Part shown: piece by piece, positions 1-64,000 of the stretch
How the letters are laid out: every line of letters begins with the position of its first letter
Position numbering within the stretch: the stretch's first letter is position 1
Source: a virus
Taxonomy: Duplodnaviria; Caudoviricetes
IMG/VR virus record: IMGVR_UViG_3300002307_000041
Span: 21,096-85,095 of that record
Strand: one strand, 5' to 3'
DNA length: 64,000 nucleotides
The notes under the pieces: model-generated
Told to the model about the DNA's origin: nothing
The model's database searches: none
The model's input: the letters and a program-made list of their open reading frames with translations, nothing else
Made by a program: the position numbers and the translations under genes

Positions 1-972
1 GAAGCACTAGAAAGAGTCATTGGAGATCCTAATCCCAACAGTGTCTTAATTGAAAGTGAAGGAGCAGCCGCAGAAAATCAACGCGGTACTAAAGCAGATT
101 TGTTTATAACTATTGATGGAAAAAGGGAAAGATTATTAAGCCTTAAAGCCGGGGTAGTGCCTCAGGTAGGGCAAATGAGTGGGGCAGCTTTTGAAACTCT
201 CGAAGCATTCTTTAAAAGTGTGTTAGGGTTTGGGTTACCAGCAACTATGAATAATGAAAATGATTTTCCGCGAGATTCTAGACAAGCTGAAGTTAAAAAA
301 TATATTTTACAAAATGGATTTACAAAAGCCTATAAACACATCTATGAATCATTGAGATCTACATTAAGCGGAGATAACAATTATAAAGAATATAATTTTA
401 CTTCACAGGTTTTCAACGGACTGAAGCATCACGCTACTTTAGATGAAGATGTGCTAATCGTATATGTTACTCCGTCGGCTAATAGAGCATATATGGAAAT
501 ATCAATAGGTAAAGAATTACGTGAAGCGTTAGATCATTATGATCTACAGCCTCAATTATCGGGTACTACACTAAAGATAATTGGTGTTCCAAAAGATGAA
601 TTAGGAAAACAAATGAGTGAGGGCAAAACCTTAACTCTATTCCAACTGCGTTCATCAGTACAAGGAAACGCTCTAAGAAATGCAGTTGAGGTTGGAAAAC
701 TAGTTAAAGCGTTAGCCGATTTAGAGAAAATACGAGTACGCCGAGGCGAGAAAAAAGAAGAGCCTAAGTTAAAGGCAAAGCCTGCACCTGCACAACAGCA
801 GCAAGCAGCACAGCAAGCGCCTGTAGCAGCACAGCAGCAAGCACCTGCACAACAGCAGCAAGCAGCACAGCAAGCGCCTGTAGCAGCACAGCAGCAAGCA
901 GCGACCCCTCGTAACAAACAAAACCTAGATTTAAGTAGGTCTCCACTCACTGCTAAATGGATGTCTAGCTGA
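1..972 (+). CDS. 5'-truncated hypothetical protein; possible PD-(D/E)xK nuclease-like N-terminus, Gln/Ala/Pro-rich tail
   Basis: Frame 1 is open from base 1 (EALERVIG...GTKADLFITIDG...LLSLKAG) to TGA at 970-972; KAD...SLK spacing resembles restriction-nuclease-like folds. Confidence 0.6.
   Translation, partial: EALERVIGDPNPNSVLIESEGAAAENQRGTKADLFITIDGKRERLLSLKAGVVPQVGQMSGAAFETLEAFFKSVLGFGLPATMNNENDFPRDSRQAEVKKYILQNGFTKAYKHIYESLRSTLSGDNNYKEYNFTSQVFNGLKHHATLDEDVLIVYVTPSANRAYMEISIGKELREALDHYDLQPQLSGTTLKIIGVPKDELGKQMSEGKTLTLFQLRSSVQGNALRNAVEVGKLVKALADLEKIRVRRGEKKEEPKLKAKPAPAQQQQAAQQAPVAAQQQAPAQQQQAAQQAPVAAQQQAATPRNKQNLDLSRSPLTAKWMSS
784..897 (+). repeat. Perfect 57-bp tandem duplication encoding APAQQQQAAQQAPVAAQQQ x2
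   Basis: 784-840 is identical to 841-897. Confidence 0.95.
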
Positions 973-1006
973 TAAATAAACAGACACTATTATCAGGAGA
1001 GATCAT

Positions 1007-1630
1007 ATGTCTATCAGCAAACAACAAATGGCGGCGGCTTTACCGAAAGTTAAAGCAGAGAACATTGATAAATTCTACGAAGCACTATGCGATGCTATGG
1101 AAGAATTTGATATCGACCAGAACAATAAGCGTATAGCAGCATTTCTAGCTCAATGCGCCCACGAAAGCGGCAATTTAGCTGTATTACACGAAAACTTAAA
1201 TTACAAAGCAGAAGGTCTTACTAAGATCTTCCATAAGTATTTTCCAGATATGGAAACTGCTAGCGAATACGCACACAATCCAGAAAAGATCGCTAACCGT
1301 GTATATGCTAATCGCATGGGAAACGGTGACGAAGATAGCGGTGAAGGTTTTAAATATTGCGGACGCGGTCTTATACAGTTAACAGGCAAGCAAAACTATA
1401 CCTATTGTGGACAATCACTAGAAGTTGACTTGCTCGACGATCCGAGTTATTTAGAAACACCAGAGGGTGCTGCTCGTAGTGCTGCTTGGTTCTGGGATAG
1501 TCGCGATCTCAACGACCTAGCAGATGAAGGTGATATGAAGACTATCACTAAAAAGATCAACGGTGGATTTATTGGTCTAGAAGAGCGTATCGATAACTAC
1601 GAAACGGCTCTTGCAGCCTTGGGGGAGTAA
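1007..1630 (+). CDS. Endolysin, glycoside hydrolase family 19 (chitinase-like lysozyme)
   Basis: AAFLAQCAHESGNL, ENLNY, IANRVYANRMGNG, GRGLIQLTGKQNY motifs; SD AGGAGA. Confidence 0.93.
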   Translation: MSISKQQMAAALPKVKAENIDKFYEALCDAMEEFDIDQNNKRIAAFLAQCAHESGNLAVLHENLNYKAEGLTKIFHKYFPDMETASEYAHNPEKIANRVYANRMGNGDEDSGEGFKYCGRGLIQLTGKQNYTYCGQSLEVDLLDDPSYLETPEGAARSAAWFWDSRDLNDLADEGDMKTITKKINGGFIGLEERIDNYETALAALGE

Positions 1631-1632
1631 AA

Positions 1633-2121
1633 ATGTTCGGGTTTAGTGGCATAGGATTAAAGATCGCCATAGCAGCTATCCTGTTTTCAGTAATATCCGG
1701 TGGATATTTCTACATAAAACAGCAGCAAGCAGAACTCGAACTGGCCAAAGAAGTGCAGGCCAAGATGGAAGGTGTTATACAGAAGCAAGGACTTGCTATG
1801 GATAACATGAAAGCAGATGTTGAGCGTATGGGTCAGGTACAAACTGAGCTATCTAGCAAAGTTAACCAAGCACAAAAAGAAAACCAAGATCTTGCAAAGA
1901 AATTTACACAAGATGCAGCAGGCAACGAGCGTAACTTATCTGCCATGGCACAAGAAAAACCTAGTTTAGTTGAAGAGAAGATAAACAGAGGAAGCAAAGA
2001 TGCACTACGTTGCAACGAGCTTATCACCGGATCTCCTTTAACTGAAGATGAAGCTGCTGGAAAGGTTAGGAACAATATCTGTCCTACTCTATTGCCCAAA
2101 CCCGAGGTGAAAAAGAAATGA
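1633..2121 (+). CDS. Inner-membrane spanin (i-spanin)-like
   Basis: N-terminal TM helix, long coiled coil, C-terminal Cys pair; lies between endolysin and a lipoprotein gene. Confidence 0.72.
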   Translation: MFGFSGIGLKIAIAAILFSVISGGYFYIKQQQAELELAKEVQAKMEGVIQKQGLAMDNMKADVERMGQVQTELSSKVNQAQKENQDLAKKFTQDAAGNERNLSAMAQEKPSLVEEKINRGSKDALRCNELITGSPLTEDEAAGKVRNNICPTLLPKPEVKKK

Positions 2122-2489
2122 AGAAATTACTTTTAATACCGTTAATGTTTACACTAGCAGCTTGTGCGTCTGCAGGTCCTAAGGTTTTTGTAGCTCCTGA
2201 ACAGTTAGATAGAGCTAAATTTGTAGCTCCAGAAGTTGCACCAGCAGAACAAATGAATATCGAATGGACTATAATCACTAAAGATAATGTAAATGAAAAA
2301 ATAGCCCAATTACAAAAGAAAACAGGATCTGTTACATTTTTTGCACTTACAGCACAGGGATATCAAAATCTCAGTATAAATACCAGTGAATTGCGCAGAT
2401 ATATACAGCAGCAAAATGCAGTAATAGCAGCGTTAAAGAAATACTATGAAGCACCAGTAATAAAGGAACCAGCAAAAAATGGCCAGTGA
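2118..2489 (+). CDS. Outer-membrane spanin (o-spanin) lipoprotein
   Basis: Lipobox LAAC after hydrophobic leader; ATGA overlap with i-spanin. Confidence 0.72.
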   Translation: MKKLLLIPLMFTLAACASAGPKVFVAPEQLDRAKFVAPEVAPAEQMNIEWTIITKDNVNEKIAQLQKKTGSVTFFALTAQGYQNLSINTSELRRYIQQQNAVIAALKKYYEAPVIKEPAKNGQ

Positions 2490-3156
2490 TGACGTTGCTA
2501 CAGGGCACAATGTTAGATTAGAAGATGAAGAATGGACACCAAATCCAGATAAGCTAAAGCCAAAGCGTCCAAAAGATGCCGCGCCTGCTCCGGCTCCTGC
2601 AGCACCGTCTTATCCTACATACACAGCGCCAACTGCACCTAGTGCTCCTGTCACAACGCCAACACCTGCTCCAACACCTGCTCCAGTTCCAATTCCAGTT
2701 CCAGAACCTGTAGTTGTGCAAATAGCACCGCCTACTCCACAACCAGCATATGATCCAAATGCAGCAGTAAACTTTATGAATAACCAACAGAATTTCCAGC
2801 AGAGTCAAGCAACAGCGCAATATCAAGCACAGGCTAGTGTTGGGTTGGCGCAAACATCGCTCGACAAGGAAGTGCTTGAAAAACAGTTTGAAAAAGAAGA
2901 CGAACATTGGGTCAAGAGTTTCTGGCGTCCAGCCATGGGTTGGCTCTATATGTTGATATGCTTTATGGATTTCGTAGGATTTCCACTGCTAACTATCTTC
3001 TTACCAATTATCTTCAAGCCATTTGGATTAACTATGCCATATCAAGCTTGGCAAAGCCTAACACTTAGCAACGGTGGATTGATCCATCTAGCATTTGGTG
3101 CAATACTTGGCGTAAGCGCATTTACACGTGGTCAAGAAAAAATGGCAGGAAAATAA
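2479..3156 (+). CDS. Holin-like membrane protein (3TM/GTA-holin-like C-terminus) with Pro/Gln-rich N-terminal extension
   Basis: WRPAMGWLYM...HLAFGAILGVSAFTRGQEK membrane domain at the end of the lysis cassette. Confidence 0.65.
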   Translation: MASDDVATGHNVRLEDEEWTPNPDKLKPKRPKDAAPAPAPAAPSYPTYTAPTAPSAPVTTPTPAPTPAPVPIPVPEPVVVQIAPPTPQPAYDPNAAVNFMNNQQNFQQSQATAQYQAQASVGLAQTSLDKEVLEKQFEKEDEHWVKSFWRPAMGWLYMLICFMDFVGFPLLTIFLPIIFKPFGLTMPYQAWQSLTLSNGGLIHLAFGAILGVSAFTRGQEKMAGK

Positions 3157-3157
3157 G

Positions 3158-3186
3158 TTGACAGAGAGTTACAGGTATGCTATTCT
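3158..3186 (+). promoter_or_regulatory. Sigma70-type promoter
   Basis: TTGACA-17 nt-TATTCT with TGC upstream of the -10. Confidence 0.7.
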
Positions 3187-3214
3187 AAACAATAACAGAA
3201 AGAGCCTGTAACTT

Positions 3215-3505
3215 ATGACAGATCCTAATGCATTGCCAGAAATTGGCGGAGTCGGTGAGGTTACTTCTAGACCTGTACCTGGACGCGATCCTATGCCAGA
3301 GAAACCGTCTCCAATTCCATCTACTCCTGTTCCGCCTGCTAGTGAACCAGAAGAGTTAACGCTAGATGATTTAAAATTATCCCTAGTACTATTAGATGCT
3401 TGTGCTCAAAGAGGAGCATTTAAGATCGATGAATTTTCAGTCGTTGGTAAATTGCACGATAGAATGAATAGCTATATTGCTAGACAGGAAAACAAAAAAC
3501 CCTAA
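3215..3505 (+). CDS. Hypothetical protein
   Basis: Clean ORF after promoter; Pro-rich N-terminus and helical C-terminus (ACAQRGAFK). Confidence 0.7.
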
Positions 3506-3720
3506 TGGCTAAAGAAGATACGTTTGAATTCAAAGGAAAAGTTACAGAAGTACTACCTAATAGTACATTTAGAGTAATTTTAGAAAATGATCATGAAATC
3601 ATCGCTTATGGTAGCGGCAAGATACGACAAAATAGGATTAGAATCATATTAGGAGATAAAGTAACTGTTGAAGTTAGTCCGTATGATCTTACTAAAGGTC
3701 GCATAACTTATAGGAACTAA
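3505..3720 (+). CDS. infA: Translation initiation factor IF-1
   Basis: MAKED...[15 protein letters not shown]...[34 protein letters not shown], full 71-aa IF-1 signature. Confidence 0.97.
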
Positions 3721-3722
3721 AT

Positions 3723-4562
3723 ATGAGTATGTATATTACTGAAATATCTATGCCTTATCACGACGAAACTGTAGGTACAAAAATAGCTAAAACCTTTGAT
3801 AAGTTTGCAGGACAACCTATTAGCCCAACGCAGATCGCAAACCATCTAAAGCGCATATTAGGCACTACTACTATTATCAGTATCCACAAAGGTGATGAAG
3901 TAGAATCTAATAGTATTGGGTTACAGGCATATTATGATCCTGATGAGGACGAAGATGAGGAAAAACCTTTCGAGTTAGTGTTAAATTTTAATAGAGCTGA
4001 TAAACAGGTCGTTATGGATATTAGCGAATGGCGAGAATTTGCATCACAGGTAATAGAATTTTTACAACACGAGATTATACATCAACAACAGTATCGTAGC
4101 AGAGACTTCATACAAAATCGCCCTTATCGCAGCAATGCTACAGACCCCCAACAAAAAGCAGCACAAGAGTATCAAGGAAATCCGGACGAAGTAGAAGCAT
4201 ATGCACATAATCTCGCTAGTGAGCTTTTGAGGAAGACACAGGGCAATACTGACCAGGTGTTACGCTTATTGCGTAATTTTTCTAGCACAGCAGTATCTAA
4301 GGATCAAGCTGGCAGATTATTAAGTCCTACCTTGTTTGGCTATTTCCAAGATTTTGGATTTAACACACAGCATCCTGTGCTTAAGAGTCTATTGAAGAAA
4401 ACCTATCAATATATAATGCTCAAGAAAAATGCAGCAGCAAGAGACACTCGGGTAGCCAACAGAAACGCTGAAATACAGCAGGCAACTGAAAATTTAAATA
4501 AGCGCCGAGAAATGCTTGACAAAATGCTAGGATCATCTTATACTACTATTATAGAAAAGTAA
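3723..4562 (+). CDS. HExxH zincin-like metallopeptidase-domain protein (likely start 3729)
   Basis: FLQHEIIHQQQ plus downstream EVEAY third-ligand motif; TAAATA 5 nt before ATG 3729. Confidence 0.6.
   Translation: MSMYITEISMPYHDETVGTKIAKTFDKFAGQPISPTQIANHLKRILGTTTIISIHKGDEVESNSIGLQAYYDPDEDEDEEKPFELVLNFNRADKQVVMDISEWREFASQVIEFLQHEIIHQQQYRSRDFIQNRPYRSNATDPQQKAAQEYQGNPDEVEAYAHNLASELLRKTQGNTDQVLRLLRNFSSTAVSKDQAGRLLSPTLFGYFQDFGFNTQHPVLKSLLKKTYQYIMLKKNAAARDTRVANRNAEIQQATENLNKRREMLDKMLGSSYTTIIEK
4516..4544 (+). promoter_or_regulatory. Sigma70-type promoter
   Basis: TTGACA-17 nt-TATACT. Confidence 0.75.
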
Positions 4563-4573
4563 AAGAGGTCGCT

Positions 4574-5296
4574 ATGAATATAGATACAATGCAGTCTATC
4601 GCACTTGCCGTAGCAGCATACCGACTTAACGGAAACTGTTATCTTAAAGATAATGTATGGGATACAGAAATGGTAAATGTAAAAGCATTTTCCAATAAAT
4701 CTATCCTACGTACTAATCTAAATGTAGACCATTATAGCAGCGATGCGAGTAATCAGCCTCCTATGTTAAATCTAACAAAAACTGACATGGAAGAAGCAGT
4801 TAAGATACGCGACTATACTAAGAAAAATCTCTTAAAATTATTAGCATTACAGCCGGGTGATCAACCTTCTTATGAAGTTAGCCTCTATCAGAAATTAAAT
4901 CAAAAAGAAATACACGCAGGTGATCTAGGATTTGTTGCTAGTGCTCCTATGTACTATTATAATAATAAAACTCGTGACGAAATTGAAGCTAGATTAGCTA
5001 AAAATGAGAGTCGATATGTTGGCTCATTAGGAGGCCGGGTAGTATTAGAAAATCTAGAAATCATACGTATTAGCTTTAGCATTAATTATCAAGGGTATGT
5101 AGTATCTGGTATTAGCGAAAATAATCTTTTCTTGTTCTTTTCTTCGAAAAATTTAGAATCTCTAAAAGTTGGAGATAAGATTTCAATCGTGGGCAAGGTT
5201 AAAGATCACCTTTTAGAAAAAGATAAGTATCCAATGACTAAGCTTAATTACGTCACTATTAAAGGAATGGAAAATGCGCCCACGATTACACCATGA
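4574..5296 (+). CDS. Hypothetical protein, possible C-terminal OB fold
   Basis: ORF with SD GAGG; beta-rich C-terminus (LKVGDKISIVGKVKDH...TKLNYV). Confidence 0.65.
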   Translation: MNIDTMQSIALAVAAYRLNGNCYLKDNVWDTEMVNVKAFSNKSILRTNLNVDHYSSDASNQPPMLNLTKTDMEEAVKIRDYTKKNLLKLLALQPGDQPSYEVSLYQKLNQKEIHAGDLGFVASAPMYYYNNKTRDEIEARLAKNESRYVGSLGGRVVLENLEIIRISFSINYQGYVVSGISENNLFLFFSSKNLESLKVGDKISIVGKVKDHLLEKDKYPMTKLNYVTIKGMENAPTITP

Positions 5297-5519
5297 ACAG
5301 ACAACCACAGTAACTTGTTCGGATAATGGAAAAAGCAGCAAAGCTGATGTTATCAGTTTCGTAGCAGAACAACGTCTAGTAGTAAGTCTGAATAAAACTA
5401 TTAAAATGGAAATGTCCTATAACCCTCGCAATAAACTATATGTTGCACATCAAACAGGATTAGAATTTGTTAGCAGCGGACCTGCTATCTTCGAAGTAGC
5501 CCAGTTTAAAAGGAGATAA
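5274..5519 (+). CDS. Hypothetical protein
   Basis: ORF tightly packed in operon. Confidence 0.6.
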   Translation: MRPRLHHEQTTTVTCSDNGKSSKADVISFVAEQRLVVSLNKTIKMEMSYNPRNKLYVAHQTGLEFVSSGPAIFEVAQFKRR

Positions 5520-5521
5520 CT

Positions 5522-5905
5522 ATGGCTTGGAAGGTTTCAACAATAGAAAAGAAGTCTTGTACTCAGATCGAGTATTTCAAGAAGGGTGAACTCACCGCAC
5601 AGCGAGAAATTGGTTGGCGTTGGTGTTGGGCTACTTACGAAGAAAAGCCGGATCTAGGTGATTATGATCCCGATAAGGATCAGATCGAACTGTACGAGAT
5701 GGGCGACATTATTGATATGGGACAAGACGACGGCTGTTGGGAAGAGTGGACGTGGCCCGAAGAAATCGACGAAGAGGAAGCCGAGCGCCTCGAAGAGATC
5801 TATAATGAAGAGTATGACGAAGGGCTTGAGAACGAAGGATGGACTTTAGATGATACTGAATATTGGGTCAGTGGTCCGTTAGAGGTAGAAGAAGTAGATG
5901 CTTGA
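5522..5905 (+). CDS. Highly acidic, Trp-rich hypothetical protein
   Basis: SD AGGAGA; strong D/E bias. Confidence 0.7.
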   Translation: MAWKVSTIEKKSCTQIEYFKKGELTAQREIGWRWCWATYEEKPDLGDYDPDKDQIELYEMGDIIDMGQDDGCWEEWTWPEEIDEEEAERLEEIYNEEYDEGLENEGWTLDDTEYWVSGPLEVEEVDA

Positions 5906-6302
5906 GTGTTTGATCTTAGGCGATAGTATCGCTGTTGGTACTCATCAATATAAGACTGACTGTGTGAAACTTGCTACAAGTGGATTTAGCTCTCTACAAT
6001 GGAATAGACGCTACAATAACACTATCTTATTCTCACAGCAGTTCAATTTTGTTGTAATTAGCTTAGGATCAAACGACTACGCAGCTATCAATACACGCAA
6101 AGAACTAGAAGAACTTAGGATAAAGATTGATAGCAAGCGTGTCTATTGGATATTGCCTGCTATTAAACCTGAGATACAACAAGTGGTTAGAGAGATAGCA
6201 TCTTTCCACGGTGATCGTATTATTAAGATACCTATTCTAGGAAGAGATGGGATACACCCAACTACTACTGGATACAAAAAAATAGCAGAGGAAGTAAAAT
6301 GA
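5898..6302 (+). CDS. SGNH/GDSL hydrolase-like protein
   Basis: [10 protein letters not shown] block I, SLGSND block III, DGIHP block V. Confidence 0.75.
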
Positions 6303-6901
6303 ATTTAGTACCAATGGTAATCGAAAAAGAATCTGGCGGAGAACGTAGCTATGATATCTTTAGTCGCTTGCTTAAAGACAGGATTATAATGTTAGAAGGA
6401 CCCATCGAAGACCATACAAGTGGACTTATTTGTTCACAGCTATTGTTCTTAGAAAGTCAGAATCCGGCAAAGGATATCTATCTCTATATTAATAGTCCAG
6501 GTGGGGTTATTACTGCTGGTATGGCTATCTATGATACTATGCAGTTTATCAAACCAGATGTTTGCACTATCGTAATGGGGCAGGCGTGTAGCATGGGGTC
6601 ATTTTTAGCGCAAGCAGGTGCAACAGGAAAGCGTTGGTTGCTGCCTAACAGCAGACATATGATCCATCAACCTAGCGGTGGAGCTAGAGGTATGGCTAGT
6701 GATATCGAGATTAGCTATAAAGAAATCCAGTTTTGGAAAAATAGGTTGACAGAATTGTATGTTAAGCATAATACTGTAGGTAAGACTTATGATCACTTTG
6801 TAGCAGATATGGATCGAGATAAGTTTATGAGTGCAAACGAAGCAGTTGCTTATGGTCTAGCAGATAAGGTGATCGAGCGTCGAGACGATCTAGGAGAATA
6901 A
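6299..6901 (+). CDS. clpP: ATP-dependent Clp protease proteolytic subunit
   Basis: [41 protein letters not shown] (Ser), MIHQP (His), DRDKFMSA. Confidence 0.97.
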
Positions 6902-6902
6902 A

Positions 6903-7451
6903 GTGAAAGTTTATATCGGCCGTTATCCAAGTAGTGCAGTTTCTAAACGTAGACCCGATGCTGAACAGGTAAAGCGTATACGCATAGATGCGTGGGATAC
7001 TTGGAATATGGCCGAAACTCTTGCTGAAATAATCTTACCTATGCTAACACAACTGAGAGATACTAAACACGGTAGTCCTGGAGACATACCCGCTTTCTCT
7101 GATGATAGCAATCACCAGTATCCTCAACTGTGTTTTGATTTTTATAAAAAAGATAATAAACTTGCTTGGGATCGTGGACATAAACAATTTGAAGATATCT
7201 TAGACAAAATGATCTGGAGTTTTGAGCAGATCTGCATAGAGGATAGGGATAGCCAGTTTCATAGCGGAACACACGACATTAAATGGGTTCCTGTACTAAA
7301 TGCACAAGGAGCCCCAACTGGAAATTCTAAGATGGTAAAGGGACCTAACGACACTGCAAAATTTGATTCGGTTAGTTATAAGATCTACTACGAAAAGATA
7401 CAAGAGGGGTTAGACCTTTTTGGAAAATATTATATGGGACTTTGGGATTAA
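6903..7451 (+). CDS. Conserved phage hypothetical protein
   Basis: GTG start; DTWNM..TLA.IILPML and EGLDLFGKYY..LWD pattern. Confidence 0.7.
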   Translation: MKVYIGRYPSSAVSKRRPDAEQVKRIRIDAWDTWNMAETLAEIILPMLTQLRDTKHGSPGDIPAFSDDSNHQYPQLCFDFYKKDNKLAWDRGHKQFEDILDKMIWSFEQICIEDRDSQFHSGTHDIKWVPVLNAQGAPTGNSKMVKGPNDTAKFDSVSYKIYYEKIQEGLDLFGKYYMGLWD

Positions 7452-7723
7452 TGATAAAGTTAAAATGGCACGGAGATTTACCAGAAAATCTTTCCGAGAT
7501 CGAGGAAACGGTTATTAAGGATTTAGAAAATATACACGACGACCTTGATGGAGATCCGAGTCCATTAATTTTCCATCACGTATTTTTAGAGAAGAATCAC
7601 AACGGACCATTAGTATTTGTGTGGGGTGAGTCGGGAGATAATGATCAATATCATTGTGAATATGATCCAAATCCAAAATGGGAAAGTATTAATTCACTTG
7701 ACAGCAACGAAGAATTAAGTTAG
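7442..7723 (+). CDS. Hypothetical acidic protein (likely start ATG 7451)
   Basis: ORF coupled to upstream stop. Confidence 0.55.
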   Translation: MGLMIKLKWHGDLPENLSEIEETVIKDLENIHDDLDGDPSPLIFHHVFLEKNHNGPLVFVWGESGDNDQYHCEYDPNPKWESINSLDSNEELS

Positions 7724-7726
7724 TAT
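7698..7726 (+). promoter_or_regulatory. Sigma70-type promoter for first tRNA pair
   Basis: TTGACA-17 nt-TAGTAT directly upstream of tRNA-Gly. Confidence 0.65.
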
Positions 7727-7742
7727 AAGTAATAATAGAGAC

Positions 7743-7816
7743 GCGGGGTTGGCATATGGGTTGTGCATCAGCCTTCCAAGCTGAAGAAAGGAGTTCGAAT
7801 CTCCTACCCCGCTCCA
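7743..7816 (+). tRNA. trnG: tRNA-Gly(TCC)
   Basis: Cloverleaf; anticodon arm TCAGC-CTTCCAA-GCTGA; TTCGAAT T-loop; encoded CCA. Confidence 0.93.
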
Positions 7817-7820
7817 AAGT

Positions 7821-7912
7821 GGTGAGATGGCCGAGAGGCTTAAGGCAACGGTTTGCTAAACCGTCGTACCTAGAAATGGGTACCCAGGGTTCGAATCCCT
7901 GTCTCACCGCCA
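7821..7912 (+). tRNA. trnS: tRNA-Ser(GCT)
   Basis: Long variable arm; ACGGT-TTGCTAA-ACCGT; CCA. Confidence 0.95.
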
Positions 7913-7937
7913 ACACTAAAAAAGTTTAAAATACCAG

Positions 7938-7968
7938 TTGACAAGAATATAAATATAATGTATAAATA
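7938..7968 (+). promoter_or_regulatory. Sigma70 promoter overlapping a TATAAATA late-promoter box
   Basis: TTGACA-17 nt-TATAAA(TA). Confidence 0.7.
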
Positions 7969-7986
7969 AAAGACAATAAGGAATAC

Positions 7987-8073
7987 GTGAGTTCAACAAT
8001 GTCAAAGCATATGAATCAAATTTGCAAATATAACCGTTGGTATGAAGATGCCAGGGGGGTTCTTGTACGTTGA
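7987..8073 (+). CDS. Putative attenuator leader peptide (M)SSTMSKHMNQICKYNRWYEDARGVLVR
   Basis: SD AAGGA at 7978-7982, GTG 7987 with in-frame ATG 7999, TGA 8071-8073; last codons form the 5' arm of a hairpin that competes with the terminator. Confidence 0.5.
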   Translation: MSSTMSKHMNQICKYNRWYEDARGVLVR

Positions 8074-8097
8074 TGTGAGACTCACATTTGTACTTTG

Positions 8098-8129
8098 AAC
8101 CCCGGGTTTAATTACTCCGGGGTTTTTTT
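8098..8129 (+). terminator. Rho-independent terminator (attenuator terminator)
   Basis: AACCCCGG(8098-8105)/CCGGGGTT(8117-8124) stem followed by a T-tract. Confidence 0.85.
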
Positions 8130-8150
8130 ATTGGTAAAGGAGGAAACAAA

Positions 8151-8309
8151 ATGAAGTGGCCTAAATTACTCAATGAAATGTATCAGGCTTGTTTAGCACA
8201 TGATACTATTAAAGAGAAGGAACTGTTTATGAAGGCTTTGAAAAAGAATATCAAAGCCCGTAATAAGCATAAGAAAGTCACAGTACCGCAAGTAACAGTG
8301 CGAGGCTGA
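8151..8309 (+). CDS. Small basic hypothetical protein (52 aa)
   Basis: Strong SD AAGGAGG; MKWPKLLNEMYQACLAHD...VRG*. Confidence 0.65.
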   Translation: MKWPKLLNEMYQACLAHDTIKEKELFMKALKKNIKARNKHKKVTVPQVTVRG

Positions 8310-8314
8310 ACGTA

Positions 8315-8521
8315 TAAACAGGCTGCTGCTCCCTAAGCATAAGAGCAGCCCTCGACCGGTACGTGGATCCAGATGGACGTACAAGTGGTTTCCGGCGAGG
8401 AGTATGTTGGAGGTATTTCTCCACAAACACATCGTGCCAATATGGTACTACCCTGTTATAAAGATACATAGTATCCTAGGGGCTGCTGTTCCGAGGGTGC
8501 GGAATACGGTGTGCTTATGCA
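8315..8521 (+). ncRNA. Unassigned structured ncRNA
   Basis: GC-rich; nested stems GCATAAG/CTTATGC, AGCAGCCC/GGGCTGCT, CCTCG/CGAGG, CCGG/CCGG, GTACGT/ACGTAC, TGGAG/CTCCA, GATAC/GTATC; no plus-strand ORF. Confidence 0.65.
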
Positions 8522-8531
8522 GAAATAATTT

Positions 8532-8608
8532 GGCCGCGTAGCTCAGTTGGTTAGAGTATTAGCCTGTCACGCTAAGGGTCGCCGGTTCGAGCCCGGTCGC
8601 GGTCGCCA
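8532..8608 (+). tRNA. trnD: tRNA-Asp(GTC)
   Basis: TTAGC-CTGTCAC-GCTAA; canonical D and T arms; CCA. Confidence 0.96.
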
Positions 8609-8614
8609 TACAAT

Positions 8615-8688
8615 ATCGGTGTAGTATAATGGTAGTGCAAGGGTCTCCAAAACCCTGAGCGTGGGTTCGATTCCTACCACCGGTGCCA
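8615..8688 (+). tRNA. trnW: tRNA-Trp(CCA)
   Basis: AGGGT-CTCCAAA-ACCCT; CCA. Confidence 0.93.
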
Positions 8689-8694
8689 AATTAA

Positions 8695-8769
8695 TGGCCC
8701 ATAGCTCAGGGGTAGAGCACAGTCCTGATAAGACTGGGGTCGGTGGTTCAATCCCACCTGGGCCAACCA
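8695..8769 (+). tRNA. trnI: tRNA-Ile(GAT)
   Basis: CAGTC-CTGATAA-GACTG; CCA. Confidence 0.95.
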
Positions 8770-8774
8770 TATAT

Positions 8775-8856
8775 GGGCAAATGTGAGGGGAATGGCTAAC
8801 AGCTGGGGCCCGCAAGGGGGCTGTTAGAACGGGTTCAAGTCCCGGTTTGTCCACCA
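8775..8856 (+). ncRNA. Anticodon-less tRNA-like RNA resembling a tmRNA tRNA-like domain (alanine identity)
   Basis: Acceptor GGGCAAA/TTTGTCC with G3.U70, A73 and CCA; T arm CGGG-TTCAAGT-CCCG; stemless D region; 8-bp helix CTAACAGC/GCTGTTAG capped by CCC-GCAA-GGG in place of an anticodon arm. Confidence 0.65.
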
Positions 8857-8860
8857 ATAG

Positions 8861-8937
8861 GCCGGTAGGGCGGTTGCGGCAATCGCGCTAGTCTCATACA
8901 CTAGTCTAAGATGTTTCGAGTACATCTACCGGCACCA
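8861..8937 (+). tRNA. tRNA with CAT anticodon (Met elongator or Ile2/lysidine)
   Basis: GCCGGTA/TACCGGC acceptor; CTAGT-CTCATAC-ACTAG; CCA; unusual T stem GATGT/ACATC. Confidence 0.85.
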
Positions 8938-8939
8938 GA

Positions 8940-8945
8940 TAAATA
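8940..8945 (+). promoter_or_regulatory. T4-like late promoter core TAAATA, 5 nt before ATG 8951
   Basis: GATAAATA-AAATT-ATG; no SD in the spacer. Confidence 0.6.
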
Positions 8946-8950
8946 AAATT

Positions 8951-10027
8951 ATGATAATAAATTCACATTCAACCTCCGGACTTTGTAGCACTTGTTATCG
9001 AGATTTACCGGCACAGATAGAATATAGAGATGACGGCGCAGCATATATAATAAAAACATGTCCAGATCACGGATATGAAGAAGCAATGATTGAAAGATCT
9101 TGGGAATTTTGGAAAGATATGCCGCAGAATAATCCAAATAATAGAACATATGCTGCATATAATATGACAATGATAGAAGTTACTGATCGTTGTAATGTGA
9201 TGTGTGCTCATTGCTATCATATACCTAATAATAAAATAAAAGATCAACCAGTTGATGTAATAGTAAACAAAGCAATACGCCAACAAGCTGGTGCAATATG
9301 TCTTATTGGTGCAGAACCTACAATGCGAGATGATCTTGACGAAATTATTAAGGGAATTATAGCTAAAAAACCACCAATTATTACAACTGTAGGTACAGTT
9401 TCAAATGGTATTAGAATAGCTGATAAAGATTATCTAAAAAAATTAGAAGATGCAGGTCTTTGGGATATGTCAATAAGCATACATAATCCTAAATATCATA
9501 AAGATATGATATGGGAAAAAGTTAATAAGGGGCTAACTAACTTATTAGAAAGTAATATACATTTAGGACAAGTGGGATTTACTGTAGAAAATTATGAAGA
9601 AATAAAATTTGCAGTTGACAAGATATTATGGTTTAAAAATAACGGTTATAATGCAGGGGATTATTGTATAAGATCTCCAGGAGATATCGGTACAATAGTA
9701 AAACCGGAAGATGAAATATTTGCTAGCGATTTAGTCAGAATGATCAGTCAATATGCAGAAGAAAAGAATATTAGTTTTGAAAAACATCCAAATTATGGAA
9801 GTAATCCATATCATGTAGGATATTTGTTAGATGGTATAAGCATACAAGTAATTCATTGGCCCGGAGCTAGAACTGTTGATACTCGATGGATGAATATTGG
9901 TCCTTGGGCTGAATTTATTCCTAATAGCAGAGGATCTTTTGTATTACAAACAATTCTTAGAGACGGCTGGAAAAAAGGATGGTGGCAAGGGCAACAGTTA
10001 TTATCTATCAATGTCGATAAAAATTAA
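8951..10027 (+). CDS. Radical SAM protein (MoaA/COG1964-like) with N-terminal CxxC...CPxHG zinc domain
   Basis: CSTC...KTCPDHG; EVTDRCNVMCAHC (CxxxCxxC); GAEPT; SNGIRI. Confidence 0.88.
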   Translation: MIINSHSTSGLCSTCYRDLPAQIEYRDDGAAYIIKTCPDHGYEEAMIERSWEFWKDMPQNNPNNRTYAAYNMTMIEVTDRCNVMCAHCYHIPNNKIKDQPVDVIVNKAIRQQAGAICLIGAEPTMRDDLDEIIKGIIAKKPPIITTVGTVSNGIRIADKDYLKKLEDAGLWDMSISIHNPKYHKDMIWEKVNKGLTNLLESNIHLGQVGFTVENYEEIKFAVDKILWFKNNGYNAGDYCIRSPGDIGTIVKPEDEIFASDLVRMISQYAEEKNISFEKHPNYGSNPYHVGYLLDGISIQVIHWPGARTVDTRWMNIGPWAEFIPNSRGSFVLQTILRDGWKKGWWQGQQLLSINVDKN

Positions 10028-10777
10028 TGAATTTTGCGATTCTTGTATTTTAGATAACGTATGGTTACTAAGATCTAGTGTTGGAAAAACATATTTTAGA
10101 TATTCTAAATGTTCATTAGGCGTAGGATGCAAATCTGCTACTTTTCCTAACCGATCATGATATAAAATTGGTCTAGATTTTTTAGAATACCAATCGCTAT
10201 TATTGAGTATTTCAAACACTGTAGTTGGTATATCTTTAATATCATTATGATATAATTTTAATAATTCACTATAATCATCATCTACTATAATGTTGTCAAT
10301 AGACAACATTTTATTATTAATTGCTAATTTGGGCAAATTTTGATGTAACTCGCTTTTCATATATAGTGGCAACATTAGAAAAAATCTATAATTTATTTTT
10401 AGATTATCTAAAAAGGATTTAGCTGAGGCAATCAGTGCTAGATCTCTTTTTAGATAAAAGTATTCATCGGCAAACTTTTTAACAAACGAGTCTGGGTATA
10501 CGACACTATTAAAAATAGTTCCTGCGTTTACCCATTCATTGTTAATGAAATGATCTTCTCTAGCAGTATTAGTCCACATTATCATAACAGTATCGTTGCC
10601 GTTTAGATTGTAAGATTTGCAACATTCTATTAGTTTTATAAAAATCTGTAAATTACCACTACCACTGGCACCAAAATTATAAAATTCATTAGCTTCACAA
10701 CCCAAAATATCGGCCCAAGTCATCCATCGATATTGTGTAAAACTACAGCCAAAGGTAAAAAGTCTATCATACATCAT
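10001..10777 (-). CDS. SGNH-like hypothetical protein, convergent with the radical SAM gene
   Basis: FGCSFT, NFGASGSGN, HPTPNEH motifs; minus-strand TAAATA 5 nt before ATG. Confidence 0.7.
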   Translation of the reverse strand: MMYDRLFTFGCSFTQYRWMTWADILGCEANEFYNFGASGSGNLQIFIKLIECCKSYNLNGNDTVMIMWTNTAREDHFINNEWVNAGTIFNSVVYPDSFVKKFADEYFYLKRDLALIASAKSFLDNLKINYRFFLMLPLYMKSELHQNLPKLAINNKMLSIDNIIVDDDYSELLKLYHNDIKDIPTTVFEILNNSDWYSKKSRPILYHDRLGKVADLHPTPNEHLEYLKYVFPTLDLSNHTLSKIQESQNSLIFIDIDR

Positions 10778-10793
10778 TGAATTATTTAGTTTT

Positions 10794-10869
10794 GGACCAT
10801 TAGCTCAGCCGGTAGAGCAGGAGACTCTTAATCTCTTTGTCGCAGGTTCGATCCCTGCATGGTTCACCA
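10794..10869 (+). tRNA. trnK: tRNA-Lys(CTT)
   Basis: GGAGA-CTCTTAA-TCTCT; canonical D and T arms; CCA. Confidence 0.95.
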
Positions 10870-10874
10870 AATAT

Positions 10875-10949
10875 GGAGCGTTCGTCTATCGGTTAGGACA
10901 CTGGCCTTTCACGCCGGTAAGAGGGGTTCGATTCCCCTACGCTCTACCA
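10875..10949 (+). tRNA. trnE: tRNA-Glu(TTC)
   Basis: CTGGC-CTTTCAC-GCCGG; CCA. Confidence 0.95.
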
Positions 10950-10954
10950 AATTT

Positions 10955-11026
10955 GCTCGCATGAACTAAGCGTAAGTTCTCCTGCTCGACGGGAGTATGT
11001 AGGTGCAAGCCCTACTGCGAGCTACA
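10955..11026 (+). ncRNA. Non-canonical tRNA-like cloverleaf (nominal TCG loop)
   Basis: All four stems intact (GCTCGCA/TGCGAGC, GAACT/AGTTC, CTCCT/GGGAG, GTAGG/CCTAC), but no D-loop GG, no U33, T-loop TGCAAGC, 3' end TACA. Confidence 0.6.
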
Positions 11027-11031
11027 AATAC

Positions 11032-11108
11032 GGTCGGGTTCCAGAGCGGCTTATGGCGCGGTCTGCAAAACCGTTGATTCGCGGGTTCAAATCCCGCCCC
11101 GACCTCCA
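11032..11108 (+). tRNA. trnC: tRNA-Cys(GCA), copy 1
   Basis: GCGGT-CTGCAAA-ACCGT; U73; CCA. Confidence 0.93.
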
Positions 11109-11191
11109 AGTTTGCAGTGAAAAGGCCGCGTCGGCTGTACTGACCCTTGTGCCCTATGCTGGCCAGCGTCTAACGGGAGTGATCAAGTAAA

Positions 11192-11419
11192 ATGTGCCAC
11201 TGCGATCCTATAAAATTAGCTGTTGCTAAAAAGATAAACAAGAAGATAGTCATCGTCGACGATGATAAAGTAATATATAGTATGCCGTTTTGGGTTAAAA
11301 TAAAACAGAGGAAAGATATAGAAGATCTCGCAGATAGTTTTAACAAAGCAAAGAAAAGATGCATCGACTCTATCATAGAGTTTGAAACAAAATTTAGCCC
11401 TCGTAGCTCAATTGGATAG
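11192..11419 (+). CDS. Small hypothetical protein whose stop codon lies inside tRNA-Arg(TCG)
   Basis: 75-aa ORF with phage-like codon use; last 23 nt overlap the tRNA 5' end. Confidence 0.5.
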   Translation: MCHCDPIKLAVAKKINKKIVIVDDDKVIYSMPFWVKIKQRKDIEDLADSFNKAKKRCIDSIIEFETKFSPRSSIG

Positions 11420-11473
11420 AGTTGCGGTCTTCGAAACCGATGGTTGGGAGTTCGAGTCTCTCCGAGGGCGCCA
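11397..11473 (+). tRNA. trnR: tRNA-Arg(TCG)
   Basis: GCCCTCG/CGAGGGC; GCGGT-CTTCGAA-ACCGA; CCA. Confidence 0.92.
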
Positions 11474-11478
11474 TAAAT

Positions 11479-11552
11479 GCTGTCTTGGTGTAATGGAAGC
11501 ACGGGAGTTTGTGGAACTCTTAGCACTGGATCGATACCAGTAGACAGTACCA
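11479..11552 (+). tRNA. trnH: tRNA-His(GTG) lacking G-1, with A73
   Basis: GGAGT-TTGTGGA-ACTCT; preceded by T, discriminator A; CCA. Confidence 0.9.
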
Positions 11553-11561
11553 AAATAATCG

Positions 11562-11589
11562 TTGACAATATCTACAAAGATGCTATTAT
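11562..11589 (+). promoter_or_regulatory. Sigma70-type promoter
   Basis: TTGACA-16 nt-TATTAT with TGC upstream of the -10. Confidence 0.6.
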
Positions 11590-11623
11590 ATAGTTGTTGT
11601 TAAAGACAGGGTGGTCACTTAAT

Positions 11624-11755
11624 AGACTCGGAGATAGCTACTGTTAGCTATCTAAGCAATGCGGTAATGCTTTGAAAATTCCGCTGGTGGAGGTGCATAT
11701 ACACCGTATATGCTCCCGGGTTTGCAAATTGTCCCTCATCAACTTGCACGAGTTT
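11624..11755 (+). ncRNA. Unassigned multi-hairpin ncRNA directly upstream of tRNA-Tyr
   Basis: Closing stem AGACTCG/CGAGTTT; hairpins AGATAGCT/AGCTATCT, AAGCA/TGCTT, GCATATA/TATATGC, TGCAA/TTGCA. Confidence 0.6.
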
Positions 11756-11756
11756 T

Positions 11757-11844
11757 GGGAGAGCGGCTCAGATGGCGGATGGGCACCGGACTGTAAATCC
11801 GGCACATAGATACGCAGTTGGTTCGAATCCAACCTCTCCCACCA
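11757..11844 (+). tRNA. trnY: tRNA-Tyr(GTA)
   Basis: CCGGA-CTGTAAA-TCCGG; long variable arm; CCA. Confidence 0.94.
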
Positions 11845-11846
11845 AG

Positions 11847-11974
11847 TTTAGATCCGTGTGTCTTGGTTGGACTACACTTTAAGTCGGTAGTTTACATAGT
11901 AAACGAAAAGCTGCTGGGAAACCTGATAAATGCCTATCCAACGGCTGTGCAGCGAAAAGAGGCTAGGATCTAAA
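11847..11974 (+). ncRNA. Unassigned structured ncRNA between tRNA-Tyr and tRNA-Met
   Basis: 9-bp closing stem TTTAGATCC/GGATCTAAA; GTTGGA/TCCAAC; CTAC/GTAG; GTTTAC/GTAAAC; GCTGC/GCAGC; GG-GAAA-CC. Confidence 0.6.
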
Positions 11975-11982
11975 GAGTTTAT

Positions 11983-12057
11983 TGCGGGGTGGAGCATTGG
12001 TAGCTCGCTAGCCTCATAAGCTAGAGGTAGGGTGTTCGATTCACTCCCCCGCTTCCA
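11983..12057 (+). tRNA. trnM: tRNA-Met(CAT), initiator-like
   Basis: GCGGGGTGGAGC start as in tRNA-fMet, 1:72 mismatch (T.T); CTAGC-CTCATAA-GCTAG lacks the full three G-C pairs; CCA. Confidence 0.88.
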
Positions 12058-12062
12058 AACGT

Positions 12063-12139
12063 GGTCAGGTTCCAGAGCGGCTTATGGCGCGGTCTGCAAA
12101 ACCGTTGATTCGCGGGTTCGAATCCCGCCCTGACCTCCA
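12063..12139 (+). tRNA. trnC: tRNA-Cys(GCA), copy 2
   Basis: Near-identical to 11032-11108, with a compensated acceptor pair. Confidence 0.93.
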
Positions 12140-12202
12140 AAATAATAGATTCTAATGGTAGAGTGATAAATAATTATGTAAATTATAGAAAGACTCTACC
12201 AA

Positions 12203-12646
12203 ATGAATTACAAGGGCACTAAAGATAAAAAGTTTATTTGTAAAAATTGTAATAATGAATTTCCGTTTAAGGGATATAGTTCTAATCACATATATTGTTC
12301 TTTAGAATGTTCAAAAGAATTTGTTAATACAAATAAAAATAGAGTGAATGAACAACGATTTGAAGATTGGTTATCTGGTAAACCATTAGGAGTTAAGAAT
12401 TCAAGACCAATTATAAAAGAATTTGTTATCCGAAGAGATGGTTATAAATGTTCTAGTTGTGGAATAGATAGTTATAATGGAAAAGAAATTACATTATGGC
12501 TCGATCATATTGATGGTAATGCTGCTAATAATAGACCAAATAATTTTAGACTGATTTGCCCAAATTGCGACAGTCAATCGGATACATTTGGTGCTAAGAA
12601 TTATGGTAAAGGAAGAAAATCTAGAGGATTGCCACAATATGGCTAA
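12203..12646 (+). CDS. HNH endonuclease with N-terminal zinc finger
   Basis: CKNC...CSLEC; CSSC...DHIDGNAANNRPNNFRLICPNCDSQ. Confidence 0.88.
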   Translation: MNYKGTKDKKFICKNCNNEFPFKGYSSNHIYCSLECSKEFVNTNKNRVNEQRFEDWLSGKPLGVKNSRPIIKEFVIRRDGYKCSSCGIDSYNGKEITLWLDHIDGNAANNRPNNFRLICPNCDSQSDTFGAKNYGKGRKSRGLPQYG

Positions 12647-12703
12647 CTATGTAGTTGACAATATTATAAAAGTATTATAATATGTAGAAGTAATGAGAAA
12701 TGA

Positions 12704-12780
12704 TCCGGGACGGTCACAAGGTGGGACAGCAGACTGTTAATCTGTTCATCAGGAAGGTTCGATTCCTTCTCCCGGAGCCA
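12704..12780 (+). tRNA. trnN: tRNA-Asn(GTT)
   Basis: TCCGGGA/TCCCGGA; GCAGA-CTGTTAA-TCTGT; CCA. Confidence 0.92.
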
Positions 12781-12785
12781 TAATT

Positions 12786-12875
12786 GGAGAGGTGGGAGAG
12801 TGGTTTAATCCGCCAGTCTTGAAAACTGGAGAGCCTGCAAGGGCTCCGTGGGTTCGAATCCCACCCCCTCCGCCA
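12786..12875 (+). tRNA. trnS: tRNA-Ser(TGA)
   Basis: CCAGT-CTTGAAA-ACTGG; long variable arm; CCA. Confidence 0.96.
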
Positions 12876-12879
12876 AATT

Positions 12880-12956
12880 GGTTACGTAGCTCATCAGGAT
12901 AGAGCACAGGTTTCCTAAACCTGGGGTAGAAGGTTCGAGTCCTTCCGTGACCGCCA
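12880..12956 (+). tRNA. trnR: tRNA-Arg(CCT)
   Basis: CAGGT-TTCCTAA-ACCTG; CCA. Confidence 0.95.
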
Positions 12957-12967
12957 ACTAAAAATAT

Positions 12968-12996
12968 TTGACAGCATAAGTAAATGCTGTTATTAT
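12968..12996 (+). promoter_or_regulatory. Sigma70-type promoter with a palindrome in the spacer
   Basis: TTGACA-17 nt-TATTAT; ACAGCAT/ATGCTGT inverted repeat spans the promoter. Confidence 0.65.
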
Positions 12997-13005
12997 ATAG
13001 ATAAT

Positions 13006-13088
13006 GCGCTTGTGGTGAAACGGTAGACACGCTAGTCTTAGGAACTAGTCTCAAAAGGGTGGGGGTTCAAGTCCCTCCAAGCGCACCA
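13006..13088 (+). tRNA. trnL: tRNA-Leu(TAG)
   Basis: CTAGT-CTTAGGA-ACTAG; variable arm; CCA. Confidence 0.95.
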
Positions 13089-13096
13089 TATGTTAT

Positions 13097-13171
13097 GCCG
13101 CTGTAGCCGAATGGTAAGGCAGCACATTAGTAATGTGAAGATTGGGAGTTCGATTCTCTCCAGCGGCACCA
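13097..13171 (+). tRNA. trnT: tRNA-Thr(AGT), rare A34 anticodon
   Basis: GCCGCTG/CAGCGGC (C2-G71, A73); anticodon loop TT-AGT-AA; CCA. Confidence 0.85.
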
Positions 13172-13217
13172 TAATTTTAATAGATAGAGCTAAATAAAAC
13201 TATTAGGAGCTCTATAA

Positions 13218-13622
13218 ATGAAAACGTATATATGTCAACAATGCGGAACAGAACATAAACATAGGGGTATAAACTTCTCTAACAAATATTGTAATAATAA
13301 ATGCCAACAAGAATATCAATATGAGAATCGCATAAAACAATGGTTAGAAGAAGGAAGTGATTGGAAGATTCAAGCTCCAAATTGGGTTAAACGATATCTT
13401 TCTGAACAACGAGGATATCACTGTGAAGTCTGTGAAATTACAGAACATAATGGCAAACCTATAGGATTAGAATGCGATCATATAGATGGTAATCCTAATA
13501 ATAATAAACCAGAGAATTTAAGATTGATTTGTCCAAATTGCCATTCGCAAACTAAATCATTTAAGGGCGCTAATAGAGGTAATGGTAGACAGAAAAGATA
13601 TCATAAAGATTTGATTGATTAA
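13218..13622 (+). CDS. HNH endonuclease with N-terminal zinc finger (paralog of 12203-12646)
   Basis: CQQC...CNNKC; CEVC...DHIDGNPNNNKPENLRLICPNCHSQT; SD AGGAG. Confidence 0.9.
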   Translation: MKTYICQQCGTEHKHRGINFSNKYCNNKCQQEYQYENRIKQWLEEGSDWKIQAPNWVKRYLSEQRGYHCEVCEITEHNGKPIGLECDHIDGNPNNNKPENLRLICPNCHSQTKSFKGANRGNGRQKRYHKDLID

Positions 13623-13637
13623 AAAAATCAATCAACC

Positions 13638-13785
13638 ATTCTTGTTTTGTCGATCCCTACTAGGCTGCGGAAGCATAGCTAGGTTTAGTAGAGTAGAAAC
13701 GAGCGTATGCTGAAGTACGTCAGCGTTCAGTAGGCTACATGATGTGAAGGTGGCAGCTACGAACTTAGCTAAAGGGGCTGAGAAC
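13638..13785 (+). ncRNA. Possible structured ncRNA downstream of the HNH gene
   Basis: GC-enriched non-coding block: CTACT/AGTAG, GC-GGAA-GC, GCTGA/TCAGC, CCCT/AGGG. Confidence 0.4.
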
Positions 13786-13798
13786 CTCATGTTATTAG

Positions 13799-13827
13799 TT
13801 GACAGATCATAAAAAGTGTCGTATAAT
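13799..13827 (+). promoter_or_regulatory. Consensus sigma70 promoter
   Basis: TTGACA-17 nt-TATAAT. Confidence 0.88.
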
Positions 13828-13849
13828 ATAAAAAATGAGGAAAACACAA

Positions 13850-14062
13850 ATGGCTAAGAAAACGATTTCAAAAGTTAGTGATAAACTTGATAAAGTGAAC
13901 GAAAGCTTCACTGTTAATATGTACGACAACGGTTATATGTTTGAAATTAACGGATCAGTTGGTCCAGACGACGACTGGAAAACTGTTAAACTAATGGTTA
14001 TTGGTCTAGATGATCTAATTTCGCTGATCAAAGAAGTTAGCGATATGCCTAAACGAGACTAA
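13850..14062 (+). CDS. Small hypothetical protein
   Basis: SD GAGGA before ATG 13850; MAKKTISKVSDKL... Confidence 0.7.
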   Translation: MAKKTISKVSDKLDKVNESFTVNMYDNGYMFEINGSVGPDDDWKTVKLMVIGLDDLISLIKEVSDMPKRD

Positions 14063-14091
14063 CACACAGGCCCTAAGCTAGGGTCTGTTAT

Positions 14092-14167
14092 GGACCCATA
14101 GCTCAATAGGTTAGAGCATCCGACTTTTAATCGGGTGATCCGGGTTCGAGTCCCGGTGGGTCTACCA
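14092..14167 (+). tRNA. trnK: tRNA-Lys(TTT)
   Basis: CCGA-CTTTTAA-TCGG; canonical arms; CCA. Confidence 0.94.
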
Positions 14168-14183
14168 ATCAATAGGATTTAAT

Positions 14184-14345
14184 ATGGTTGAGGTTGATTT
14201 AACAAAAGTACAACTAACTTGGTGCTTAGACATCTTATCTAGGATTAAAAATATATTAGATTCCAAAGGATGGACAGAAGATCAAAAACTAGTCAGCATT
14301 GACTGGTTAGTAAAGCAAGCACTCAAAGCTGAACGAGAAGATTAA
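14184..14345 (+). CDS. Small hypothetical protein (53 aa)
   Basis: SD AGGA; MVEVDLTKVQLTWCLDILSRIK...ERED*. Confidence 0.55.
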   Translation: MVEVDLTKVQLTWCLDILSRIKNILDSKGWTEDQKLVSIDWLVKQALKAERED

Positions 14346-14375
14346 ATATAATACATACGTATTTACTGATTCCGG

Positions 14376-14611
14376 AGTTGGTAAATTACGCTGGCGGACC
14401 TACAATAAACTAATCCGCCTCGGCTGTCGGCGAAACGTAGGATGGGCTGTCGACACGGGGTTTAGCAGCACCTGACACAAAAAAGCTGTGTTCGACCGTC
14501 TAGCGTAGCTAGACCAACTGAGGGGGTTGATAGTAGACCTGCCTTGTGGGGAGATGTTGGCCCGAGTCTTCATCCAAACCATGCTACGGGAGTGATCCTA
14601 TCGGGCCTCCA
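14376..14611 (+). ncRNA. Unassigned structured ncRNA ending in an acceptor-like minihelix with UCCA
   Basis: AGTTGGT/ACCAACT, TACGCTGG/CTAGCGTA, GGCGGA/TCCGCC, GTCGA/TCGAC; then GGCCCGA(14559)/TCGGGCC-T-CCA(14611). Confidence 0.6.
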
Positions 14612-14625
14612 TTTTGGAGTAAAAA

Positions 14626-14790
14626 ATGGCTAGAAGTTTCTGGGGGAAAGCAGGTAATATTAACCTGCGTGGGAAAAAGTCTTTGAGATTGCGTTGTCGC
14701 TGTTGTGTCTGTCAAGACCTAAGAGGACGCATTGAAAAGATGCGTATACAGCGTGAAATTAAGGAAATGATAGAAGCTATTGGGGAATAG
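14626..14790 (+). CDS. Small basic Cys-rich protein (CRCCVC); stop codon lies inside tRNA-Gln(CTG)
   Basis: SD GGAG; 54-aa ORF MARSFWGK...IEAIGE*. Confidence 0.55.
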   Translation: MARSFWGKAGNINLRGKKSLRLRCRCCVCQDLRGRIEKMRIQREIKEMIEAIGE

Positions 14791-14856
14791 TTCAGTTGGT
14801 AGAACGCCAGATTCTGATTCTGGATGTCCGTGGTTCGAATCCATGTTCCCCAGCCA
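14781..14856 (+). tRNA. trnQ: tRNA-Gln(CTG)
   Basis: TGGGGAA/TTCCCCA; CCAGA-TTCTGAT-TCTGG; CCA. Confidence 0.94.
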
Positions 14857-14865
14857 ATATTGTAT

Positions 14866-14939
14866 TGGGGTGTCGTCTAATGGTAGGACGCAGGATTTTG
14901 ATTCCTGCTATCGTGGTTCGAGTCCATGCACCCCAGCCA
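14866..14939 (+). tRNA. trnQ: tRNA-Gln(TTG)
   Basis: TGGGGTG/CACCCCA; CAGGA-TTTTGAT-TCCTG; CCA. Confidence 0.94.
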
Positions 14940-14953
14940 ATACTAAATATACG

Positions 14954-15499
14954 ATGAGACAATTTATAGATATATTTGAAACTAAAAGAGAAGATATAAC
15001 GCTAGAGAAACTACCTTACAAAGTAGACGACCTGGCTCCTATTCTCAGCGGCGATAATGTAGACTATCACTATCACGTATTAAGCAAAGGATATGTGGAC
15101 CGCTACAATAACGGCGAAGGCGATCCTGCATTTAACCTCGGAGGGGCTAAACTACATAATATGTGGTGGGCGCAACTGCACCCTAGAGAAGGATTAAACA
15201 ATCCGTCGGGTGCCATAAAAGATTTCATAGAGAAGAACTACGCTAGTATGGGCGGCTTCATAGAAGCTATGACTGAGACTGCTAAAAGCATACAGGGCAG
15301 TGGATGGGTGTACCTAGCAAAAAGCGGCGACATAAAAACAACACCAAATCAAAGTTTTAAAACAGATATCATATTACCTATAGATATGTGGGAGCATAGT
15401 TGGGCAGACTATACTCCGTCTAAGAACGCCAAAAAAGACTATATTAGATCGATAATGAAGATAATTAATTATGATATCATCAACGAGAGGTTGAGATAA
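14954..15499 (+). CDS. sod: Fe/Mn superoxide dismutase family protein
   Basis: LPY..DDLAP, YHY...GYV..YN, LHNMWW, GSGWVYL, IDMWEHSW; the upstream part of the track ORF is tRNA sequence. Confidence 0.9.
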   Translation: MRQFIDIFETKREDITLEKLPYKVDDLAPILSGDNVDYHYHVLSKGYVDRYNNGEGDPAFNLGGAKLHNMWWAQLHPREGLNNPSGAIKDFIEKNYASMGGFIEAMTETAKSIQGSGWVYLAKSGDIKTTPNQSFKTDIILPIDMWEHSWADYTPSKNAKKDYIRSIMKIINYDIINERLR

Positions 15500-15574
15500 G
15501 CGGATGTAGCTCAGTGGTAGAGCTTCTGCTTGCCAAGCAGAAGGTCGTGGGTTCGACCCCCATCGTCCGCTCCA
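15500..15574 (+). tRNA. trnG: tRNA-Gly(GCC)
   Basis: CTGC-TTGCCAA-GCAG; canonical arms; starts immediately after the SOD stop. Confidence 0.96.
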
Positions 15575-15652
15575 TTTTTTTAAATATAACTTGACAGAAA
15601 GCTATAAGATATTATACTAGTACTTGTAATAACAAACAAAGGAGAGATTGTT

Positions 15653-16831
15653 ATGTTAAGTCTTCAAGTACAAGCACCTAGCTGTTATGCTGATATCGTC
15701 AATAGGCAATTCGATAAGTCTGAAAGTCAGTATATCGACCTACAGGCCAGACTAAATTCTGCTTTGCAGGAACCTTGGAAGAAAACTATCCTAAAAAATT
15801 CTATAAAGAATTTTAGGAATAACAATCCCCATATCAAAAAGTGGAACGATATCACTCTCTGTAAAACACTTACTACTACACTTTCAAAAATTGATATTGA
15901 TATTACCCTACAGAGACTTTTAGATCTAGGACACGCTTGTAATATTTTGTCTAGCTTTAAACAAATCGTAGTTATGCCAATCTGTGTATATGAAGATCCT
16001 GCTAATCCAGGAAAATATATCTGTTGGGATGGTCAACATACAGCTATTGTTTTGACTATTATAGCTTCTATGATTTTGGCTGAAGATTTAGATAAGTGTG
16101 AAGTTCCTATTGTAGTATATTCTAGCAACTTAAAGTCCGATATGCGTCAATGCTTTATCGAACTTAACGGCGAAGGTAAGAAGCCGCTAGATCATATCGA
16201 TCAAGTACATCAAAAACTATTCGGAGTACGTACAGATGGTAGCAAAAACGCCGAATGGCAGCTTATTGATAAGAAATACCGTATGTTAGAAGATTATAAG
16301 ATTTTCTTAACAAATGAGAAATTTGGAGATACCCATTCTCCTGGTGCGCAGGCTAGGTTAGATGAGTTTTTAGATAAAAGCTATCCTCCAGTTATTACTG
16401 AATATTTTGCAAAGTATTTCTTTAATATTTGTCATAGCAGTAGACCAGTTCAACCTAAAGAAAGCTGGATGATGTATGAATTCTTTGATTGGTGTCGTGT
16501 ATCTAAGATCGAAGTTACTGATGATTATATCTACGACATTGCCCAAAGTTTGAAAAAGGCTTTTAATGGTGATTTTGATTCGAGTAAACTTTACACAAAG
16601 GCAAAGTTTAGTTATCAAGAATGGTATCGGGCCAATAAACCTTATCAAGATGGCACACTTTGGGGTATACAATATCCTGAATTTAAAATTGGTCTTACAT
16701 TCTTAATGGCACAAATTGCTAAGAACTTTAAAGGACCGATGCCATCATATAAGCCATTATGGAATGTTCCCGACGAAGATCTATTTTCAAATGATTCAGA
16801 TAGTATCAGTATGAAAAAGGAATATGTTTAA
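15653..16831 (+). CDS. ParB/Srx-like (DGQH motif) domain protein
   Basis: IDITLQR...ICVY...YICWDGQHT...FIELN; SD AGGAGA; upstream TTGACA promoter at 15591. Confidence 0.65.
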   Translation: MLSLQVQAPSCYADIVNRQFDKSESQYIDLQARLNSALQEPWKKTILKNSIKNFRNNNPHIKKWNDITLCKTLTTTLSKIDIDITLQRLLDLGHACNILSSFKQIVVMPICVYEDPANPGKYICWDGQHTAIVLTIIASMILAEDLDKCEVPIVVYSSNLKSDMRQCFIELNGEGKKPLDHIDQVHQKLFGVRTDGSKNAEWQLIDKKYRMLEDYKIFLTNEKFGDTHSPGAQARLDEFLDKSYPPVITEYFAKYFFNICHSSRPVQPKESWMMYEFFDWCRVSKIEVTDDYIYDIAQSLKKAFNGDFDSSKLYTKAKFSYQEWYRANKPYQDGTLWGIQYPEFKIGLTFLMAQIAKNFKGPMPSYKPLWNVPDEDLFSNDSDSISMKKEYV

Positions 16832-17307
16832 TGTTAAATGAGGTACTTTCGAAAAATAATCTTAAACTTAAGAAATTATCTCATTTACGAAAACAAATAG
16901 AAGAAGGACATAAATGTACCTTAAAATTTTGTGACGAGGCGTTATCAGAATATGAAGGTCCTAGATCTAATTATCTCTGTATTGATCACCAATTAATGCA
17001 GAGAGAATATGGTGGATTAGCTCGTTACGATCGCCCATGGACTTTTTCTCGAGAATGGAACTGTGCTTGGTGCGGATATAATCCAAAAGAAGATCCTTGG
17101 TTTAAAAATCCACCAATTCCTTTTGATAACGAAGCACATATGATACGTGCTCAACGCGGAATGCTTGTAGGTGATCATAACAAGCATCGTAGAGTTGATG
17201 GTGGAAGTGATGGTAAAGATAATGTTCAAACTTTATGCCAAAATTGTAATTCTAAAAAAACAATTATGACACACGACTATAGAAGATCAAAAATAGAATG
17301 TGTCTAG
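16831..17307 (+). CDS. HNH endonuclease-like protein, translationally coupled to the DGQH gene
   Basis: CAWC...GDH...GGSDGKDNVQTLCQNCNSKK; TAATG overlap. Confidence 0.8.
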   Translation: MLNEVLSKNNLKLKKLSHLRKQIEEGHKCTLKFCDEALSEYEGPRSNYLCIDHQLMQREYGGLARYDRPWTFSREWNCAWCGYNPKEDPWFKNPPIPFDNEAHMIRAQRGMLVGDHNKHRRVDGGSDGKDNVQTLCQNCNSKKTIMTHDYRRSKIECV

Positions 17308-17410
17308 ATATAAACTTATATTTTAATAAAAAAAATAAGAACTAAATAAAAAACTGGCCACTGTTAAGTAACAGTGGATCAGTAATTTATATTGCATAGC
17401 AAAAAAAAGC

Positions 17411-17441
17411 TTGACGTAGGTCATACTTTGCTGTATAAATA
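17411..17441 (+). promoter_or_regulatory. Sigma70 promoter with embedded TATAAATA late box
   Basis: TTGACG-17 nt-TATAAA(TA), preceded by a hairpin at 17353-17383. Confidence 0.65.
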
Positions 17442-17466
17442 TAAAGTAACTAAAAAGGAGAAAGTT

Positions 17467-18042
17467 ATGAAGAACATACTAGCAAATCTGTTGGCATCGG
17501 TTGCAATGCTTGGAACCGCTGTAGCAGCAGATCTACCTAGCAAGGCCGCTCCGGCAGCTCCGGCTCCGGCAGTGTCAAATGCATTTGGTCTTGAAGGGTT
17601 TTATGTCGGTGGTAACGTAGGTGGTAATTATGCCAAGTACGATCACATCAACGTAAATTCAATGCCATATACTATTGGCGCAGTGGGCGGTTATGAATGG
17701 AATCGTTACTTCCGCACTGAAGCTACCTTTGATTATACATCGAAGAACGCACCAACTACCAAGGACACAGGCGAGACTGTTTTCGCTAATGCTGTAATGC
17801 AGTATCCAGTTGGTTTTGGCTTTACACCATATGCACTTGCTGGCGTTGGAGAGGGATTCAACGCCTGGGGTAAGGTAAAGAGTGGCGATGCTCGTACACT
17901 ATATAATATCGGTGGAGGCGTCCGTTATTCACTTAGCAAGAACTTTGAACTAGATGGACGTTATCGTTACATCAACGCTGTTAGCGGTACTAAGTTCGAG
18001 AACAACAGTGTTGTTACAATAGGTGCAAACTACAAGTTCTGA
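17467..18042 (+). CDS. Outer-membrane beta-barrel protein (Omp25/RopB-like porin family)
   Basis: Signal peptide, ADLPSKAAPAAPAP leader, GFYVGGNVG, alternating beta-strands, C-terminal GANYKF; SD AAGGAG. Confidence 0.85.
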   Translation: MKNILANLLASVAMLGTAVAADLPSKAAPAAPAPAVSNAFGLEGFYVGGNVGGNYAKYDHINVNSMPYTIGAVGGYEWNRYFRTEATFDYTSKNAPTTKDTGETVFANAVMQYPVGFGFTPYALAGVGEGFNAWGKVKSGDARTLYNIGGGVRYSLSKNFELDGRYRYINAVSGTKFENNSVVTIGANYKF

Positions 18043-18065
18043 TCTCAATAGGATAGAACTAACAG

Positions 18066-18094
18066 AGATAACGGGCTAGTCCCGTTATCTTTTT
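18066..18094 (+). terminator. Rho-independent terminator
   Basis: AGATAACGGG/CCCGTTATCT stem plus T-tract. Confidence 0.85.
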
Positions 18095-18230
18095 CGTTGA
18101 CAACAACGAAAATACATAGTAATATATAATTACTAAAACAAGATGGGTGGCTAGCTCAAAGGTCGAGCGTTGCGACGAGAAGCCGATACTCTCAACATCC
18201 GTTACTTTAACAAAAGAAAAGGAAAGACAC

Positions 18231-18887
18231 ATGAAGAAGATCATTATCAGCGCAGTATCATTACTAGCTCTAACCGCAGCCGCAGGTGCTACGGATTTAC
18301 CTTCTAAGAAGAAGACTCCAGCTGCTCCTGCTCCAGTAGCAGCACCAGTTGCTGCTCCGGCAGAAAGCAATGACAGTTTGTCAATTAGTTATGGACAGGA
18401 TTTTAGTCCAAATAGCTATAATTCAAAGACAGACGATGCTTACACTATTGCTTACACACATAAGCTAGGAGGTGGGTTTACTGTAGGTGGCGTTATGCAG
18501 CCAGTACAGTATTCATCAGACAATACTATGAAGATGACTGGTGAAGGCCAGTTTGGTTATTCATTGCCATCAATGGCAGGTCTTACATTAGGTGGTAAGG
18601 TCGGTTTAGGTGAGAAGTTCCAGTCAAGTGGTAACTTTGGTTATTATGCGCTCTATGGCACTGCTGATTATAAGGTAGCAGATAAGCTAACTTGGAATGC
18701 TGTACAGTATCGTTATCGTAATGCATTTGATACTGCTAATAACTTCGAAAGTCACCAGGTTGGTACTGGTGTTACATATGCTCTAACAGATACCTATGCT
18801 ATCAATGCAAAGGTTTTCCGTAACTATGATAATAACTTCAGCGCAACAGGCGACGGCGCTGCAATTGGCGTAACTGCTAAGTTCTAA
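18231..18887 (+). CDS. Second outer-membrane beta-barrel protein
   Basis: Signal peptide, TDLPSKKKTPAAPAP leader, beta-strand pattern, C-terminal GVTAKF; SD AAGGA. Confidence 0.8.
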   Translation: MKKIIISAVSLLALTAAAGATDLPSKKKTPAAPAPVAAPVAAPAESNDSLSISYGQDFSPNSYNSKTDDAYTIAYTHKLGGGFTVGGVMQPVQYSSDNTMKMTGEGQFGYSLPSMAGLTLGGKVGLGEKFQSSGNFGYYALYGTADYKVADKLTWNAVQYRYRNAFDTANNFESHQVGTGVTYALTDTYAINAKVFRNYDNNFSATGDGAAIGVTAKF

Positions 18888-18893
18888 TAATTT

Positions 18894-18934
18894 AAAAGGT
18901 GGAGAGATAATTAATTTTTTTTCCACCTTTTTCT
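18894..18934 (+). terminator. Terminator-like inverted repeat
   Basis: AAAAGGTGGA/TCCACCTTTT plus T-tract. Confidence 0.65.
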
Positions 18935-18976
18935 TTGACTAATTACTAACAGTGTAGTATTATTAGTAAATAAGAG

Positions 18977-19051
18977 GGGCGGTTGGCACAGTGGTAGCGC
19001 ATCTCGTTTACACCGAGAGGGTCGGGGGTTCGAAACCCTCACCGCCCACCA
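18977..19051 (+). tRNA. trnV: tRNA-Val(TAC)
   Basis: GGGCGGT/ACCGCCC; TCTCG-TTTACAC-CGAGA; CCA. Confidence 0.94.
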
Positions 19052-19073
19052 TATTTTTTGCAAGGGATGAAAA

Positions 19074-19307
19074 ATGAAGAAGACTATTTTACTAATGACT
19101 GCACTAGCATTTGCTACTGTTATGTCTCTATCTACAGTTACTACAGCATCTGCTGCAGAAGCTACTCGTAAAGTTTGCCATATCAAGAAGGGCAAGGAAA
19201 TTTGTAAGGAACTTAAGGTACGTCCAAAAAGCGAACCTTTAAAGAAACCGGATGTCAAAAAGCCGGCGGTCAAAAAGACTGTTAAGAAGAAGAAAATTAG
19301 TAATTAA
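19074..19307 (+). CDS. Small secreted Lys-rich protein
   Basis: Signal peptide ending ASA-A; Cys pair; basic tail. Confidence 0.7.
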   Translation: MKKTILLMTALAFATVMSLSTVTTASAAEATRKVCHIKKGKEICKELKVRPKSEPLKKPDVKKPAVKKTVKKKKISN

Positions 19308-19309
19308 CT

Positions 19310-19340
19310 AAAATGGGGGCATTTAGCCCCCATTTTTTTT
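19310..19340. terminator. Bidirectional terminator
   Basis: AAAATGGGGGC/GCCCCCATTTT between convergent genes. Confidence 0.85.
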
Positions 19341-19345
19341 GACTA

Positions 19346-21094
19346 TTAAAAGTTTATTTTTAATCCAATATTTCCACCAACGCCAGTTAGATTAGAACTT
19401 TTATCTACACCTACTGATGCATTTAGAAACACATCATCAAAAATTTCTGTATTAGCAGTAGCTCTTATACTACCAACTGTTTTAAAATCTTTGCTTTGTG
19501 TAACACGACCTTCAACACCAAAATTCTTATCAAGATCAAATCTTAATCCAGCATATGGATTAACTGATGTAGTTGATTTAGTGCTAGGAGCAGTTGATAA
19601 CAAGAAGCTGCCTGTTTCAACTAAGTCGCTGACAGAACTATTAACTATAGTGGCACCAATTAGTGGTCTAATACCCCAATAAGTATCTGGAGTATAAACT
19701 GTTAAATCACCATAGATAGTTCTTTGATTAAACTTAGCACTATTAGCCAAAGCAAATAATGGAATAACTGTAGATCCAGTATTTTGGCTATATCCAACAC
19801 CTACTGCACCTTTGATCCACGCATCTATATCTCTAATAAGAGTATATGCAGTTCCATCATAGTTAGTGCTTTCAACATTGCTATAGTTTAACCCGTTGCT
19901 TTTACTACCAGAATAATTAACCGCAACACCAAACGTGTTGTTATCAACTGTCCATTGATATCCACCAGCAATACCGCCGCTTGCCATGCTACCTATTGTT
20001 TTATAATAGCTGGCGCTTGGACTAACCCATGCTCCGTCTTTCTTATTAACTGGATCGATAAGGAAAGGACTAAATGAGCGCAATTTAACAGCATCTTCAA
20101 ATCCGGTCTTATTGAAGCTTACACTGTTAGAATTAGAACTTCCAAGTCTTTGTTGTGGATCTAATAGAGTATCGCGGTTGTACGGATTTCCGTTAGTTGT
20201 TACACTAGTCCCGTCGCTATATTGCTGTGTGCTAGTTGGTATTACTGCAACTCTATTAGTTACAGTTCTGCGATCATAATTATTGATCGTTCTAGTAATA
20301 ACGCCATTATTACCACTATCAGTCCTAGCATCAGCTGATACTGTTGCCCAAGCGATCCAACTACCATAAATTACTGTCGGAGTACCTAATATAGTGCCGC
20401 TGGTTGGGCTACCTACAGCAGTTACAGCAGGAGCACCGGCAGCAGCACCTTGAGCAGGAGTAGCAAGTGTAGTAAATCCTACCGAGCCTGGGATTGTGCA
20501 TTGATCTGGAGCAACACTTACGTTAGCACAAGCACCACTGTATGTTCCAAGTTGTATAGAACCAGTATTGGCCACATTGTTACCGCTTACATCAAATGTG
20601 ATAGTGTATGTCGTTCCGGCAGTTAGGTTAACACCTTGATAGATACCATCAAAGGATCCAACAGCACCGTCATACCAAACTCCGCCGTGAGGAGCGGCAC
20701 CATTCTGCCAAGCACCGGCAGCAGCAGGATATGTTCCGTTCTGATACCATACACCCCAACTGTTTGGTGCTTGTATTTGGCTTGGACCGTTGTTAGTTGT
20801 TACACTAAAACTTCCGCCTGTATCAAATCCACCATTAGTTAATAGGTTCGTAGATGAACCGCTAGCAGTTACTCTTACGTTATCGAAGGTCCAAAATGCC
20901 GGATCTTGTCGGAAGGCGAATCCAACAAAGTTGGCCCCAGTTGTAGTCGGTGTAAATATGTAACTAAATGTCTGCCAAGTGTTAGCTGTATTGTTTGCCA
21001 ATACGCCAACTGAACCTGCAGGTAATTGTTGCCCATTTGAAAGTGGGATATTTGTAAAAAATAGAGCAAGCGCCACGGCTATGATCTTTTTCAT
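19346..21094 (-). CDS. Autotransporter-like outer-membrane protein (signal peptide, beta-sandwich passenger, C-terminal beta-barrel)
   Basis: MKKIIAVAL leader after SD AAGGAGA; NLLTNGGFDTG carbohydrate-binding-like motif; barrel-like C-terminus ending GLKINF. Confidence 0.7.
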   Translation of the reverse strand: MKKIIAVALALFFTNIPLSNGQQLPAGSVGVLANNTANTWQTFSYIFTPTTTGANFVGFAFRQDPAFWTFDNVRVTASGSSTNLLTNGGFDTGGSFSVTTNNGPSQIQAPNSWGVWYQNGTYPAAAGAWQNGAAPHGGVWYDGAVGSFDGIYQGVNLTAGTTYTITFDVSGNNVANTGSIQLGTYSGACANVSVAPDQCTIPGSVGFTTLATPAQGAAAGAPAVTAVGSPTSGTILGTPTVIYGSWIAWATVSADARTDSGNNGVITRTINNYDRRTVTNRVAVIPTSTQQYSDGTSVTTNGNPYNRDTLLDPQQRLGSSNSNSVSFNKTGFEDAVKLRSFSPFLIDPVNKKDGAWVSPSASYYKTIGSMASGGIAGGYQWTVDNNTFGVAVNYSGSKSNGLNYSNVESTNYDGTAYTLIRDIDAWIKGAVGVGYSQNTGSTVIPLFALANSAKFNQRTIYGDLTVYTPDTYWGIRPLIGATIVNSSVSDLVETGSFLLSTAPSTKSTTSVNPYAGLRFDLDKNFGVEGRVTQSKDFKTVGSIRATANTEIFDDVFLNASVGVDKSSNLTGVGGNIGLKINF

Positions 21095-21165
21095 TGTATG
21101 GTCTCCTTTATGTACCATTATTATTTAGGCGAAGCTACCTAATGGAAAAACACCAATATAAAAAC

Positions 21166-21193
21166 TTGACATTTGTAAAAACTGCTATATACT
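21166..21193 (+). promoter_or_regulatory. Sigma70-type promoter
   Basis: TTGACA-16 nt-TATACT. Confidence 0.7.
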
Positions 21194-21214
21194 GATCATA
21201 TAGCAAAGGAGCAA

Positions 21215-22465
21215 GTGATGGCTAAGGCAGCAACCAAAAAGAAAGATACCGGTAAGATCAATCTAACACCGAGAGTTAAAAAGGCCACTCGAACACGCTC
21301 ACCACTGTTCCTCGATGAGAAGTATACCGGAACTGAACCAACTTGGGAAGGTTGGGAAAAGTGGAGCACTGAGAAATACTGGAAGGAAAAACATCGAGGC
21401 CTTTACTATTACAATTATTTTAACACTTATAAGGATCTAGCTCCTAATTTGTATAAGTGGATGGCAGTAGTAGGTTACACCAAAGAAGATATCCGTTGCA
21501 TTAAAGAAATTCCAGATAGTCATATGACCATTACTGCTGCTGCATTGGCAACGATGTTCTTGAGAGGTATGCCTGAGAACCGAGAAGATATGGAACACCA
21601 AGACTCAGGAAAATGGATACGCAACGAGCTTGCTGGACATATTATTAAAGGACAAAAGTTAGTAGATCAAAAAACAGCAACCGAAAAAGGATCTGTTAAC
21701 ATCCATCAACCCAGCATCCAAGAGCGCATCCGAGAAGCTACATATACCCATTTGGAAGCTATTGAAGATTGGTTAGAAGGATTCATTAAGGATCCCGCTA
21801 GTTTTGATCCAAAGGGGTTTAATGTGCTTAACCACTTTAAAAGCCAAGAAGTCAACCAAGCACACGCACGTTTAATCCGCGAGCAATACGCCTACAACAA
21901 GCAAGACTACGACGAGCTACTAAGCAGCACTAAAGACAAGACAGACGCTTACACGCAGCTTGTAGACGGTTATAGCTGCTATACAAAAGCACAGCTGAAG
22001 AATATGCAAGCAGCACTAACAGAAATCATCGCAGCTTGTGATATGATCCTCCAAAAAGCTAAAGTTAGCCGCAAGGTCCGGGCAAAGAAGGCGCCCAGCA
22101 AGGAGAAATTGGTTGCTAAATTGAAGTTTAAGGAAAGCGACGATCGCTACAAATTGGTTAGTATCAAACCAGAAGAGGCACTACAATCTATGGAACTTTG
22201 GGTGTTCAATACCAAGACCCGAAAGTTAGGAGTGTATGTGGCTAGTGATACTGCTGCATTGAGCATCAAGGGCACAACTATTATCAATTACAATGAAAAC
22301 AAAAGTGTTGCTAGGACTGTACGCAAACCTGAGGAATTCTTCCGTGATGTGAAGAGTTTGCCAAAGACCAAGATGCGTAAACTCTACGAAAGTATTAATG
22401 GCGTAGAAGTTAAAATGAATGGAAGGATCAACGCGGATATAGTGCTGTTGAAAACCTTTAGTTAA
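21215..22465 (+). CDS. Conserved large-phage hypothetical protein
   Basis: 416-aa ORF with SD AAGGAG; basic C-terminal domain (NTKTRKLGVY...KGTTI...RKPEE...NGRIN). Confidence 0.8.
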   Translation: MMAKAATKKKDTGKINLTPRVKKATRTRSPLFLDEKYTGTEPTWEGWEKWSTEKYWKEKHRGLYYYNYFNTYKDLAPNLYKWMAVVGYTKEDIRCIKEIPDSHMTITAAALATMFLRGMPENREDMEHQDSGKWIRNELAGHIIKGQKLVDQKTATEKGSVNIHQPSIQERIREATYTHLEAIEDWLEGFIKDPASFDPKGFNVLNHFKSQEVNQAHARLIREQYAYNKQDYDELLSSTKDKTDAYTQLVDGYSCYTKAQLKNMQAALTEIIAACDMILQKAKVSRKVRAKKAPSKEKLVAKLKFKESDDRYKLVSIKPEEALQSMELWVFNTKTRKLGVYVASDTAALSIKGTTIINYNENKSVARTVRKPEEFFRDVKSLPKTKMRKLYESINGVEVKMNGRINADIVLLKTFS

Positions 22466-22515
22466 AGTTGTTCTGGAATCCGAATAAATAAGTTATAACA
22501 AAAAGGAATGTCAAA

Positions 22516-23712
22516 ATGGCATCAGGGTTCCAGAACAACCAAACCAATTCCCTTTTATATAAGGATAATCCGAATAGGTTTCTTTCTGTAGTAGATTTTG
22601 ATCTACTAGCAGGACATAGCTACCAAATCGATGGCATAGATGTGCTTTCGTCTACAGAGTTAGGTGGCTCGATTACAACTTCAAAGCTTACCAAGGTAGG
22701 TGTATTAAAGGGCCTGCAGGTAAGCGGTAATCTAAATGTAGCCGATCATATCTTTTATAATGACTCAACTGAACGTATGGGCATTGGAACAGATGCACCA
22801 AATGCAGCACTTAGCGTGGCCGAGAATGGTGTAGAAATAGTAATTGGAAGTTTGAAAGACGGTGTTGGTCATATAGGAACACATACTAGCAATGATCTAG
22901 CTATTATTACAGATAATGTTGTACGCATGACAGTGTCTAGGACTGGCAAGATCGTCATAGGACACCCAGTAGCACAGAATGCAGATGTAGAAATACAGGG
23001 TAGATTATTTGTAAGACAGCTAGTTGTTGATCAAACTGATAGTAGCAATAGTCCACTTGAGTTTAAGGCACCAGAAGGCGGCAGCAATTATGGTAAGGGC
23101 ATACTTTTTACCGGAAATAATACCGCTGCAAAACAATTCATACTATCGGCAAATCCAGATAGTTTCTTTAGTACTGAACACATAAACCTAGATAATACTA
23201 AAAGCTATCTAATAGCTGGTTTTCCTGTACTATCTGTAAACAGCTTAGGGGGTAGTGTCACCCAGAGTAATCTTACACGTTTAGGAAAATTAGAAAATCT
23301 AAATGTAGGCGGTCCAAGCAGCTTTGAAAGCGATATTACTATTAGTGATTCTGTAGTAATAAATGCTAATGATTTAGCTATAGGTAATAGTTTACAAAAT
23401 ATTAACATTGGAACTTCATCTGTATCCTTTGGTACAAAAGATGCACCAACTACACAAATAATTGTTAATGGAACATTTGGGATAGGTGTACAAACAGTTA
23501 GCAAAGATGTAAATTTTGAAACTAGTGGTAATATAAGATTTGGCGATAGGTTATTTGCCGTAGGTGCTACACACCCTGCTGCAGGAGCATATAAAAAAGG
23601 TGATATAGTTTGGAATTCAAATCCAGTAGAAACAGGGTATGTTGGTTGGGTTTGTATAACTGATGGTACACCCGGTATATGGAGAGGGTTTGGTCAGATT
23701 GGAATCAGCTGA
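22516..23712 (+). CDS. Virion structural or tail-fibre-like protein
   Basis: Repeated LGGSITTSKLTKVG / LGGSVTQSNLTRLG; C-terminal GDIVWNSNP...GWVC..GTPG.W. Confidence 0.7.
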   Translation: MASGFQNNQTNSLLYKDNPNRFLSVVDFDLLAGHSYQIDGIDVLSSTELGGSITTSKLTKVGVLKGLQVSGNLNVADHIFYNDSTERMGIGTDAPNAALSVAENGVEIVIGSLKDGVGHIGTHTSNDLAIITDNVVRMTVSRTGKIVIGHPVAQNADVEIQGRLFVRQLVVDQTDSSNSPLEFKAPEGGSNYGKGILFTGNNTAAKQFILSANPDSFFSTEHINLDNTKSYLIAGFPVLSVNSLGGSVTQSNLTRLGKLENLNVGGPSSFESDITISDSVVINANDLAIGNSLQNINIGTSSVSFGTKDAPTTQIIVNGTFGIGVQTVSKDVNFETSGNIRFGDRLFAVGATHPAAGAYKKGDIVWNSNPVETGYVGWVCITDGTPGIWRGFGQIGIS

Positions 23713-23717
23713 CCAAT

Positions 23718-24014
23718 ATGGATCCAAAGTTTATTCTTTATCAAGCCATCCTATGGGATAAATTCGCAAAACTAAGTCCGATAATCATAACTGTTATCGC
23801 AAGCATACTCTACTGTTTTGGGTTCCGTGATTGGAATTTAGTATTAGACACTATGTTAATACTCGGAGCAATATTTACTATATGTTGGTGGTTTTGGGTG
23901 ATATGGACGATAATGATAATCGCACATATACTAGATAAATCTAAAACTAATCTTGTTGATATCATACGTGACATACAGGGAGTCAAGGGAGATATACAAG
24001 ATCTTAAAAATTGA
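23718..24014 (+). CDS. Small two-TM membrane protein
   Basis: Two hydrophobic helices plus coiled-coil tail. Confidence 0.6.
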   Translation: MDPKFILYQAILWDKFAKLSPIIITVIASILYCFGFRDWNLVLDTMLILGAIFTICWWFWVIWTIMIIAHILDKSKTNLVDIIRDIQGVKGDIQDLKN

Positions 24015-24065
24015 CCCGTATACGAAATGCAATAAATAATATGCGGTCTTGGCTTCATTTCCCGC

Positions 24066-24094
24066 TTGACAAATTCTGCAGCCTATGCTACATT
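24066..24094 (+). promoter_or_regulatory. Sigma70-type promoter
   Basis: TTGACA-17 nt-TACATT with TGC upstream of the -10. Confidence 0.65.
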
Positions 24095-24111
24095 TAACAT
24101 AGGAGATAAGC

Positions 24112-24609
24112 ATGATTCCAGTTACTTACAAATATACTAGCACTAAAGAATATCACGACGCTTTTCCTTGCGCTTACCGCCAATGGAGAGCAGACAGCCA
24201 TTGTAATCTAATACACGGGTATAGTTTCAGTATGAAGTTTTATTTTGGAACTGATAATCTAGATGTACGAAATTGGGCTGCTGATTACGGCGGGTTAAAA
24301 GAACTCAAGAAGAACTTAGAAGACCAATTTGATCATACGTTGCTCGTAGCAGAAGATGACCCCGAACTAGAAACATTTAAGTTGCTGCAAGAAAGACACA
24401 TGGCAAAACTAACTATCCTCCCTAAGCTAGGATGTGAGGGACTTGCAGATGCTCTTTACAAATATGTAAACGGTGTTTATATTCCAGATATGTGGGGTCC
24501 TGGTGAAGCTGATCGCCTCTGGTGTTATAGAATAGAGGTTCGCGAAACACAAGCTAACATGGCATTCCGTGAGGGACATCGTGAATGGAATGAAGACCTT
24601 TTCGAATAA
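24112..24609 (+). CDS. queD: 6-carboxytetrahydropterin synthase / PTPS (QueD-like)
   Basis: HCNLIHGY, DYGGLK, QFDHTLL, EVRET T-fold motifs. Confidence 0.88.
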   Translation: MIPVTYKYTSTKEYHDAFPCAYRQWRADSHCNLIHGYSFSMKFYFGTDNLDVRNWAADYGGLKELKKNLEDQFDHTLLVAEDDPELETFKLLQERHMAKLTILPKLGCEGLADALYKYVNGVYIPDMWGPGEADRLWCYRIEVRETQANMAFREGHREWNEDLFE

Positions 24610-24766
24610 GGCGTGGCGCTTATGGGCAAAGGCTCTAGGCGAAAAAACTGGAAATACGGATGCAGAAGCCGATCTTATAGCTTGCATCCGTACTACAGTT
24701 GTGCTAATATACATAATAACAAACTTCTTTATTATAGCAGGCATCATAAGGCATTGGAATGGTTAA
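24590..24766 (+). CDS. Small conserved T4-like-phage membrane protein
   Basis: WRLWAKALGEK...EAD..A.IRT...TNFFIIAGIIRHW. Confidence 0.75.
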   Translation: MKTFSNKAWRLWAKALGEKTGNTDAEADLIACIRTTVVLIYIITNFFIIAGIIRHWNG

Positions 24767-25769
24767 TCGTATAGGTTTTGCGTGTAAGTGGTCCGAACTA
24801 GGCCCAAAAGGTATAGTTAGTGTACCTGAACTTAACAACAGCACTACGACTGTAGCTTGGCTTAAACGTCAAACTCAGCAAGTAGCTGAACAAAAGTTAT
24901 GGGATCTTATGACCCATAACATCGACGCGGTACATAACCTTGTAAAGAAAGTTGGAGGATTAGATGAACAGTTTAGGATGGTTCGAATTGGGAGCGATGT
25001 GCTTCCTGTATATACAGAGCCAAGTTTTGGTTATTTCTACAATCAACCAGGTGTACGAAACTATGCTGAAAGAAAACTTGCTGAAGTTGGACGAGTGGCT
25101 CGTCTTCTTGATGTGCGTCTCAGTTTTCATCCTGGCCAGTTCACAGTGTTGGCAAGTGATCGCCCAGATGTTGTTGAACGCTCACTAGAAGAGTTTGAAT
25201 ATCACGTAGACATGATCCGTTGGATGGGCTACGGCGTAAAGTTCCAAGATTTTAAATGTAATGTGCATATCGCTGGTAAGCAAGGCCATGAAGGCATACG
25301 AAAGGTATTAGGTCGGCTGAGTCCTGAGGCTCGTAATACCATAACTATCGAAAATGAGGAGAATAAACATGGACTTGATGATTGTCTTGCTATTGCTGAT
25401 TGCGTTCCTATCGTTCTTGATATCCATCATCATTTTATCAAGACAGGGGAATACATTTCACCCGAAGATGACCGCACGAGATTGGTGGTGGACAGCTGGC
25501 GCGGTGTACGGCCTACTTTACATTATTCTGTCAGCCGTGAGGCTGACCTGGTTGGCCATCCACTAGACGTCCTTCCAGATATGGATGTATTGTTAGCGCA
25601 GGGGTACCGTAAACAAAAATTAAGAGCTCACAGCAATTTTATGTGGAATACTGCGGTAAATGAATGGGCATTAGGGTTTTGGGATAATTTTGATATAATG
25701 GTGGAGAGTAAGGCAAAGAACTTATCTAGTTTCGAACTATACAAGTTCTGGAAAGGCCTTGAAAAATAA
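24759..25769 (+). CDS. uvsE: UV-damage endonuclease (UVDE)
   Basis: RIGFACK, RLSFHPGQFTVLAS, NVHIAG, TIENEE, VLDIHHH, HYS, AHS, MVESKAK. Confidence 0.93.
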   Translation: MVNRIGFACKWSELGPKGIVSVPELNNSTTTVAWLKRQTQQVAEQKLWDLMTHNIDAVHNLVKKVGGLDEQFRMVRIGSDVLPVYTEPSFGYFYNQPGVRNYAERKLAEVGRVARLLDVRLSFHPGQFTVLASDRPDVVERSLEEFEYHVDMIRWMGYGVKFQDFKCNVHIAGKQGHEGIRKVLGRLSPEARNTITIENEENKHGLDDCLAIADCVPIVLDIHHHFIKTGEYISPEDDRTRLVVDSWRGVRPTLHYSVSREADLVGHPLDVLPDMDVLLAQGYRKQKLRAHSNFMWNTAVNEWALGFWDNFDIMVESKAKNLSSFELYKFWKGLEK

Positions 25770-26372
25770 ATGACTACGATTTTTTAATTTAAAACAAACA
25801 CCTCTACCAATACTTAATTGAAGTGATACACTATCAGCTGAAAAACCTTCATTCATCAAATTAATTGCCTCTTTATATAAATCATAATTAGGAAGATTCT
25901 TAGTCCTAATAATTGATAATTGTCTTTCTTTGGAACAAGGTATTTTTTTTCCATACATTGGATTATTATTACCTTGTTTAGATAAAGAAAGATTATAACA
26001 CCATGTATCTGTACGAGGAATTCCTTTTAATCCTCTACTTCGTTTATTAAGAGTTTCTATTGAAGGTTTCCAGCCTTTTCGACTCGGTGGACGAGATCCT
26101 AAAGCAATGTTAGTTAGATTATCTAACCCTATTGACTCTGTAAGTTGATCTTCGTATTCATAAGCAGCGATTTCGTCATCAAAATATCTTACAATATCCA
26201 CAATAGGTTCTAACCCTTGTTGATGTAATTTTTTAATAAATCTATCTTTATAGGGATTTTTATTTCCGTCTTTGAATTTGTTATGTGTATAGGCTCTTTC
26301 ACCTGATCCTTTACCTATGTAGAAAGTTTGATTTGAATTAGGATCAATAAGTTGATAGACATAGTATTTCAT
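25737..26372 (-). CDS. GIY-YIG (LEM-3-like) homing endonuclease with NUMOD3-like DNA-binding part
   Basis: YYVYQLIDP...FYIGKGSGER; E in AYEYE; GNNNPMYGK. Confidence 0.88.
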   Translation of the reverse strand: MKYYVYQLIDPNSNQTFYIGKGSGERAYTHNKFKDGNKNPYKDRFIKKLHQQGLEPIVDIVRYFDDEIAAYEYEDQLTESIGLDNLTNIALGSRPPSRKGWKPSIETLNKRSRGLKGIPRTDTWCYNLSLSKQGNNNPMYGKKIPCSKERQLSIIRTKNLPNYDLYKEAINLMNEGFSADSVSLQLSIGRGVCFKLKNRSHLFFKAFPELV

Positions 26373-26411
26373 ATGTATATTTATATCTTTTAATGAATGT
26401 TAAACACAAAG

Positions 26412-26436
26412 AAATAGGGCCTTTAAGGCCCTATTT
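26412..26436. terminator. Terminator hairpin
   Basis: AAATAGGGCC/GGCCCTATTT. Confidence 0.75.
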
Positions 26437-26457
26437 TGTATAAGAACTTAGCTAGTA

Positions 26458-26790
26458 TTAAACTGATTTCTTAGGGCGACCGCCCTTCTTAACAACAGCC
26501 TTAACATCTGCAATATCGATCTTACCGTCACCGTTAACATCAGCTGCTTTCTTAGCAGCTGCCTTAGCCTTTGTAGCAGCCTTCTTAACTTCAGCAACTA
26601 CAACTTCTTCAACCTTAGCAACTTCTGCCTTAACTTCAGCAACTACAACTTCTTCAACCTTAGCAACTTCTGCTTTAGCTTCAGCCTTTACTTCAGCAAC
26701 GGCCTCCTGTACTGTTTCCTTCTTAGTAAACATTTTATACAGAACATATCCTGCTATTGATACTACTACTACACCTATGATAGTTTCCAT
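26458..26790 (-). CDS. Small membrane-anchored Ala/Lys/Glu/Val-rich protein with EF-hand-like loop
   Basis: N-terminal TM; KAEVAKVEEVVVAEV repeats; DVNGDGKIDIAD; KKGGRPKK. Confidence 0.75.
   Translation of the reverse strand: METIIGVVVVSIAGYVLYKMFTKKETVQEAVAEVKAEAKAEVAKVEEVVVAEVKAEVAKVEEVVVAEVKKAATKAKAAAKKAADVNGDGKIDIADVKAVVKKGGRPKKSV
26584..26673 (-). repeat. Perfect 45-bp tandem duplication inside the 26458-26790 ORF
   Basis: 26584-26628 is identical to 26629-26673. Confidence 0.93.
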
Positions 26791-26879
26791 TTTTATCTTC
26801 TCCTTTTAGGGCATTTTATTTAGTGATAAATATTGTGTGGCAAAAAAAATCTTTCCATGCTCTTAGAATAAATATCATT

Positions 26880-27224
26880 ATGATTATAAATGTTACAGAT
26901 TCAGCTAAAACTCATATCGTAAACGTTCTCAAGAACATGGACAAACCCTATCTAATTTTTGGATTAAAGGGTGGCGGATGTGCTGGTTTCGAATATTTTT
27001 GGGAACCAGCAGATCAGGAATTATACGAAAAAAATGGCACACCCGATAGAGATGAATTTATCGAGCTAAATGATGACAAGAAACTAGTAATAGACTGCAC
27101 TAGTTTAGTCTACTTGTTTGGTAGCACTATTGATTACAAAAGCGATTTTGTTAGTAGTAGTTTAGTTGTAGATAACCCAAATGCCAAATCTAGCTGCGGT
27201 TGCGGCACTAGCATTGCTGTATAA
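26880..27224 (+). CDS. iscA: A-type Fe-S cluster carrier (IscA/ErpA/HesB)
   Basis: INVTDSA, GGGCAGFEY, GSTIDY, NPNAKSSCGCGTS. Confidence 0.93.
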   Translation: MIINVTDSAKTHIVNVLKNMDKPYLIFGLKGGGCAGFEYFWEPADQELYEKNGTPDRDEFIELNDDKKLVIDCTSLVYLFGSTIDYKSDFVSSSLVVDNPNAKSSCGCGTSIAV

Positions 27225-27239
27225 TAGGATGGAACTGAA

Positions 27240-30200
27240 ATGGTAAAAAAGATAATAGACGTAGGTATCGTAGGCAATGATGCTACTGGTGATCCAATCA
27301 GAGATGCTTTTACTAAAACTAATGAGAACTTTACAGAACTATATGCTGCATTAGGAAATAGTGGCGGATTGACTTTCACTGGATTATTACAAACTCCTGA
27401 TACGTTAGTTCCAAATGATATACTAATAACTAATCCTACAGGAACAGCATTGCTACAAAAAGCTCTAGTAGCAGGATACGGATTGTCTATAGACAATACT
27501 GATCCATCTAGAATAGTTCTTACTAATTCCGGAGCTACTGTAGTATCTGATCATAGCCCAGCCCTCGGCGGGAATTTAGATTCTAGAGCAAACATTATCT
27601 ACAATTTACCAGATCCTACAAATTATGATACTTTACAGTCGCAATTAGGGTTAAGTAATCAAGATGGGTTTGCCATCTCAAAGAGCTATGGCGATCGTAA
27701 TTACGTTGCATTAAAAGGATCACCTCTAGTTAATATTGTTAATTTCATTGAAGGACAATATTATGCTATCGCAGCTCTAGGAACAACCACGAATACACAA
27801 TGGAATATTATTGCAGGCACTACTGGTGTTACATATGCAGTTGGTAGTAATTTTATTGCTAGAGTAGTTGGGGCCGGCTACGGTACTGGTACTGCTTACA
27901 ATGCAATGAGTGGCTATTTAAGTGTGCCCCCGGGTGCTACAGTTACCCAAGTACCTCAACGCCAAGAAGTAGTTGGAAGAGCAGGTGATACTATGACTGG
28001 TCCTCTTGTTCTTTCAGGAGATCCGGCGATTGATGCAAATCCTAATACTGCTGCAACTAAAAATTATGTAGATAGCACAGCATTCGCAAGCCAAGCTGAT
28101 TATTTTGTTAGCACATACGGGGACGATTATCAACCTTTAATAGCAGAAAATAAGAAAGGAAGAGCACTAGCGTATTCTTTTAAAACTATTGCAAGAGCAC
28201 TAGCAGCTGCTGAAAAATCTCAAGCAGCATCTGGAACAGAACTAGGTCCTTACTCTAAAGAAGTAGTATATACTTCAAATTTACAAACCTACCCGTCTAC
28301 TGTATATGCAGTAACTCAAGTGGGATCATCTATCGAATATTATCTAGATATTACACATAGTGGCGGCGGTACTGACCCTAGAAAAGGTAGCAATCCAGAT
28401 ATACGTTCCGGATTGTTGTTTAGGGGGATTAGCAGTAATGCCATTGCTGTTATCGATTATGTTGGTGGTATCTCTACTGCTCCTAATATAGAACGTTATA
28501 ATATACACTATATAGGCCCAACTCGATTTATATTGGGAGAAAATCTAGAATATGGAGATCCTGTAAAAAAATCTCAAATAACAATACACGTAGAAAGTGG
28601 CGAATATTATGAACACTATCCGTTGCGTGTCTCAGAGAACGTTTCTCTAGTAGGCGACGAAATGAGGCGTGTTATAATACGACCAAAAGCCTTTATAAGT
28701 GCCAGTAAGTGGGCTAACATATATTTCCGAAGAGATATAACATTTGATTCAGTTTCTCCAATACAATTAGCTACTGCAATTTCTGTTGGTAGTTTTACTA
28801 CTGGATTGACATATACTATTGCATCGCTTGGATCTACTAGCAATGCCCAATGGAACACTATTGCAGGAACAGTTGGAATAACTTATATTGTAGGTAGTAG
28901 TTTCCTTGCTGCTGACGCAGGGGTCGGATTAGGCGACGGCACAGCATATTGTGTATACGGATATAATTACTTAACTGATCCTAGCAGATCCTTATATAAT
29001 AGGACTATATCAAATAGTGGATCTTTTAATAATGCACAAAAGATATTATATGCTAACAAGGCTTTTATAACCGCAGAAGCACTTGGATATCTAGATAATA
29101 ATTTTAATGCGGTAATAACTGCATCTGATTCTAGCACAAACAGTTTTACTTGCTTGTCTAATACTAATCTTAACATTGGTATGCCAATACGATTTTCACC
29201 GTTTACTACATATGTAACCGCTACTAGCGCAGCTAATAATCATATAACTGTAGGATCCACTGATGGATTAATCTTAGGACAACCTATACAATTTTCAGGG
29301 GTATCTTTGGGTGGATTAGTTCTCAATAATACCTACTATGTGTTATCTATAGTAGATTCAACTAATATCACAATAAGCAATGTTTATCCTGGAGTAATAC
29401 ATCCAGTGTTAACAGATGCTGGATTTGCAACATTAACATCATTTAATGCAACGTTTGGAGGCATAAGTTCATCTGTTACCTATTATGTACTAGGATTAAT
29501 TGGTAATACACAATTTACTATATCGAGTACTATCAGTGGAACTACTCCAGGTAGCATAGTAAATCTAACTACATCTCTAGTTGGAAACAGTACTATGCAA
29601 GGAAAATTCTATCGTGCTGATAGCGATTATGCAACTACTGTGGGAAATTTAGTAGATGCTATTGGATTTGATCTGCTATATGGAGATTACACAAAGACAT
29701 TAGAATTTGGCATAGAATTTTATTCCAGTCCTGTTGGTCTAGTAGATGTAGGTTATAGATTAACCCAGACATCCGATTTAGTTGCTTACATAGGAGCACT
29801 AGTTAATTATGTAATAGCACAAACACCTGTTCCTCTGAGTTATCAACACACAGCATCTTCTGTAACACAATTACGCAATTTTATAAACATTGCAGAATCA
29901 GGATTTGGAACAGCAGTAAACGGATTGATACAGTTAGCATCTGATATTGTTAACCAAGATGTTTCTTTTAACTTTCCCAAATACAATAATAAAATGGATA
30001 TGTTCTTGCTGAACAATGCTGCTATTACTAGATTCTTTACCGCACAAGGACACGGTGGATTCGTTGGAGTATTAGATCCAGAAGGACAGATATTAACTAA
30101 GTCGCCGTTTATAGAAATAGCGGCTAGTTTTTCTCAAAGTACAAATTCCCAAGCATTTGCTGGTGGCATATTTGTTGATGGATTTTCAGGAAACCTAAGC

Positions 30201-33200
30201 TGTGTAATAACCCAAAATATAGATACACAAACTTATTCAGTTTCGTCTAGTGCATTTAAAATAAGGCAACCACAAACTCCTTGTTCTTTCTATGTTAAAG
30301 GAATTAGATTTGAGGTAGATTATATAAGCGAGTTTGATCCAGTATCAGGAACATTAAATCTACACCTAAATAGCGCAACTGTTGATAATGTTTTATATAC
30401 TAATTTCAATACCGATAGTTTATTAACTAACGGACTGTATATTGAATTAATAGGTGCTGGTAATAGATCTATTGTAACTACCCATTTTACTAATATTAAC
30501 GATCTTGGATATGGTATAGTTGCTACAAATAATGGACTTATCGAAGCAGTGAGCTTGTTTACCTACTACTGTTACAGAGCAATTTATGCAGTTAACGGAG
30601 CGCAGATAAGGAGTCTAAACGGTAGTAATTCGTATGGTGTATATGGTATAACAGCAGAAGCAAGTGATCCTACAGAAATACCATCAGTTACTAATCTCTA
30701 CTATCCGATGGCACAGACTGCAACTATATACAAAAAATTAGGCTATAGTACATCTGGGGTTAGTGGTGACCTTCTAGTTTACATAACCAATTATCAATAT
30801 CTTCCATTTAATATATCTGAACTAGAAATAGACCATAATGGTATTGTTACGTTATATCAGATTACTACAGTTAAACAAGTAACTGATGTACCAAATGTTG
30901 CACAATTAACTTTAGGATCAAATAGCAATTCAATAGTATCAATTAATATTTCAAATACAGGATTAGCTGTATCAGTTACCGACGGGCAACCTGTAATAGT
31001 TAGAAGCTTGCAGAATTTTAGATTTAACAATGTGCTAAACACTAATCCTATTAGGCCCAGCACTGCTCTTCTATTTGATAACGATTTTGATATTTATAGG
31101 GTACTAAGCTATAGTACTGTAGGATTACCAATACAACAAGCTGTATTAACTACTAGTACTTCATACAATTACATCAAGGTATTAGTTGATTCTAATGCTG
31201 GCATGACTGCTGGATCTGGACGAGCAGGAGATACTACATTTTATTGCAGTTCTAATTTAACAGCCAATGAAAAATCAAGGCTAGTAGGAAAGCTATTTGG
31301 CTGGGGTTCCAGCATGCATACTATTATTGGGTTTGAAGACACTACAGTAACTGGGCAATCGTATTGCCGAGTAACTATAGATACTCCTCTTACTAAATCA
31401 TTATTAAGCGGGCAAGGAAATATACCGATTACTAGTTATTCTAGAAATTCTAGTGGTGTAGTTACGATTACTGCTACTGCTCACGGGTTAACTAGTCTAA
31501 ATAATGTAGTTATTAGCGGTACAAATGAAATCGATACGGTCGGATTATTTGTTAATATAACCTATCTAACCCCAGACACCTTTAGTTACCAAACTAGCAC
31601 ACTAACTCCAGTTACCGGAACGGGCGGATATATATCTGGATTAAGCCAAATTGATCTTAGATCCGGAATGGATAATAAACAAAATATCAAAATTGCTAAC
31701 GTATCTAGAAATGGAAATGTCGCTTATGTAACTACTACATATCCGCATTATCTAAACACAGGTAATACTGTTAATATCAAAGGAGTGACTATTACTAGTA
31801 ATAGTAATCCAGGATTTAACGCAACCAATGCTGTTATTACTTCTATCGATGACTATAATTTTTCTTATTCAAATTCAGGAGCTAATCTTGCTAGTAACAC
31901 AGCTATCACTGGTATTATATATAGCACTACTGCATTCTCTATAAATTCCATTAGCAGATCTAATAGTTTATCAATTTCAACAGTAACTACTAGTAGTAAC
32001 CACGGATTGAGCATTGGAGACACAGTAAACATAGTAAACACTGATTTTGTGTTAACCGTTTCTAGTACAAGCAGTGTAACAAATGCTATTACTATAACAA
32101 ACAGTGCTAGTGAAGGCGGAAATACATATACTACTTCTAACACTACTACTGGGTTAATAGTAGGCATGCCAATAGTATTCAGCGGCAGTGGATTGCTCGG
32201 AACTAACATAGCAGTCGGTACAACATATTATATAAAAACTATAGCTAGTTCCAATAGCATAACAATTAGTGCTACTCCACCATCTGGAGCATTTACTACG
32301 TTCCTCTTAGCTACTATCAGCGGAGCGTCTGGAAATGCAGCTGCTGGATGGGGATTCGGAACACTTAATGTAGATATCCTCACTGTCCCTTCTACAAATA
32401 AATTTACCTATAAAAATGCCGGAACTGAGCTGTCAACTACTGCATTTACTGGACCTAGCATAGCTAACGCATATTTCATTGATCCTACATTAGCTAGGGT
32501 TACTATATACATCTCATTAACAAGGTGTACAGGCCATGACTTCCTATCTATAGGAACAGGCGGATTTGCTGATACTAATTATCCAAACAACATTTATGGT
32601 GCATCAGTAAACAGAAATCAAACAGTTAACGAAGTTACAGAAATAGGTAACGGTAGGTGTTTCTATGTAAGTACCGATCAAGACGGTAATTTCAAAGTTG
32701 GACCATTCTTTAGCGTAGACCAAGGTACTGGTATTGTTAAATTTGCTTCTAGCATCGTGTTAACTAATCTAGACGGCTTAGGGTTTAAACGAGGTGTTGC
32801 TATTTCATCATTTAATGCAGATGATACTATGGCAGACGATGCTATTGACGCTGTTCCAACACAATCAGCAGTCGTAGGGTATATTAATCGAAGACTAGGA
32901 ATAAATGCTGTTGGTTCTATCTTAACATTTGATAAAATCGGACCAGGATTTTTACCGTTAGACGGATCTGTACCATTTAGTGGCACATTAGACATGTCGA
33001 GCCATAAAATTATCAATGTTACATCTCCAACAAGTGACAGCGATGCTGCCAACCGAGGATTTGTTAATAGTTCTATTGCTAATCTATTATCTAAGTCAGG
33101 CGGTACTATGTCTGGCAACATCAACATGGGAGGAAATAATCTCACTAGTGTTGGCGGAATAGATATGTCTAGTAATAAAATAACTAGCCTAGCAAGCCCA

Positions 33201-35711
33201 ACTATTTCATCTGACGCAGCGAACAAATTATATGTTGATGCCCAAGTAGCAGCATATGATCAATTAAGTGAACTTAGAGATGTTTCTATAACAACCACAA
33301 ATTCATATACAGCATCTAGTGTATCTGCGCCAAGTGGATCTGGACCATATTCTGTAATATTCACTATACCAACACAAACAACTGCTCCTACATCCGGTAT
33401 AGGATACACTGTATCTGGCAATAGTAATTCTAATTATAATGGAACATTTTCAGCAACAGCTACTAGTACAACTAGTATAACACTGAGTTATCTAACAAAT
33501 CCTGGATCTTACGGAACAGGAACTACGACACTAACAACTAGTGGAATATCGAGCGGTGATCAGTTAGCATATAACGGTACTAGTTGGATCAATGCTTCAC
33601 CATCTGGAGGTATAAGCAGCACTGTAACATCTATCGTTGTATCTCAGATTGCTAGGACTAGTAATGTAGTAACAGTAGTCACAAATAGCGCACACGGTCT
33701 TAATAATAATGATAAAATGACCATAAACAATTTGGTTATTAATAACAATAGTATTCCCGGATTTAAAGGAAGTTATAGTATAACAAAAGTTGATGCTGTG
33801 ACCTTTACCTATGTTAACTTCGGTGCAGAAATTGTTAACTTAACTGCGTTAACTGGTACTGCTACTGCAACTTCGTCTTCAGGAAACTATGTATTAATAT
33901 CTTCTACTAACAATATGTCAGTTGGCACTCCGATAACATTTAGTGGAAGTACAATAGGAAACCTATCTACTAATAATACATATTGGGTAGCATCAATTAC
34001 ATCGCAAACTACGTTGCCTGTAGCTGAGGTATCTAAATCTGGGTACGTTGTTACGGTATCAACTGGTGGATCTCCGTTTACATTAAATTCTTTCACAAGT
34101 AAATTGCTACAAGGAGATGGCACATATAGGGTAACATTTGCTATAAGTCAAAATCCTGCACCGGCCAATGGAGTAAGTTATCTGGTACTAGGAAATAGCA
34201 ATAATAGCTACAACGGTATATTCACTGCTTATAGCACTAGTACAGTTAGCATGACACTCATATATCCAGCGGATCCTGGCGTATACGGTACAGGAACTAC
34301 TACGATACAATATCTAGCCACACACGGGTTGACTACCGGACAGGTAGTTACTATATCTGGTACTGGATTAGTAGACCAAGCAAATGTTTCTATAACAGTA
34401 ACAAATGGTACACAGTTCACATATACCCAGTCTACTTCTGGAACAATAGCCGGTACGATCGTAAATGGGACAGCTACCCCCCAACCACAGATCACTTTAA
34501 GTAATACCTTAGGGGGGTCTGTAGTAACACAGACTGGCGCTATAGGATCTATGACGTTTACTGCTGCGGTAGTTGGTGCTGTGCAGATATTTTCTAATAC
34601 CATAAACAGTGGTGTTGTTGTAAACAGTATGGTTGCTGCTGGTGCGGCAATCGATCAAACAAAATTAAATCTAAACAGAGCAACTGTTGGATTAAACACA
34701 CCGTTAAGTCCTGTAACTTTTGGTGTAGCAGCATTTAGCAGTAGTTACTTTACTTCAACTAATGGTTTTATAAGCCTAGCAGCAAACAGTGTGTCGTTAA
34801 GTAATGTTGCTTCTATCGCAACAAATAATGTGTTAGGAAACATAAGTGGGATTACTTCTAATGTAAACACAGTGCCTGTTGATAGTTCTAGTAGTGCAAA
34901 TACTTTAGTATTAAGAGACAGTTCATCAAACTTTAGTGCAGGAACTATAACTGCTGCATTGAGCGGAAATGCTAGTACTGCTACTAAATTAGCATCTAGT
35001 GTAAACATAAATGGTGTAGCGTTTGATGGAAGTGGCAATATAACTGTTACTGCTGCTGCCGGCACACTTACTGGAGCAACATTAGCAAGTAATGTGTTAG
35101 CAGCTAGCTTAACTAGTGTTGGAACGCTAACTGGATTAACTGTAAGTGGTGCTATTGTTCCTAACGGTACTGGAACAATAAACCTAGGTAGTACACTTGC
35201 ATATTGGAATAATGCTTACATTAACACCCTCACTATTGGTACAACTATTGTTCCAAACGCTAACAATACACTAAACATCGGTAGTTCTTCTTATTATTGG
35301 AATACAATTTATGGTAATGCAACTTCAGCTAACTACGCTGACTTGGCTGAAAATTACGAAGGTGATCGCGAATACGATTACGGAACTGTAGTAATGATCG
35401 GTGGAGAGAAAGAAGTTACTCTAGCTACTGGATTTGGAACTACTAAAGTAGCAGGAGTTGTTTCTGAAAATCCAGCACACCTAATGAATGCAAGTTGTCC
35501 AGGAATAAAAGTTCCAGTGGCCCTACAAGGACGAGTTCCTTGTAAGGTAGTTGGTAAAATATCCAAAGGTGATCTAATGGTAGTTGGACTAGTACCTGGA
35601 GTTGCTATGGCAAGCGATGATCCAAAAGCTGGCAGCATTATTGGAAAAGCATTAGCTGATTATGATAGTGATCGCATAGGCATAATAGAGGTGCTAGTAG
35701 GTAAGCATTGA
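27240..35711 (+). CDS. Giant (2823 aa) tail-fibre or baseplate structural protein
   Basis: N-terminal GNDATGDPIRDAFTKTNENF; Thr/Ser/Gly-rich beta repeats (HGLT..G..V.ISG); C-terminal ADLAENY...GVVS..PA...VALQGRVPCKV chaperone/peptidase-like tail domain. Confidence 0.85.
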   Translation: MVKKIIDVGIVGNDATGDPIRDAFTKTNENFTELYAALGNSGGLTFTGLLQTPDTLVPNDILITNPTGTALLQKALVAGYGLSIDNTDPSRIVLTNSGATVVSDHSPALGGNLDSRANIIYNLPDPTNYDTLQSQLGLSNQDGFAISKSYGDRNYVALKGSPLVNIVNFIEGQYYAIAALGTTTNTQWNIIAGTTGVTYAVGSNFIARVVGAGYGTGTAYNAMSGYLSVPPGATVTQVPQRQEVVGRAGDTMTGPLVLSGDPAIDANPNTAATKNYVDSTAFASQADYFVSTYGDDYQPLIAENKKGRALAYSFKTIARALAAAEKSQAASGTELGPYSKEVVYTSNLQTYPSTVYAVTQVGSSIEYYLDITHSGGGTDPRKGSNPDIRSGLLFRGISSNAIAVIDYVGGISTAPNIERYNIHYIGPTRFILGENLEYGDPVKKSQITIHVESGEYYEHYPLRVSENVSLVGDEMRRVIIRPKAFISASKWANIYFRRDITFDSVSPIQLATAISVGSFTTGLTYTIASLGSTSNAQWNTIAGTVGITYIVGSSFLAADAGVGLGDGTAYCVYGYNYLTDPSRSLYNRTISNSGSFNNAQKILYANKAFITAEALGYLDNNFNAVITASDSSTNSFTCLSNTNLNIGMPIRFSPFTTYVTATSAANNHITVGSTDGLILGQPIQFSGVSLGGLVLNNTYYVLSIVDSTNITISNVYPGVIHPVLTDAGFATLTSFNATFGGISSSVTYYVLGLIGNTQFTISSTISGTTPGSIVNLTTSLVGNSTMQGKFYRADSDYATTVGNLVDAIGFDLLYGDYTKTLEFGIEFYSSPVGLVDVGYRLTQTSDLVAYIGALVNYVIAQTPVPLSYQHTASSVTQLRNFINIAESGFGTAVNGLIQLASDIVNQDVSFNFPKYNNKMDMFLLNNAAITRFFTAQGHGGFVGVLDPEGQILTKSPFIEIAASFSQSTNSQAFAGGIFVDGFSGNLSCVITQNIDTQTYSVSSSAFKIRQPQTPCSFYVKGIRFEVDYISEFDPVSGTLNLHLNSATVDNVLYTNFNTDSLLTNGLYIELIGAGNRSIVTTHFTNINDLGYGIVATNNGLIEAVSLFTYYCYRAIYAVNGAQIRSLNGSNSYGVYGITAEASDPTEIPSVTNLYYPMAQTATIYKKLGYSTSGVSGDLLVYITNYQYLPFNISELEIDHNGIVTLYQITTVKQVTDVPNVAQLTLGSNSNSIVSINISNTGLAVSVTDGQPVIVRSLQNFRFNNVLNTNPIRPSTALLFDNDFDIYRVLSYSTVGLPIQQAVLTTSTSYNYIKVLVDSNAGMTAGSGRAGDTTFYCSSNLTANEKSRLVGKLFGWGSSMHTIIGFEDTTVTGQSYCRVTIDTPLTKSLLSGQGNIPITSYSRNSSGVVTITATAHGLTSLNNVVISGTNEIDTVGLFVNITYLTPDTFSYQTSTLTPVTGTGGYISGLSQIDLRSGMDNKQNIKIANVSRNGNVAYVTTTYPHYLNTGNTVNIKGVTITSNSNPGFNATNAVITSIDDYNFSYSNSGANLASNTAITGIIYSTTAFSINSISRSNSLSISTVTTSSNHGLSIGDTVNIVNTDFVLTVSSTSSVTNAITITNSASEGGNTYTTSNTTTGLIVGMPIVFSGSGLLGTNIAVGTTYYIKTIASSNSITISATPPSGAFTTFLLATISGASGNAAAGWGFGTLNVDILTVPSTNKFTYKNAGTELSTTAFTGPSIANAYFIDPTLARVTIYISLTRCTGHDFLSIGTGGFADTNYPNNIYGASVNRNQTVNEVTEIGNGRCFYVSTDQDGNFKVGPFFSVDQGTGIVKFASSIVLTNLDGLGFKRGVAISSFNADDTMADDAIDAVPTQSAVVGYINRRLGINAVGSILTFDKIGPGFLPLDGSVPFSGTLDMSSHKIINVTSPTSDSDAANRGFVNSSIANLLSKSGGTMSGNINMGGNNLTSVGGIDMSSNKITSLASPTISSDAANKLYVDAQVAAYDQLSELRDVSITTTNSYTASSVSAPSGSGPYSVIFTIPTQTTAPTSGIGYTVSGNSNSNYNGTFSATATSTTSITLSYLTNPGSYGTGTTTLTTSGISSGDQLAYNGTSWINASPSGGISSTVTSIVVSQIARTSNVVTVVTNSAHGLNNNDKMTINNLVINNNSIPGFKGSYSITKVDAVTFTYVNFGAEIVNLTALTGTATATSSSGNYVLISSTNNMSVGTPITFSGSTIGNLSTNNTYWVASITSQTTLPVAEVSKSGYVVTVSTGGSPFTLNSFTSKLLQGDGTYRVTFAISQNPAPANGVSYLVLGNSNNSYNGIFTAYSTSTVSMTLIYPADPGVYGTGTTTIQYLATHGLTTGQVVTISGTGLVDQANVSITVTNGTQFTYTQSTSGTIAGTIVNGTATPQPQITLSNTLGGSVVTQTGAIGSMTFTAAVVGAVQIFSNTINSGVVVNSMVAAGAAIDQTKLNLNRATVGLNTPLSPVTFGVAAFSSSYFTSTNGFISLAANSVSLSNVASIATNNVLGNISGITSNVNTVPVDSSSSANTLVLRDSSSNFSAGTITAALSGNASTATKLASSVNINGVAFDGSGNITVTAAAGTLTGATLASNVLAASLTSVGTLTGLTVSGAIVPNGTGTINLGSTLAYWNNAYINTLTIGTTIVPNANNTLNIGSSSYYWNTIYGNATSANYADLAENYEGDREYDYGTVVMIGGEKEVTLATGFGTTKVAGVVSENPAHLMNASCPGIKVPVALQGRVPCKVVGKISKGDLMVVGLVPGVAMASDDPKAGSIIGKALADYDSDRIGIIEVLVGKH

Positions 35712-35743
35712 TCTACGATAAATATCAGTAAGGAGATCAATCA

Positions 35744-36478
35744 ATGGATATAGTTTATGTAAATGTTGGAAAAGTAGTAAACGACGGTACTGGGGACGAC
35801 CTCTATACCGCGTTTACTAAGATAAACAATAACTTCCAGCAAATTGATTATCAACAGCCACAAAATAACACCGCATCAAATGTAGGTGCAGGTATTGGAA
35901 TATACAAAGAAAAAATAGGTAGTGACTTAAGACTTAAATCACTATCTGCTGGTACTGGAATAAGCATAGTTTCTGAAGCTAACGATATCTTGATCTCAAG
36001 CACAGGAACTACACTAACTGTTAATGGTAATAGCGGAACTTACACATCAACTAGTGCCAACACTATCCTAAATATAGTCGGTGGTACTGCTATCAGTGTA
36101 GCAGTGAACGGTAACACTCTAACTATAAACAATACAGGAACAGTGCAAACAGATACAAATCCTAGTCTGGGTGGGAATCTAAATCTAAATGGTCATAACA
36201 TATCTGGAACAGGTACTATAACAGCTACACAATTTACTGGCCCAATTACAGGCAATGTAACAGGCAATGTAACAGGTAACTTATTAGGTAACGTAACTGG
36301 ATTAATTAATAATCAAAACATTACTAGTGTAGTTGATACAGCCAGAGGTTTTGATTTTGGTACTATTAGGAAACCAAATATATCTCCAGATATAGATTTT
36401 ATAAAATGGTTGAAGTATCATATGAATGTAGACATGGGATCGTTCGTTGATCCTACAACAAGTATAACTTTTAGCTAA
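35744..36478 (+). CDS. Baseplate/tail structural protein (T4 gp9/gp10-like N-terminus)
   Basis: VNDGTGDDLYTAFTKINNNF; GNVT repeats; P.LGGNLNLNG. Confidence 0.75.
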   Translation: MDIVYVNVGKVVNDGTGDDLYTAFTKINNNFQQIDYQQPQNNTASNVGAGIGIYKEKIGSDLRLKSLSAGTGISIVSEANDILISSTGTTLTVNGNSGTYTSTSANTILNIVGGTAISVAVNGNTLTINNTGTVQTDTNPSLGGNLNLNGHNISGTGTITATQFTGPITGNVTGNVTGNLLGNVTGLINNQNITSVVDTARGFDFGTIRKPNISPDIDFIKWLKYHMNVDMGSFVDPTTSITFS

Positions 36479-36490
36479 TGGCGGATTAAA

Positions 36491-39400
36491 ATGACCGAGA
36501 AGCCGGTATGGAATGTCAAATCTGAAACTGTTTTAACAACGGTAGATACTGGAGTAATGGTTAATATACCTTTACCGGTAATTAATCCCCCTGTTGAATT
36601 AACAGCCACCTATCCGCCATCAGCTGCGCCTGTTGAGATATATAATTTTTCATCTTATCATAAACCCAATATAAAAACAGATCGCACAGATCGATTTATA
36701 GGAAATAGTGAAGCATTCGCAGATGCTAACGATTTTTGGATTAAGAGTACAGGTTGGACCACACAAGCAGCGTTGCCTAATTCTTATCCTACTAAATTTA
36801 AAGCAGAACCAAAAGATTATGTTTTCAAACTGCCCAGGCAGAGAAATATATTAGATGCAAAAAAACCTATTAAAACTATCGGGTTTATAGGAGTAGCGAT
36901 TGATGGAGTTCCTTTCTCTTCACCTAGTTCAGAAAAAACACACAACTATAACGGTGCAATATATACAGAAAATGATATATTAAATCCCATAAATTATCCA
37001 ACCGGATTAGGTAACGGTGCTAAGTTAGTAGGACCAGATAAAGCCTACTCTTATAATTCATATCCAACGATATTAGATAATTCTAATATGTCAATCCATA
37101 GTAACATTATAGGATATGCATTTGATGGATGGCCTATATATGGACCTAGGGGATATACGAATGCCGACGGTAGTGGCGGTATATCTCTTATGACATCAAG
37201 CCATCAATTAAAAACTACTCTTAGATCAAACGGTAGCGTTCCTGATGGTACTTTTGTAGAAGATTATATATTTGTTAGCGGATCGGGATCGTTAGATGAG
37301 TACAATGGAAGAGATTGCATCACACCAGAATATCCAAACGGGGTATATGCCTATTTCGCAACAGTCAATCCTGCTAATACGATAGAACCACTTTATCCTT
37401 ATATACTAGGACCATACTATAAGAGCAAGCCTGCAAAACCAAACGGAAGCTTTGTATATCCTGGAACTATAGCTGTTCATCTAATAAGTGGACAGTTACC
37501 TCCCGGTCTGAGGCTAGAAGGAACAAGCATAGTAGGAACCACATATTCTCTCAAGACTGATACAGTTTTTAAATTTACATTACGAGCAGAAAACAGCAGC
37601 GGTATATCAGACAAGACATTGGTAATAAACATAAATGCAGTAGAAGGTATACTATGGGAAACTGCTGCTGGAACATTACCGGTTGGAAATAATAAACTTT
37701 TTCCAATACCCGTACAGTTTGATCCAAATAATATAGGACCGGATTTGGTATTGTCTGAAAAAAATCTCGTAGTAACAGCAAGTCCTTCGATACTTGAACC
37801 AACTGCGCTAGCTACATTTGCTATCGCATCTGGAACTAAAGTGATGTTTAGCGTGATAATCGACAAGGTTGTTAGTGGAGAATATACTGCTGTAGGAATT
37901 TCTAATAGAAGTGACGACTTAACAACCTATCTAGGGAACACAAATTATTCTTTAGGATTTTGGGATGATGGATCACTCATAGCCAACTCCGGAAACATTT
38001 ATTATCAACCAGGTACCTTTCCAACCATGTCCGACGGTGACATAGTCGATGTGGCAGTAGATAGACAGTCCGATTTAATATGGATCAGGATAAATGGAAA
38101 AGACTGGAACGGTGATCTAACAAGCGATCCAAGGACAGGTGCCGGCGGTATTGATATCTCTTTTATGAGGTATCAACAATATTATCCAGCAGTAAGTCCT
38201 TATAATGATGGGATTACTGCGGGGCGTATTACTATTAAATCATTGCCTAGTTATGACATCCCTCTTGGTTTTACCTTCGTTGGTGACGAAATCATAAACG
38301 ATGTTTATTATGTATTAGACAACGGTTTTGTTGATTATCAATTATCTGTAGTAGATAGGAATCTAGCACTAGCACAAGATTTAAAATTTTATATACCACC
38401 AAATGGCGGAACTTTACCGTTGGGATTATCAATTAGCGATACTGGACGTATAACCGGATTTACTAAACCTGTATTTTCTGTCAACACTAGCAGTTATAAT
38501 GGTGACTACGATATGAATACATATGATACATCTGTGTATGATTACGGATTAAAACCAAATAACGGGTTTGATAGTTTCTTATTTGATACGACTACCTACG
38601 ATTTTAATTATAATGTCAATATACCAAAAAAACTCAATAGGTATTATGAATTTATAGTGAGGGCTACTGATGGTTATTTCTACGAAGATAGAAAATTTAA
38701 AATCTATGTAGTAGGAGACGATCATTTTAGGGCAGACACTACACTAATTGATGCAGGAACCAATTTCTTTAGGGCAGATGTTACCTATCTGAGGAAACCA
38801 ATCTGGCTAACACCTAACGATTTAGGTACAAAACGAGCCAATAACTATGTAACTATCCCTACTTCAATTTATGTGTCAGATAGCATCGTTGGAGTTGTAA
38901 CATATATATTAGATAAAACAAATGACGATGGTACGATCAGCCAATTACCTATCGGTTTACAATTGGATGAGCGCACTGGGACCATATACGGTGCGATACC
39001 ATATCAGCCTGCTATATCCAAATTATATAAATTTACCATAAGAGCCTATAGATATGATCCTTCTAAAGGAGATACACAAGATACTGCTAGGACATTTACC
39101 CTAAATGTAATAGGAGATATTAAAGGAACTATTACATTTACCACTAACGGTGATCTAGGATATATAGACACAGGATTAACTAGTACCCTAAGTGTTTCTG
39201 CAAAAACTAAAGTTAAAAATGGTGTTTTAATTTATTCTCTAGCAGCAGGAAGGTTGCCGCCTGGACTCACATTATATAATGACGGTACTATACAGGGAAA
39301 AGTTAACCAGTTTGAAGAAAACAATCTATTAGGGTTAACAGCTATCGATTCTGCTGCTACTAGATTTGACGGTGGTACTACTACTATAGATAGACAATTT

Positions 39401-40339
39401 ATATTCACAGTGAGAGCAGAGGATCAACTAAAACTAAGTGCGACTACTAAGACCTTTAGTATAGAGGTACTAACTCCTGATTCAGTTCCTTATAGTAATG
39501 TATATCTAAAACCTTTATTAGATTCAGCTATGAGGATAAAAGTTCTATCATTTTTACATGACATTAATATTTTCACACCCGGATTAGTATACAGATCAAG
39601 CGATCCCAATTTTGGAGTGCAGACTTCTCTTAAAATGTTGTTGTATCCCGGAATAGAAACGGTTGAAGCTGTAAATTACGTTTCAGCATTCGGAAGAAGT
39701 TATAAAAAACAATTTAGATTGGGCGATGTTAAAAAAGCCGTTGCTAAATTGCCCGGTACAAATACTGTAGTATACGAAGTTGTATATATAGAAGTTATTG
39801 ATAACCAAGAAAATTCTAAAGGTAGTACAAGTAGTATCATAAAAATTAACGATAAGAAATATCCCATAAAAGTTAATCAAGGTAGACGGGACGCCATTGA
39901 CGACTCGTACGGAGCCGATATATCTACTATAGAAACTACTAGTGGAATTCCTAGGATCAAACCAATAGATAGAGTTATGAGTGCAGACTATGACGGTCAG
40001 CGAGCAGGAGACTCTAATAAGTCAACAGTATTTGGTAATAGCACAACCAATATGAGAAATAATTTAAGTAAAGTAGGTAGTACTGAACGTAACTATTTGC
40101 CACTATGGATGTTAACTCCCCAAGATTCTAGCGGAATAGTACAGAGTTTTACCAAAGCTATACCTCTTTGTTTTTGTATACCCGGTGGAGCTGATACTAT
40201 TTTATTAAACATAAAACATAGCGTGTTTGATTTTAAAATGATAAACTACACAATAGACAGAGCCATTATCGATAGTGTTACTGGTTATGTGGGTGATAAA
40301 TACTTAATGTTCCCAGCGAGAGAGGTTATAAATGGTTAG
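36491..40339 (+). CDS. Large baseplate-wedge-like protein with YHYH-like, SPRY/ConA-like and Ig-like (He_PIG) modules
   Basis: IGVAIDGVP...IIGYAFDGWPIYGP...LDEYNG...TPEYPNGVYAYFAT; repeated G.LPPGL.L...G.I.G; GDIVDVAVD...IWIRING. Confidence 0.75.
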   Translation: MTEKPVWNVKSETVLTTVDTGVMVNIPLPVINPPVELTATYPPSAAPVEIYNFSSYHKPNIKTDRTDRFIGNSEAFADANDFWIKSTGWTTQAALPNSYPTKFKAEPKDYVFKLPRQRNILDAKKPIKTIGFIGVAIDGVPFSSPSSEKTHNYNGAIYTENDILNPINYPTGLGNGAKLVGPDKAYSYNSYPTILDNSNMSIHSNIIGYAFDGWPIYGPRGYTNADGSGGISLMTSSHQLKTTLRSNGSVPDGTFVEDYIFVSGSGSLDEYNGRDCITPEYPNGVYAYFATVNPANTIEPLYPYILGPYYKSKPAKPNGSFVYPGTIAVHLISGQLPPGLRLEGTSIVGTTYSLKTDTVFKFTLRAENSSGISDKTLVININAVEGILWETAAGTLPVGNNKLFPIPVQFDPNNIGPDLVLSEKNLVVTASPSILEPTALATFAIASGTKVMFSVIIDKVVSGEYTAVGISNRSDDLTTYLGNTNYSLGFWDDGSLIANSGNIYYQPGTFPTMSDGDIVDVAVDRQSDLIWIRINGKDWNGDLTSDPRTGAGGIDISFMRYQQYYPAVSPYNDGITAGRITIKSLPSYDIPLGFTFVGDEIINDVYYVLDNGFVDYQLSVVDRNLALAQDLKFYIPPNGGTLPLGLSISDTGRITGFTKPVFSVNTSSYNGDYDMNTYDTSVYDYGLKPNNGFDSFLFDTTTYDFNYNVNIPKKLNRYYEFIVRATDGYFYEDRKFKIYVVGDDHFRADTTLIDAGTNFFRADVTYLRKPIWLTPNDLGTKRANNYVTIPTSIYVSDSIVGVVTYILDKTNDDGTISQLPIGLQLDERTGTIYGAIPYQPAISKLYKFTIRAYRYDPSKGDTQDTARTFTLNVIGDIKGTITFTTNGDLGYIDTGLTSTLSVSAKTKVKNGVLIYSLAAGRLPPGLTLYNDGTIQGKVNQFEENNLLGLTAIDSAATRFDGGTTTIDRQFIFTVRAEDQLKLSATTKTFSIEVLTPDSVPYSNVYLKPLLDSAMRIKVLSFLHDINIFTPGLVYRSSDPNFGVQTSLKMLLYPGIETVEAVNYVSAFGRSYKKQFRLGDVKKAVAKLPGTNTVVYEVVYIEVIDNQENSKGSTSSIIKINDKKYPIKVNQGRRDAIDDSYGADISTIETTSGIPRIKPIDRVMSADYDGQRAGDSNKSTVFGNSTTNMRNNLSKVGSTERNYLPLWMLTPQDSSGIVQSFTKAIPLCFCIPGGADTILLNIKHSVFDFKMINYTIDRAIIDSVTGYVGDKYLMFPAREVING

Positions 40340-41234
40340 TCAAATTAATTACAGCAGCATAGATGCTACATATCCAATAGCAGGAAAGGATAATGATAGC
40401 CAAGGTTTCCGTGATAATTTTGGTTATATTAAATCCGGATTAGAAATCGCACAGGGAGAGATTACTTCTTTACAAAATAATGCCGCAGTTACTTCTGGCA
40501 ATAATAATTTTAACAACAATCAGATATCAGGAGCTGTTTTTTTAAACAACAGCGATTTATTCTTCGATGGTGGTAGCATTAGTGTCAACACAGCAGTACC
40601 TTATAGTAGCGGTCCTTATCAAAAGTATACGATAGCAGGGGGTCCTCTTACGCTCAATTTATCATTTCCTACAAACAGTTCTCAAGTTTTTAAAATGAGA
40701 ATAGAGCTATTGGGTGTAGGTAGCCCATTTGCTGTAGGTTTTGGAGGAACCGGATCAACTATTATTACTAACAACTTTGCTAATCCTATATACATAACAA
40801 GCACCACTAGAGCTAGGATATTCGATATATGGACATACGATGCGGGAACAAATGTTTACATTTATGAATTAAATGATCACGAAAGCTTTTATGATAATGG
40901 AGAAGTGAGTACATCAGACACATTCCTCTATTCATCTGGAGCATATCAACAATATGTATTAACTGGAAATACTACTTTAACAGTAGGAGGATTTCCAATT
41001 TCACTAACAGCTGGAAAAATTCGATTAGAAGTATATAGCGACGGTGGAACTTATAATGCTATATTCGCAGCCGTTAACAACCTTCCATCTCCTACTGCTG
41101 GAACTATTAAAATGAGTAGCAGAGTTCCTGACCCAATCGTAATTAACAGTGATACAGATCCATTAGTTTTTGAATTTTGGTCACATGACGGTGGTGATAC
41201 TGTGTTTATGGACTGCTTGGGATATTTTTCTTAA
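40332..41234 (+). CDS. Virion structural protein
   Basis: MVSQINYSSIDATYPIAGKDNDSQGFRDNF; two internal repeated beta domains. Confidence 0.7.
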   Translation: MVSQINYSSIDATYPIAGKDNDSQGFRDNFGYIKSGLEIAQGEITSLQNNAAVTSGNNNFNNNQISGAVFLNNSDLFFDGGSISVNTAVPYSSGPYQKYTIAGGPLTLNLSFPTNSSQVFKMRIELLGVGSPFAVGFGGTGSTIITNNFANPIYITSTTRARIFDIWTYDAGTNVYIYELNDHESFYDNGEVSTSDTFLYSSGAYQQYVLTGNTTLTVGGFPISLTAGKIRLEVYSDGGTYNAIFAAVNNLPSPTAGTIKMSSRVPDPIVINSDTDPLVFEFWSHDGGDTVFMDCLGYFS

Positions 41235-41470
41235 TGCACCCGTTTGCTCCAGATCTATCTAATCTATCAGATCAAGAATTAGACAACAAGATAGTAGATC
41301 TAAGCAAAAAATATTTTCAAGCAGTGCGATTTAGTCCTAGTATTTCTCATCAAGTTGTGTTATTATTAGAGAGTTATAAGTCTGAGCAGCAGAGTAGGTT
41401 TGCTGCAAAACAGGCAAAATCTATGATAACTGGAGATGATGATTTAAATGAACTTATTAGGATCGACTAA
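41234..41470 (+). CDS. Hypothetical protein
   Basis: TAATG coupling; MHP...DLSNLSDQELDNKI. Confidence 0.7.
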   Translation: MHPFAPDLSNLSDQELDNKIVDLSKKYFQAVRFSPSISHQVVLLLESYKSEQQSRFAAKQAKSMITGDDDLNELIRID

Positions 41471-42104
41471 GACATACGAGCCAACGACAATTACGTTTAA
41501 AGTAAATTGTTTAGCCTATGTTGATAAGATGCTGCTGATAAACAAGTATAAGATCAAAGTTGGATTTTTCTATACCAAAGAGAATCAAATCTTAAGTGAA
41601 ATGGTTCTAGATCAGATAGAAGTATTTTTTAGTCTATTGATTGAAAATTGTATCATCATAGATAAAGCTGCGTATGATGCTATGCAAGAAAAATTTGAAA
41701 ACAACTTCTTTATGGTGGACGATCGTCCACACGATCAAGTAATAGCTTGTGCATTATTTTTAAAATTAGTTAGTATTGTTGGAGATAATTTATCAATAGA
41801 GTATCTCTCTCTAAGCAGCAAATTAGGTGATAAGATCTGTTATACGATCGATTCTGAATCTGAAGAAATAGCTGTTATGCTTCCAACCAAAGAAGAATGG
41901 TGGAAAGACGATATTAAACACGAACCTTGGTGGTTGAGAAAAGACACAGCTACCTACGATAAGCTAACAGATGATGGCGAAATATTTGAAGGCGAGTTTA
42001 AGTGGGAAGAAATGTTTAAAGACGAGCTCGAGGCAGCTACAAAAGCAGATACTCCAAAGTCAAAAACATTTACTATTATCTCTGGTGGGAAAGATGCAAA
42101 TTGA
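41448..42104 (+). CDS. Hypothetical protein
   Basis: 218-aa ORF in operon. Confidence 0.7.
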   Translation: MNLLGSTKTYEPTTITFKVNCLAYVDKMLLINKYKIKVGFFYTKENQILSEMVLDQIEVFFSLLIENCIIIDKAAYDAMQEKFENNFFMVDDRPHDQVIACALFLKLVSIVGDNLSIEYLSLSSKLGDKICYTIDSESEEIAVMLPTKEEWWKDDIKHEPWWLRKDTATYDKLTDDGEIFEGEFKWEEMFKDELEAATKADTPKSKTFTIISGGKDAN

Positions 42105-42621
42105 TAGACTAGGTAGGATCTCATATAGCAGCAAAGATCTGCTTGAACAGATATATCTAGGAAACATAAAAAAGATTTCTAAAGCATCAGTATCTTTAGA
42201 AGATATCGATTACGGAAAGTACTTAGAGTACTTAGAAGAAAAGGCTATCTATGATTGGCCTATTCCTCTGCCTGAAAACAAAGATGATATAGATATTGAG
42301 ACTTACGATCAGTCAAACCAACATAGTTGGCTAATGCCTGCTGAATACAAGGATTATTCAATTGCATCCTATCTATTATCTCTATGTAATACGGCAGAGG
42401 AAACTTCTAGGGTGAAACTAGAATTGGAACTATTCGAACAGCATAATATGATAGAACTGTTGTGCTATCTAAAGTTTTTAGTTGACATTATGATTAAGAA
42501 CAATGTATTATGGGGAGTAGGCAGAGGATCAAGTGTAGCTAGTTATTGCTTGTATCTTTTAGGAATACATAAAATCGATTCACTTAAATACAATTTAGAT
42601 ATAAAAGAATTCTTAAGATAG
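42094..42621 (+). CDS. dnaE: Stand-alone fragment of DNA polymerase III alpha (DnaE-like, split)
   Basis: WGVGRGSSVASYCLYLLGIHKIDSLKYNLDIKEFLR matches DnaE GRGS...ITxxDP...FERFL; ends before the catalytic PDxDxD. Confidence 0.8.
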   Translation: MQIDRLGRISYSSKDLLEQIYLGNIKKISKASVSLEDIDYGKYLEYLEEKAIYDWPIPLPENKDDIDIETYDQSNQHSWLMPAEYKDYSIASYLLSLCNTAEETSRVKLELELFEQHNMIELLCYLKFLVDIMIKNNVLWGVGRGSSVASYCLYLLGIHKIDSLKYNLDIKEFLR

Positions 42622-42631
42622 GAGAGAAAAA

Positions 42632-43021
42632 ATGGCTACAAGACAAGTATATAGATCAATGCAGGGTAAGGTTGTAGATTTAGGACAACTTATTGCTAAA
42701 AACGAATTAGTTCCCGCAGTAGGAAATGCTAAGGTTAATGCTAGAGGTGACGAGTTAGGCCCTGGTGGAAAGATCGTTAGGACTCGAGAAGAAGTAATGG
42801 CAGAATATTATAAGAATACTAGTAATTCTCTTCCAGATGCGGTTCCAAATAGAGCACGTACTGTTCCGATTTCAAAGAATACTGATCCTGTAGTTGCTAT
42901 TCCAGCACCAACACACGTTGCTATTCCAGCAGTTAATGATGTATTGCCAGAAGAATTAGAATTCCATGATCCAGAACCACTGCCAACAGAAATAACCAAG
43001 AGGAAGAGGACCGGCGAATAA
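42632..43021 (+). CDS. Conserved phage hypothetical protein
   Basis: SD AGGAGA; YRSMQGK.VD...AVGNAKVNARGDELGPGG. Confidence 0.75.
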   Translation: MATRQVYRSMQGKVVDLGQLIAKNELVPAVGNAKVNARGDELGPGGKIVRTREEVMAEYYKNTSNSLPDAVPNRARTVPISKNTDPVVAIPAPTHVAIPAVNDVLPEELEFHDPEPLPTEITKRKRTGE

Positions 43022-43386
43022 TGAGTGAAGATACACTTTTAGTAAGAGCTATACGTGATAGCATTATCGTTAGTGATATGTTTTTTGGAGATATGCGCAC
43101 AACGTTTGGTATTATCATTCCAAACGACGACGGCAAAAGTTACGGTGTTAAACCACGTTGGAGTCAAGTATACACAGTTGGACCTGATCAAAAAGATGTA
43201 GTTCCCGGAGAATGGGTACTAGTCGAACACGGTAGGTGGACTAGGGGATTTGATTTTGATCTAGAAGATGGATCAAAATTTACCTTGCGAAGAATAGATG
43301 CAGATGCTATACTCTTAGTTAGTGATGAGAAGCCTTCTGATACCCAAGTGGCACCAGACAAGCTTTTAGATCTACACACTAACTAA
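43021..43386 (+). CDS. groES: GroES-like co-chaperonin
   Basis: AIRDSIIV...TTFGIIIP...VYTVGP...VVPGEWVLVEHG. Confidence 0.75.
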   Translation: MSEDTLLVRAIRDSIIVSDMFFGDMRTTFGIIIPNDDGKSYGVKPRWSQVYTVGPDQKDVVPGEWVLVEHGRWTRGFDFDLEDGSKFTLRRIDADAILLVSDEKPSDTQVAPDKLLDLHTN

Positions 43387-43397
43387 AAGGAAATTTT

Positions 43398-43823
43398 ATG
43401 TCAAATCAAATTGACCTACAGAAGTATTCGTCGTTTGTTGAGTATGTAACTAGCGACGCGAGTAAATATGCCTACGCATTCCAGGAGAGGTTTGATAATC
43501 TTTGCCAAGTGCAAGAAGACGGGACCAATATTAATCCAACGCTGTTAATTACAGCAGGAATAGGTCTTAGCAGCGAAACTGGTGAGTTTAATGAAATCAT
43601 TAAGAAAATGCTTTTTCAAGGCAAGCCGCTAAACGAAGAAAATCGGTTCCATATGATGCGAGAACTCGGAGATATCATGTGGTATTGGACTAATGCTTGT
43701 CGAGCATTAGGATATGATCCTAATGAAGTTATCGCTGAGAATGTGCGTAAACTAGAGGCACGTTATCCTGGCGGTGCGTTTGATGCTTATTATAGTGAGA
43801 ATCGTAAAGAAGGCGATTTATGA
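43398..43823 (+). CDS. mazG: MazG-like nucleotide pyrophosphohydrolase
   Basis: GLSSETGEFNEIIKK...ELGDIMWY...NVRKLEARYP. Confidence 0.88.
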   Translation: MSNQIDLQKYSSFVEYVTSDASKYAYAFQERFDNLCQVQEDGTNINPTLLITAGIGLSSETGEFNEIIKKMLFQGKPLNEENRFHMMRELGDIMWYWTNACRALGYDPNEVIAENVRKLEARYPGGAFDAYYSENRKEGDL

Positions 43824-44029
43824 AATTAATTAAACTTACAAACGCTTCAACAGATCATCAAGGAAACTATCTATATCTACACGAAAACTGGATCGTTAGT
43901 GTATTCCAAATACCTAGAGAACCTGGCGGCAGTCTGTTTACTGTAATATACGGTGGACCGTTGGGAATCAGTTGGAATGTGGAAGAAAGCCCCGAAGAAA
44001 TTAAAAATCTAATGAGGTTGCCGCAATGA
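43820..44029 (+). CDS. Small hypothetical protein
   Basis: ATGA-coupled ORF; MKLIKLT...VEESPEEI. Confidence 0.65.
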   Translation: MKLIKLTNASTDHQGNYLYLHENWIVSVFQIPREPGGSLFTVIYGGPLGISWNVEESPEEIKNLMRLPQ

Positions 44030-44400
44030 GTGGACCATATATCACTGCTACTACTCTAACCAGGCATTCACCTGGCGCAGAAGCACCTGATGTTTACAAG
44101 AAGGAAATTAAAAAGATGAATTTTCTACAGCGTTGGTTTGATCGTATGTGTCGTGAGGCTTGGGAACGTGCCCAAAACACATCTGCTAACCCAGTTAGAA
44201 TTATGCATATAGATGAACCACATATAAATGTCGACGGTATGAGTATACGGTTATCAGGAGCCACCGGTGGACATATCGTAGAGTTTTGCAAATATGATAA
44301 GCACAAAGATCGTAATGACCGTAAATTATATGTGATCCCAACTGAGCAGAATTTTACAGAATCGTTTAGTAAAATAGTAGGAATGGAGATGATGAGATGA
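44026..44400 (+). CDS. Hypothetical protein
   Basis: ATGA-coupled ORF. Confidence 0.65.
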   Translation: MSGPYITATTLTRHSPGAEAPDVYKKEIKKMNFLQRWFDRMCREAWERAQNTSANPVRIMHIDEPHINVDGMSIRLSGATGGHIVEFCKYDKHKDRNDRKLYVIPTEQNFTESFSKIVGMEMMR

Positions 44401-44621
44401 CAACAGAAGTTGAAATAGAAGACGTTTATACAAAAATGCAGAAGTTTTCAATTGACTTAGCTAGTGAATCATCTATACTAGCAGTAGCAGGAGTAATGAT
44501 GGCCCAAGCATTAACAGTGTATAAGACTGTGCTATCTCCTGAGGAATTTGAAATGATATGTTCAAGCATCTATGAATCTCGCAATAAAGTAAAAAAACTA
44601 ACAGGACCAACATTACAATGA
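44397..44621 (+). CDS. Small hypothetical protein
   Basis: ATGA-coupled ORF. Confidence 0.65.
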   Translation: MTTEVEIEDVYTKMQKFSIDLASESSILAVAGVMMAQALTVYKTVLSPEEFEMICSSIYESRNKVKKLTGPTLQ

Positions 44622-45541
44622 AAGAACTATGGGTAGAAAAATACCGACCAAAGACAGTTGAAGATTATGTGTTTCGCGACGAAAATCAGAAGGCACAGAT
44701 CCAGCAATGGATTAAGGACAAATCAATCCCCCATCTATTGTTAAGCGGTAGTCCAGGTATCGGTAAAACTACCCTTGCCAAGATGCTGCTAAATGAAATG
44801 GGAATTAACGATTTTGATGTTTTGATAGCTAACGGATCCAAAGAAGGTCGTAAGATTGAATGGGTTGATAAGGTAATTAATTTCTGTCAGATTATTCCGT
44901 TTGGACCTTTTAAAGTAGTACTGATTGACGAAGCAGACTATCTTAATCCAAATTCAACACAGCCAGCACTACGTAACCTAATGGAAGACTATAGTCATAG
45001 TGTACGCTTTATTATGACTTGTAATTATCCTAATAAGATTATTCCTGCGCTACACAGTCGTTGTCAGGGGTTCCATATCGAAACTGTCGATAAGGACGAG
45101 TTTACTGCTCGTGTTGCGACTATCTTAATTAAAGAGCAGATCGAAATTGATATCGATACCCTAGACACTTATGTTAAGGCTACATATCCCGATATGCGCA
45201 AGTGCATAAATCTAGTGCAGATGAATAGTAGCTCAGGTGCGTTAATTACTCCAGACAAGAACGATAAATCAGAATCTGATTGGCGTTTAGCTATGGTCCA
45301 GCTGTTTAAGCAGGGCAAGATTGGTGAAGCTAGAAAACTGGTCTGTAAAAGCGCAAGACCAGACGAAATGGAAGAGATCTATCGCTGGCTATATGATAAT
45401 CTAGAATTAATCAGTACAGACGAATCTATACAGGACAAAGCAGTGCTTGCTATTAAGCAAGGGCTAGTAGATCATGTCAGTGTAGCAGACGCTGAAATAA
45501 ATCTCGCTGCTACACTGATACGTATCGCTAATCTCGTTTAG
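44618..45541 (+). CDS. Clamp-loader ATPase subunit (T4 gp44 / RFC small subunit-like)
   Basis: WVEKYRPKT, GSPGIGKTT (Walker A), LIDEAD (Walker B), SRC. Confidence 0.93.
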   Translation: MKELWVEKYRPKTVEDYVFRDENQKAQIQQWIKDKSIPHLLLSGSPGIGKTTLAKMLLNEMGINDFDVLIANGSKEGRKIEWVDKVINFCQIIPFGPFKVVLIDEADYLNPNSTQPALRNLMEDYSHSVRFIMTCNYPNKIIPALHSRCQGFHIETVDKDEFTARVATILIKEQIEIDIDTLDTYVKATYPDMRKCINLVQMNSSSGALITPDKNDKSESDWRLAMVQLFKQGKIGEARKLVCKSARPDEMEEIYRWLYDNLELISTDESIQDKAVLAIKQGLVDHVSVADAEINLAATLIRIANLV

Positions 45542-46263
45542 TCTCCGTATATTTCCAATATCTCTTTTACAGCAGGATGTCGTTCGATATCCTTCTGTCC
45601 AAAATTGACTATGTCAACGTGCTTGAGATTTCCTTTGGAATCTTTTAAACGATTGATAAACTCTATTAATCCGTTATCTTCTAATCGATCAGCTTGTTTT
45701 AGATCTCCTGTTATAACCATGCGGCTATTCTCGCCTATGCGAGTTAGAAGCATTTTCATTTGGTTAGGTGTAGCGTTTTGCATTTCGTCAGCTAAAATGA
45801 AAGAATTTTTAAATGTTCTTCCTCTCATATATGCTAGCGGGCTAACTTCTATTATACCTTCCAATAGCATATTTTGTATTTCTTTTGCGAAATAGTATTC
45901 TGCAAAAACGTCAAAAATAGGTCTAGTCCAAGGTTCCATCTTTTTCTCTAATGTACCTGGTAAAAAACCATGTTGTTCATCTACGCTCACTGCAGGTCGT
46001 GTAACTATTATCTTTTCAATTTCCTTTGCTTTTAATAGCTTAATAGCTGTTTGTGTAGCCAATAAAGTTTTACCCGTACCTGCAGGTCCTACAGCAAATA
46101 TCATAGTTTTTGTGGGATCTTGTAGTTTGAGGAAATAAGATTCTTGTGCTCTATTGCGAGGTATAATCTTTACTTGATTTTTCTTTGTTGGTACATATTC
46201 TTGGAAATTTATTACATTATCGTTAAAACGCTGTTGCTTTTTAGCTGCTCGTTGTCTAGACAA
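45538..46263 (-). CDS. phoH: PhoH-like ATPase
   Basis: GPAGTGKT, TRPAV, GFLPG, AYMRGRT, ILADEMQN, RIGENSRMVITGD..Q.D, RHP. Confidence 0.96.
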   Translation of the reverse strand: MSRQRAAKKQQRFNDNVINFQEYVPTKKNQVKIIPRNRAQESYFLKLQDPTKTMIFAVGPAGTGKTLLATQTAIKLLKAKEIEKIIVTRPAVSVDEQHGFLPGTLEKKMEPWTRPIFDVFAEYYFAKEIQNMLLEGIIEVSPLAYMRGRTFKNSFILADEMQNATPNQMKMLLTRIGENSRMVITGDLKQADRLEDNGLIEFINRLKDSKGNLKHVDIVNFGQKDIERHPAVKEILEIYGD

Positions 46264-46407
46264 ATGCTATGCTCCTTCTGTGCTAGAAGGACACTGTCCA
46301 AAAACGAGGACCGTCGTCCCTCATAATTATTTAAGGTTAATCATAAAATCAGGACTAGTTATATGCATTTTTTAACGAATAAATATTGTTCTAACTGAGG
46401 AGAAAAA

Positions 46408-47544
46408 ATGTCCTATAGTGCTGTCGAACCTGCTAGATCATATGTACCTACATTTCAAATTACTTGGGAAAGCACATTAAAATGCAATTTAGATTGTACA
46501 TATTGTGGAAAGGGTATAAATGGCGGGCACGATAACAGTATACCTCACCCGTCGTTAGAAGATTGTTTAAAAACCGTTGATTTTCTTTTAGAATATGTTG
46601 ATGCATATATGAAATATAAGATTCCGGCTCATCGGTTAGTTGGGCTTAATGTATTTGGCGGAGAAAGCTTATTCCATCCTAACATTGTAGAAATTTTAGA
46701 TTATATTAAATTACAACATAAAAAATACAAAGACAACTGGCAATTAAGTATACAAACTGTTACAAATGCTGTTGTAAAAGAAAAAATATGGAATCGAATA
46801 TTAGATAAGATAGATTATTGGACTATAAGTTATCATTCAGAAAGTACAGAAGAGCAACAAGATTTAGTTAGAAAAAATCTATTAGATTTAAAAGAAAAAA
46901 ATAAACATTATAACTGTTCTATCTTGATGCATCCTAAGAAATGGGAAAATTGTATTAATATGATAGAATGGTGTAAAAAAAATAATATACCGTATCTACC
47001 GAGACAGTTAGACCATGGTCCATTAGCTTCTGAATTTTTTTATAAAGAAGAACAAGTAAAATGGTTTGACAACTTGCGTGGAGTTAAAACAGATCTATCA
47101 TTTGATAAGAAACTTACTTCAAATGTAAACATGGAAAGTAAGGGACGTAGTTGCTGCGGCGGAAACCCAATGCACATTAATGGTGATCAAAGCTGTAGCC
47201 AATCATATATTCCAAATAATAGATTTGAAGGCTGGCATTGCAGTGTTCATTATTTTTTTATGTTTGTTAAGCAGGTTACAAAAGAAGTATTTGTTAATAA
47301 AGATTGTAAAATGAACTTTGACGGAAATGTAGGGCCAATTGGGTATCTAACGGATACAAAAAAGATCATTGATCGTATTAACAACAATGTACCAAACGCA
47401 ATCATATGTAAAAAAAGCAAATGTTGGTGTGGGTTATGTGCTCCAAAAGCTGAATCTGAAGAAAAATATAATAGCATAATGGATTATTATTTAATTCCAA
47501 CTATAGACCAGCATACTGCTCAAACGATAAATACTTCAGAATAA
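46408..47544 (+). CDS. Radical SAM protein with Cys-rich C-terminal (SPASM/twitch-like) extension
   Basis: CNLDCTYC; FGGESLFHP; TNA; SYH; CCGG...WHC...CKM...CKKSKCWCGLCAPK. Confidence 0.88.
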   Translation: MSYSAVEPARSYVPTFQITWESTLKCNLDCTYCGKGINGGHDNSIPHPSLEDCLKTVDFLLEYVDAYMKYKIPAHRLVGLNVFGGESLFHPNIVEILDYIKLQHKKYKDNWQLSIQTVTNAVVKEKIWNRILDKIDYWTISYHSESTEEQQDLVRKNLLDLKEKNKHYNCSILMHPKKWENCINMIEWCKKNNIPYLPRQLDHGPLASEFFYKEEQVKWFDNLRGVKTDLSFDKKLTSNVNMESKGRSCCGGNPMHINGDQSCSQSYIPNNRFEGWHCSVHYFFMFVKQVTKEVFVNKDCKMNFDGNVGPIGYLTDTKKIIDRINNNVPNAIICKKSKCWCGLCAPKAESEEKYNSIMDYYLIPTIDQHTAQTINTSE

Positions 47545-47556
47545 GAGAGACAAATA

Positions 47557-48135
47557 ATGCATGACGAAGTTGACATAATCAAGAATATCTCTACTATATA
47601 TGATAGCAATAATAGCCTCAGGATACTAAAGGATTTTGAGAGAGTATTAGATAATCTAGATATCTATGTCTTTAAGAATTGGGAGGACGGCGAACTTGTC
47701 GATGGTCCTGAGATCAAGAGACATTCGGTTGAATGCAAATTCTTATGGTTGAAAGAGAAGATGCCAGATCCTATGGGAGGTAAACGCCTATTAGATTACG
47801 GATGCAAGATATCATATTCAAAAGATACTCTAAAACGCCCAAGGAAGGTTAAGACTCCTGGAGACTTCCGACCAAGTTCTAAAAAAGGCAAGCTTGACGA
47901 ATTACCTGTATGGATAGTAACTATCAGGATGCCAAAGAAATTAATATTCGATGTGTTTTTTGCGACTGTGCGCAATGCTAAAGATAATGAATTAGATCTA
48001 GAATCAATTTATCAGTATTCAGATACTACAGCCAATACACCTAGCACTATGGAAGCAGATTCAAACGCATCACAACAAGAAACTCCTGCTGCGCCGGCAC
48101 AGGGTATGGGAGCAGCCAATGCGCCAGCTGCATGA
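47557..48135 (+). CDS. Conserved phage hypothetical protein
   Basis: 192-aa ORF; LKDFERVLD.LD.YVF.NW..GE; MPDP.GGKRLL.YGC. Confidence 0.75.
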   Translation: MHDEVDIIKNISTIYDSNNSLRILKDFERVLDNLDIYVFKNWEDGELVDGPEIKRHSVECKFLWLKEKMPDPMGGKRLLDYGCKISYSKDTLKRPRKVKTPGDFRPSSKKGKLDELPVWIVTIRMPKKLIFDVFFATVRNAKDNELDLESIYQYSDTTANTPSTMEADSNASQQETPAAPAQGMGAANAPAA

Positions 48136-48850
48136 AGACCTTAGGAACGGAGATCTTGAAGATCTAGTAAAGCCCCTGTTCCACGTAGATACCTATAAGG
48201 CAACCACAGGTCCTGATGAAGACATATGTACTTTAAATTTTGAAGTTATCGGAAAAGATGCTGCGGATGATCTAGTTAATTTCATAGAAAGAGGTTATGA
48301 TTTTATAATGGATGCAAGCGCCAACGAGGGCGAATCGGAAGAAAAAACCTATACAGTTTTTGTGGAAATAGAACGAGATAGAAAGATATCAAATCATATA
48401 GAAGATTTGCTTTATGGAATAGGGCAACTAGCAAAGGTAGAGGATTGGCGATTCCGCTATTATAAAGACATACATAGTAAGCCAATCGAAGATTTAAAGA
48501 ATCTAATACCTACAGACGGAAGCAAATATAAAGCTAAGATAGAAAAGATTTTTGAAGATGATATGAAATTCTTCTTTAGAAAGAGCCCACTTGACTATAT
48601 CGATATACAGGAAAATCAATTAACCTTTAAGAGATTTTCCAACAGCCCAGTTAAGATGGAATTAAAAGACTACGGTACTAGGACAAATATCCTAGGAAAT
48701 CTTGCCGCCACCATACGAATAGACGAAACAAGCACTAGTGAAGCTATTTGGTTAACTAAGTATTTTGGCGATTTCAATATCACTAAGTACGACGATTATT
48801 TTGTTTTTGAAGACGGAAATAACGTGTTAATGCTTAAACTCATTTCTTGA
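48119..48850 (+). CDS. Conserved phage hypothetical protein
   Basis: 243-aa ORF overlapping the upstream stop; starts MRQLHE. Confidence 0.72.
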   Translation: MRQLHEDLRNGDLEDLVKPLFHVDTYKATTGPDEDICTLNFEVIGKDAADDLVNFIERGYDFIMDASANEGESEEKTYTVFVEIERDRKISNHIEDLLYGIGQLAKVEDWRFRYYKDIHSKPIEDLKNLIPTDGSKYKAKIEKIFEDDMKFFFRKSPLDYIDIQENQLTFKRFSNSPVKMELKDYGTRTNILGNLAATIRIDETSTSEAIWLTKYFGDFNITKYDDYFVFEDGNNVLMLKLIS

Positions 48851-48882
48851 CTTTTCGTCTAAAATAATTTATAAGTAAAAGC

Positions 48883-49758
48883 ATGGATCACTATTCAACA
48901 CTCGGCGTAGATAAAACCGCATCAGCAGACGATATACAGAAAGCCTTCCGCAAGGCTGCAATGAAGCACCATCCCGATCGAGGAGGTGACGCAGGAAAGT
49001 TCCAAGAGCTCAATGAAGCATACAGCACACTTAGCGATCCGCAAAAGCGTGCTGAATATGATATGATGGGACAAAATCCGTTTGGACAACAAGGACATCC
49101 TTTTGCTAATGGTTTCCATTTTACTACTGGAAATCCATTCCAGGGTGGGCACCCGGGGCAGAACCCTTTCCAGGATATATTCAATCAATTTGGTTTCCAA
49201 TTCCACACAGGACAACAGCAGGTTCGAAACAGAGATCTCAACATACGTTGCAAGATTAGTCTAAAAGACAGCTACCTAGGTAAACAATTAAACGTCACTT
49301 ATAGGATGCCAAATGGACAGGACGAATCAATCACCGTAGATATTCCTCCAGGTATTGAAAACGGACAAGTTATTAAACTGTCGGGATACGGAGACAATTC
49401 TCTAAAGCATATGCCTAGAGGAGATCTCACTATCCAAATGGAAGTAGAGGCTATGCCGAAGTTCCGTAGAGAAGATTTAAATCTAGTGACAGAAATAGAA
49501 GTAGATGTGTTTGCTGCTATACTTGGTACTAGTATAACGATAGATCATATAGACGGATCAAAAGTAGATTTGACAGTTCCTCCTGGAAGCTTGCACGGAC
49601 AGAGATTAAGTTGCAAAGGTATGGGATTTAAGCATATGAGGTTTGCTGAGACGAGAGGCGATCTACACGTAATAGTGAATATTAAGATGCCTCGTTTGAA
49701 TAATCCAAAACTCAAAGAAGAACTCAAAATACTTGCTGATAAAATTAGGAAAAGTTAA
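48883..49758 (+). CDS. dnaJ: DnaJ-family chaperone (class II/CbpA-like, no zinc finger)
   Basis: J-domain with HPD (KHHPDRGG), G/F-rich linker, two C-terminal substrate domains (RGDL). Confidence 0.92.
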   Translation: MDHYSTLGVDKTASADDIQKAFRKAAMKHHPDRGGDAGKFQELNEAYSTLSDPQKRAEYDMMGQNPFGQQGHPFANGFHFTTGNPFQGGHPGQNPFQDIFNQFGFQFHTGQQQVRNRDLNIRCKISLKDSYLGKQLNVTYRMPNGQDESITVDIPPGIENGQVIKLSGYGDNSLKHMPRGDLTIQMEVEAMPKFRREDLNLVTEIEVDVFAAILGTSITIDHIDGSKVDLTVPPGSLHGQRLSCKGMGFKHMRFAETRGDLHVIVNIKMPRLNNPKLKEELKILADKIRKS

Positions 49759-49820
49759 ATTATACGCTTGATTTTTTTTAGTAATTATAATATAATAATA
49801 TACTATCGGAGAAACAAGGT

Positions 49821-52028
49821 ATGATGTTAGAACCAAGTGAAGATCTACAATCGGTCTTCGAAAAAGCTATTACTATCGCTGAAGAGCAAAATCACGAGTA
49901 CGTAACTCTCGAACATTTAGTTTTAGCAATTTTTACTGATCCAACGTTTATGGAATTCATAGACGACTATGAAGGATCAGTGGATCTAGTAAGAACTAAC
50001 ATTGATCATTATATTAAAAATAATATGGATGACATCAAGTTACCTACAAAAACTAAGCCTCAAAAAACGCAATCGGTGGAGCGTTGTTTTAATCGAGCAT
50101 TTACTCAAGCACTTTTTAATGGTAGACAGAAGATAGAAACTACTGATATACTGCTTTCAATCCTCGCAGAAAAGAAAGTACACGCTGTCTATATGTTGAA
50201 TAAGGCAGGATACACGAAAGAAAAGTTTAGTGAATATATTGATACAGAAACTATAAACGTGGACGAGGAAACATTTAGCACGGGGCAGTTTGATAAACTG
50301 CTAGCACAGTTTACAACTAATCTCAACGACCAAGCAAAGAAAAACAAGATCGATCCTGTTATTGGTCGAGATGTAGAAATTGAAAGTATTGTGCTTGCAT
50401 TGGGTCGTCGCAATAAAGCTAATGTGATCATGGTCGGTGATCCAGGAGTTGGTAAAACGGCTATTGCAGAAGGGCTTGCTTATAAGATAGTAGGCGGAGA
50501 GATTCCGGAATTCCTAAAGGATTATACTCTCTATAATCTAGACATTGGAGCATTGCTAGCAGGTTCTAAGTATCGAGGAGAATTTGAAGAACGTCTTAAG
50601 GGAGTTCTCAAGGCTATTGAGAAAAAGGGCAAGAGCATTGTGTTCATCGACGAAGCACACATGATGAATGGGGCTGGATCAGGAAACAACAATCCTAACG
50701 ATATGGCTAATATGCTCAAGCCTGCTCTAAGCAAAGGCACTATCAAAGTTATCGCAAGCACTACTTGGGAAGAGTATCGCAAGCACTTTGAAAAGGATCG
50801 TGCGCTGATGCGTCGATTCCAGCGTGTAACTGTTGATGAACCTAGCGAAGCTATCACTATTGATATCTTGCAGGGTATTAAAAAGTATTACGAAGAGTTC
50901 CACAAAGCATCTATTACTGACGAAGCTATTGAAGCTGCTGTAAAACTAAGTGTAAAGTATCAGACTGATAAGAAGCTACCTGATAAGGCTATTGATCTAA
51001 TCGATCTAGCTTGCAGTCGTTTCAAGTTATCCACAGTGGCTGAAAAGGTTGTTGCTAAGAGCAACATTGAGTTTGAACTTAGCAAAATGATCAAGATGCC
51101 TCTAGAAACAGTAAGCGAAACTGAAAGCTCAGTTCTAGTAAATCTAGAAAGCAAAATGAAGAGTAAAGTATTTGGTCAAGACACTGCTATCAGTGATATC
51201 TTAGACAAGATCTTTATAGCACACGCAGGATTGAAAAGTCCTAATAAGCCAATTGGTAGTTTCTTGTTTGTTGGGCCCACGGGCTGCGGCAAGACCGAAA
51301 CAGCAAAGCAGTTGGCGGAGAATTTAGCTGTTAACTTAGTACGCTTTGATATGAGTGAGTATCAAGAAAAACACTCAGTCGCAAAACTGATCGGAGCCCC
51401 TCCGGGCTATGTTGGCTTTGACGACAATGCTGGACAGCTTATTACTAAGATACAAGAAAATCCAAACTGTGTACTGTTGCTTGATGAAATTGAAAAGGCA
51501 CACCAAGATGTAAGCAATGTCTTGTTACAGCTAATGGACAACGGACAGGTTACAGGATCAAACGGTAAGATAGCAGATTGTAGGAATATAGTACTAATCC
51601 TCACAAGCAATCTTGGTGCAAAGGATGCAGAACGCCAGAGTATTGGATTTAGCAAGGAAGATCGTTATAACGACGGAGATGAAGCTATTAAGGAATTCTT
51701 TGCTCCAGAGTTCCGTAACAGGCTAGATGCTATCGTACAATTCAACAGGCTTTCTAAGTCTAGTATGAAGATGATTGTGAATAAGTTTATTAACGAGTTA
51801 CAGTCTCTAATAAAGGACAAGAGTGTTACTATCTATGTTAGCGAAAGCGGAATGGATCTGCTAGTAGAGCGTGGGTTTGATCCCAAGATGGGTGCTAGAC
51901 CGTTAGCACGTATCATAGATCAAGACATCAAAAAGCCGTTGAGTAAGGAATTATTGTTTGGAAGACTCAAGCAAGGCGGCTCAGTATTAGTTGACGCATC
52001 TAACAAAGATGTTATACTTAAAATATGA
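49821..52028 (+). CDS. clpA: ClpA-like AAA+ unfoldase
   Basis: N-domain HEYVTLEHL; DPVIGRD; GDPGVGKT; FIDEAH; GPTGCGKT; RFDMSEYQEKHSVAKLIGAPPGYVG; LLDEIEKAH; GARPL. Confidence 0.95.
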   Translation: MMLEPSEDLQSVFEKAITIAEEQNHEYVTLEHLVLAIFTDPTFMEFIDDYEGSVDLVRTNIDHYIKNNMDDIKLPTKTKPQKTQSVERCFNRAFTQALFNGRQKIETTDILLSILAEKKVHAVYMLNKAGYTKEKFSEYIDTETINVDEETFSTGQFDKLLAQFTTNLNDQAKKNKIDPVIGRDVEIESIVLALGRRNKANVIMVGDPGVGKTAIAEGLAYKIVGGEIPEFLKDYTLYNLDIGALLAGSKYRGEFEERLKGVLKAIEKKGKSIVFIDEAHMMNGAGSGNNNPNDMANMLKPALSKGTIKVIASTTWEEYRKHFEKDRALMRRFQRVTVDEPSEAITIDILQGIKKYYEEFHKASITDEAIEAAVKLSVKYQTDKKLPDKAIDLIDLACSRFKLSTVAEKVVAKSNIEFELSKMIKMPLETVSETESSVLVNLESKMKSKVFGQDTAISDILDKIFIAHAGLKSPNKPIGSFLFVGPTGCGKTETAKQLAENLAVNLVRFDMSEYQEKHSVAKLIGAPPGYVGFDDNAGQLITKIQENPNCVLLLDEIEKAHQDVSNVLLQLMDNGQVTGSNGKIADCRNIVLILTSNLGAKDAERQSIGFSKEDRYNDGDEAIKEFFAPEFRNRLDAIVQFNRLSKSSMKMIVNKFINELQSLIKDKSVTIYVSESGMDLLVERGFDPKMGARPLARIIDQDIKKPLSKELLFGRLKQGGSVLVDASNKDVILKI

Positions 52029-52723
52029 ATAAAATGCGACAGACTACAACTACTAGGCTTTTCTATAACAAGTATCCGTACAAAGCCGTACTACTGTCGG
52101 ATTGGGCTAACTTCGTTAGAAGTATGGACCTAAAAACGTTTGAAAAAATAACCAACGGGGAGAAAGAGGAAAATCTTTCTCCTAACGTACAAAAAATTGT
52201 ATCTAGACACAAAATTAAAGTAGAACAGTTACTTCTTCTTATAGAAAATTATCCTAGAGGAGAAATTCGTAAAAGAGCAGAATGGCGAACACTGAGTTTG
52301 TTTTTTAAAGATAAATCAATATTAGAAATCCTAAAACGAGACTTCAATAAAGAACTAATTGAATTCTCCCAGCCTGCATCGGACGACGCTTTAGACTTCC
52401 TATTAGATAACAGGAAGATTGAAATCAAACCAACACTACCTTATGATTGCAGATTTAAAGTAATCTTAGGTTACGAAAAAAATGCACCTCAGATAGCAAG
52501 AGACAACTTTGTTAAGTTAGCTGCAAATCATCCAGACGATATACGTGTAACTGCCCGTGTTTCACATCTCATACAGGGAAATGCAGCATGGTGGAGCACA
52601 CCTTACATATATGTCAAAGACAAAAAGTATCTTTTGATTGTACAGATGATGCTACAAGATAATATCCGTTCAATAACGGAAATAAAAACACACAACGAAA
52701 TCAACCAGAAAGAAACAAAATGA
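52025..52723 (+). CDS. Hypothetical protein
   Basis: ATGA-coupled 232-aa ORF. Confidence 0.7.
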   Translation: MNKMRQTTTTRLFYNKYPYKAVLLSDWANFVRSMDLKTFEKITNGEKEENLSPNVQKIVSRHKIKVEQLLLLIENYPRGEIRKRAEWRTLSLFFKDKSILEILKRDFNKELIEFSQPASDDALDFLLDNRKIEIKPTLPYDCRFKVILGYEKNAPQIARDNFVKLAANHPDDIRVTARVSHLIQGNAAWWSTPYIYVKDKKYLLIVQMMLQDNIRSITEIKTHNEINQKETK

Positions 52724-53004
52724 ACAGCTTAGATTTGACCAAGATCCTAGTAGATAAGAAACTTATCGGCAAAGGTACTAATGTTAGCGCAAAGATAACA
52801 GTTAGTGGATTTGGGTACGCTCCTGTTACTAGAGAAAAGCACGGTAGGGTTACCGCAATGAGCGAAGCTGGGGTTAATATCCTTTTTGATAATGCACACC
52901 GTTATACTAAGTTTGAAGATATCACTTCGATCGAAGGCATGGATGTAGCTAGATTTGCACAGGCATACGGGATTAAAATAAAGGGCAAACCTAAGAAGAA
53001 ATGA
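52720..53004 (+). CDS. Hypothetical protein
   Basis: ATGA-coupled 94-aa ORF. Confidence 0.7.
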   Translation: MNSLDLTKILVDKKLIGKGTNVSAKITVSGFGYAPVTREKHGRVTAMSEAGVNILFDNAHRYTKFEDITSIEGMDVARFAQAYGIKIKGKPKKK

Positions 53005-53040
53005 TAGTTGTACAATGGTAAATATTGTAAGGAAAAGATC

Positions 53041-53394
53041 ATGCCAGCAAGTAGCCAAATAATATTACCTAGCACAACACACGATATAACAAATACAAAT
53101 CCAGCATCTGTAATAAGCGATCCTTACAAAGGTGCAGGTTATTATGGATTTGGATTTGGGCTGCATACCGTAAGCTATCAAACTAGTAATTTTATCGGTA
53201 ACATAAAGATGCAAGCAACATTAGCTGCTGCGCCAGATGAAACAGATTGGTTTGATATAGATGGAACACAATTAGATTGTGTATCAACAACTACTACTTC
53301 GCCCATTTATAATTTCACAGGTAACTTTGTATGGGTTAGGGCTATAGTATATTATACAACTGGAACTGTAAACAAAATCACATATAACTATTGA
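53041..53394 (+). CDS. Small beta-rich hypothetical (possibly structural) protein
   Basis: KGAGYYG...GLHTV...NFTGNFVWVRA. Confidence 0.7.
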   Translation: MPASSQIILPSTTHDITNTNPASVISDPYKGAGYYGFGFGLHTVSYQTSNFIGNIKMQATLAAAPDETDWFDIDGTQLDCVSTTTTSPIYNFTGNFVWVRAIVYYTTGTVNKITYNY

Positions 53395-53419
53395 CATGGC
53401 TAGCTTTTAGTGTTATAAT
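53391..53419 (+). promoter_or_regulatory. Consensus sigma70 promoter
   Basis: TTGACA-17 nt-TATAAT. Confidence 0.88.
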
Positions 53420-53441
53420 TTAATTAACATGGAGAAGTTAG

Positions 53442-53657
53442 ATGAAGAATGTCAAGGGCGCAAACAAAACTAAGTGTATGTTAATCCACCCAGAAACAGG
53501 GCAAAAAGTTCCCGCTGATATTCTAAGCAAGGATAAAATGCGTATGACCGTTCGCCCGCAAGGTACTAGGATCGAGATCAATATGGTACGTGGTGATGAG
53601 ACAATACCGTATCGAGGTGCCTTTAATGGACAATACTTCACAGCGCATCTAGATTGA
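53442..53657 (+). CDS. Small basic hypothetical protein
   Basis: SD GGAG after promoter. Confidence 0.7.
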   Translation: MKNVKGANKTKCMLIHPETGQKVPADILSKDKMRMTVRPQGTRIEINMVRGDETIPYRGAFNGQYFTAHLD

Positions 53658-53682
53658 TAAATATCCTAAAGAGGATATTTTT

Positions 53683-54357
53683 ATGGCCGAAATGCGAGAC
53701 CTATTATCTAAGATAGACGGAATTAGTAACGAAGGAGTTATGTCTGCTGCTAGTAGGCTTATGCCCGGCCTTGGTTTTGCATCTAATGCATACGATCTAT
53801 ATAATGGCGAATATTTAAAAGCAGGTCTTGGATTAATAGCAAATACACTAGAACTATTCCCACCCACTTATCCACTAGGGGCAGGAATAAATGTGGGAAT
53901 GGCAGCACACGACATAAGTCAGGCTGTATCTGAACCAACTCCTAACACTCAAATTCCAACAGTAGACGGCGATGCTACTGATCGCGCAAATGCAGCAAGA
54001 GAAGTCGGTCAAAGATTAAGTGGTAGAAAGGTAGAGCAGGTTGCTTCACAAACACCTAATGTTGTTGCCAACACAGAAGCAGCAACAGCATTATCACAGC
54101 AAACAGATCCGCTAACTACTGATGACATATCATCAGTAGTTGGAAATAATTTATCACCAGAGGCGATTTCAAAATTAGCAGCCGAGGCAGCAAAATATGC
54201 ATTACCAGCAGTAGCAATAATAGCACTATTATATGGAGGTAAAGTTTTGTACGATTATCTCACATCAGCTGCTAAAGAAAACCCCTCTGCAAAACATTCT
54301 CTTGCAGAAATGATAGAAACTGTCAGAGCAGAACGTATGATAAGAGAGACACGATAA
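53683..54357 (+). CDS. Hypothetical protein with hydrophobic helices (candidate internal or ejected virion protein)
   Basis: Late promoter GATAAATA plus SD GAGGA; Gly/Ala-rich amphipathic segments. Confidence 0.65.
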   Translation: MAEMRDLLSKIDGISNEGVMSAASRLMPGLGFASNAYDLYNGEYLKAGLGLIANTLELFPPTYPLGAGINVGMAAHDISQAVSEPTPNTQIPTVDGDATDRANAAREVGQRLSGRKVEQVASQTPNVVANTEAATALSQQTDPLTTDDISSVVGNNLSPEAISKLAAEAAKYALPAVAIIALLYGGKVLYDYLTSAAKENPSAKHSLAEMIETVRAERMIRETR

Positions 54358-55505
54358 TGTTATTAAATGAATTGTTTCGTCATCTCAAAGAAGCTGCTCC
54401 CACGATAGGTAGGAAATATCAACATATCGAAGATTTAGTTTTCACTAATGGAGCCAACGGCGGATTGCATGCTGTCGAACGCCTTAAGCATATGGGCAGT
54501 ACACAGGGCGGAAACATAGAACTTAAATGGGACGGAAGCCCGGTCGTGTATTGGGGCAGGGACGATCAAGGAAGATTTAGTCTAATTCCTAAAAATGCTT
54601 GGGAATATCTAAAGCGTGGAAAGACACAGCTCGACAACGGTGTTCCTACTGTTATGTATAATCCTAAAGACATTAGTGCATTTATTTTAGGTACCGGAAA
54701 ACCAGATCCCGAAAAAGAAAAAGCTAGACAGGCATATGCTAATCAGATAGCAGGCCTTTGGAAATATTTTGAATCAGTTAGTCCAGATAGGGGATATCTC
54801 GAAGGCGGGTTGCTTTTCTATCCAGGTGCTGAACCACAATACAATACAAACACAGGCGAATATGATTTCCAACCAAATCTAACACAATTCCATATACCAG
54901 GAAACAGTGTACTTGGACAACGCATTAAAAATGCAAAAGTAATGGTAGCAGCTACTGGATACTATCCTGCACTAGGCAGCAGTGAAGAGAGCCGCTATCC
55001 AGATGCAGAAAAACTATCTACACAGGATGTAATAGTACAGGGTACAACATATGTAGAACACGCACCAGGCGCAGACGAAGCAGAACTAGCTGCTGCTTCT
55101 AAATTTATATCCAGTAATGCCCAAGCTATTGATGCGTTCTTAAGTCCAAAACCTGGATTAAGCAAACCAGGAGATGTTCTTTATAAATTCTTCAATCAAA
55201 ATCTACGTGTAGAAGGTGTAAAGAAAAAGTTCCAAGATTGGGCTATGCAGAATCTCTCACAGAAGCAAGCTGCTACTATAATCAATGATCCGGGACTAGA
55301 TACTGTTCTATCTGCTGTAGAGCTGCTCACAAAAGAAAAAATGAAAATCATAGATTCGTTAAGTAAAGGTAGACACGGAGACATACGCCAAACAAGGCCC
55401 GAAGGATATGTACAAGCACACCCAGGAGGAGAGTTTGCAAACGATCTCCCAGGGCAGTTTGTAAAAACTATAGATCAAGCCAATTGGTCTCCGAGGAAAG
55501 ATTAA
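54357..55505 (+). CDS. Conserved T4-like-phage protein with KxDG motif (ligase/nucleotidyltransferase-like fold suspected)
   Basis: QHIEDL...IELKWDGSPVVYWG...EGGLLF...PEGYV...KTIDQANWS. Confidence 0.6.
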   Translation: MLLNELFRHLKEAAPTIGRKYQHIEDLVFTNGANGGLHAVERLKHMGSTQGGNIELKWDGSPVVYWGRDDQGRFSLIPKNAWEYLKRGKTQLDNGVPTVMYNPKDISAFILGTGKPDPEKEKARQAYANQIAGLWKYFESVSPDRGYLEGGLLFYPGAEPQYNTNTGEYDFQPNLTQFHIPGNSVLGQRIKNAKVMVAATGYYPALGSSEESRYPDAEKLSTQDVIVQGTTYVEHAPGADEAELAAASKFISSNAQAIDAFLSPKPGLSKPGDVLYKFFNQNLRVEGVKKKFQDWAMQNLSQKQAATIINDPGLDTVLSAVELLTKEKMKIIDSLSKGRHGDIRQTRPEGYVQAHPGGEFANDLPGQFVKTIDQANWSPRKD

Positions 55506-57757
55506 TGTTTTTAAGAGAGTTATTAAAAGAAACCCTAACTAGGACAGGACACGGAAGCACTGCTGTCGTTGGATGGGGGCGCGGTATGGGACATAAAGGC
55601 CATATGTATCTAGCCAGCGCAGTTATACACAAAGCACAAGAAGTAAATGGAGATCCTTATTTTGTAGTGAGCAGGACTGTAGGAAAAGATGATCCTATTA
55701 ATCCAGAAGAGAAGATGGCTATCTATAAGAAAGTGTTTCCAGATAGCAGTCATATCTTCCAAACTGCTACAGATGAGATGCCTGATTTGACTCGTGTGCT
55801 GTCAAACCTGAATCAGCAGGGCTATACTAACGCTATCGTAGTAGTCGGTGCTGATCAAGTTAAGGCCCTTGCATATGTTAAGAATTATAACAATACCCCA
55901 GACAAAACTGGAAAGGTACATTATAAATTCGATAATCTAGAAGTTATTAGCAGACAAGAAACAGCTGCACCCGATGCACAAGAAGAGGGCCCACGTGCCA
56001 CACCTATGCGACAGGTATTACTAGATCCTACAAAGAGTGAAGAAGAAAAGTTTGCAGTATGGCGCGATGCGATGAATCCTGAGATAGACGATGCTCAGGT
56101 TATGGATCTAATGCGTAAGGCAGAACAGCGCATGAAAGCTATGCCTTCTAAAAAAAAAGTTAGCGAAGCAAACGACATAGGAAGTCCAGTTGGTGGTAAG
56201 CGCGGTAGTGGAGAACCCGCAGCGGGGTATGACACAGATGTTATGCGCCAAGCAACAGGAACTATGGAAGATGATTCTGAGGTACACGGATATCATCATC
56301 TGGACGAATTGCTAGCAGGACTGTGTAAAATGGTAGTAGAAGGACATAAGCAGGATCCTCAACGCAATGGGTTAGTAGCAGCAGGAATCAAGACCAAACT
56401 TTATCCATTCATGGCCAGGGTAGGTTATATGGGCAAACATGGACACGTACACGCAGAACGTGCTGTACTAGAAGCATTTACTAGCAAACACGGAGAAGTG
56501 CCTGAAGGCAGCATAATGCTAGTTACTCTAAGTCCTTGCAACAGGCACGATGATAAAACTGCTAGTGAGAGAGTTGGAGAACCTTGTAGCGAATTAGTAG
56601 CAGCACACGGTATTGAAAAAGTTTACTGTGGATTAATAGATCCTAGCCAAGCACACGGCGGACACGATCACAGGCATTACAATCTGATAGAAACAGAAAA
56701 TGAAAGCATACGAGAACTTTGCGAAGAGTTTGCAAATACTTTTTTGCACGGAAGAGAACGCATCTATGAATCTACAAATTTTAAGAAATCATTGCGCGAC
56801 CAACTAAACAGGTGGATGGAACGTGATCAAGAGTTCAAAGACCCCACACAGCGCATACAGTTCCAGGAAGAGATTTGGCCGCGCATAGAAAAATACATGG
56901 TAGAAATACTAGAGGATGTAGGAGAAAAAGGCAATGGAGACTATCCTAGTTCCCCGTATTCTACTTGGCTGCTTGTGCAGCATATGGACGCCTTCCCAAA
57001 CAGGCAGCGTGAATTCTTAAATGCCTTAGAACAGTACATACCTAATCATCCCAAGATACAGTTCTTAAGAGATAGAGTAGCTGTTAACGAATGGGTCCAG
57101 GAACACTACACAGAAAAGAAATTCTATCATAACGGAAAACCTCTATCTAAACCTACAGTAAACATACGTAATCCTGCCATGTTTAAAGATGCAGGAATAA
57201 AGGCTGAAACAAGATCCGAAGCACTAGCTAATGCTAAGAAAGCAGGCAATGTGCTGTTGGTCGCTGCTGTTAATGCTACAGGTGCAGAGACACAGCCGAG
57301 CTACACACAGACTAGTGAAAGTATAGACGAGTCCCTTGATGCTTCATATAAGTTTAAGTATATCGGACAAACAGAAGATAATATGTATACCTATACATTT
57401 ACACCAAAGGGCGTATCTAAAATCAGTGTTAGTATATTCCACGATCCTACCGATAAAAGGGTAGGTCATGTTACTTTCCAACGAGACGAAGACGAAACTG
57501 AAAAGCTAACTGGTGAGCATCCAACTACTGCTGCTAGGGTCTTAGGTACTGTAAAACATATCATCGCTTACCATATGAAAAAATTCCCACAGATTAAAAC
57601 GATTAAGTTTGAAGCGGATCAAAAAGAACCTAGCCGGGTGCGGGCATACGGTGCATTAGCAAAAAGATTTGGTGGGAAGTCAGATACAACCAATAAAAGA
57701 TATGCTTCGTATGAATTTCCAAACGCTGCTGCTATTGCTAGAGGAAAAATCAAATGA
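55505..57757 (+). CDS. Multi-domain protein: HxGH cytidylyltransferase-like domain, cytidine/dCMP-deaminase-like domain, and unknown domains
   Basis: GRGMGHKGH, VVGADQ, SRQE; HAERAV...TLSPC...PC...VYCG; acidic xxE linkers. Confidence 0.75.
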   Translation: MFLRELLKETLTRTGHGSTAVVGWGRGMGHKGHMYLASAVIHKAQEVNGDPYFVVSRTVGKDDPINPEEKMAIYKKVFPDSSHIFQTATDEMPDLTRVLSNLNQQGYTNAIVVVGADQVKALAYVKNYNNTPDKTGKVHYKFDNLEVISRQETAAPDAQEEGPRATPMRQVLLDPTKSEEEKFAVWRDAMNPEIDDAQVMDLMRKAEQRMKAMPSKKKVSEANDIGSPVGGKRGSGEPAAGYDTDVMRQATGTMEDDSEVHGYHHLDELLAGLCKMVVEGHKQDPQRNGLVAAGIKTKLYPFMARVGYMGKHGHVHAERAVLEAFTSKHGEVPEGSIMLVTLSPCNRHDDKTASERVGEPCSELVAAHGIEKVYCGLIDPSQAHGGHDHRHYNLIETENESIRELCEEFANTFLHGRERIYESTNFKKSLRDQLNRWMERDQEFKDPTQRIQFQEEIWPRIEKYMVEILEDVGEKGNGDYPSSPYSTWLLVQHMDAFPNRQREFLNALEQYIPNHPKIQFLRDRVAVNEWVQEHYTEKKFYHNGKPLSKPTVNIRNPAMFKDAGIKAETRSEALANAKKAGNVLLVAAVNATGAETQPSYTQTSESIDESLDASYKFKYIGQTEDNMYTYTFTPKGVSKISVSIFHDPTDKRVGHVTFQRDEDETEKLTGEHPTTAARVLGTVKHIIAYHMKKFPQIKTIKFEADQKEPSRVRAYGALAKRFGGKSDTTNKRYASYEFPNAAAIARGKIK

Positions 57758-58065
57758 AACAATATAAAATAACTTCAGCGGATCTAAATCAAACCAGTGA
57801 GGATGATTGTTATCTAGCTCCGGATGATCCTATACACGAGCTCAAAACATTAGCTGGACTCGGCGGGTTAGGCGGGCAAGCTAGATTAGCGGAATATCGC
57901 GCATCTAAGATGCAGGAAAATATTAGCGACACTGGTATGGAAAAAGTTAACCTAATGAAAGCTAACAACATACAACCAGGCACTCCAGAGTGGTTCCAGT
58001 TATGGTTTAGTAGACCATATCTAACTGGAGAACCACCTGTAGGTGTACGAGGACGCAAAAAGTAA
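57754..58065 (+). CDS. Conserved phage hypothetical protein
   Basis: MKQYKIT...NIQPGTPEWFQLWFSRPYLTGE. Confidence 0.72.
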   Translation: MKQYKITSADLNQTSEDDCYLAPDDPIHELKTLAGLGGLGGQARLAEYRASKMQENISDTGMEKVNLMKANNIQPGTPEWFQLWFSRPYLTGEPPVGVRGRKK

Positions 58066-58422
58066 TCAGCAGGATGCTAACATACTCATACGCAACGCAC
58101 ATACTTTTTCAACTGTATTATCTTTTATTTCATATACAACAACCTGAGGACGATTAGTACCACGATGCAGTTCAATTTGTATATCCAAACTTTTAGGAAG
58201 GATCATTCCCTGCTGTAGTAGGCAATAATGAGGGTCGCTGCGTAGCTCTGCCATTAGTGTTTTATCTAACCAGCAGCGGGCAAGTATAGCACCGAGACAA
58301 TCAACTATATCTGCTTTGATTGTTTCAACGTCCAATATTTTAAACTCAGCATACTCATAGTTGTTATTTTGTTTGCTACGGAAATAGGTTATACGCGGAT
58401 CACTGTACACTGTAGGCAACAT
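58066..58422 (-). CDS. Hypothetical protein with NHLP-leader / nitrile-hydratase-alpha-like segment
   Basis: LGAILARCWLDKTLMAELRSDPHYCLLQQGMILPKSLDIQI. Confidence 0.5.
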   Translation of the reverse strand: MLPTVYSDPRITYFRSKQNNNYEYAEFKILDVETIKADIVDCLGAILARCWLDKTLMAELRSDPHYCLLQQGMILPKSLDIQIELHRGTNRPQVVVYEIKDNTVEKVCALRMSMLASC

Positions 58423-58514
58423 GATACTCTCCGTGCTTGTTAGCTTAAACAGTATACTATCTAGATGCTAATAAAAAGTTAATAGACATAATTTAAAATG
58501 GAAATAAATAGAGT

Positions 58515-60143
58515 ATGAGATTAAATGAAGTTACAGATACAGATGTAAACAAAATGGTTTTCCTGTTTGGAGAACTGTTAAAGATCTGTAAAGAAGAATT
58601 AGGATTTGATAAGCTACCTAGGATTAACTGGGTAAGCGATAGCAGCTATGGCACAAAATTCCATAGCTTCGGAAGTTTCCAGCCTGATGCAGGTATTGTT
58701 ACCGTTAGCATAACTGGAAGACATATCATAGATATGATGAGAACTCTGGCACACGAATTAGTGCATTATAAACAAATGCTTGATGGTAGGCTTACTCCTA
58801 ACGCCGGCGAAACAGGTAGTCCTATAGAAAACGAAGCCAATGCAATGGCAGGTGTCATTATGCGCAAGTTCGACCATAAACATCCTGAGGCATTTAGTAT
58901 AAAGCCTATTATGGAAGATACTAGGATTAAACTTAATAGATTACTAGCAGAAGGACAGCCTGCTCCTCAACAAAAGCCAGCAGCACGCTCAACTCCGGCA
59001 GCTCCTCCAGAAGATAATTTCGTTACTGGTGTTGCTAAAGGAATTGGCTCTGCTATAAATCCTGCAAACTGGTTAGGCAGTGGTCCAGATAAACAACTAC
59101 AACAAAACGTAAAAAATGTAGTACAGAATCCAAATCAAGGAAATGTCGGAAATGTTGTAGGACAAGGGATCGTAAACAATGCACCAGGTACAGGTAATGT
59201 TAAGAATGCAGCATCGGCAGTAAGCAACACTGTAGATACTGTAACTAATGTAGCCAGGGGCGATTTCAAGGGTGCTGCAAACAGTGCTATCGATGCAGGA
59301 ACTAATGCACTAGGTGCTGTATTTCCGTTAGCTGGAACAGCAGCCAGTGCAGCAACTAGTTTATTTAGAAACAGCAAGCCAGCAGAACCAGGTAGCTATC
59401 CAGGAAATAGTAATAACGAAGATCAAGCTATAAACGAGCTAAATGATCTTTTGGCTGAAGGATCAGTTGAACTGGGACACATCTATGGTACTAAAAAATT
59501 GCCGGCAACTAAAGACAAAATCCATTCTGCAGACAGAGGTAAAATACACAGAGGATTAAAAGTAACAGAAGTTATCGGCACAGGTAAACCAGAAGTGTAT
59601 GTAGACATGGATGGAGTATTAGCTGACTTTTTTAGCGACTGGAATCGTATGGTAGGAGTAGGCCACTGGAAAGAGATTGAAGATCCAGAAGCTGCACTCG
59701 ATATGATACGCAATCATCCTACATTTTGGATAGACCTAAAACCATTATCAAATGCCCCTAGGTTGCTAGGTGCTATCAAAAAATTCGCAGGCAAGTACGA
59801 CATTTGTACTAGCCCATTGGGTAAAGATCCAAATTGCGAACCTCAGAAAAGAGAATGGGTGCAAAAATATCTATCAGCATTCAGTCCGGACGAAGTACAC
59901 GTTACACATAACAAACCTCAGTTTGCAAAACAAGCCGACGGTACTCCTAACATTTTAATAGATGATTTTGGTAAAAATATACGAGCGTGGGAAGCAGCTG
60001 GTGGAATAGGTATACACTACGAAAACAAAAATGCCAATAGTGCAATACAGCAATTAAAAGCTGCTATGGTACCTCATCCTCAAACCAGCGACGATCAACC
60101 CAAATTGGCCACTGCATTCCAGGGAAAATCCACAGGTCTGTAA
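58515..60143 (+). CDS. Fusion: HExxH metallopeptidase-like domain, low-complexity linker, and HAD 5'(3')-deoxyribonucleotidase
   Basis: RTLAHELVH...ENEANA; YVDMDGVLADF...TSP...K...ILIDD..KNI..WEAAGGIGIH. Confidence 0.82.
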   Translation: MRLNEVTDTDVNKMVFLFGELLKICKEELGFDKLPRINWVSDSSYGTKFHSFGSFQPDAGIVTVSITGRHIIDMMRTLAHELVHYKQMLDGRLTPNAGETGSPIENEANAMAGVIMRKFDHKHPEAFSIKPIMEDTRIKLNRLLAEGQPAPQQKPAARSTPAAPPEDNFVTGVAKGIGSAINPANWLGSGPDKQLQQNVKNVVQNPNQGNVGNVVGQGIVNNAPGTGNVKNAASAVSNTVDTVTNVARGDFKGAANSAIDAGTNALGAVFPLAGTAASAATSLFRNSKPAEPGSYPGNSNNEDQAINELNDLLAEGSVELGHIYGTKKLPATKDKIHSADRGKIHRGLKVTEVIGTGKPEVYVDMDGVLADFFSDWNRMVGVGHWKEIEDPEAALDMIRNHPTFWIDLKPLSNAPRLLGAIKKFAGKYDICTSPLGKDPNCEPQKREWVQKYLSAFSPDEVHVTHNKPQFAKQADGTPNILIDDFGKNIRAWEAAGGIGIHYENKNANSAIQQLKAAMVPHPQTSDDQPKLATAFQGKSTGL

Positions 60144-60223
60144 AATCTGCGCTTTCAAAAGCCTCAGAAATTTTTGAGACTACTATTTTAATCATAAATA
60201 TACTTATATTAAAAGGAGTATTT

Positions 60224-61057
60224 ATGAAAACACACATATTATCAGCAGCACTGTTCTTTGGCCTAATTGGAACAGCAGCAGCTTGGGATCAGAAACCCAA
60301 TCAGCCAATCGCAGCTTGTGCAGCACAAGTACCGTACGGTGCACCAACACTAAACAAGCCAAACACAGTAGTAAGATGCAATACTGCATACGCACTACAG
60401 CACGATAATGCTGCTAAGATTCCGGCGTGGGTAGCATATACACTAACTCCTGCACACGCTATAGGATGTGTGGCTCGTACCAATGCGTTCGTAGCAGATG
60501 CTGCACTTGGAGCAGGTAGTGCTAAACCCTCAGATTATGCAGGCACAGGATACGACCAGGGACACCTTGCACCAGACGGAGATATGAGTTGGGATGTACA
60601 GGTTGAGTTTGAATCATTCTTAATGAGTAACATGAGCCCACAGTTACCAAATCTAAACAGAGGTATTTGGAAGGCATTAGAAAGCAATGTCCGTGCTTGG
60701 GCATATGGCAACAATCAAGCATATACTGTTTACGCAGGAAACATCTATACTGTAGGTAAGAGCAAGACTATCGGAACTGGAGTAGTTGTTCCAGACTTCC
60801 TTTATAAGATCGTGATTAACAATGCCACTAAACAGGCACTGGCATTTACTTTCCCGCAGGTAGCTTCACAGCCAATCGATCTTCCAGCACATTTAGTCAG
60901 CATTGCTAGCATCGAAGCAGCTACAGGTATTAGTTTTCCAGTTCCTCCGGGAGTTGATAAGACTAAGCCCGCTACCGCAGTTTGGCCAGTTGACCTGAAG
61001 AAAACGGCGGATGCTAAGAAAACCCAGTGCAAGGGAGCACCTGGCACTGAAGACTGA
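60224..61057 (+). CDS. Secreted DNA/RNA non-specific endonuclease (NucA/Serratia family)
   Basis: Signal peptide; YAGTGYDQGHLAP; FLMSNMSPQ..LNRGIWKALE..VR; VPDFLYKIV. Confidence 0.92.
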   Translation: MKTHILSAALFFGLIGTAAAWDQKPNQPIAACAAQVPYGAPTLNKPNTVVRCNTAYALQHDNAAKIPAWVAYTLTPAHAIGCVARTNAFVADAALGAGSAKPSDYAGTGYDQGHLAPDGDMSWDVQVEFESFLMSNMSPQLPNLNRGIWKALESNVRAWAYGNNQAYTVYAGNIYTVGKSKTIGTGVVVPDFLYKIVINNATKQALAFTFPQVASQPIDLPAHLVSIASIEAATGISFPVPPGVDKTKPATAVWPVDLKKTADAKKTQCKGAPGTED

Positions 61058-61068
61058 TAAATATCTTT

Positions 61069-61326
61069 ATGAAAATTAAAGAATTGTTAGAAACAGCATC
61101 AATGGGGGCAACAAGTAGTGCAAGCGTAGGCACTGTAGTTAGTCCCCATCTTGCTATCGGAAAGAAGCGTGGACACACGAGTTACACTGGATCTCCGGGC
61201 AAGAGCGGAACTAAGGCCCCAAAGCCTCCTAAAGTACATCAACCTAAGACTAAATCAGGCACTGCCGTAAATGCGCTCGATATGAAGGGCACAAGTATTT
61301 TCGGTGGTCCAGCTATCAAGAGATAA
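61069..61326 (+). CDS. Small basic protein starting MKIKELLE (candidate internal head protein)
   Basis: TAAATA 5 nt before ATG; Lys/Pro/Gly-rich. Confidence 0.7.
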   Translation: MKIKELLETASMGATSSASVGTVVSPHLAIGKKRGHTSYTGSPGKSGTKAPKPPKVHQPKTKSGTAVNALDMKGTSIFGGPAIKR

Positions 61327-61338
61327 CAGGAGTAAATT

Positions 61339-61803
61339 ATGGATAATCTTCAACCAATGCCACAAACCGAGCACGACGACGAAGGCAGTATGGCCCGTGG
61401 TGAACTTTATAATGCTATAAAGAACGGTATAGAATTATTCAAAATGATACAACCAGGACAGCCGCTAGAAGGTTGGGTACAATCCAAAATTACTAGGGCA
61501 GCTGACTATCTAAACACAGTACACGACTATATGGCCTATGAAAACAAGGCAAATGATCAAGTCGGTGAAGAATATATGGAATCATTGGACTATGGTCTAC
61601 AAATGATGATATATGAGGCTAAGAAAAAGCCCAGCGCAGGTATGAGCAAAACTGCTAAGAGTAATCTAGTAAAGAAAGCTAAAGCAGGAAAAGATATCGG
61701 CAAAAAAGGCAAGAGTTTCGACAAGGTAGCTAAGGCTGCTGGCGGTGGAGAAAAGGGCAAGAAGATTGCCGCTGCCGCTATGTGGAAAAACGCCGGAAAA
61801 TAA
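61339..61803 (+). CDS. Head-core-like protein with histone-like basic C-terminus
   Basis: EGSMARGEL...LEGWVQSKIT.AADYL; KKAKAGKDIGKKGK tail; SD AGGAG. Confidence 0.65.
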   Translation: MDNLQPMPQTEHDDEGSMARGELYNAIKNGIELFKMIQPGQPLEGWVQSKITRAADYLNTVHDYMAYENKANDQVGEEYMESLDYGLQMMIYEAKKKPSAGMSKTAKSNLVKKAKAGKDIGKKGKSFDKVAKAAGGGEKGKKIAAAAMWKNAGK

Positions 61804-61867
61804 TCTAAAAATCTATAACTAATCCATTCGAGTAATCGCTCGAAATCTTATTATAAGGAGTAGTGTC

Positions 61868-62125
61868 ATGCTTACAGGAATTGAAACCAACAATTGGTTT
61901 GATAGTGATATCATATGGGAAGATTTTACACAAAAAGCAAAGCAAGTGAAAAAGCATGGTGGATTAAAAAGACGGGCAGCTGGATATCTAAAAAATCGAT
62001 ATACAGAACGAGATCTCATAAAAAAGACACGCAAGATACGTAGAAGTAGTGAGAAGGTTGAACGTGCTCGAGGATCACAGTTAACTAGACTAGCCAATTG
62101 GTATCTACAATCGCAACGACGCTAA
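61868..62125 (+). CDS. Small basic hypothetical protein
   Basis: SD AAGGAG; Arg/Lys-rich. Confidence 0.65.
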   Translation: MLTGIETNNWFDSDIIWEDFTQKAKQVKKHGGLKRRAAGYLKNRYTERDLIKKTRKIRRSSEKVERARGSQLTRLANWYLQSQRR

Positions 62126-62137
62126 CATAAATACTGT

Positions 62138-63076
62138 ATGTCAAAAAACGGTATATCAACACTGTCAACTAAAGAAGCACGTCAGGCAGCTAAACTAGCT
62201 ATAGCTGAAGCTAAACGCCAAGGTAAAACTGTAGCTGGAGACGGAACTGTTACAGGTAGTACGGATTCTACTAAGATATATTATCGTTCGTTAAATGTTT
62301 TAGATATCACCGAACTGCCAACAGTTTATTCTGGTAATACTGTAGTTGACAATGCTAACACTGGAGGACTTGTACAAGGCCGCCCCTGGACCACTACTCC
62401 AACATATAGTTTTGTCACTAGCGGAGCAATGTTATATCTTGATGCTGGCAATGCAGACAGTTACACATCAGGCACAACTTGGACTGACCTAAGCTCTAAT
62501 AACAACGATGCCACACTAGTTGGTAGTCCAGCATTTACCAGTGCTGCTACTTCGAGTTATTTTACACTCATTGCCAATGGCACAAAGTATGCTACTACAT
62601 CATATACAAAATATAGTGGAACCTATACAGGTAAGACTACATTCTTTGTAGCAAGGATGGATGCTGGTATAACAGACGGGTATCACGGAATATTTGGTGT
62701 TGACGTCGGTAACCGAACCTTTAACACCTACATATACAAGACACCCGGACCAAACTATCAGGTACACGGTAGTTTTGGTGGTGTTGGCGGATTGTCGGCT
62801 GCATTAACACTAACAACAAATCAATGGTTCACGTTTGGTGTAACACAAGCTGCCAATGGGGATTATACTTTCTACTTCAACGGACAAGCAGTAGGAGTAA
62901 CCACAGGACAAACATTTACAGATACATACAATTCTAGCACCAATCCACAACTAATCGGTAAATGTGATAACTTCTGGCACGGAGATATTGCTGTAGCAGC
63001 AGTATACAGTCGTGCTTTAAGCGGTGCAGAAATCTTACAGAATCACAATTCCATACTTGGCAGATACGGATTATAA
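62138..63076 (+). CDS. LamG / concanavalin-A-like lectin domain protein (virion decoration-like)
   Basis: LYLDAGN..SY..GTTWTDLS; WFTFGVT...YFNG; GDIAVAAVYSRALS..EI.QN. Confidence 0.8.
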   Translation: MSKNGISTLSTKEARQAAKLAIAEAKRQGKTVAGDGTVTGSTDSTKIYYRSLNVLDITELPTVYSGNTVVDNANTGGLVQGRPWTTTPTYSFVTSGAMLYLDAGNADSYTSGTTWTDLSSNNNDATLVGSPAFTSAATSSYFTLIANGTKYATTSYTKYSGTYTGKTTFFVARMDAGITDGYHGIFGVDVGNRTFNTYIYKTPGPNYQVHGSFGGVGGLSAALTLTTNQWFTFGVTQAANGDYTFYFNGQAVGVTTGQTFTDTYNSSTNPQLIGKCDNFWHGDIAVAAVYSRALSGAEILQNHNSILGRYGL

Positions 63077-63099
63077 AAGATAATTAGGAAATATTTGAA

Positions 63100-63456
63100 A
63101 TGAAAGCTACAGATATCATACGCAACATACTAGATATTATCGATGGTATCGAAGCTGAGAGGGCGCCTATCGAAGCCGAAGTAGTTGAAGTAGAACCAGT
63201 AGCTACTGCTGAAATAACTACTACAGCAGATGATCCAAATCATTTCAAGCAGATAATAGATGTAGTATCTAAAGGTATTGGTGGTAAGTTTGGCAACAGT
63301 CCAAATGAACAGTATTCTACTATAGACGCTGTAACTGTTGACGCAGGCGGTGGTGTCAATGGACCAAAGCATCCACACGATCTACGTGTCAAAGATCCGC
63401 CGGCGCAGCTAGAACACAAGAGCTTTAGAGATTACCTCAATGAACGAGGAATCTAA
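63100..63456 (+). CDS. Conserved phage hypothetical protein
   Basis: MKATDIIRNILD.ID; NSPNEQY; GGGVNGPKHP.DLR. Confidence 0.72.
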   Translation: MKATDIIRNILDIIDGIEAERAPIEAEVVEVEPVATAEITTTADDPNHFKQIIDVVSKGIGGKFGNSPNEQYSTIDAVTVDAGGGVNGPKHPHDLRVKDPPAQLEHKSFRDYLNERGI

Positions 63457-64000
63457 TGACCTATCGAAGAGACAACTTTGATCCAAATCTAAACAATCTG
63501 CATAATGCAATGGAATATAATTCTACTTCAGGAAAACCTCAAGTTAGAGTTAGTATAAGTGAAGGTATCGAAATATCAGGAACTGTTAATATTCCTGGAA
63601 TAATTCAAGTACAAAGCAGTCCTGAAGATCCTGTAGATATCCATATTAGACAAGTAGGAACTAGTGGTATATTAGATGTACCATATCTACCTATACAAGG
63701 ATCTATAACTGGTACAGTTAGTATTGGAAGTAACGGAGTTGTTAGTTTATCTTCCGACACCCTTACTGCACTTGAAAGAGTAACTGTAGATCAAGGGACT
63801 AATCCTTGGATCATAAGTAAAAACTCTACTGCTAATAGTTCAGATAATCCTATCAATGTACAGTTTAATAATAGCACTATAGGAGTAACAGGCTTATTCT
63901 GGCAAGCGACACAACCGGTATCAATAGCAAGCATGCCAAGCACTCCAGTTACAGGAGACTTTTGGCAAGCGACACAACCGGTATCAATAGCAAGCATGCC
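63456..64000 (+). CDS. 3'-truncated structural or fibre-like protein with FWQATQPVSIASMP repeats
   Basis: ATG 63456 (TAATG coupling), frame open to the window end. Confidence 0.72.
   Translation, partial: MTYRRDNFDPNLNNLHNAMEYNSTSGKPQVRVSISEGIEISGTVNIPGIIQVQSSPEDPVDIHIRQVGTSGILDVPYLPIQGSITGTVSIGSNGVVSLSSDTLTALERVTVDQGTNPWIISKNSTANSSDNPINVQFNNSTIGVTGLFWQATQPVSIASMPSTPVTGDFWQATQPVSIASM
63900..64000 (+). repeat. 63-bp-period direct repeat (38 identical bases visible)
   Basis: 63900-63937 is identical to 63963-64000. Confidence 0.9.

Follow-up and report, generated by a model that had tools for sequence, protein, structure and literature searches.

In the trp and his operons, attenuation rests on a race between the ribosome and RNA polymerase, on a pause hairpin, and on alternative hairpins of similar stability (PMC1183508). 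The leader described here precedes an array of tRNA and small-RNA genes in the DNA of an uncultured phage, and it resembles the E. coli trp and Salmonella his leaders in several respects (PMC1183508). It has a promoter-proximal short ORF, a hairpin within that ORF where a pause hairpin would be expected, and exclusive antiterminator and terminator hairpins that share one strand, have similar stabilities, and are placed so that a ribosome at the end of the ORF would favor the terminator. Trp/his-type geometry had been claimed for this DNA in a preliminary description, and three structural elements of such attenuators are in place: a leader ORF, a pair of alternative hairpins, and a suitably positioned stop codon. 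Unlike the trp and his leaders, however, the phage leader contains no tandem codons for a single amino acid. It also lacks a hairpin of the I:II type, so that no super-attenuation is expected when it is left untranslated. Furthermore, its antiterminator takes the 5' strand from within the ORF, not from beyond the stop codon, and the genes downstream specify tRNAs and a structured RNA rather than biosynthetic enzymes.

Other described systems share particular features with this locus. Antibiotic-responsive leader ORFs ahead of ABC-F and efflux genes in Firmicutes report general inhibition of translation. Like them, the phage leader is a short ORF without an amino-acid run, in which a stall anywhere upstream would favor the antiterminator, so that it would report translation speed. 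Whereas those leaders respond to drugs and control resistance genes, the output of the phage element is decoding machinery, and its leader codons match its own tRNA products. At pyrBI and pyrE, a ribosome close behind the polymerase physically blocks the terminator hairpin. There, as proposed here, termination is set by how closely the ribosome trails RNA polymerase, but the polarity is opposite: the phage stop codon lies 21-25 nt upstream of the terminator arm, and a close ribosome would free the terminator. The weaker antiterminator and an output tied to tRNA supply recall T-box leaders. Unlike a T-box, the phage leader has no Rfam T-box match, specifier loop, or T-box bulge, is only about 150 nt long, and contains an ORF.

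Known cases of leader-peptide attenuation concern amino-acid operons, nucleotide operons, and some resistance genes. To our knowledge, the mechanism has not been described for tRNA genes, and we know of no leader-peptide feedback loop acting directly on tRNA genes in cells or viruses. In our literature search, neither a leader-peptide attenuator ahead of phage tRNA genes nor any other phage example came to light. The type of attenuator is known, and its placement before phage tRNA genes would be new. On balance, and with modest confidence, we lean toward reading this locus as a functional transcription attenuator, coupled to the ribosome, that heads the phage tRNA and small-RNA array. Below, we set out the evidence for this reading and for the alternatives to it. 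Positions refer to the window, the whole 64,000-nucleotide stretch of phage DNA that was analyzed, and the features are collected in the table.

A conserved leader reading frame

We assembled 22 distinct variants of the leader element, representing seven leader-peptide classes (A-G), from IMG/VR and freshwater metagenome contigs after removing duplicates. The first relatives, on two contigs, were reached through the 52-aa protein encoded downstream. Further IMG/VR relatives were found with DNA patterns covering either the -10 box and 5' UTR or the region from ORF to terminator. In metagenomes, the UTR pattern matched 26 loci, 21 of them true relatives. Because this pattern covers only the -10 box and 5' UTR and omits the -35 box, the ORF, and the hairpins, the conservation of those three parts is an independent observation. 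Using the upstream 93-aa ORF as an anchor yielded no relatives, and every locus retrieved through the downstream structured RNA was one in which the leader had already been recognized. Within the phage's own 85-kb record, a covariance model of the leader found a single copy. Similar pairs of leader and hairpins in related phages, which the preliminary description had proposed to look for ahead of tRNA clusters, are represented by the variants. Judged from its recurrence in these distinct sequences with covarying stems, the arrangement is more than chance.

Features of the leader and of the genes behind it (positions in the window)
Feature	Position	Strand	Details
Sigma-70-type promoter	7938..7968	+	-35 TTGACA 7938-7943; 17-nt spacer; TG-extended -10 TATAAA(TA) 7961-7968
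Short 5' UTR with purine-rich ribosome-binding region	7973..7998	+	AAGGAA 7978-7983; GAG 7-9 nt before ATG
Leader ORF, 24 codons, ends TGA	7999..8073	+	ATG 7999; TGA 8071-8073; Trp-Tyr-Glu-Asp block at codons 14-17
Hairpin P0 inside ORF	8037..8054	+	7 bp, GAAG loop; ends 1 nt before antiterminator; candidate RNA-polymerase pause hairpin
Antiterminator hairpin	8056..8103	+	Basal stem 8056-8062/8097-8103; middle 8065-8069/8089-8093; inner 8072-8078/8082-8088; stop codon inside
Intrinsic terminator	8097..8129	+	Stem 8097-8105/8117-8125; 11-nt loop; seven T 8123-8129; 5' arm is the antiterminator 3' arm
52-aa Lys-rich ORF, first downstream gene	8151..8309	+	Strong Shine-Dalgarno; no promoter between terminator and ORF
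Conserved structured RNA	8319..8403 (up to ~8521)	+	5 pairs with compensatory changes, two helices
First tRNA block	8532..8937	+	Asp, Trp, Ile, tRNA-like RNA, Met

A promoter had been predicted at 7938-7966, and it is present, with the TATAAA hexamer at 7961-7966. All 22 variants carry TTGACA or TTGACG at the same 17-nt spacing, and the spacer sequence itself is variable. As a recurrent phage promoter box, TGTATAAATA occurs twice in the window against 0.67 copies expected, which is not significant. The ribosome-binding boxes of the relatives are AAGG, AGG, or GAG, 7-9 nt ahead of the ATG; in class B, AAGGAA stands at 5 nt. Indels of 1 nt and 10 nt among the variants are located in the UTR, and none of these falls inside the ORF. 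The class B ATG is shifted 10 nt toward the promoter, yet the leader still has 24 codons. A 3-nt insertion in class E falls inside the leader frame.

The Shine-Dalgarno sequence and leader ORF claimed at 7987/7999-8073 are also present. The frame opened by the ATG has 24 codons, and an in-frame GTG at 7987 would extend it to 28. As a general start codon, this GTG was ruled out, since it is missing from classes B, C, E, and G. An ATG-to-TGA frame of 23-25 codons is found in 22 of 22 variants. Across the variants' leader frames we counted no stop codons in frame, whereas the two alternative frames contain 23 and 50. From the ATG to a conserved Trp lie 11-13 codons that are only 47-69% identical between classes, near the level of unrelated AT-rich sequence, and the frame is nevertheless always open. 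When this variable part is shuffled, it stays open with a probability of 0.27-0.47 per class, and the product over the seven classes is 9e-4. We infer that the leader is translated.

The C-terminal half of the peptide is conserved, with the pattern Cys/Arg-Trp-Tyr-Glu-Asp-Ala/Thr ... Gly-Val/Leu-Leu. Its Trp, 10 residues before the last codon, is invariant, and its Asp, at 7 residues, is almost invariant. The conserved core coincides with hairpin P0. In one variant (L026), the peptide reads Trp-His-Lys-Asp, yet a 6-bp P0 hairpin is retained. Because L026 alters the peptide and keeps the hairpin, at least part of the C-terminal conservation appears to act at the RNA level. Since the Trp-Tyr-Glu-Asp block overlies P0, constraints on peptide and on RNA are, in these alignments, inseparable there.

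A conserved peptide could in principle be the sensor itself. In an arrest mechanism of the TnaC or SecM kind, a small molecule would stall the ribosome on the nascent peptide and lock in termination. The invariant Trp and nearly invariant Asp at fixed distances from the last codon would suit this explanation, as would a stop codon that is always TGA and a length of 23-25 codons, near that of TnaC. However, the conserved block lies over P0, and L026 replaces Tyr-Glu with His-Lys while keeping the hairpin. The last residue of the leader is Arg, Asp, Met, or Trp depending on the variant, unlike the fixed Pro of TnaC and SecM. Moreover, no arrest should be needed for a ribosome at the stop codon to favor termination. 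We consider a nascent-peptide sensor very improbable.

Alternative hairpins at the end of the leader

P0 was absent from the preliminary description and was found here. Among the variants, 93% of its alignment cells are paired, and one of its pairs appears as UA, UG, and CG. It lies 0-2 nt ahead of the antiterminator in the variants, without overlapping it, and could serve as the site at which RNA polymerase pauses.

The pairing of GGGGTTC (8056-8062) with GAACCCC (8097-8103), together with its inner stems, is present as had been described. Folded alone, the resulting long hairpin has an energy of -25.1 kcal/mol (z -3.8 against shuffled sequence), and the terminator alone has -17.2 kcal/mol (z -3.0). 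In each of the 22 variants, folding with the terminator 3' arm blocked gives P0 and one long hairpin, whereas without this constraint P0 and the inner hairpin fold together with the terminator. In the window, the claim of two mutually exclusive hairpins holds for the basal 7 bp only; the inner hairpin coexists with the terminator in the minimum-energy fold. Every variant shares 5-9 nt of the terminator 5' arm with the antiterminator 3' arm, and in all of them the antiterminator and terminator states lie 0-5 kcal/mol apart. The terminator is GC-rich and is followed by a U-run of 5-7 in all variants. The geometry relative to the ORF is also fixed. In all variants, the antiterminator 5' arm, which had been placed in the last leader codons, begins 12-16 nt ahead of the stop codon; the shared segment follows this codon at a distance of 21-25 nt.

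Aligning the whole leader with MAFFT and RNAalifold recovered only P0 and three terminator pairs, the hairpins being misaligned, and we therefore relied on per-sequence folding and covariance-model alignments. In an alignment fitted to the terminator, 94.6% of cells are paired and 18 pairs covary; none of 500 shuffles was as good, and slid controls reached 35-49%. The terminator helix itself is 97.5% paired with 4 covarying pairs. In an alignment fitted to the antiterminator, 94.1% of cells are paired and 16 pairs covary, again with none of 500 shuffles as good. The middle and inner antiterminator stems show covariation at all 12 pairs.

The basal stem, on which the competition depends, scores differently in the two alignments. 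Fitted to the antiterminator, it is 94.8% paired with 2 covarying pairs; fitted to the terminator, it is 81.8% paired with no covariation, because classes D and F have a one-column register shift. When each sequence is folded separately, the basal stem is paired in every variant. Differences between the classes are coordinated: the order of its U-A and C-G pairs is swapped between class A and classes D and F, and one more G-C pair is present in class G. Where class C has G in place of A in the shared strand, the terminator carries a compensating change, and the antiterminator accommodates the G in a wobble pair. As far as these comparisons go, the basal stem is supported largely by conserved G-C pairs and by register-shifted pairing.

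In the innermost stem (8075-8078/8083-8086), a GUGA/UCAC core is invariant in all variants while neighboring pairs covary. The UGA of this core is the leader stop codon in four classes. The core may be a recognition element, and it enters into a second alternative, factor-dependent antitermination, in which a phage or host protein or RNA would stabilize the long hairpin in the manner of BglG/LicT or a T-box, the ORF being incidental or serving only to tune the response. In systems that need a stabilizing factor, the antiterminator is less stable than the terminator, and the same holds for the two states here. On the other hand, a search of window positions 7000-20000 against Rfam at E values up to 1 returned no family besides tRNAs, T-box included, and the conserved open frame and stop placement are left unexplained. 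We regard control by a dedicated factor as quite improbable.

What can be said about the switch itself comes from folding calculations. For free RNA at equilibrium, partition functions give the terminator an occupancy of 0.80-0.98, and masking a ribosome footprint changes this value little. The antiterminator is the minimum-energy fold until the terminator 3' arm has been transcribed. Because equilibrium favors the terminator with or without a modeled ribosome, any switch must be kinetic. In the trp leader, too, the terminator is the more stable fold, and kinetic control is accepted. Our estimate of the barrier to direct-path refolding from antiterminator to terminator is only 3.4-4.5 kcal/mol, and with a barrier this low the antiterminator may only delay the terminator or make it leaky. 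The variants that we folded contain no protector hairpin of the trp kind to sequester the antiterminator in an untranslated leader; an untranslated element should therefore read through rather than super-attenuate.

Under the attenuator reading that we favor, host RNA polymerase would start at the sigma-70-type promoter and a ribosome would load on the 24-codon leader. Once transcribed, the antiterminator would form and hold 7 of the 9 nt of the terminator 5' arm. A ribosome that keeps up with the polymerase and stands on the last codons or the stop would cover the antiterminator 5' arm, which starts 15 nt before the stop. With its stop codon in the A site, such a ribosome would cover about 15 nt on either side of the P site and would not reach the terminator. 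The shared segment would then be free, the terminator would form, and transcription would end at about 8129. If instead the ribosome falls behind within the first ~16 codons, or none has loaded, the antiterminator arm would stay free. We infer that the antiterminator would then persist as a kinetic trap, letting the polymerase continue through to the 52-aa gene, and on to the structured RNA and tRNAs.

As a test of the attenuator claim in the preliminary description, the variants give a divided result. The open frame, the hairpin overlap, and the placement of the stop codon are conserved, as the claim predicts, but the protector hairpin is missing and equilibrium favors the terminator at 80-98%. 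The latter values suit another explanation, in which nothing is sensed. A constitutively leaky terminator would close a stand-alone small gene for a 24-residue peptide or a riboregulator, and the upstream hairpin would only set a fixed read-through fraction or stabilize the 3' end. Dominance of the terminator at equilibrium whatever the ribosome position, and the low refolding barrier, are what such a gene would show. With about 155 nt from promoter to terminator, the unit is also shaped like a small-RNA gene, and the conserved C-terminal half would fit a functional peptide. However, the N-terminal half is conserved in length and openness only, not in sequence, and the conserved block of the peptide lies over an RNA hairpin. 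A leaky terminator also gives no role to the fixed position of the stop codon within a competing hairpin. Together with the downstream evidence given below, these points lead us to consider a passive, leaky terminator unlikely.

Genes behind the terminator and codons of the leader

In the window, the U-run is followed by 21 nt, the 52-aa gene with its strong Shine-Dalgarno sequence, the structured RNA, and then the tRNAs, and we saw no promoter-like site between the terminator and tRNA-Asp. In the structured RNA, the 5' hairpin and the closing stem both show compensatory changes; this RNA has no Rfam match. Every IMG/VR copy of it sits behind a leader, and in eight variants it starts only 2-3 nt after the terminator U-run, so that its transcription there requires the polymerase to read through the terminator. 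Because a conserved RNA gene stands behind the U-run without room for a promoter of its own, the arrangement argues that the terminator is conditional or leaky. Among the relatives, the first downstream tRNAs are often Asp, Glu, or Trp. In the window, a tRNA-like RNA that ARAGORN did not call lies between tRNA-Ile and tRNA-Met (8775-8856).

Relatives differ in whether they carry the 52-aa ORF between the terminator and the structured RNA, and the ORF is absent at L007:2819-2822 and from L015, L009, and L033. No PHROG family was found for it. That the first downstream gene often encodes a small basic protein would suit factor-dependent antitermination, but the 52-aa gene is missing from many variants that keep the element.

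Class F forms an exception to this dependence on read-through. Directly after its terminator, a new promoter (TTGACA-17-TATATT/TATAGT) drives tRNA-Glu (L011:12380-12447 on the minus strand, L028:4467-4510, L031, and L037), giving a layout of tandem sigma-70-type promoters with the attenuator between them. Because this promoter directly follows the terminator, the class F leader is not the exclusive gate of its tRNAs. The proposal that the leader gates a tRNA/ncRNA operon gains support from the eight variants in which the RNA gene adjoins the U-run and is qualified by class F. The class F promoter also favors the leaky-terminator explanation, whereas the conserved downstream genes without a promoter of their own in most variants weigh against it.

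If the leader senses translation, the question is what slows the ribosome. As the preliminary description had noted for this leader, there is no run of a single amino acid, and none occurs in any class. Inspection by eye found no enrichment of NAN codons or of a single amino acid beyond that of AT-rich coding sequence. We then compared leader codons with the tRNAs that the phages themselves encode. Using the tRNA set of each contig and simple wobble rules, in a comparison designed after the data had been seen and among classes that share ancestry, we found that phage tRNAs read 42 of the 49 codons from codon 2 to the one before the Trp in four classes, against a background of 0.51-0.65 in ORFs and 0.47-0.69 in composition-matched shuffles. 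With a lineage-wide set of 28 anticodons, 77 of 83 upstream leader codons in seven classes are phage-read, where ORFs give 0.79 and shuffles 0.75. Phage tRNAs also read all four codons of the Trp-Tyr-Glu-Asp block. Only 32 of the 49 tail codons, which are constrained by RNA structure, are read in this way. A ribosome stalled on these codons could not free the antiterminator arm, since the two overlap. An enrichment of phage-tRNA codons upstream but not downstream is given no role by a leaky terminator.

This match between codons and tRNAs lends moderate support to sensing of tRNA supply. The feedback sensor that had been postulated for this locus thereby gains some backing, from the enrichment among the upstream codons (77/83). 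The involvement of host anticodon nucleases, which had been suggested as well, found no support. For the ribosome-coupled attenuator, the most likely signal would be the capacity to decode the first ~16 codons, almost all of which are phage-tRNA-read, resulting in negative feedback on the tRNA array. On this tentative and rather doubtful extension of our reading, the phage would measure its own decoding capacity, raising transcription of the array when phage tRNAs are in short supply, as might occur early in infection or following loss of host tRNAs, and turning it off once they are plentiful. If the element works as proposed, large phages would sense translation itself in order to regulate the tRNA sets that they have imported, with a compact and portable sensor of decoding speed. 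Because it combines a host-type promoter with an intrinsic terminator, the element could be tested in a laboratory bacterium even though phage and host are uncultured.

The phage and its setting

The sequencing runs containing this stretch are DNA runs from freshwater and lake metagenomes; no RNA run was among those listed. A blastn comparison of window positions 7700-9000 with isolate phage records returned tRNA matches only and no close cultured relative. Judged by one protein, the phage groups distantly with the PA5oct-like jumbo myoviruses of Proteobacteria. There are 24 tRNA genes in the window, which also encodes phage structural proteins, ClpP, and a Clp-type ATPase. The last two are a ClpP-like protease (6299-6901) and a 735-aa ATPase (49821-52028; phrog_4871, E 7e-255), both phage-encoded. 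CheckV rates the 85-kb IMG/VR virus record that contains the window as 23% complete, which suggests a full genome of several hundred kb. One relative (L021) lies on contig Ga0208257_1000001, which at 352,510 bp is probably a near-complete genome of this phage lineage.

What the first reader, a model, noticed from the sequence alone, without database searches (positions are those of the whole stretch)
8775..8856. Mini-tmRNA-like RNA: alanine-identity acceptor, no anticodon arm, no tag reading frame
Seen: 82 nt between tRNA-Ile and the CAT tRNA. It has acceptor GGGCAAA/TTTGTCC with G3.U70, discriminator A73 and CCA; a T arm with TTCAA loop preceded by TAGAA; a 14-nt stemless D region with GG; and an 8-bp helix capped by CCC-GCAA-GGG instead of an anticodon arm. 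Known: G3.U70 plus A73 is the AlaRS identity set. A stemless D loop with a long helix in place of the anticodon arm is the tmRNA tRNA-like domain, and jakobid mitochondrial tmRNAs lack the mRNA domain. No canonical tRNA-Ala occurs in this window. Inference: an alanylatable SmpB-binding RNA that rescues stalled ribosomes without tagging, or sequesters host SmpB/EF-Tu and so spares phage proteins from ssrA-tag degradation. Alternative: a degenerate tRNA-Ala, since CGC sits in the loop region but the flanking stem cannot pair.
Basis: partly seen in the sequence, partly recalled or inferred. Interest (0 to 1): 0.82.

Follow-up and report, generated by a model that had tools for sequence, protein, structure and literature searches.

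The report
Conserved anticodon-less alanine-type tRNA mimic
A giant freshwater phage carries, inside its tRNA gene array, a small conserved RNA that keeps the alanine-charging end of a tRNA but has a closed hairpin where the anticodon loop should be, so it looks like a working tRNA mimic that cannot read codons, and its role is still unknown.

Summary
Window 8775-8856 (+) is an 82-nt tRNA-like gene between tRNA-Ile and a CAT tRNA. It has G3.U70, A73, an encoded CCA and a T arm. In place of an anticodon arm it has a 9-bp helix, a G-rich bulge, a 3-bp helix and a GCAA loop.

New evidence here:
- Homologues occur in other uncultured freshwater jumbo phages whose flanking proteins are only 64-73% identical. 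The element is 96-98% identical to those, and it sits in at least four different tRNA-array contexts.
- Every substitution but one preserves or improves pairing. Three pairs show fully compensatory C-G to A-U changes (29-46, 36-43, 37-42). U8 to C8 converts U8.G71 into C8-G71, which implies an 8/4 acceptor/T architecture.
- The acceptor, D region, T arm and GCAA loop never vary.

It is therefore a selected, structured, non-decoding RNA, not a decaying pseudogene. It is not a tmRNA by any model. The phage has its own complete two-piece tmRNA upstream, and a relative carries a normal tRNA-Ala(UGC) as well as the element.

I read it as a tRNA-Ala-derived, probably alanine-accepting carrier or mimic kept out of decoding. 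Its partner is unknown. No match was found in Rfam, in 50,697 phage records or in cellular genomes. The scan had noted only this same stretch before.

The parts
8775..8782 (+). Acceptor stem, 5' strand (pos 1-8, GGGCAAAU). G3 forms the G3.U70-type wobble. Position 8 is U or C and pairs with G71.
   Evidence: U8.G71 becomes C8-G71 in L020, L022, L023 and L024.
8783..8795 (+). D-like region (pos 9-21, GUGAGGGGAAUGG). It is G-rich, has no convincing stem, and is invariant in all variants.
   Evidence: A weak alternative D stem (G9-C22, U10.G21, A12-U19) is inferred only by homology to the G005 CUA tRNA.
8796..8804 (+). Long helix, 5' strand (pos 22-30, CUAACAGCU).
   Evidence: MFE and alifold. 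Pair 29-46 changes from C-G to A-U in two variants.
8805..8808 (+). Purine-rich bulge (pos 31-34, GGGG). Its length and sequence vary: GGGG, GGGGG, GGCGG, GGCGGG.
8809..8818 (+). Apical 3-bp mini-helix CCC/GGG closed by an invariant GCAA (GNRA) tetraloop (pos 35-44). The 7-mer CCCGCAA looks like a relic Ala anticodon loop.
   Evidence: Pairs 36-43 and 37-42 change from C-G to U-A in different variants. Pair 35-44 is broken in L024.
8819..8827 (+). Long helix, 3' strand (pos 45-53, GGCUGUUAG).
8828..8844 (+). AA linker plus T arm: 4-bp stem CGGG/CCCG with T loop UUCAAGU (pos 54-70). Invariant.
8845..8856 (+). Acceptor stem 3' strand GUUUGUCC (pos 71-78, with the U of G3.U70), discriminator A and encoded CCA. 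Invariant.
   Evidence: Homology in foreign contigs stops exactly at 8856/8857.
8695..8769 (+). Upstream neighbour tRNA-Ile(GAU), 5 nt from the element.
8861..8937 (+). Downstream neighbour tRNA(CAU), 4 nt from the element. It is 97-100% conserved in relatives.

Best explanation
SHOWN. The element is a functional, structured, non-decoding tRNA-like RNA gene. It sits in the phage tRNA array at tRNA spacing, and its conserved unit runs exactly from G1 to the encoded CCA. It has an 8-bp acceptor stem and a 4-bp T stem (8/4 layout), with G3.U70 and A73. Where the anticodon stem-loop should be, it has a closed hairpin under structural selection: a 9-bp helix, a purine bulge, 3 bp and a GCAA loop.

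INFERRED.
(a) It derives from a tRNA-Ala-type gene. The loop 7-mer reads CC-CGC-AA, CU-CGC-AA or CC-UGC-AA in different variants, flanked by G-rich insertions. The stem ACAGC/GCUGU is shared with a paralogous CUA tRNA in a relative.
(b) It is co-transcribed and cut out by RNase P and 3' processing like its neighbours.
(c) Host AlaRS charges it with alanine, because AlaRS reads G3.U70 and not the anticodon.
(d) Because the would-be anticodon is base-paired, it cannot read codons. It therefore acts as an alanine carrier or tRNA mimic outside normal decoding, and the invariant bulge and GCAA hairpin serve as the handle for its partner.

My favoured role, at about 0.3, is a dedicated non-proteinogenic Ala-tRNA for an aminoacyl-tRNA-dependent transferase. 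A decoy role or a ribosome-directed role comes next.
For: Conservation: the element is 97.6% identical between the window and G005/L022, and 96.4% identical to L024. Same-anticodon tRNAs average 73-79%, and flanking proteins are 64-73% identical.
Covariation: 3 pairs carry changes on both sides, 99.2% of cells are paired, and slid controls show zero compensatory pairs. No substitution occurs outside the helices except in the bulge.
Independent unit: at least four array contexts. These are Ile-EL-Met(cat) in the window, Ile-Cys-EL-Gln-Met in L020/L022/L023, Ile-Cys-EL-Met in L024, and another tRNA-EL-Lys-like in run X8.
Not the phage's decoding tRNA-Ala: relative G005 has both tRNA-Ala(UGC) and the element.
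Precedents: 8/4 tRNAs, including G3:U70 ones charged by AlaRS in vivo, occur in alpha-proteobacterial phage tRNA clusters (PMC5389517). Phage Mu Mom uses Gly-tRNA as a donor (PMC13219725). T4 makes RNAC and RNAD, of unknown function, from its tRNA region (PMC3014915).
Against: There are no expression, processing or charging data. RNA-run contigs did not cover the element. No aminoacyl-tRNA transferase, AlaRS, SmpB or NFACT gene was found, but only 18-23% of each genome is held. High identity could partly reflect recent exchange of array cassettes, since some true tRNAs are also 97-100% identical. Variants V4 and V5 are reconstructed from assembled contigs of two runs, not from loci. The family is small: 5-6 variants, and absent from L016 and from 80 related loci. 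The single-sequence z-score is weak.
Confidence: 0.6

Rival explanations
1. Ribosome-directed alanine donor, that is, the first reader's mini-tmRNA idea in a broad sense. Ala-charged RNA would enter empty A sites with SmpB. Alternatively it would enter without SmpB, with the 3-bp mini-helix and GNRA cap standing in for a codon-anticodon duplex. It would rescue or tail stalled chains, or compete with tmRNA.
For: The topology resembles a tmRNA tRNA-like domain: G3.U70, a stemless D region, and a helix in place of the anticodon arm. The phage invests in this pathway. It has its own tmRNA, ClpP, a ClpA/B-like AAA+ protein and DnaJ. Exactly 3 apical pairs are maintained by covariation.
Against: No tmRNA or mt-tmRNA model match. 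The D region is unlike the tmRNA D-loop. The layout is 8/4, not 7/5. There is no resume codon, so peptidyl transfer would leave a dead-end complex. No SmpB was found in the held part of the genome. The role is redundant with a full phage tmRNA.
Confidence: 0.12
2. Decoy or sponge. The RNA would be a pseudo-substrate that ties up a host tRNA-directed defence enzyme acting on the acceptor end or elbow, or a host factor such as AlaRS or EF-Tu. Having no anticodon loop, it would be immune to anticodon nucleases.
For: Phage tRNA arrays are linked to evasion of tRNA-targeting defences (PMC10264068 and PMC11555353, listed). The whole top half is invariant. The closed anticodon region cannot be cut like a normal loop.
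Against: A stoichiometric decoy against catalytic toxins is inefficient. No target is identified. It does not explain the Ala identity or the selected GCAA and bulge module.
Confidence: 0.15
3. Decaying tRNA-Ala pseudogene, or a mere processing spacer with no function of its own.
For: It is sub-threshold for tRNA models. A second, clearly degenerate tRNA-like sequence lies at 10954-11024 in the same array. The element is absent from relatives L016, L147 and L148.
Against: It is 96-98% identical across phages with about 70% protein identity. Substitutions are compensatory in three pairs. Unit boundaries are exact in several contexts.
Confidence: 0.04
4. A decoding tRNA after maturation. The extra nucleotides would be removed, as an intron or by cut-and-religation with phage RNA repair enzymes, or the loop would open on the ribosome to give tRNA-Ala(CGC/UGC).
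For: The loop 7-mer reads as an Ala anticodon loop in all variants. Forced ARAGORN gives a tRNA with a 9-nt intron. A ligase-like cluster was noted at 54357-60143.
Against: Two separate excisions would be needed. The forced model has G33 and a Pro anticodon with Ala identity. Compensatory changes G42A and G43A make sense only if positions 36/37 pair. No bacterial small-intron machinery is known.
Confidence: 0.04

Closest known systems
tmRNA tRNA-like domain (including TLD-only mitochondrial tmRNA of jakobids)
   Same: G3.U70, A73 and CCA alanine identity. A 12-bp acceptor/T branch, no anticodon, a D region without a stem, and a helix leaving where the anticodon arm would be.
   Different: No model match. 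The branch is 8/4 rather than 7/5. The D-loop sequence is different. The helix is closed by a GNRA loop. There are no pseudoknots and no tag frame. It coexists with a complete phage tmRNA.
(8/4) allo-tRNAs and other 8/4 tRNAs of bacteria and alpha-proteobacterial phages (Mukai et al., PMC5389517)
   Same: An 8-bp acceptor and 4-bp T stem. Found in phage tRNA clusters. Some members have G3:U70 and accept alanine.
   Different: Allo-tRNAs keep a normal 7-nt anticodon loop and a long variable arm, and they decode. This RNA has a closed hairpin and a 2-nt variable region.
Non-proteinogenic tRNAs used by aminoacyl-tRNA transferases (staphylococcal cell-wall tRNA-Gly, FemX Ala-tRNA, Mu Mom Gly-tRNA; PMC13219725)
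   Same: The concept of a charged tRNA diverted from the ribosome to a transferase. There is phage precedent for aa-tRNA use.
   Different: Those tRNAs retain anticodon loops. No transferase gene has been found here.
T4 RNAC/RNAD, small stable RNAs from the tRNA region (PMC3014915, PMC9697503)
   Same: Non-tRNA small RNAs encoded within a phage tRNA cluster, with function unknown.
   Different: No sequence relation was tested or is known. The T4 RNAs are longer and are not described as alanine-identity mimics.
Canonical tRNA-Ala (Rfam RF00005)
   Same: Acceptor identity, T loop, encoded CCA, array position, and relic NGC-AA in the loop.
   Different: It scores 19.2 bits against 29. The anticodon loop is paired into a 3-bp helix, and the D arm is degenerate.

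Membership tests
tRNA (RF00005) | Score at or above the gathering threshold, with a full cloverleaf | tested here: not met
   19.2 bits against 29. Only the acceptor, T arm and a 5-bp stem align, and there is a 16-nt insert instead of a 7-nt loop. Default ARAGORN is negative.
tRNA (RF00005) | A 7-nt anticodon loop with U33 and free anticodon bases | tested here: not met
   Positions equivalent to 32-34 are paired. Pairs 36-43 and 37-42 covary.
tRNA-Ala identity (AlaRS substrate) | G3.U70 wobble pair in the acceptor stem, with A73 and CCA | tested here: met
   Present and invariant in all 5 distinct variants. Actual charging cannot be tested here.
tmRNA | Match to tmRNA covariance or heuristic models (standard, permuted, mitochondrial) | tested here: not met
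   ARAGORN -m finds nothing. Rfam at E<=10 lists only tRNA for this stretch.
tmRNA | Resume codon and tag reading frame with pseudoknots | tested here: not met
   It is an 82-nt closed hairpin molecule. The real phage tmRNA lies at G000:11102-11490.
tmRNA | SmpB binding and EF-Tu delivery to stalled ribosomes | not testable with these tools
   No SmpB gene in the held 85 kb. Binding needs experiments.
(8/4) allo-tRNA-like architecture | 8-bp acceptor stem plus 4-bp T stem | tested here: met
   U8.G71 in V1 becomes C8-G71 in V2/V3. The 7/5 reading would need an A.G pair.
(8/4) allo-tRNA-like architecture | Functional anticodon loop and long variable arm | tested here: not met
   Closed hairpin and a 2-nt linker before the T arm.
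Pseudogene | Neutral decay: substitutions spread evenly and breaking helices | tested here: not met
   Of 8 substituted sites, 6 form compensatory pairs, 1 improves a wobble pair and 1 breaks a pair. Outside the helices only the bulge varies (length, one G/C column).

The most novel reading that the evidence does not exclude
The RNA is a self-sufficient, SmpB-independent A-site entry module. It would be charged with alanine and delivered by EF-Tu. Its 3-bp mini-helix capped by GCAA lies roughly where positions 34-37 of a normal tRNA would lie (judged by counting stacked bases, not by modelling), and would present a built-in codon-anticodon mimic to the decoding centre. It could then donate alanine to stalled or empty-A-site ribosomes independently of any codon. 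This would be a minimal phage-encoded rescue or Ala-tailing device working alongside the phage's tmRNA, ClpP and ClpA-like genes.
Probability: 0.08. Interest if true: 0.92.

Novelty: new variant of a known kind. Interest (0 to 1): 0.68.

Why it matters
Phage tRNA arrays are usually read as sets of decoders for codon supply or for replacing tRNAs cut by defence nucleases. This array member is under clear purifying and structural selection, keeps the alanine-charging top half, and cannot decode. AlaRS is the synthetase that ignores the anticodon, so alanine is the natural identity for an anticodon-less carrier. That makes concrete experiments possible on charging, EF-Tu or SmpB binding, and partner pull-down. 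If the RNA is charged, it would be a stand-alone viral alanine-accepting tRNA mimic. It could point to a non-ribosomal use of Ala-tRNA, to a new kind of ribosome-directed RNA, or to a tRNA-shaped anti-defence decoy. It also shows that tRNA finders miss conserved tRNA-derived genes in viral arrays.

Tried and rejected
1. tmRNA detection. ARAGORN -m, -mt and -mtx, and Rfam at E<=10, found nothing.
2. Intron-containing tRNA. Only a forced ARAGORN run (-ps80 -i0,40) gives 'tRNA-Pro(ggg) + 9-nt intron' with G33. Rejected because covariation supports the hairpin.
3. G-quadruplex from the G runs. Rejected because V4/V5 interrupt the tracts (GGCGGG, GAGG).
4. Contigs of the same phage (L006-L015, L017, L018). 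They are at least 99.4% identical, so their invariance is uninformative.
5. Exact or gapped patterns in viral contigs. Only L019 was found.
6. Cellular genomes. The exact 22-mer gave none. A loose acceptor pattern returned at least 120 stretches; none of the 80 held as loci matched model R1, so they are chance matches.
7. 80 loci of related phages fetched through the orf182 homologue (1.17 Mb). No R1 match.
8. A crude screen of 107 loci for ARAGORN-negative tRNA-like genes. It found only this family, the G005 CUA tRNA and one Asn-like gene in L161.
9. INPHARED phages by blastn. No match.
10. RNA runs X23 and X24. Their contigs cover only neighbouring tRNA-like parts, not the element. This is no evidence either way.
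11. SmpB, NFACT_N, AlaRS core and Fem-like Acetyltransf_6 in G000 and G005. None found, but the records are partial.
12. Attempt to find this phage's own tRNA-Ala through the Bax1-I neighbour of G005's tRNA-Ala. L025/L026 could not be tied to this phage and carry no tRNA-Ala.
14. MAFFT alignment of the element with tRNA-Ala or the CUA tRNA is unreliable.

Full report
OBSERVATION. Window 8775-8856 (+) lies 5 nt after tRNA-Ile(GAU) and 4 nt before a CAU tRNA. It reads as follows:
- acceptor GGGCAAA(U)/(G)UUUGUCC with G3.U70, then discriminator A and an encoded CCA;
- T arm CGGG-UUCAAGU-CCCG;
- a 13-nt G-rich region without a convincing D stem;
- a hairpin made of a 9-bp helix, a GGGG bulge, a 3-bp CCC/GGG helix and a GCAA tetraloop (MFE -30.9 kcal/mol).
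Default ARAGORN does not call it. Rfam tRNA gives 19.2 bits (gathering score 29), aligning only the acceptor, the T arm and a 5-bp stem around a 16-nt insert. No tmRNA family is listed. The shuffle z-score of the single sequence is only -1.0, so folding energy alone proves nothing.

GENOME CONTEXT. The window is bases 21096-85095 of an 85-kb IMG/VR virus record estimated to be 23% complete. A contig of 362,748 bp carries the identical neighbouring gene. This is a jumbo phage from freshwater and lake metagenomes. The array holds 24 ARAGORN tRNAs and lacks Ala, Phe and Pro. Coding density is 92% under table 11, so no recoding is evident. Upstream of the window the phage has its own permuted, alpha-proteobacterial-type tmRNA (G000:11102-11490, tag ANDNVATYEMALAA). 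The window also encodes ClpP, a ClpA/B-like AAA+ protein and DnaJ.

HOMOLOGUES. More than ten assemblies of the same phage carry the element unchanged, but they are at least 99.4% identical overall and so uninformative. Real relatives were found with the 3' 22-25-mer:
- G005 (L019/L020), L022 and L023 carry a variant with C8 and a 5-G bulge.
- L024 has C8 and GGGGGG-CC-GCAA.
- Logan contigs of two lake and freshwater runs gave three more variants. V4 has C29A+G46U, C36U+G43A and bulge GGCGGG. V5 has C29A+G46U, C37U+G42A and bulge GGCGG. V6 keeps U8 and has 5 Gs in the bulge.
V4 and V5 were rebuilt from the difference tables, not from loci.

CONSERVATION. Flanking proteins (ClpP, orf182, an OMP) are 64-73% identical between the window and G005/L022. 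Same-anticodon tRNAs average 73-79% identity, ranging from 51 to 100%. The element is 96.4-97.6% identical, which places it among the best-kept array members.

COVARIATION. On the five distinct sequences, 99.2% of cells are paired. Three pairs change on both sides (29-46, 36-43 and 37-42, each C-G to A-U). U8.G71 becomes C8-G71. One pair (35-44) breaks in L024. Partners slid by 1-3 columns give no compensatory pair. RNAalifold returns the same structure. Outside the helices only the bulge varies: its length, plus one G/C column that depends on where the inserted C is aligned. The acceptor, D region, T arm, linker and GCAA loop are invariant. The U8/C8 change argues for an 8-bp acceptor with a 4-bp T stem. 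This 8/4 layout is known from allo-tRNAs and from tRNAs in alpha-proteobacterial phage clusters (PMC5389517).

THE UNIT AND ITS DISTRIBUTION. In foreign contigs the homology begins at 8773/8774 and ends at 8856/8857, with different tRNAs on either side. The contexts are:
- Ile-EL-Met(cat) in the window;
- Ile-Cys-EL-Gln-Met(cat) in L020/L022/L023;
- Ile-Cys-EL-Met(cat) in L024;
- another tRNA-EL-Lys-like in X8.
In L016 (neighbouring radical SAM protein 77% identical), Ile and Met(cat) are 4 nt apart with no element. The element is also absent from 80 further related loci, including the arrays in L147 and L148. It is absent from 50,697 GenBank phage records and from one genome each of 185,579 prokaryote species by exact 22-mer. 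The element is therefore an accessory array gene of a narrow clade.

RELATION TO tRNA-Ala AND ORIGIN. G005 carries a canonical tRNA-Ala(UGC) and tRNA-Pro about 40 kb upstream of its array, in addition to the element. The element is therefore not that phage's decoding tRNA-Ala. The absence of tRNA-Ala from this window says little, because the equivalent region lies outside the record. Next to G005's tRNA-Ala is an ARAGORN-negative tRNA with a CUA anticodon. It shares GCUAACAGCU...CUGU(A/U)AGA with the element and scores 32 bits with the element's model, against about 20 bits for ordinary tRNAs. It is a probable paralogue. The element's loop 7-mer reads CCCGCAA, CUCGCAA (V4) or CCUGCAA (V5). That is N32-N33-(C/U)GC-A-A, an Ala anticodon loop flanked by G-rich insertions. 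This points to an origin from a tRNA-Ala-type arm. The compensatory G42A and G43A changes show that selection now acts on pairing, not on decoding.

INTERPRETATION. What is shown: this is a conserved, structured, tRNA-shaped gene that cannot present an anticodon. What is inferred from established knowledge: RNase P and 3' processing should release it like its neighbours. AlaRS should charge it, because G3.U70 with A73 suffices for alanine acceptance even in minihelices (own knowledge of the tRNA-Ala identity work). The 12-bp acceptor/T branch is what EF-Tu and the CCA-end enzymes see.

I favour a non-decoding alanine carrier or mimic whose invariant bulge and GCAA hairpin is a recognition or insulation module. 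Precedents for aa-tRNA use off the ribosome include phage Mu Mom with Gly-tRNA (PMC13219725). T4 also makes RNAC and RNAD, of unknown role, from its tRNA region (PMC3014915 and PMC9697503).

The rivals are as follows:
- A ribosome-directed, tmRNA-like role fits the phage's tmRNA/Clp/DnaJ theme but fails every tmRNA membership test.
- A decoy role against tRNA-directed defence has no identified target.
- Pseudogene decay is contradicted by the conservation and the covariation.
- Maturation into a decoder would need two excisions and contradicts the covariation.

LIMITS. The family has few sequences, and two of the variants are reconstructed. Some true tRNAs in these mosaic arrays are equally conserved, so part of the identity may reflect cassette exchange. 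There are no expression or charging data. The D-region fold is unresolved: either fully single-stranded with a 9-bp helix, or a weak 3-of-4-bp D stem with an 8-bp helix. The phage genomes held are 18-23% complete, so the missing partner genes (SmpB, NFACT, AlaRS, Fem-like) are not evidence of absence.

VERDICT. The tmRNA label is not supported. The RNA is a new variant of tRNA-derived mimic, not found in Rfam 15 or in the 10-odd papers opened or listed here.

Noticed in passing
G000:C1:11102-11490 (about 9.6-10.0 kb upstream of the window start): Phage-encoded permuted (two-piece, alpha-proteobacterial type) tmRNA. Tag peptide ANDNVATYEMALAA, acceptor GGGGUCG/CGACUCC with G3.U70.
   Followed up: partly
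window 10954-11024 (+); L016:12329-12402: A second ARAGORN-negative tRNA-like sequence between tRNA-Glu and tRNA-Cys. It has a 7-bp acceptor, a D arm and a T loop UGCAAGC, but no CCA. The L016 homologue has a better T loop and an 8-nt anticodon loop GUUUCAAU (ARAGORN 'tRNA-???').
   Followed up: partly
L021:3312-3383 (G005:5311-5382): A 72-nt tRNA with a CUA anticodon (amber-suppressor-like) and an atypical D arm. ARAGORN misses it; Rfam tRNA gives 38.6 bits. It shares the anticodon stem and flanks with the element. The window itself shows 92% coding density under table 11, so no recoding is evident here.
   Followed up: partly
window 8951-10027 (+); L004, L005, L016, L017: A radical SAM gene with an HMPTM-type N-terminal zinc ribbon is embedded in the tRNA array and is conserved there in relatives at 51-77% identity. 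Strain variant L017 has a second radical SAM gene and tRNA-Pro where this window has tRNA-Asp.
   Followed up: partly
window 6299-6901, 48883-49758, 49821-52028: The phage has a proteostasis set: ClpP, DnaJ and a 735-aa ClpA/ClpB-like double AAA+ protein.
   Followed up: no
window 8861-8937 (+): The CAU tRNA next to the element falls below the Rfam tRNA gathering score, yet it is 97-100% identical in L016, L020, L022 and L024. It is possibly tRNA-Ile2 (lysidine) or an elongator Met.
   Followed up: no
window 11032-11108 and 12063-12139: Two tRNA-Cys(GCA) copies, 96% identical, 1 kb apart. HNH endonuclease genes are interspersed in the array at 12203-12646, 13218-13622 and 16831-17307.
   Followed up: no
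window 14780-15499, 24112-24609, 24759-25769, 26823-27224, 46408-47544: Auxiliary genes: Fe/Mn superoxide dismutase inside the array (its listed TTG start overlaps the tRNA-Gln genes, so the true start is probably downstream), QueD/PTPS-like, UvdE UV endonuclease, an A-type Fe-S carrier and a further radical SAM protein.
   Followed up: no
L161:2385-2459: An ARAGORN-negative 75-nt tRNA-like gene with a GUU (Asn-type) anticodon loop and an aberrant D arm, in a more distant related phage contig.
   Followed up: no

Follow-up and report, generated by a model that had tools for sequence, protein, structure and literature searches.

A phage-borne islet of predicted outer-membrane proteins in a T4-type jumbo phage

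A cluster of genes in the viral DNA IMGVR_UViG_3300002307_000041 raises the question of why a phage should carry proteins that appear destined for the outer membrane of its host, and what such proteins could do for it during infection. The cluster occupies positions 17411-21118 of the 64,000-nucleotide stretch that was analyzed (the window) and contains four genes for proteins with Sec signals: two small outer-membrane proteins (OMP1 and OMP2), a 77-amino acid Lys-rich peptide (pep77) and a convergent 582-amino acid autotransporter. These four reading frames are all present as described in an earlier note made from the sequence, whose inventory lacked the tRNA-Val gene (18977-19051) between OMP2 and pep77. 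The reading favored here, at a probability of roughly 0.6, is that the genes constitute a moron-like accessory islet for the envelope, carried by a T4-type jumbo phage of ~355 kb, and the function proposed below is part of that reading.

Phage origin of the islet and its probable host

Comparison of related loci indicates that the islet genes are truly phage-borne, as the earlier note had assumed. The islet is found with the same flanks, upstream of a conserved gene (dn416), in four independent related contigs (L074, L006, L019 and L075), and its protein families occur in complete T4-type genomes of 168-519 kb that have direct terminal repeats (DTRs) and a gp23 capsid gene. Phage origin is also backed by gp23, clamp loader and baseplate genes plus 24 tRNAs, and GC content is even throughout the window. 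Homologues at E ≤ 0.001 number 100 for OMP1, 116 for OMP2 and 307 for the autotransporter, which places these genes far beyond chance.

The content of the islet differs among relatives, since OMP2 is missing in L006 and L019 and OMP1 is missing in L075. In at least 25 distant loci, dn416 is preceded by OMP2 at a distance of 1.6-4.6 kb, and the autotransporter recurs beside barrels with an ADLPSK leader in phage lineages L008, L015, L024, L029, L054 and L146. The islet genes have no match in the defence library, the islet proteins have none among PHROG structural or lysis families, and no transport genes adjoin the islet. A tail-fibre-like gene is located 1.4 kb downstream (22516-23712).

The phage is probably a giant, uncultured freshwater phage of an alphaproteobacterium. 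The host class is suggested by a full alpha_tmRNA (132 bits) in the present genome; each of the five tested phage records with these families (four complete genomes and the present one) carries an alphaproteobacterial tmRNA, and a 338-kb relative has a capsid protein whose nearest counterpart is in Sinorhizobium phage Phosso. The jumbo size proposed earlier agrees with a CheckV completeness of 23% for the 85-kb record and with proteins of close relatives being encoded on contigs of 354-357 kb. Kinship to T4-type phages is the basis for regarding the phage as presumably lytic.

Two small barrels, their leader and their signals

The islet proteins bear the full set of sequence features expected for export by Sec and insertion by BAM: cleavable Sec signal peptides are predicted on 4/4 of its proteins and a BAM-type beta-signal at the C-terminus of 3/4. 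Sequence and models together give barrels of 8 (OMP1), 10 (OMP2) and 12 strands (autotransporter), and a C-terminal aromatic residue is found throughout the OMP1 (87/87) and OMP2 (112/112) families and in 108 of 120 autotransporters.

OMP1 (17467-18042, plus strand; 191 amino acids) has a signal peptide ending AVA, a predicted mature N-terminus consisting of ADLPSK and a Pro/Ala run, and the C-terminus NYKF. It is an 8-strand barrel of the OmpA transmembrane type: it matches Pfam PF13505 (OMP_b-brl) over residues 31-192 with 63.7 bits (gathering cut-off 28.7) and OmpA_membrane with 30 bits, and PDB matches of its family profile include NspA, Opa and the transmembrane domain of OmpA. Four weakly conserved segments, putative loops, are interleaved with conserved ones. 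OMP2 (18231-18887, plus strand; 218 amino acids) has a signal peptide ending AGA, a predicted mature N-terminus of TDLPSKK and a Pro/Ala run, and the C-terminus AKF. Its AlphaFold2 model (pLDDT 87.3) has 10 strands and obtains only generic small-barrel matches in Foldseek (TM below 0.5), with weak similarity to KdgM/NanC-type channels. OMP2 itself has no Pfam match, PF13505 included; of its 116 homologues, ~20 that are 50-57% identical to OMP2 carry this family in precomputed tables. Viral loci with OMP2 homologues number 74.

Each barrel gene was also said to have its own promoter, Shine-Dalgarno sequence and terminator. A σ70-like promoter read from the sequence (17411-17439, plus strand; TTGACG, 17 nt, TATAAA) and an AAGGAG Shine-Dalgarno sequence precede OMP1. 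Relatives L003, L004 and L005 retain its −35 and −10 boxes but not the overlapping TATAAATA box (17434-17441), which is not enriched in the window. The terminator hairpin and T-run 3′ of OMP1 (18066-18095, plus strand) are conserved in L074, with a stem/loop change that is compensated in the stem. OMP2 has a σ70-like promoter (18097-18125, plus strand; TTGACA-17-TAATAT), followed by a leader of ~100 nt that contains a conserved block and shows nothing unusual in its folding (z = −0.04), and a hairpin with T-run at its 3′ side (18894-18934, plus strand). The boxes and hairpins were thus found, but a promoter scan, taken as a whole, gave no more sites than chance would (9 against 10 expected), so the promoter claims rest on position and conservation rather than on counts.

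The next segment (18935-19051, plus strand) combines a promoter-like TTGACT-17-TATTAT with the tRNA-Val(TAC) gene (Rfam tRNA, 61.5 bits), and this promoter is probably shared with pep77 (19074-19307, plus strand). The latter encodes a secreted, Lys-rich protein, as noted earlier, with a signal peptide ending ASA and a mature basic peptide of 50 residues (19 K/R, 2 Cys, a Lys-rich tail, pI 10.3). Orthologues at the equivalent position have 76 amino acids in L074 and 59 in L075, and pep77 belongs to no family in any library searched. A strong hairpin of 11 pairs (19310-19336) is common to the convergent pep77 and autotransporter genes.

Outside the barrel core, no segment of either small-barrel family is as well conserved as the (A/T)DLPSK leader. 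The motif A[ATSG]D[LMIVA]P occurs in 80/87 OMP1-type and 100/112 OMP2-type proteins, whereas none of 120 autotransporters has it. An N-terminal Ala-Asp motif is the site of a covalent link between OMPs and peptidoglycan in Hyphomicrobiales (PMC10787603, PMC12729407). The predicted mature N-terminus of OMP1 is such an Ala-Asp; that of OMP2 is Thr-Asp, and A-T-D with cleavage predicted before T is found in 100/112 members of its family. The islet barrels resemble these peptidoglycan-linked OMPs in having Asp at mature position 2 and a Pro-rich linker, and OMP1 also in being a PF13505-type protein, but they are 191-218 rather than 208-297 amino acids long, share ~25-30% identity with them, include the Thr-Asp of OMP2, and their linkage is putative. 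OMPs linked in this way include Brucella Omp25 and others, and OMPs of Agrobacterium (Godessart et al. 2021). A search of the five phage records for an L,D-transpeptidase (YkuD) gene gave none, and any tethering would therefore rely on the host.

The Rhizobiales-type leader to which the earlier note drew attention recurs as ADLPx(K/R) in named OMPs of Beijerinckiaceae and Alsobacter (Hyphomicrobiales) and in a 6.1-Mb Pseudomonadota genome. The small barrels themselves are not shown to be recent copies of known host porins: the nearest named cellular proteins are ~25-30% identical (E about 1e-5), and the genome collections searched contain no close cellular relative. Two cultured jumbo phages of Hyphomicrobiales, Sinorhizobium phage Phosso (XYS97228.1) and Ochrobactrum phage vB_OspM_OC (phiOC_p344), encode small barrels ~30% identical to OMP1, with a signal peptide ending AAD-A, whose genes, like the islet, adjoin a tRNA gene or homing endonuclease. 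Unlike the islet barrels, they lack the LPSK/Pro-Ala leader, and neither an autotransporter nor OMP2 is annotated in the flanks viewed. The paper that describes the phage does not discuss these OMP genes.

A type Va autotransporter with a conserved head

The autotransporter gene lies on the minus strand and starts at an ATG at 21094, 8 nt after AAGGAG (21103-21108), which gives a protein of 582 amino acids; a 582-residue protein in a relative is 99% identical. The end coordinate given previously, 21118, is that of an upstream in-frame ATG. The sequence used for searches and modeling starts at 21097, one codon too early; the model residue numbers given below are therefore higher by one than those of the real protein. 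The signal peptide (21035-21094) begins with MKK, followed by a hydrophobic core and SNG before QQLP, and signal peptides of relatives end AYA before Q. Further upstream, a conserved CTAAATAATA box (21119-21128, minus strand), identical in L006 and L019, is possibly a late-type or weak −10 element, with no good −35 box near it.

The translocator (19349-20107; residues 331-583) is modeled, with pLDDT mostly 85-97, as a linker helix (332-342) inside a 12-strand barrel (355-581) ending KINF. VIA-align Z scores are 25.9 for NalP (rmsd 2.5 Å over 253 residues), 25.0 for EstA and 24.2 for AIDA-I, and the top Foldseek matches are all autotransporter beta-domains. The predicted structure therefore confirms the earlier description of an autotransporter-like protein, and identifies the third islet barrel as that of a type Va autotransporter, whose Thr-rich beta stalk carries a beta-sandwich head that looks lectin-like. 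It has in common with NalP, EstA, AIDA-I and Hbp (Z 23-26 over ~250 residues) a signal peptide, a passenger, the linker helix in the barrel and a terminal Phe. In contrast to these proteins, its passenger is a beta-sandwich head on a beta-hairpin stalk rather than a beta-helix, its gene is carried by phages, its head is more conserved than its barrel, and PF03797 is not detected in it. For the C-terminal 353 residues, no family match was obtained even with the threshold relaxed to E ≤ 10; PF03797 is present in three relatives with the same head, and a UniProt phage protein of 54% identity is named after it.

The head (20435-21034; residues 22-221), a beta-sandwich with a conserved Cys pair modeled at moderate confidence (pLDDT 55-84), resembles DUF642 and choice-of-anchor-C domains. 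These matches are weak (DUF642, E 0.04, 14.1 bits against a cut-off of 27; choice_anch_C TIGR04362, E 0.001, 19.4 bits against 120), and Atlas features give 0.93 to DUF642/GalBD-like clusters. A profile search with the head reaches PEP-CTERM proteins of ~240 amino acids, with weak DUF642 matches in 3 of the 10 scanned; it has no sequence relative in the PDB. The head is 75-92% identical among relatives whose barrels are 33-77% identical, and the stalk (20108-20434; residues 222-330), modeled as long beta-hairpins, is 22-31% identical in most relatives. Heads have also been swapped, with barrels 68-76% identical and heads down to 25-28%, and the head is joined to various anchors, including autotransporter barrels, curlin repeats and cadherin/VCBS repeats.

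Possible functions in the infected cell

In the mechanism proposed here, the Sec and BAM machines of the host would insert the islet proteins into its outer membrane during infection. The (A/T)-D-L-P-S-K motif of OMP1 and OMP2, followed by its Pro/Ala linker, would be stapled to peptidoglycan by host L,D-transpeptidases, and the barrels may thereby become fixed, wall-tethered parts of the envelope; this proposal follows from the match of the motif to the Ala-Asp type staple motif of Hyphomicrobiales, and the Thr-Asp of OMP2 speaks against it. The autotransporter would present its conserved head on the cell surface. The altered receptor landscape of the infected cell and its debris could then provide superinfection exclusion and spare progeny futile adsorption. 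Such a change of receptors is the most likely purpose of the islet (about 40%), with envelope tethering or stabilization ranked second.

Several features of the islet are suggestive of an arms race, for example presence or absence among close relatives, swapped heads, variable putative barrel loops and separate promoters and terminators. The strong conservation of the head, unlike that of typical arms-race surfaces, points the other way, as do the lack of a defence-library match and the synteny of OMP2 with dn416 across a wide phage clade, which makes OMP2 look more like a conserved gene than a sporadic exclusion moron. If the CTAAATAATA box indicates late expression, for which the evidence is weak, the autotransporter would suit adhesion, or the masking of debris, more than exclusion early in infection.

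A change of receptors could also be incidental to envelope maintenance, a less probable reading in which wall-tethered barrels of the phage keep the outer membrane intact and attached through a long infection after host expression is shut off. The highly conserved leader with its match to the Hyphomicrobiales peptidoglycan-link motif, the conservation and synteny of OMP2 in many phages, and 8- and 10-strand barrels without obvious channel or enzymatic features all suit this role. However, the barrel content of the islet varies among relatives, and the autotransporter with its lectin-like head is left unexplained. In addition, bacterial OMPs are long-lived, so replacing them seems unnecessary. 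Alternatively, though this is doubtful, the head may bind a glycan on particles, algae or neighboring cells and thereby hold infected cells in places rich in new hosts, in which case the small barrels would be morons of unrelated role. Adhesins are common among classical type Va passengers, and this head is very conserved, sits on many different anchors and has a likeness to domains for carbohydrate binding or surface display (DUF642, choice-of-anchor C, PEP-CTERM relatives). Yet its family matches all fall below curated cut-offs, it has neither a PDB sequence relative nor a high-confidence model, and its recurrence beside ADLPSK barrels in six lineages hints at a joint role.

The least likely of the proposed purposes, and an improbable one, is nutrient uptake, in which the barrels, encoded by auxiliary metabolic genes, would supply the infected cell through porin or channel activity. 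The weak likeness of OMP2 to KdgM/NanC-type channels would fit, but its 10 modeled strands obtain only generic matches and the islet lacks adjoining transport genes. Harder still to credit is that the proteins are not host-membrane proteins, being instead virion or lysis components or a mis-assembled host fragment. Small cationic peptides of the pep77 type are known among outer-membrane-disrupting lysis proteins, and the nearby tail-fibre-like gene and the possible late-type box would agree with a virion or lysis role; the signal peptides and beta-signals point instead to the BAM route, and PHROG structural and lysis families gave no match. A host fragment is refuted by synteny, the same phage genes flanking the islet in four other contigs and the families recurring in complete DTR genomes, and GC content is even.

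Phage-encoded barrels have precedents. The Lom protein of lambda (Ail/Lom, 8 strands) is, like the islet barrels, a phage-encoded, small Sec/BAM-routed barrel with its own transcription unit, and T5 Llp is another phage surface-exclusion protein grouped with it. In contrast, Lom belongs to a prophage and lacks a wall-tether-like N-terminal extension, whereas the present phage is T4-type and presumably virulent; the Ail/Lom family (PF06316) is not among the Pfam matches of OMP1 or OMP2 at E ≤ 0.01. In October 2026, Yuan and Chen reported 1,603 barrel OMPs in huge phages (genomes >200 kb), with 6-22 strands and at most 4 per genome, 678 of them from freshwater, and proposed receptor masking or superinfection exclusion, citing Lom, which is reported to mask LamB and so block the phage's receptor (bioRxiv 10.64898/2026.10.24.761521). 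Their preprint ties 10- to 22-strand OMPs to transport genes in aquatic phages and states that 8-strand barrels do not form solute channels, points that bear for and against nutrient uptake. Barrels of 8, 10 and 12 strands, and a genome size taken from CheckV and relatives, place the present phage within that group. According to the preprint, phage OMPs mostly have their nearest homologues in hosts, whereas for the islet barrels the genome collections searched gave no close cellular homologue, and the word autotransporter, the Ala-Asp type tether motif, the lectin-like head and the islet synteny are all absent from it.

The earlier interpretation thus stands for phage origin, the autotransporter, the kinship of the leader and jumbo size. 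The general idea of phage-carried OMPs is no longer new (bioRxiv 10.64898/2026.10.24.761521), and the islet is a well-formed example of what was recently reported for huge phages generally.

Layout, variation and putative expression signals of the islet

The window spans bases 21096-85095 of an 85-kb IMG/VR record (CheckV completeness 23%), has an even GC content (35-43%), and carries 24 tRNA genes along with phage hallmarks that include a gp44-type clamp loader, a ClpB-like ATPase, baseplate and tail-fibre-like genes and nucleotide-metabolism genes. Within its secreted-protein islet, the forward strand encodes two small outer-membrane barrels, OMP1 (17467-18042) and OMP2 (18231-18887), followed by tRNA-Val (18977-19051) and a 77-aa basic secreted peptide, pep77 (19074-19307), while an autotransporter gene lies convergently on the reverse strand (19346-21094). 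The islet is flanked upstream by an HNH endonuclease gene (16831-17307) and downstream by a conserved phage gene, dn416 (phrog_11903; 21215-22465). Analysis of reading frames and a tRNA scan upheld the locus description in the earlier note, which had omitted only the tRNA-Val, and the proposed autotransporter length of 582 aa agrees with an ATG at 21094 that has AAGGAG 8 nt before it. Mature pep77 has 50 aa, a pI of 10.3 and two Cys residues; it matched no family in any library searched, and it has orthologues in the same slot of two related contigs (L074 and L075).

The genes of this islet are phage-encoded, and a chimeric host contig is excluded, by the recurrence of the same flanks in related contigs and by complete genomes that carry the gp23 capsid gene. 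This gene is present in all five large related records. Four of these have a rating of complete (338, 168, 173 and 519 kb), and direct terminal repeats occur in three of the four. In four related contigs the flanks are retained and the islet content differs, so that upstream of dn416 are found OMP1, OMP2 and the peptide (L074); OMP1, a 138-aa gene and a convergent autotransporter (L006); OMP1 and a 1102-aa autotransporter with the same head (L019); or OMP2, a 245-aa gene, the peptide and a 1114-aa autotransporter with another head (L075). When the genomic contexts of metagenome homologues were taken, from IMG/VR loci only (61 for the autotransporter, 74 for OMP2), OMP2 was found to precede a dn416 homologue by 1.6-4.6 kb in at least 25 distant loci, and pairs of an autotransporter and an ADLPSK barrel were found in other lineages (L008, L015, L024, L029, L054, L146). 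The site preceding dn416 is a hot spot of genes for secreted envelope proteins.

Several features of the surroundings recur in other phages. dn416 is a widespread T4-type gene, found in Sinorhizobium phages phiM12 and phiN3, Caulobacter phage Cr30, PA5oct and DLP_6, and it forms the downstream border of an envelope islet in distant phages (at least 25 loci, e.g. L077:12576-13736). Envelope genes of these kinds often lie within or beside phage tRNA arrays, as they do in the window, and in four loci (L010, L013, L015, L098) autotransporter or OMP2 homologues begin directly 3' of a tRNA gene. Immediately 5' of the islet (15653-17307), a 392-aa ORF without family overlaps by 1 base the HNH endonuclease gene (158 aa), the islets of relatives contain other small Cys-rich or endonuclease-like genes (L006:7860-8276), and a seg-type endonuclease also adjoins an OMP gene in Ochrobactrum phage vB_OspM_OC; envelope cassettes may be mobilised by homing endonucleases.

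Putative expression signals surround each forward-strand unit. OMP1 is preceded by TTGACG-17-TATAAA and AAGGAG, OMP2 by TTGACA-17-TAATAT and a 5' leader of ~100 nt, and tRNA-Val plus pep77 by TTGACT-17-TATTAT; a hairpin with a T-run follows each of the two barrel genes, and a strong hairpin common to the autotransporter gene follows pep77. The -35 and -10 boxes of OMP1 are kept in three relatives and an overlapping TATAAATA box is not, while the OMP1 terminator (with changed stem and loop), the OMP2 promoter and part of its leader are conserved in one relative. Upstream of the autotransporter gene a CTAAATAATA box is conserved, with no good -35. A promoter scan performed overall at chance level, and these candidate promoter sites are proposed from position and conservation only. 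A late-promoter reading of TATAAATA is not supported, as the window contains 6 copies of the motif where 10.9 are expected and the box 5' of OMP1 is unconserved in relatives; an Rfam sraA match at the shared terminator fell below threshold and was rejected. The OMP2 5' leader (18126-18230) includes a 28-nt block identical in L074 and shows no unusual predicted structure (z = -0.04); by analogy with ompA-type leaders, it could be a regulatory or mRNA-stability site.

The small barrels, their N-terminal leader and the host

OMP1 scores above the PF13505 cut-off (63.7 bits) and also matches OmpA_membrane, and a PDB search with the profile of its family reached the OmpA transmembrane domain, NspA and Opa, so it is an 8-strand barrel without a periplasmic domain. 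Its conserved segments alternate with four poorly conserved ones, as expected if the latter form surface loops. OMP2 matched no Pfam family, and its model is a 10-strand barrel (pLDDT 87) whose structural neighbours are generic barrels only. Both proteins end in an aromatic beta-signal, as do all members of their families (87/87 and 112/112).

Searches for relatives found ~30%-identical OMP1 homologues, beside a tRNA gene or homing endonuclease, in two cultured jumbo phages of Hyphomicrobiales, Phosso and vB_OspM_OC. Searches for cellular relatives gave just three weak matches in a scan of genome contigs, all non-alphaproteobacterial, and a best match of E 1e-16 in 401 Pseudomonadota genomes, a sample in which absence is not proof; no candidate host or donor emerged from these genome scans. 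Because these searches found no close cellular homologue of OMP1, the small barrels look like old phage lineages rather than fresh host copies. OMP2 and the autotransporter had no tblastn match in 50,697 GenBank phage records, and none of the four islet proteins matched PHROGs or PADLOC, with NCBIfam matches falling under the curated cut-offs.

After predicted cleavage, mature OMP1 begins with ADLPSK and OMP2 with TDLPSKK, in both cases ahead of a Pro/Ala run. The motif A[ATSG]D[LMIVA]P is present in 80 of 87 OMP1-type and 100 of 112 OMP2-type proteins and in 0 of 120 autotransporter relatives, and no other stretch outside the barrel core is as well conserved. Weak cellular matches begin with the same ADLPx(R/K) and Pro-rich leader, including NCBI-named proteins of a Beijerinckiaceae MAG and of Alsobacter sp. 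R-9, both Hyphomicrobiales, so the description of the leader as Rhizobiales-type was borne out; an OMP of a 6.1-Mb Pseudomonadota genome bears it too. In Brucella and Agrobacterium, L,D-transpeptidases link a conserved N-terminal alanyl-aspartyl motif of OMPs covalently to peptidoglycan (reviews PMC10787603, PMC12729407). By analogy, the phage leader is probably a wall-tether signal, through which the barrels would be linked covalently to peptidoglycan, with the caveats that no YkuD gene was found in the five phage records and that OMP2 has a predicted Thr-Asp start.

An alphaproteobacterial host is well supported. The genome contains a full-length alpha_tmRNA (Rfam RF01849; 132 bits; L150:11082-11443) about 10 kb before the window, and this RNA was found in all five phage records tested, comprising this one and four relatives that carry these OMP and autotransporter families (97-132 bits), and among 14 control genomes in Caulobacter only. 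The relatives' capsid proteins have their nearest counterparts in Sinorhizobium phage Phosso and the PA5oct group, or in DLP_6, Pelagibacter phage Mosig and phiN3. The leader motif suggests the order of the host. In a 173-kb phage, alpha_tmRNA (G005:C1:5630-5979) immediately precedes a gene for an ADLPSK barrel (6100-6636, L147).

An autotransporter with a conserved head

An AlphaFold2 model of the autotransporter from 46 sequences (mean pLDDT 79.8), whose residue numbers are those of the protein +1 because the query started one codon upstream of the ATG at 21094, predicts a signal peptide (to about residue 21), a beta-sandwich head (about 30-190; pLDDT 55-84), a low-confidence linker (208-224), long beta-hairpins (227-329), a helix (332-342) and twelve strands (355-581; pLDDT mostly >90). 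The top Foldseek matches in the PDB were the beta-domains of NalP, EstA, AaaA, AIDA-I, BrkA, Hbp and EspP, and an independent aligner gave Z scores of 25.9 for NalP (rmsd 2.5 A over 253 residues), 25.0 for EstA and 24.2 for AIDA-I, against at most 17 for other 12-strand barrels. PF03797 was undetected in the window protein, but three relatives with the same head do carry it, and an uncultured-phage protein in BFVD that is named 'Autotransporter beta-domain containing protein' is 54% identical.

The head matches DUF642 and choice-of-anchor C, both below threshold and with agreement from language-model features; a profile of the head found no relative among PDB sequences, and the structure search with the whole model was dominated by barrel matches. 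This profile found only 483 clusters in 1.84 billion representatives, where strong matches usually lie at the N-terminus of 450-1100-aa proteins and weak ones are PEP-CTERM proteins of ~240 aa, some with weak DUF642. Most relatives share 75-92% identity with the window protein in the head, compared with 22-31% in the stalk and 33-53% in the barrel, while three others retain the barrel (68-76%) with a different head (25-28%). The same head is also fused to curlin or cadherin/VCBS repeats, and it occurs once per genome, with no paralogue found in the available phage sequence. Much longer variants, of 1089-1114 aa, stand at the equivalent position in relatives (L019:2682-5990; L075:2036-5380, reverse strand; L025:5989-9258), the one in L075 with an unrelated N-terminal region, and head-bearing proteins without a terminal barrel occur in L057, L059, L060 and L062.

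Possible roles at the host surface

Signal peptides, beta-signals and folds argue strongly that the islet proteins reside in the host outer membrane. In the reading that we prefer, the proteins would remodel the surface so as to mask receptors on infected cells and on debris, which fits the variable islet content, head swapping, variable loops, self-contained transcription units and the precedent of Lom, which is cited for receptor masking in a preprint on huge phages (bioRxiv 10.64898/2026.10.24.761521). The main rival is envelope tethering, to which the conserved tether-like motif and the wide synteny of OMP2 point. Adhesion through the lectin-like head is possible, and nutrient uptake is unlikely given small barrels that have no transport genes as neighbours.

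Masking and tethering could also operate together, a reading to which we give roughly one chance in five: phages of Alphaproteobacteria would have evolved barrel lineages of their own, which hijack the host's L,D-transpeptidase stapling and work with a phage-specific autotransporter family. The conserved (A/T)-D-L-P-S-K N-terminus would fix the barrels to the wall as envelope parts, the hyper-conserved lectin-like head of the autotransporter would bind the glycan that serves this phage as receptor and mask it on infected cells and lysis debris, and the islet would be a coordinated, phage-built surface coat rather than a collection of unrelated morons.

Work on phage-encoded outer-membrane proteins has dealt mostly with prophage morons, such as Lom and Bor. 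The preprint (24 Oct 2026) reported 1,603 beta-barrel OMPs among 1,303 huge phages, 678 from freshwater, and proposed receptor masking (bioRxiv 10.64898/2026.10.24.761521); OMPs are thus already known to be common in huge phages, and proteins of this kind are not new. The literature searched held no phage autotransporters as such, nor the phrase 'phage-encoded autotransporter', no conserved head and no tether-type leader on phage barrels, and such genes are not discussed in a freshwater phage paper (PMC6802176) or in the description of vB_OspM_OC; UniProt auto-naming already covers such phage autotransporter proteins. Two details are new and testable, namely the tether-type leader on phage barrels and the conserved head on a phage autotransporter family.

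The locus combines three barrel classes and a secreted peptide in one swappable islet, a compact example of unusual clarity. It raises two hypotheses that are open to bench work: that the strongly conserved lectin-like head is displayed by an autotransporter family specific to phages, and that phage barrels, by virtue of their conserved (A/T)D N-terminus, are substrates for peptidoglycan stapling by the host. The stapling hypothesis is accessible in laboratory strains, as the cultured phages Phosso and vB_OspM_OC have homologous small barrels.
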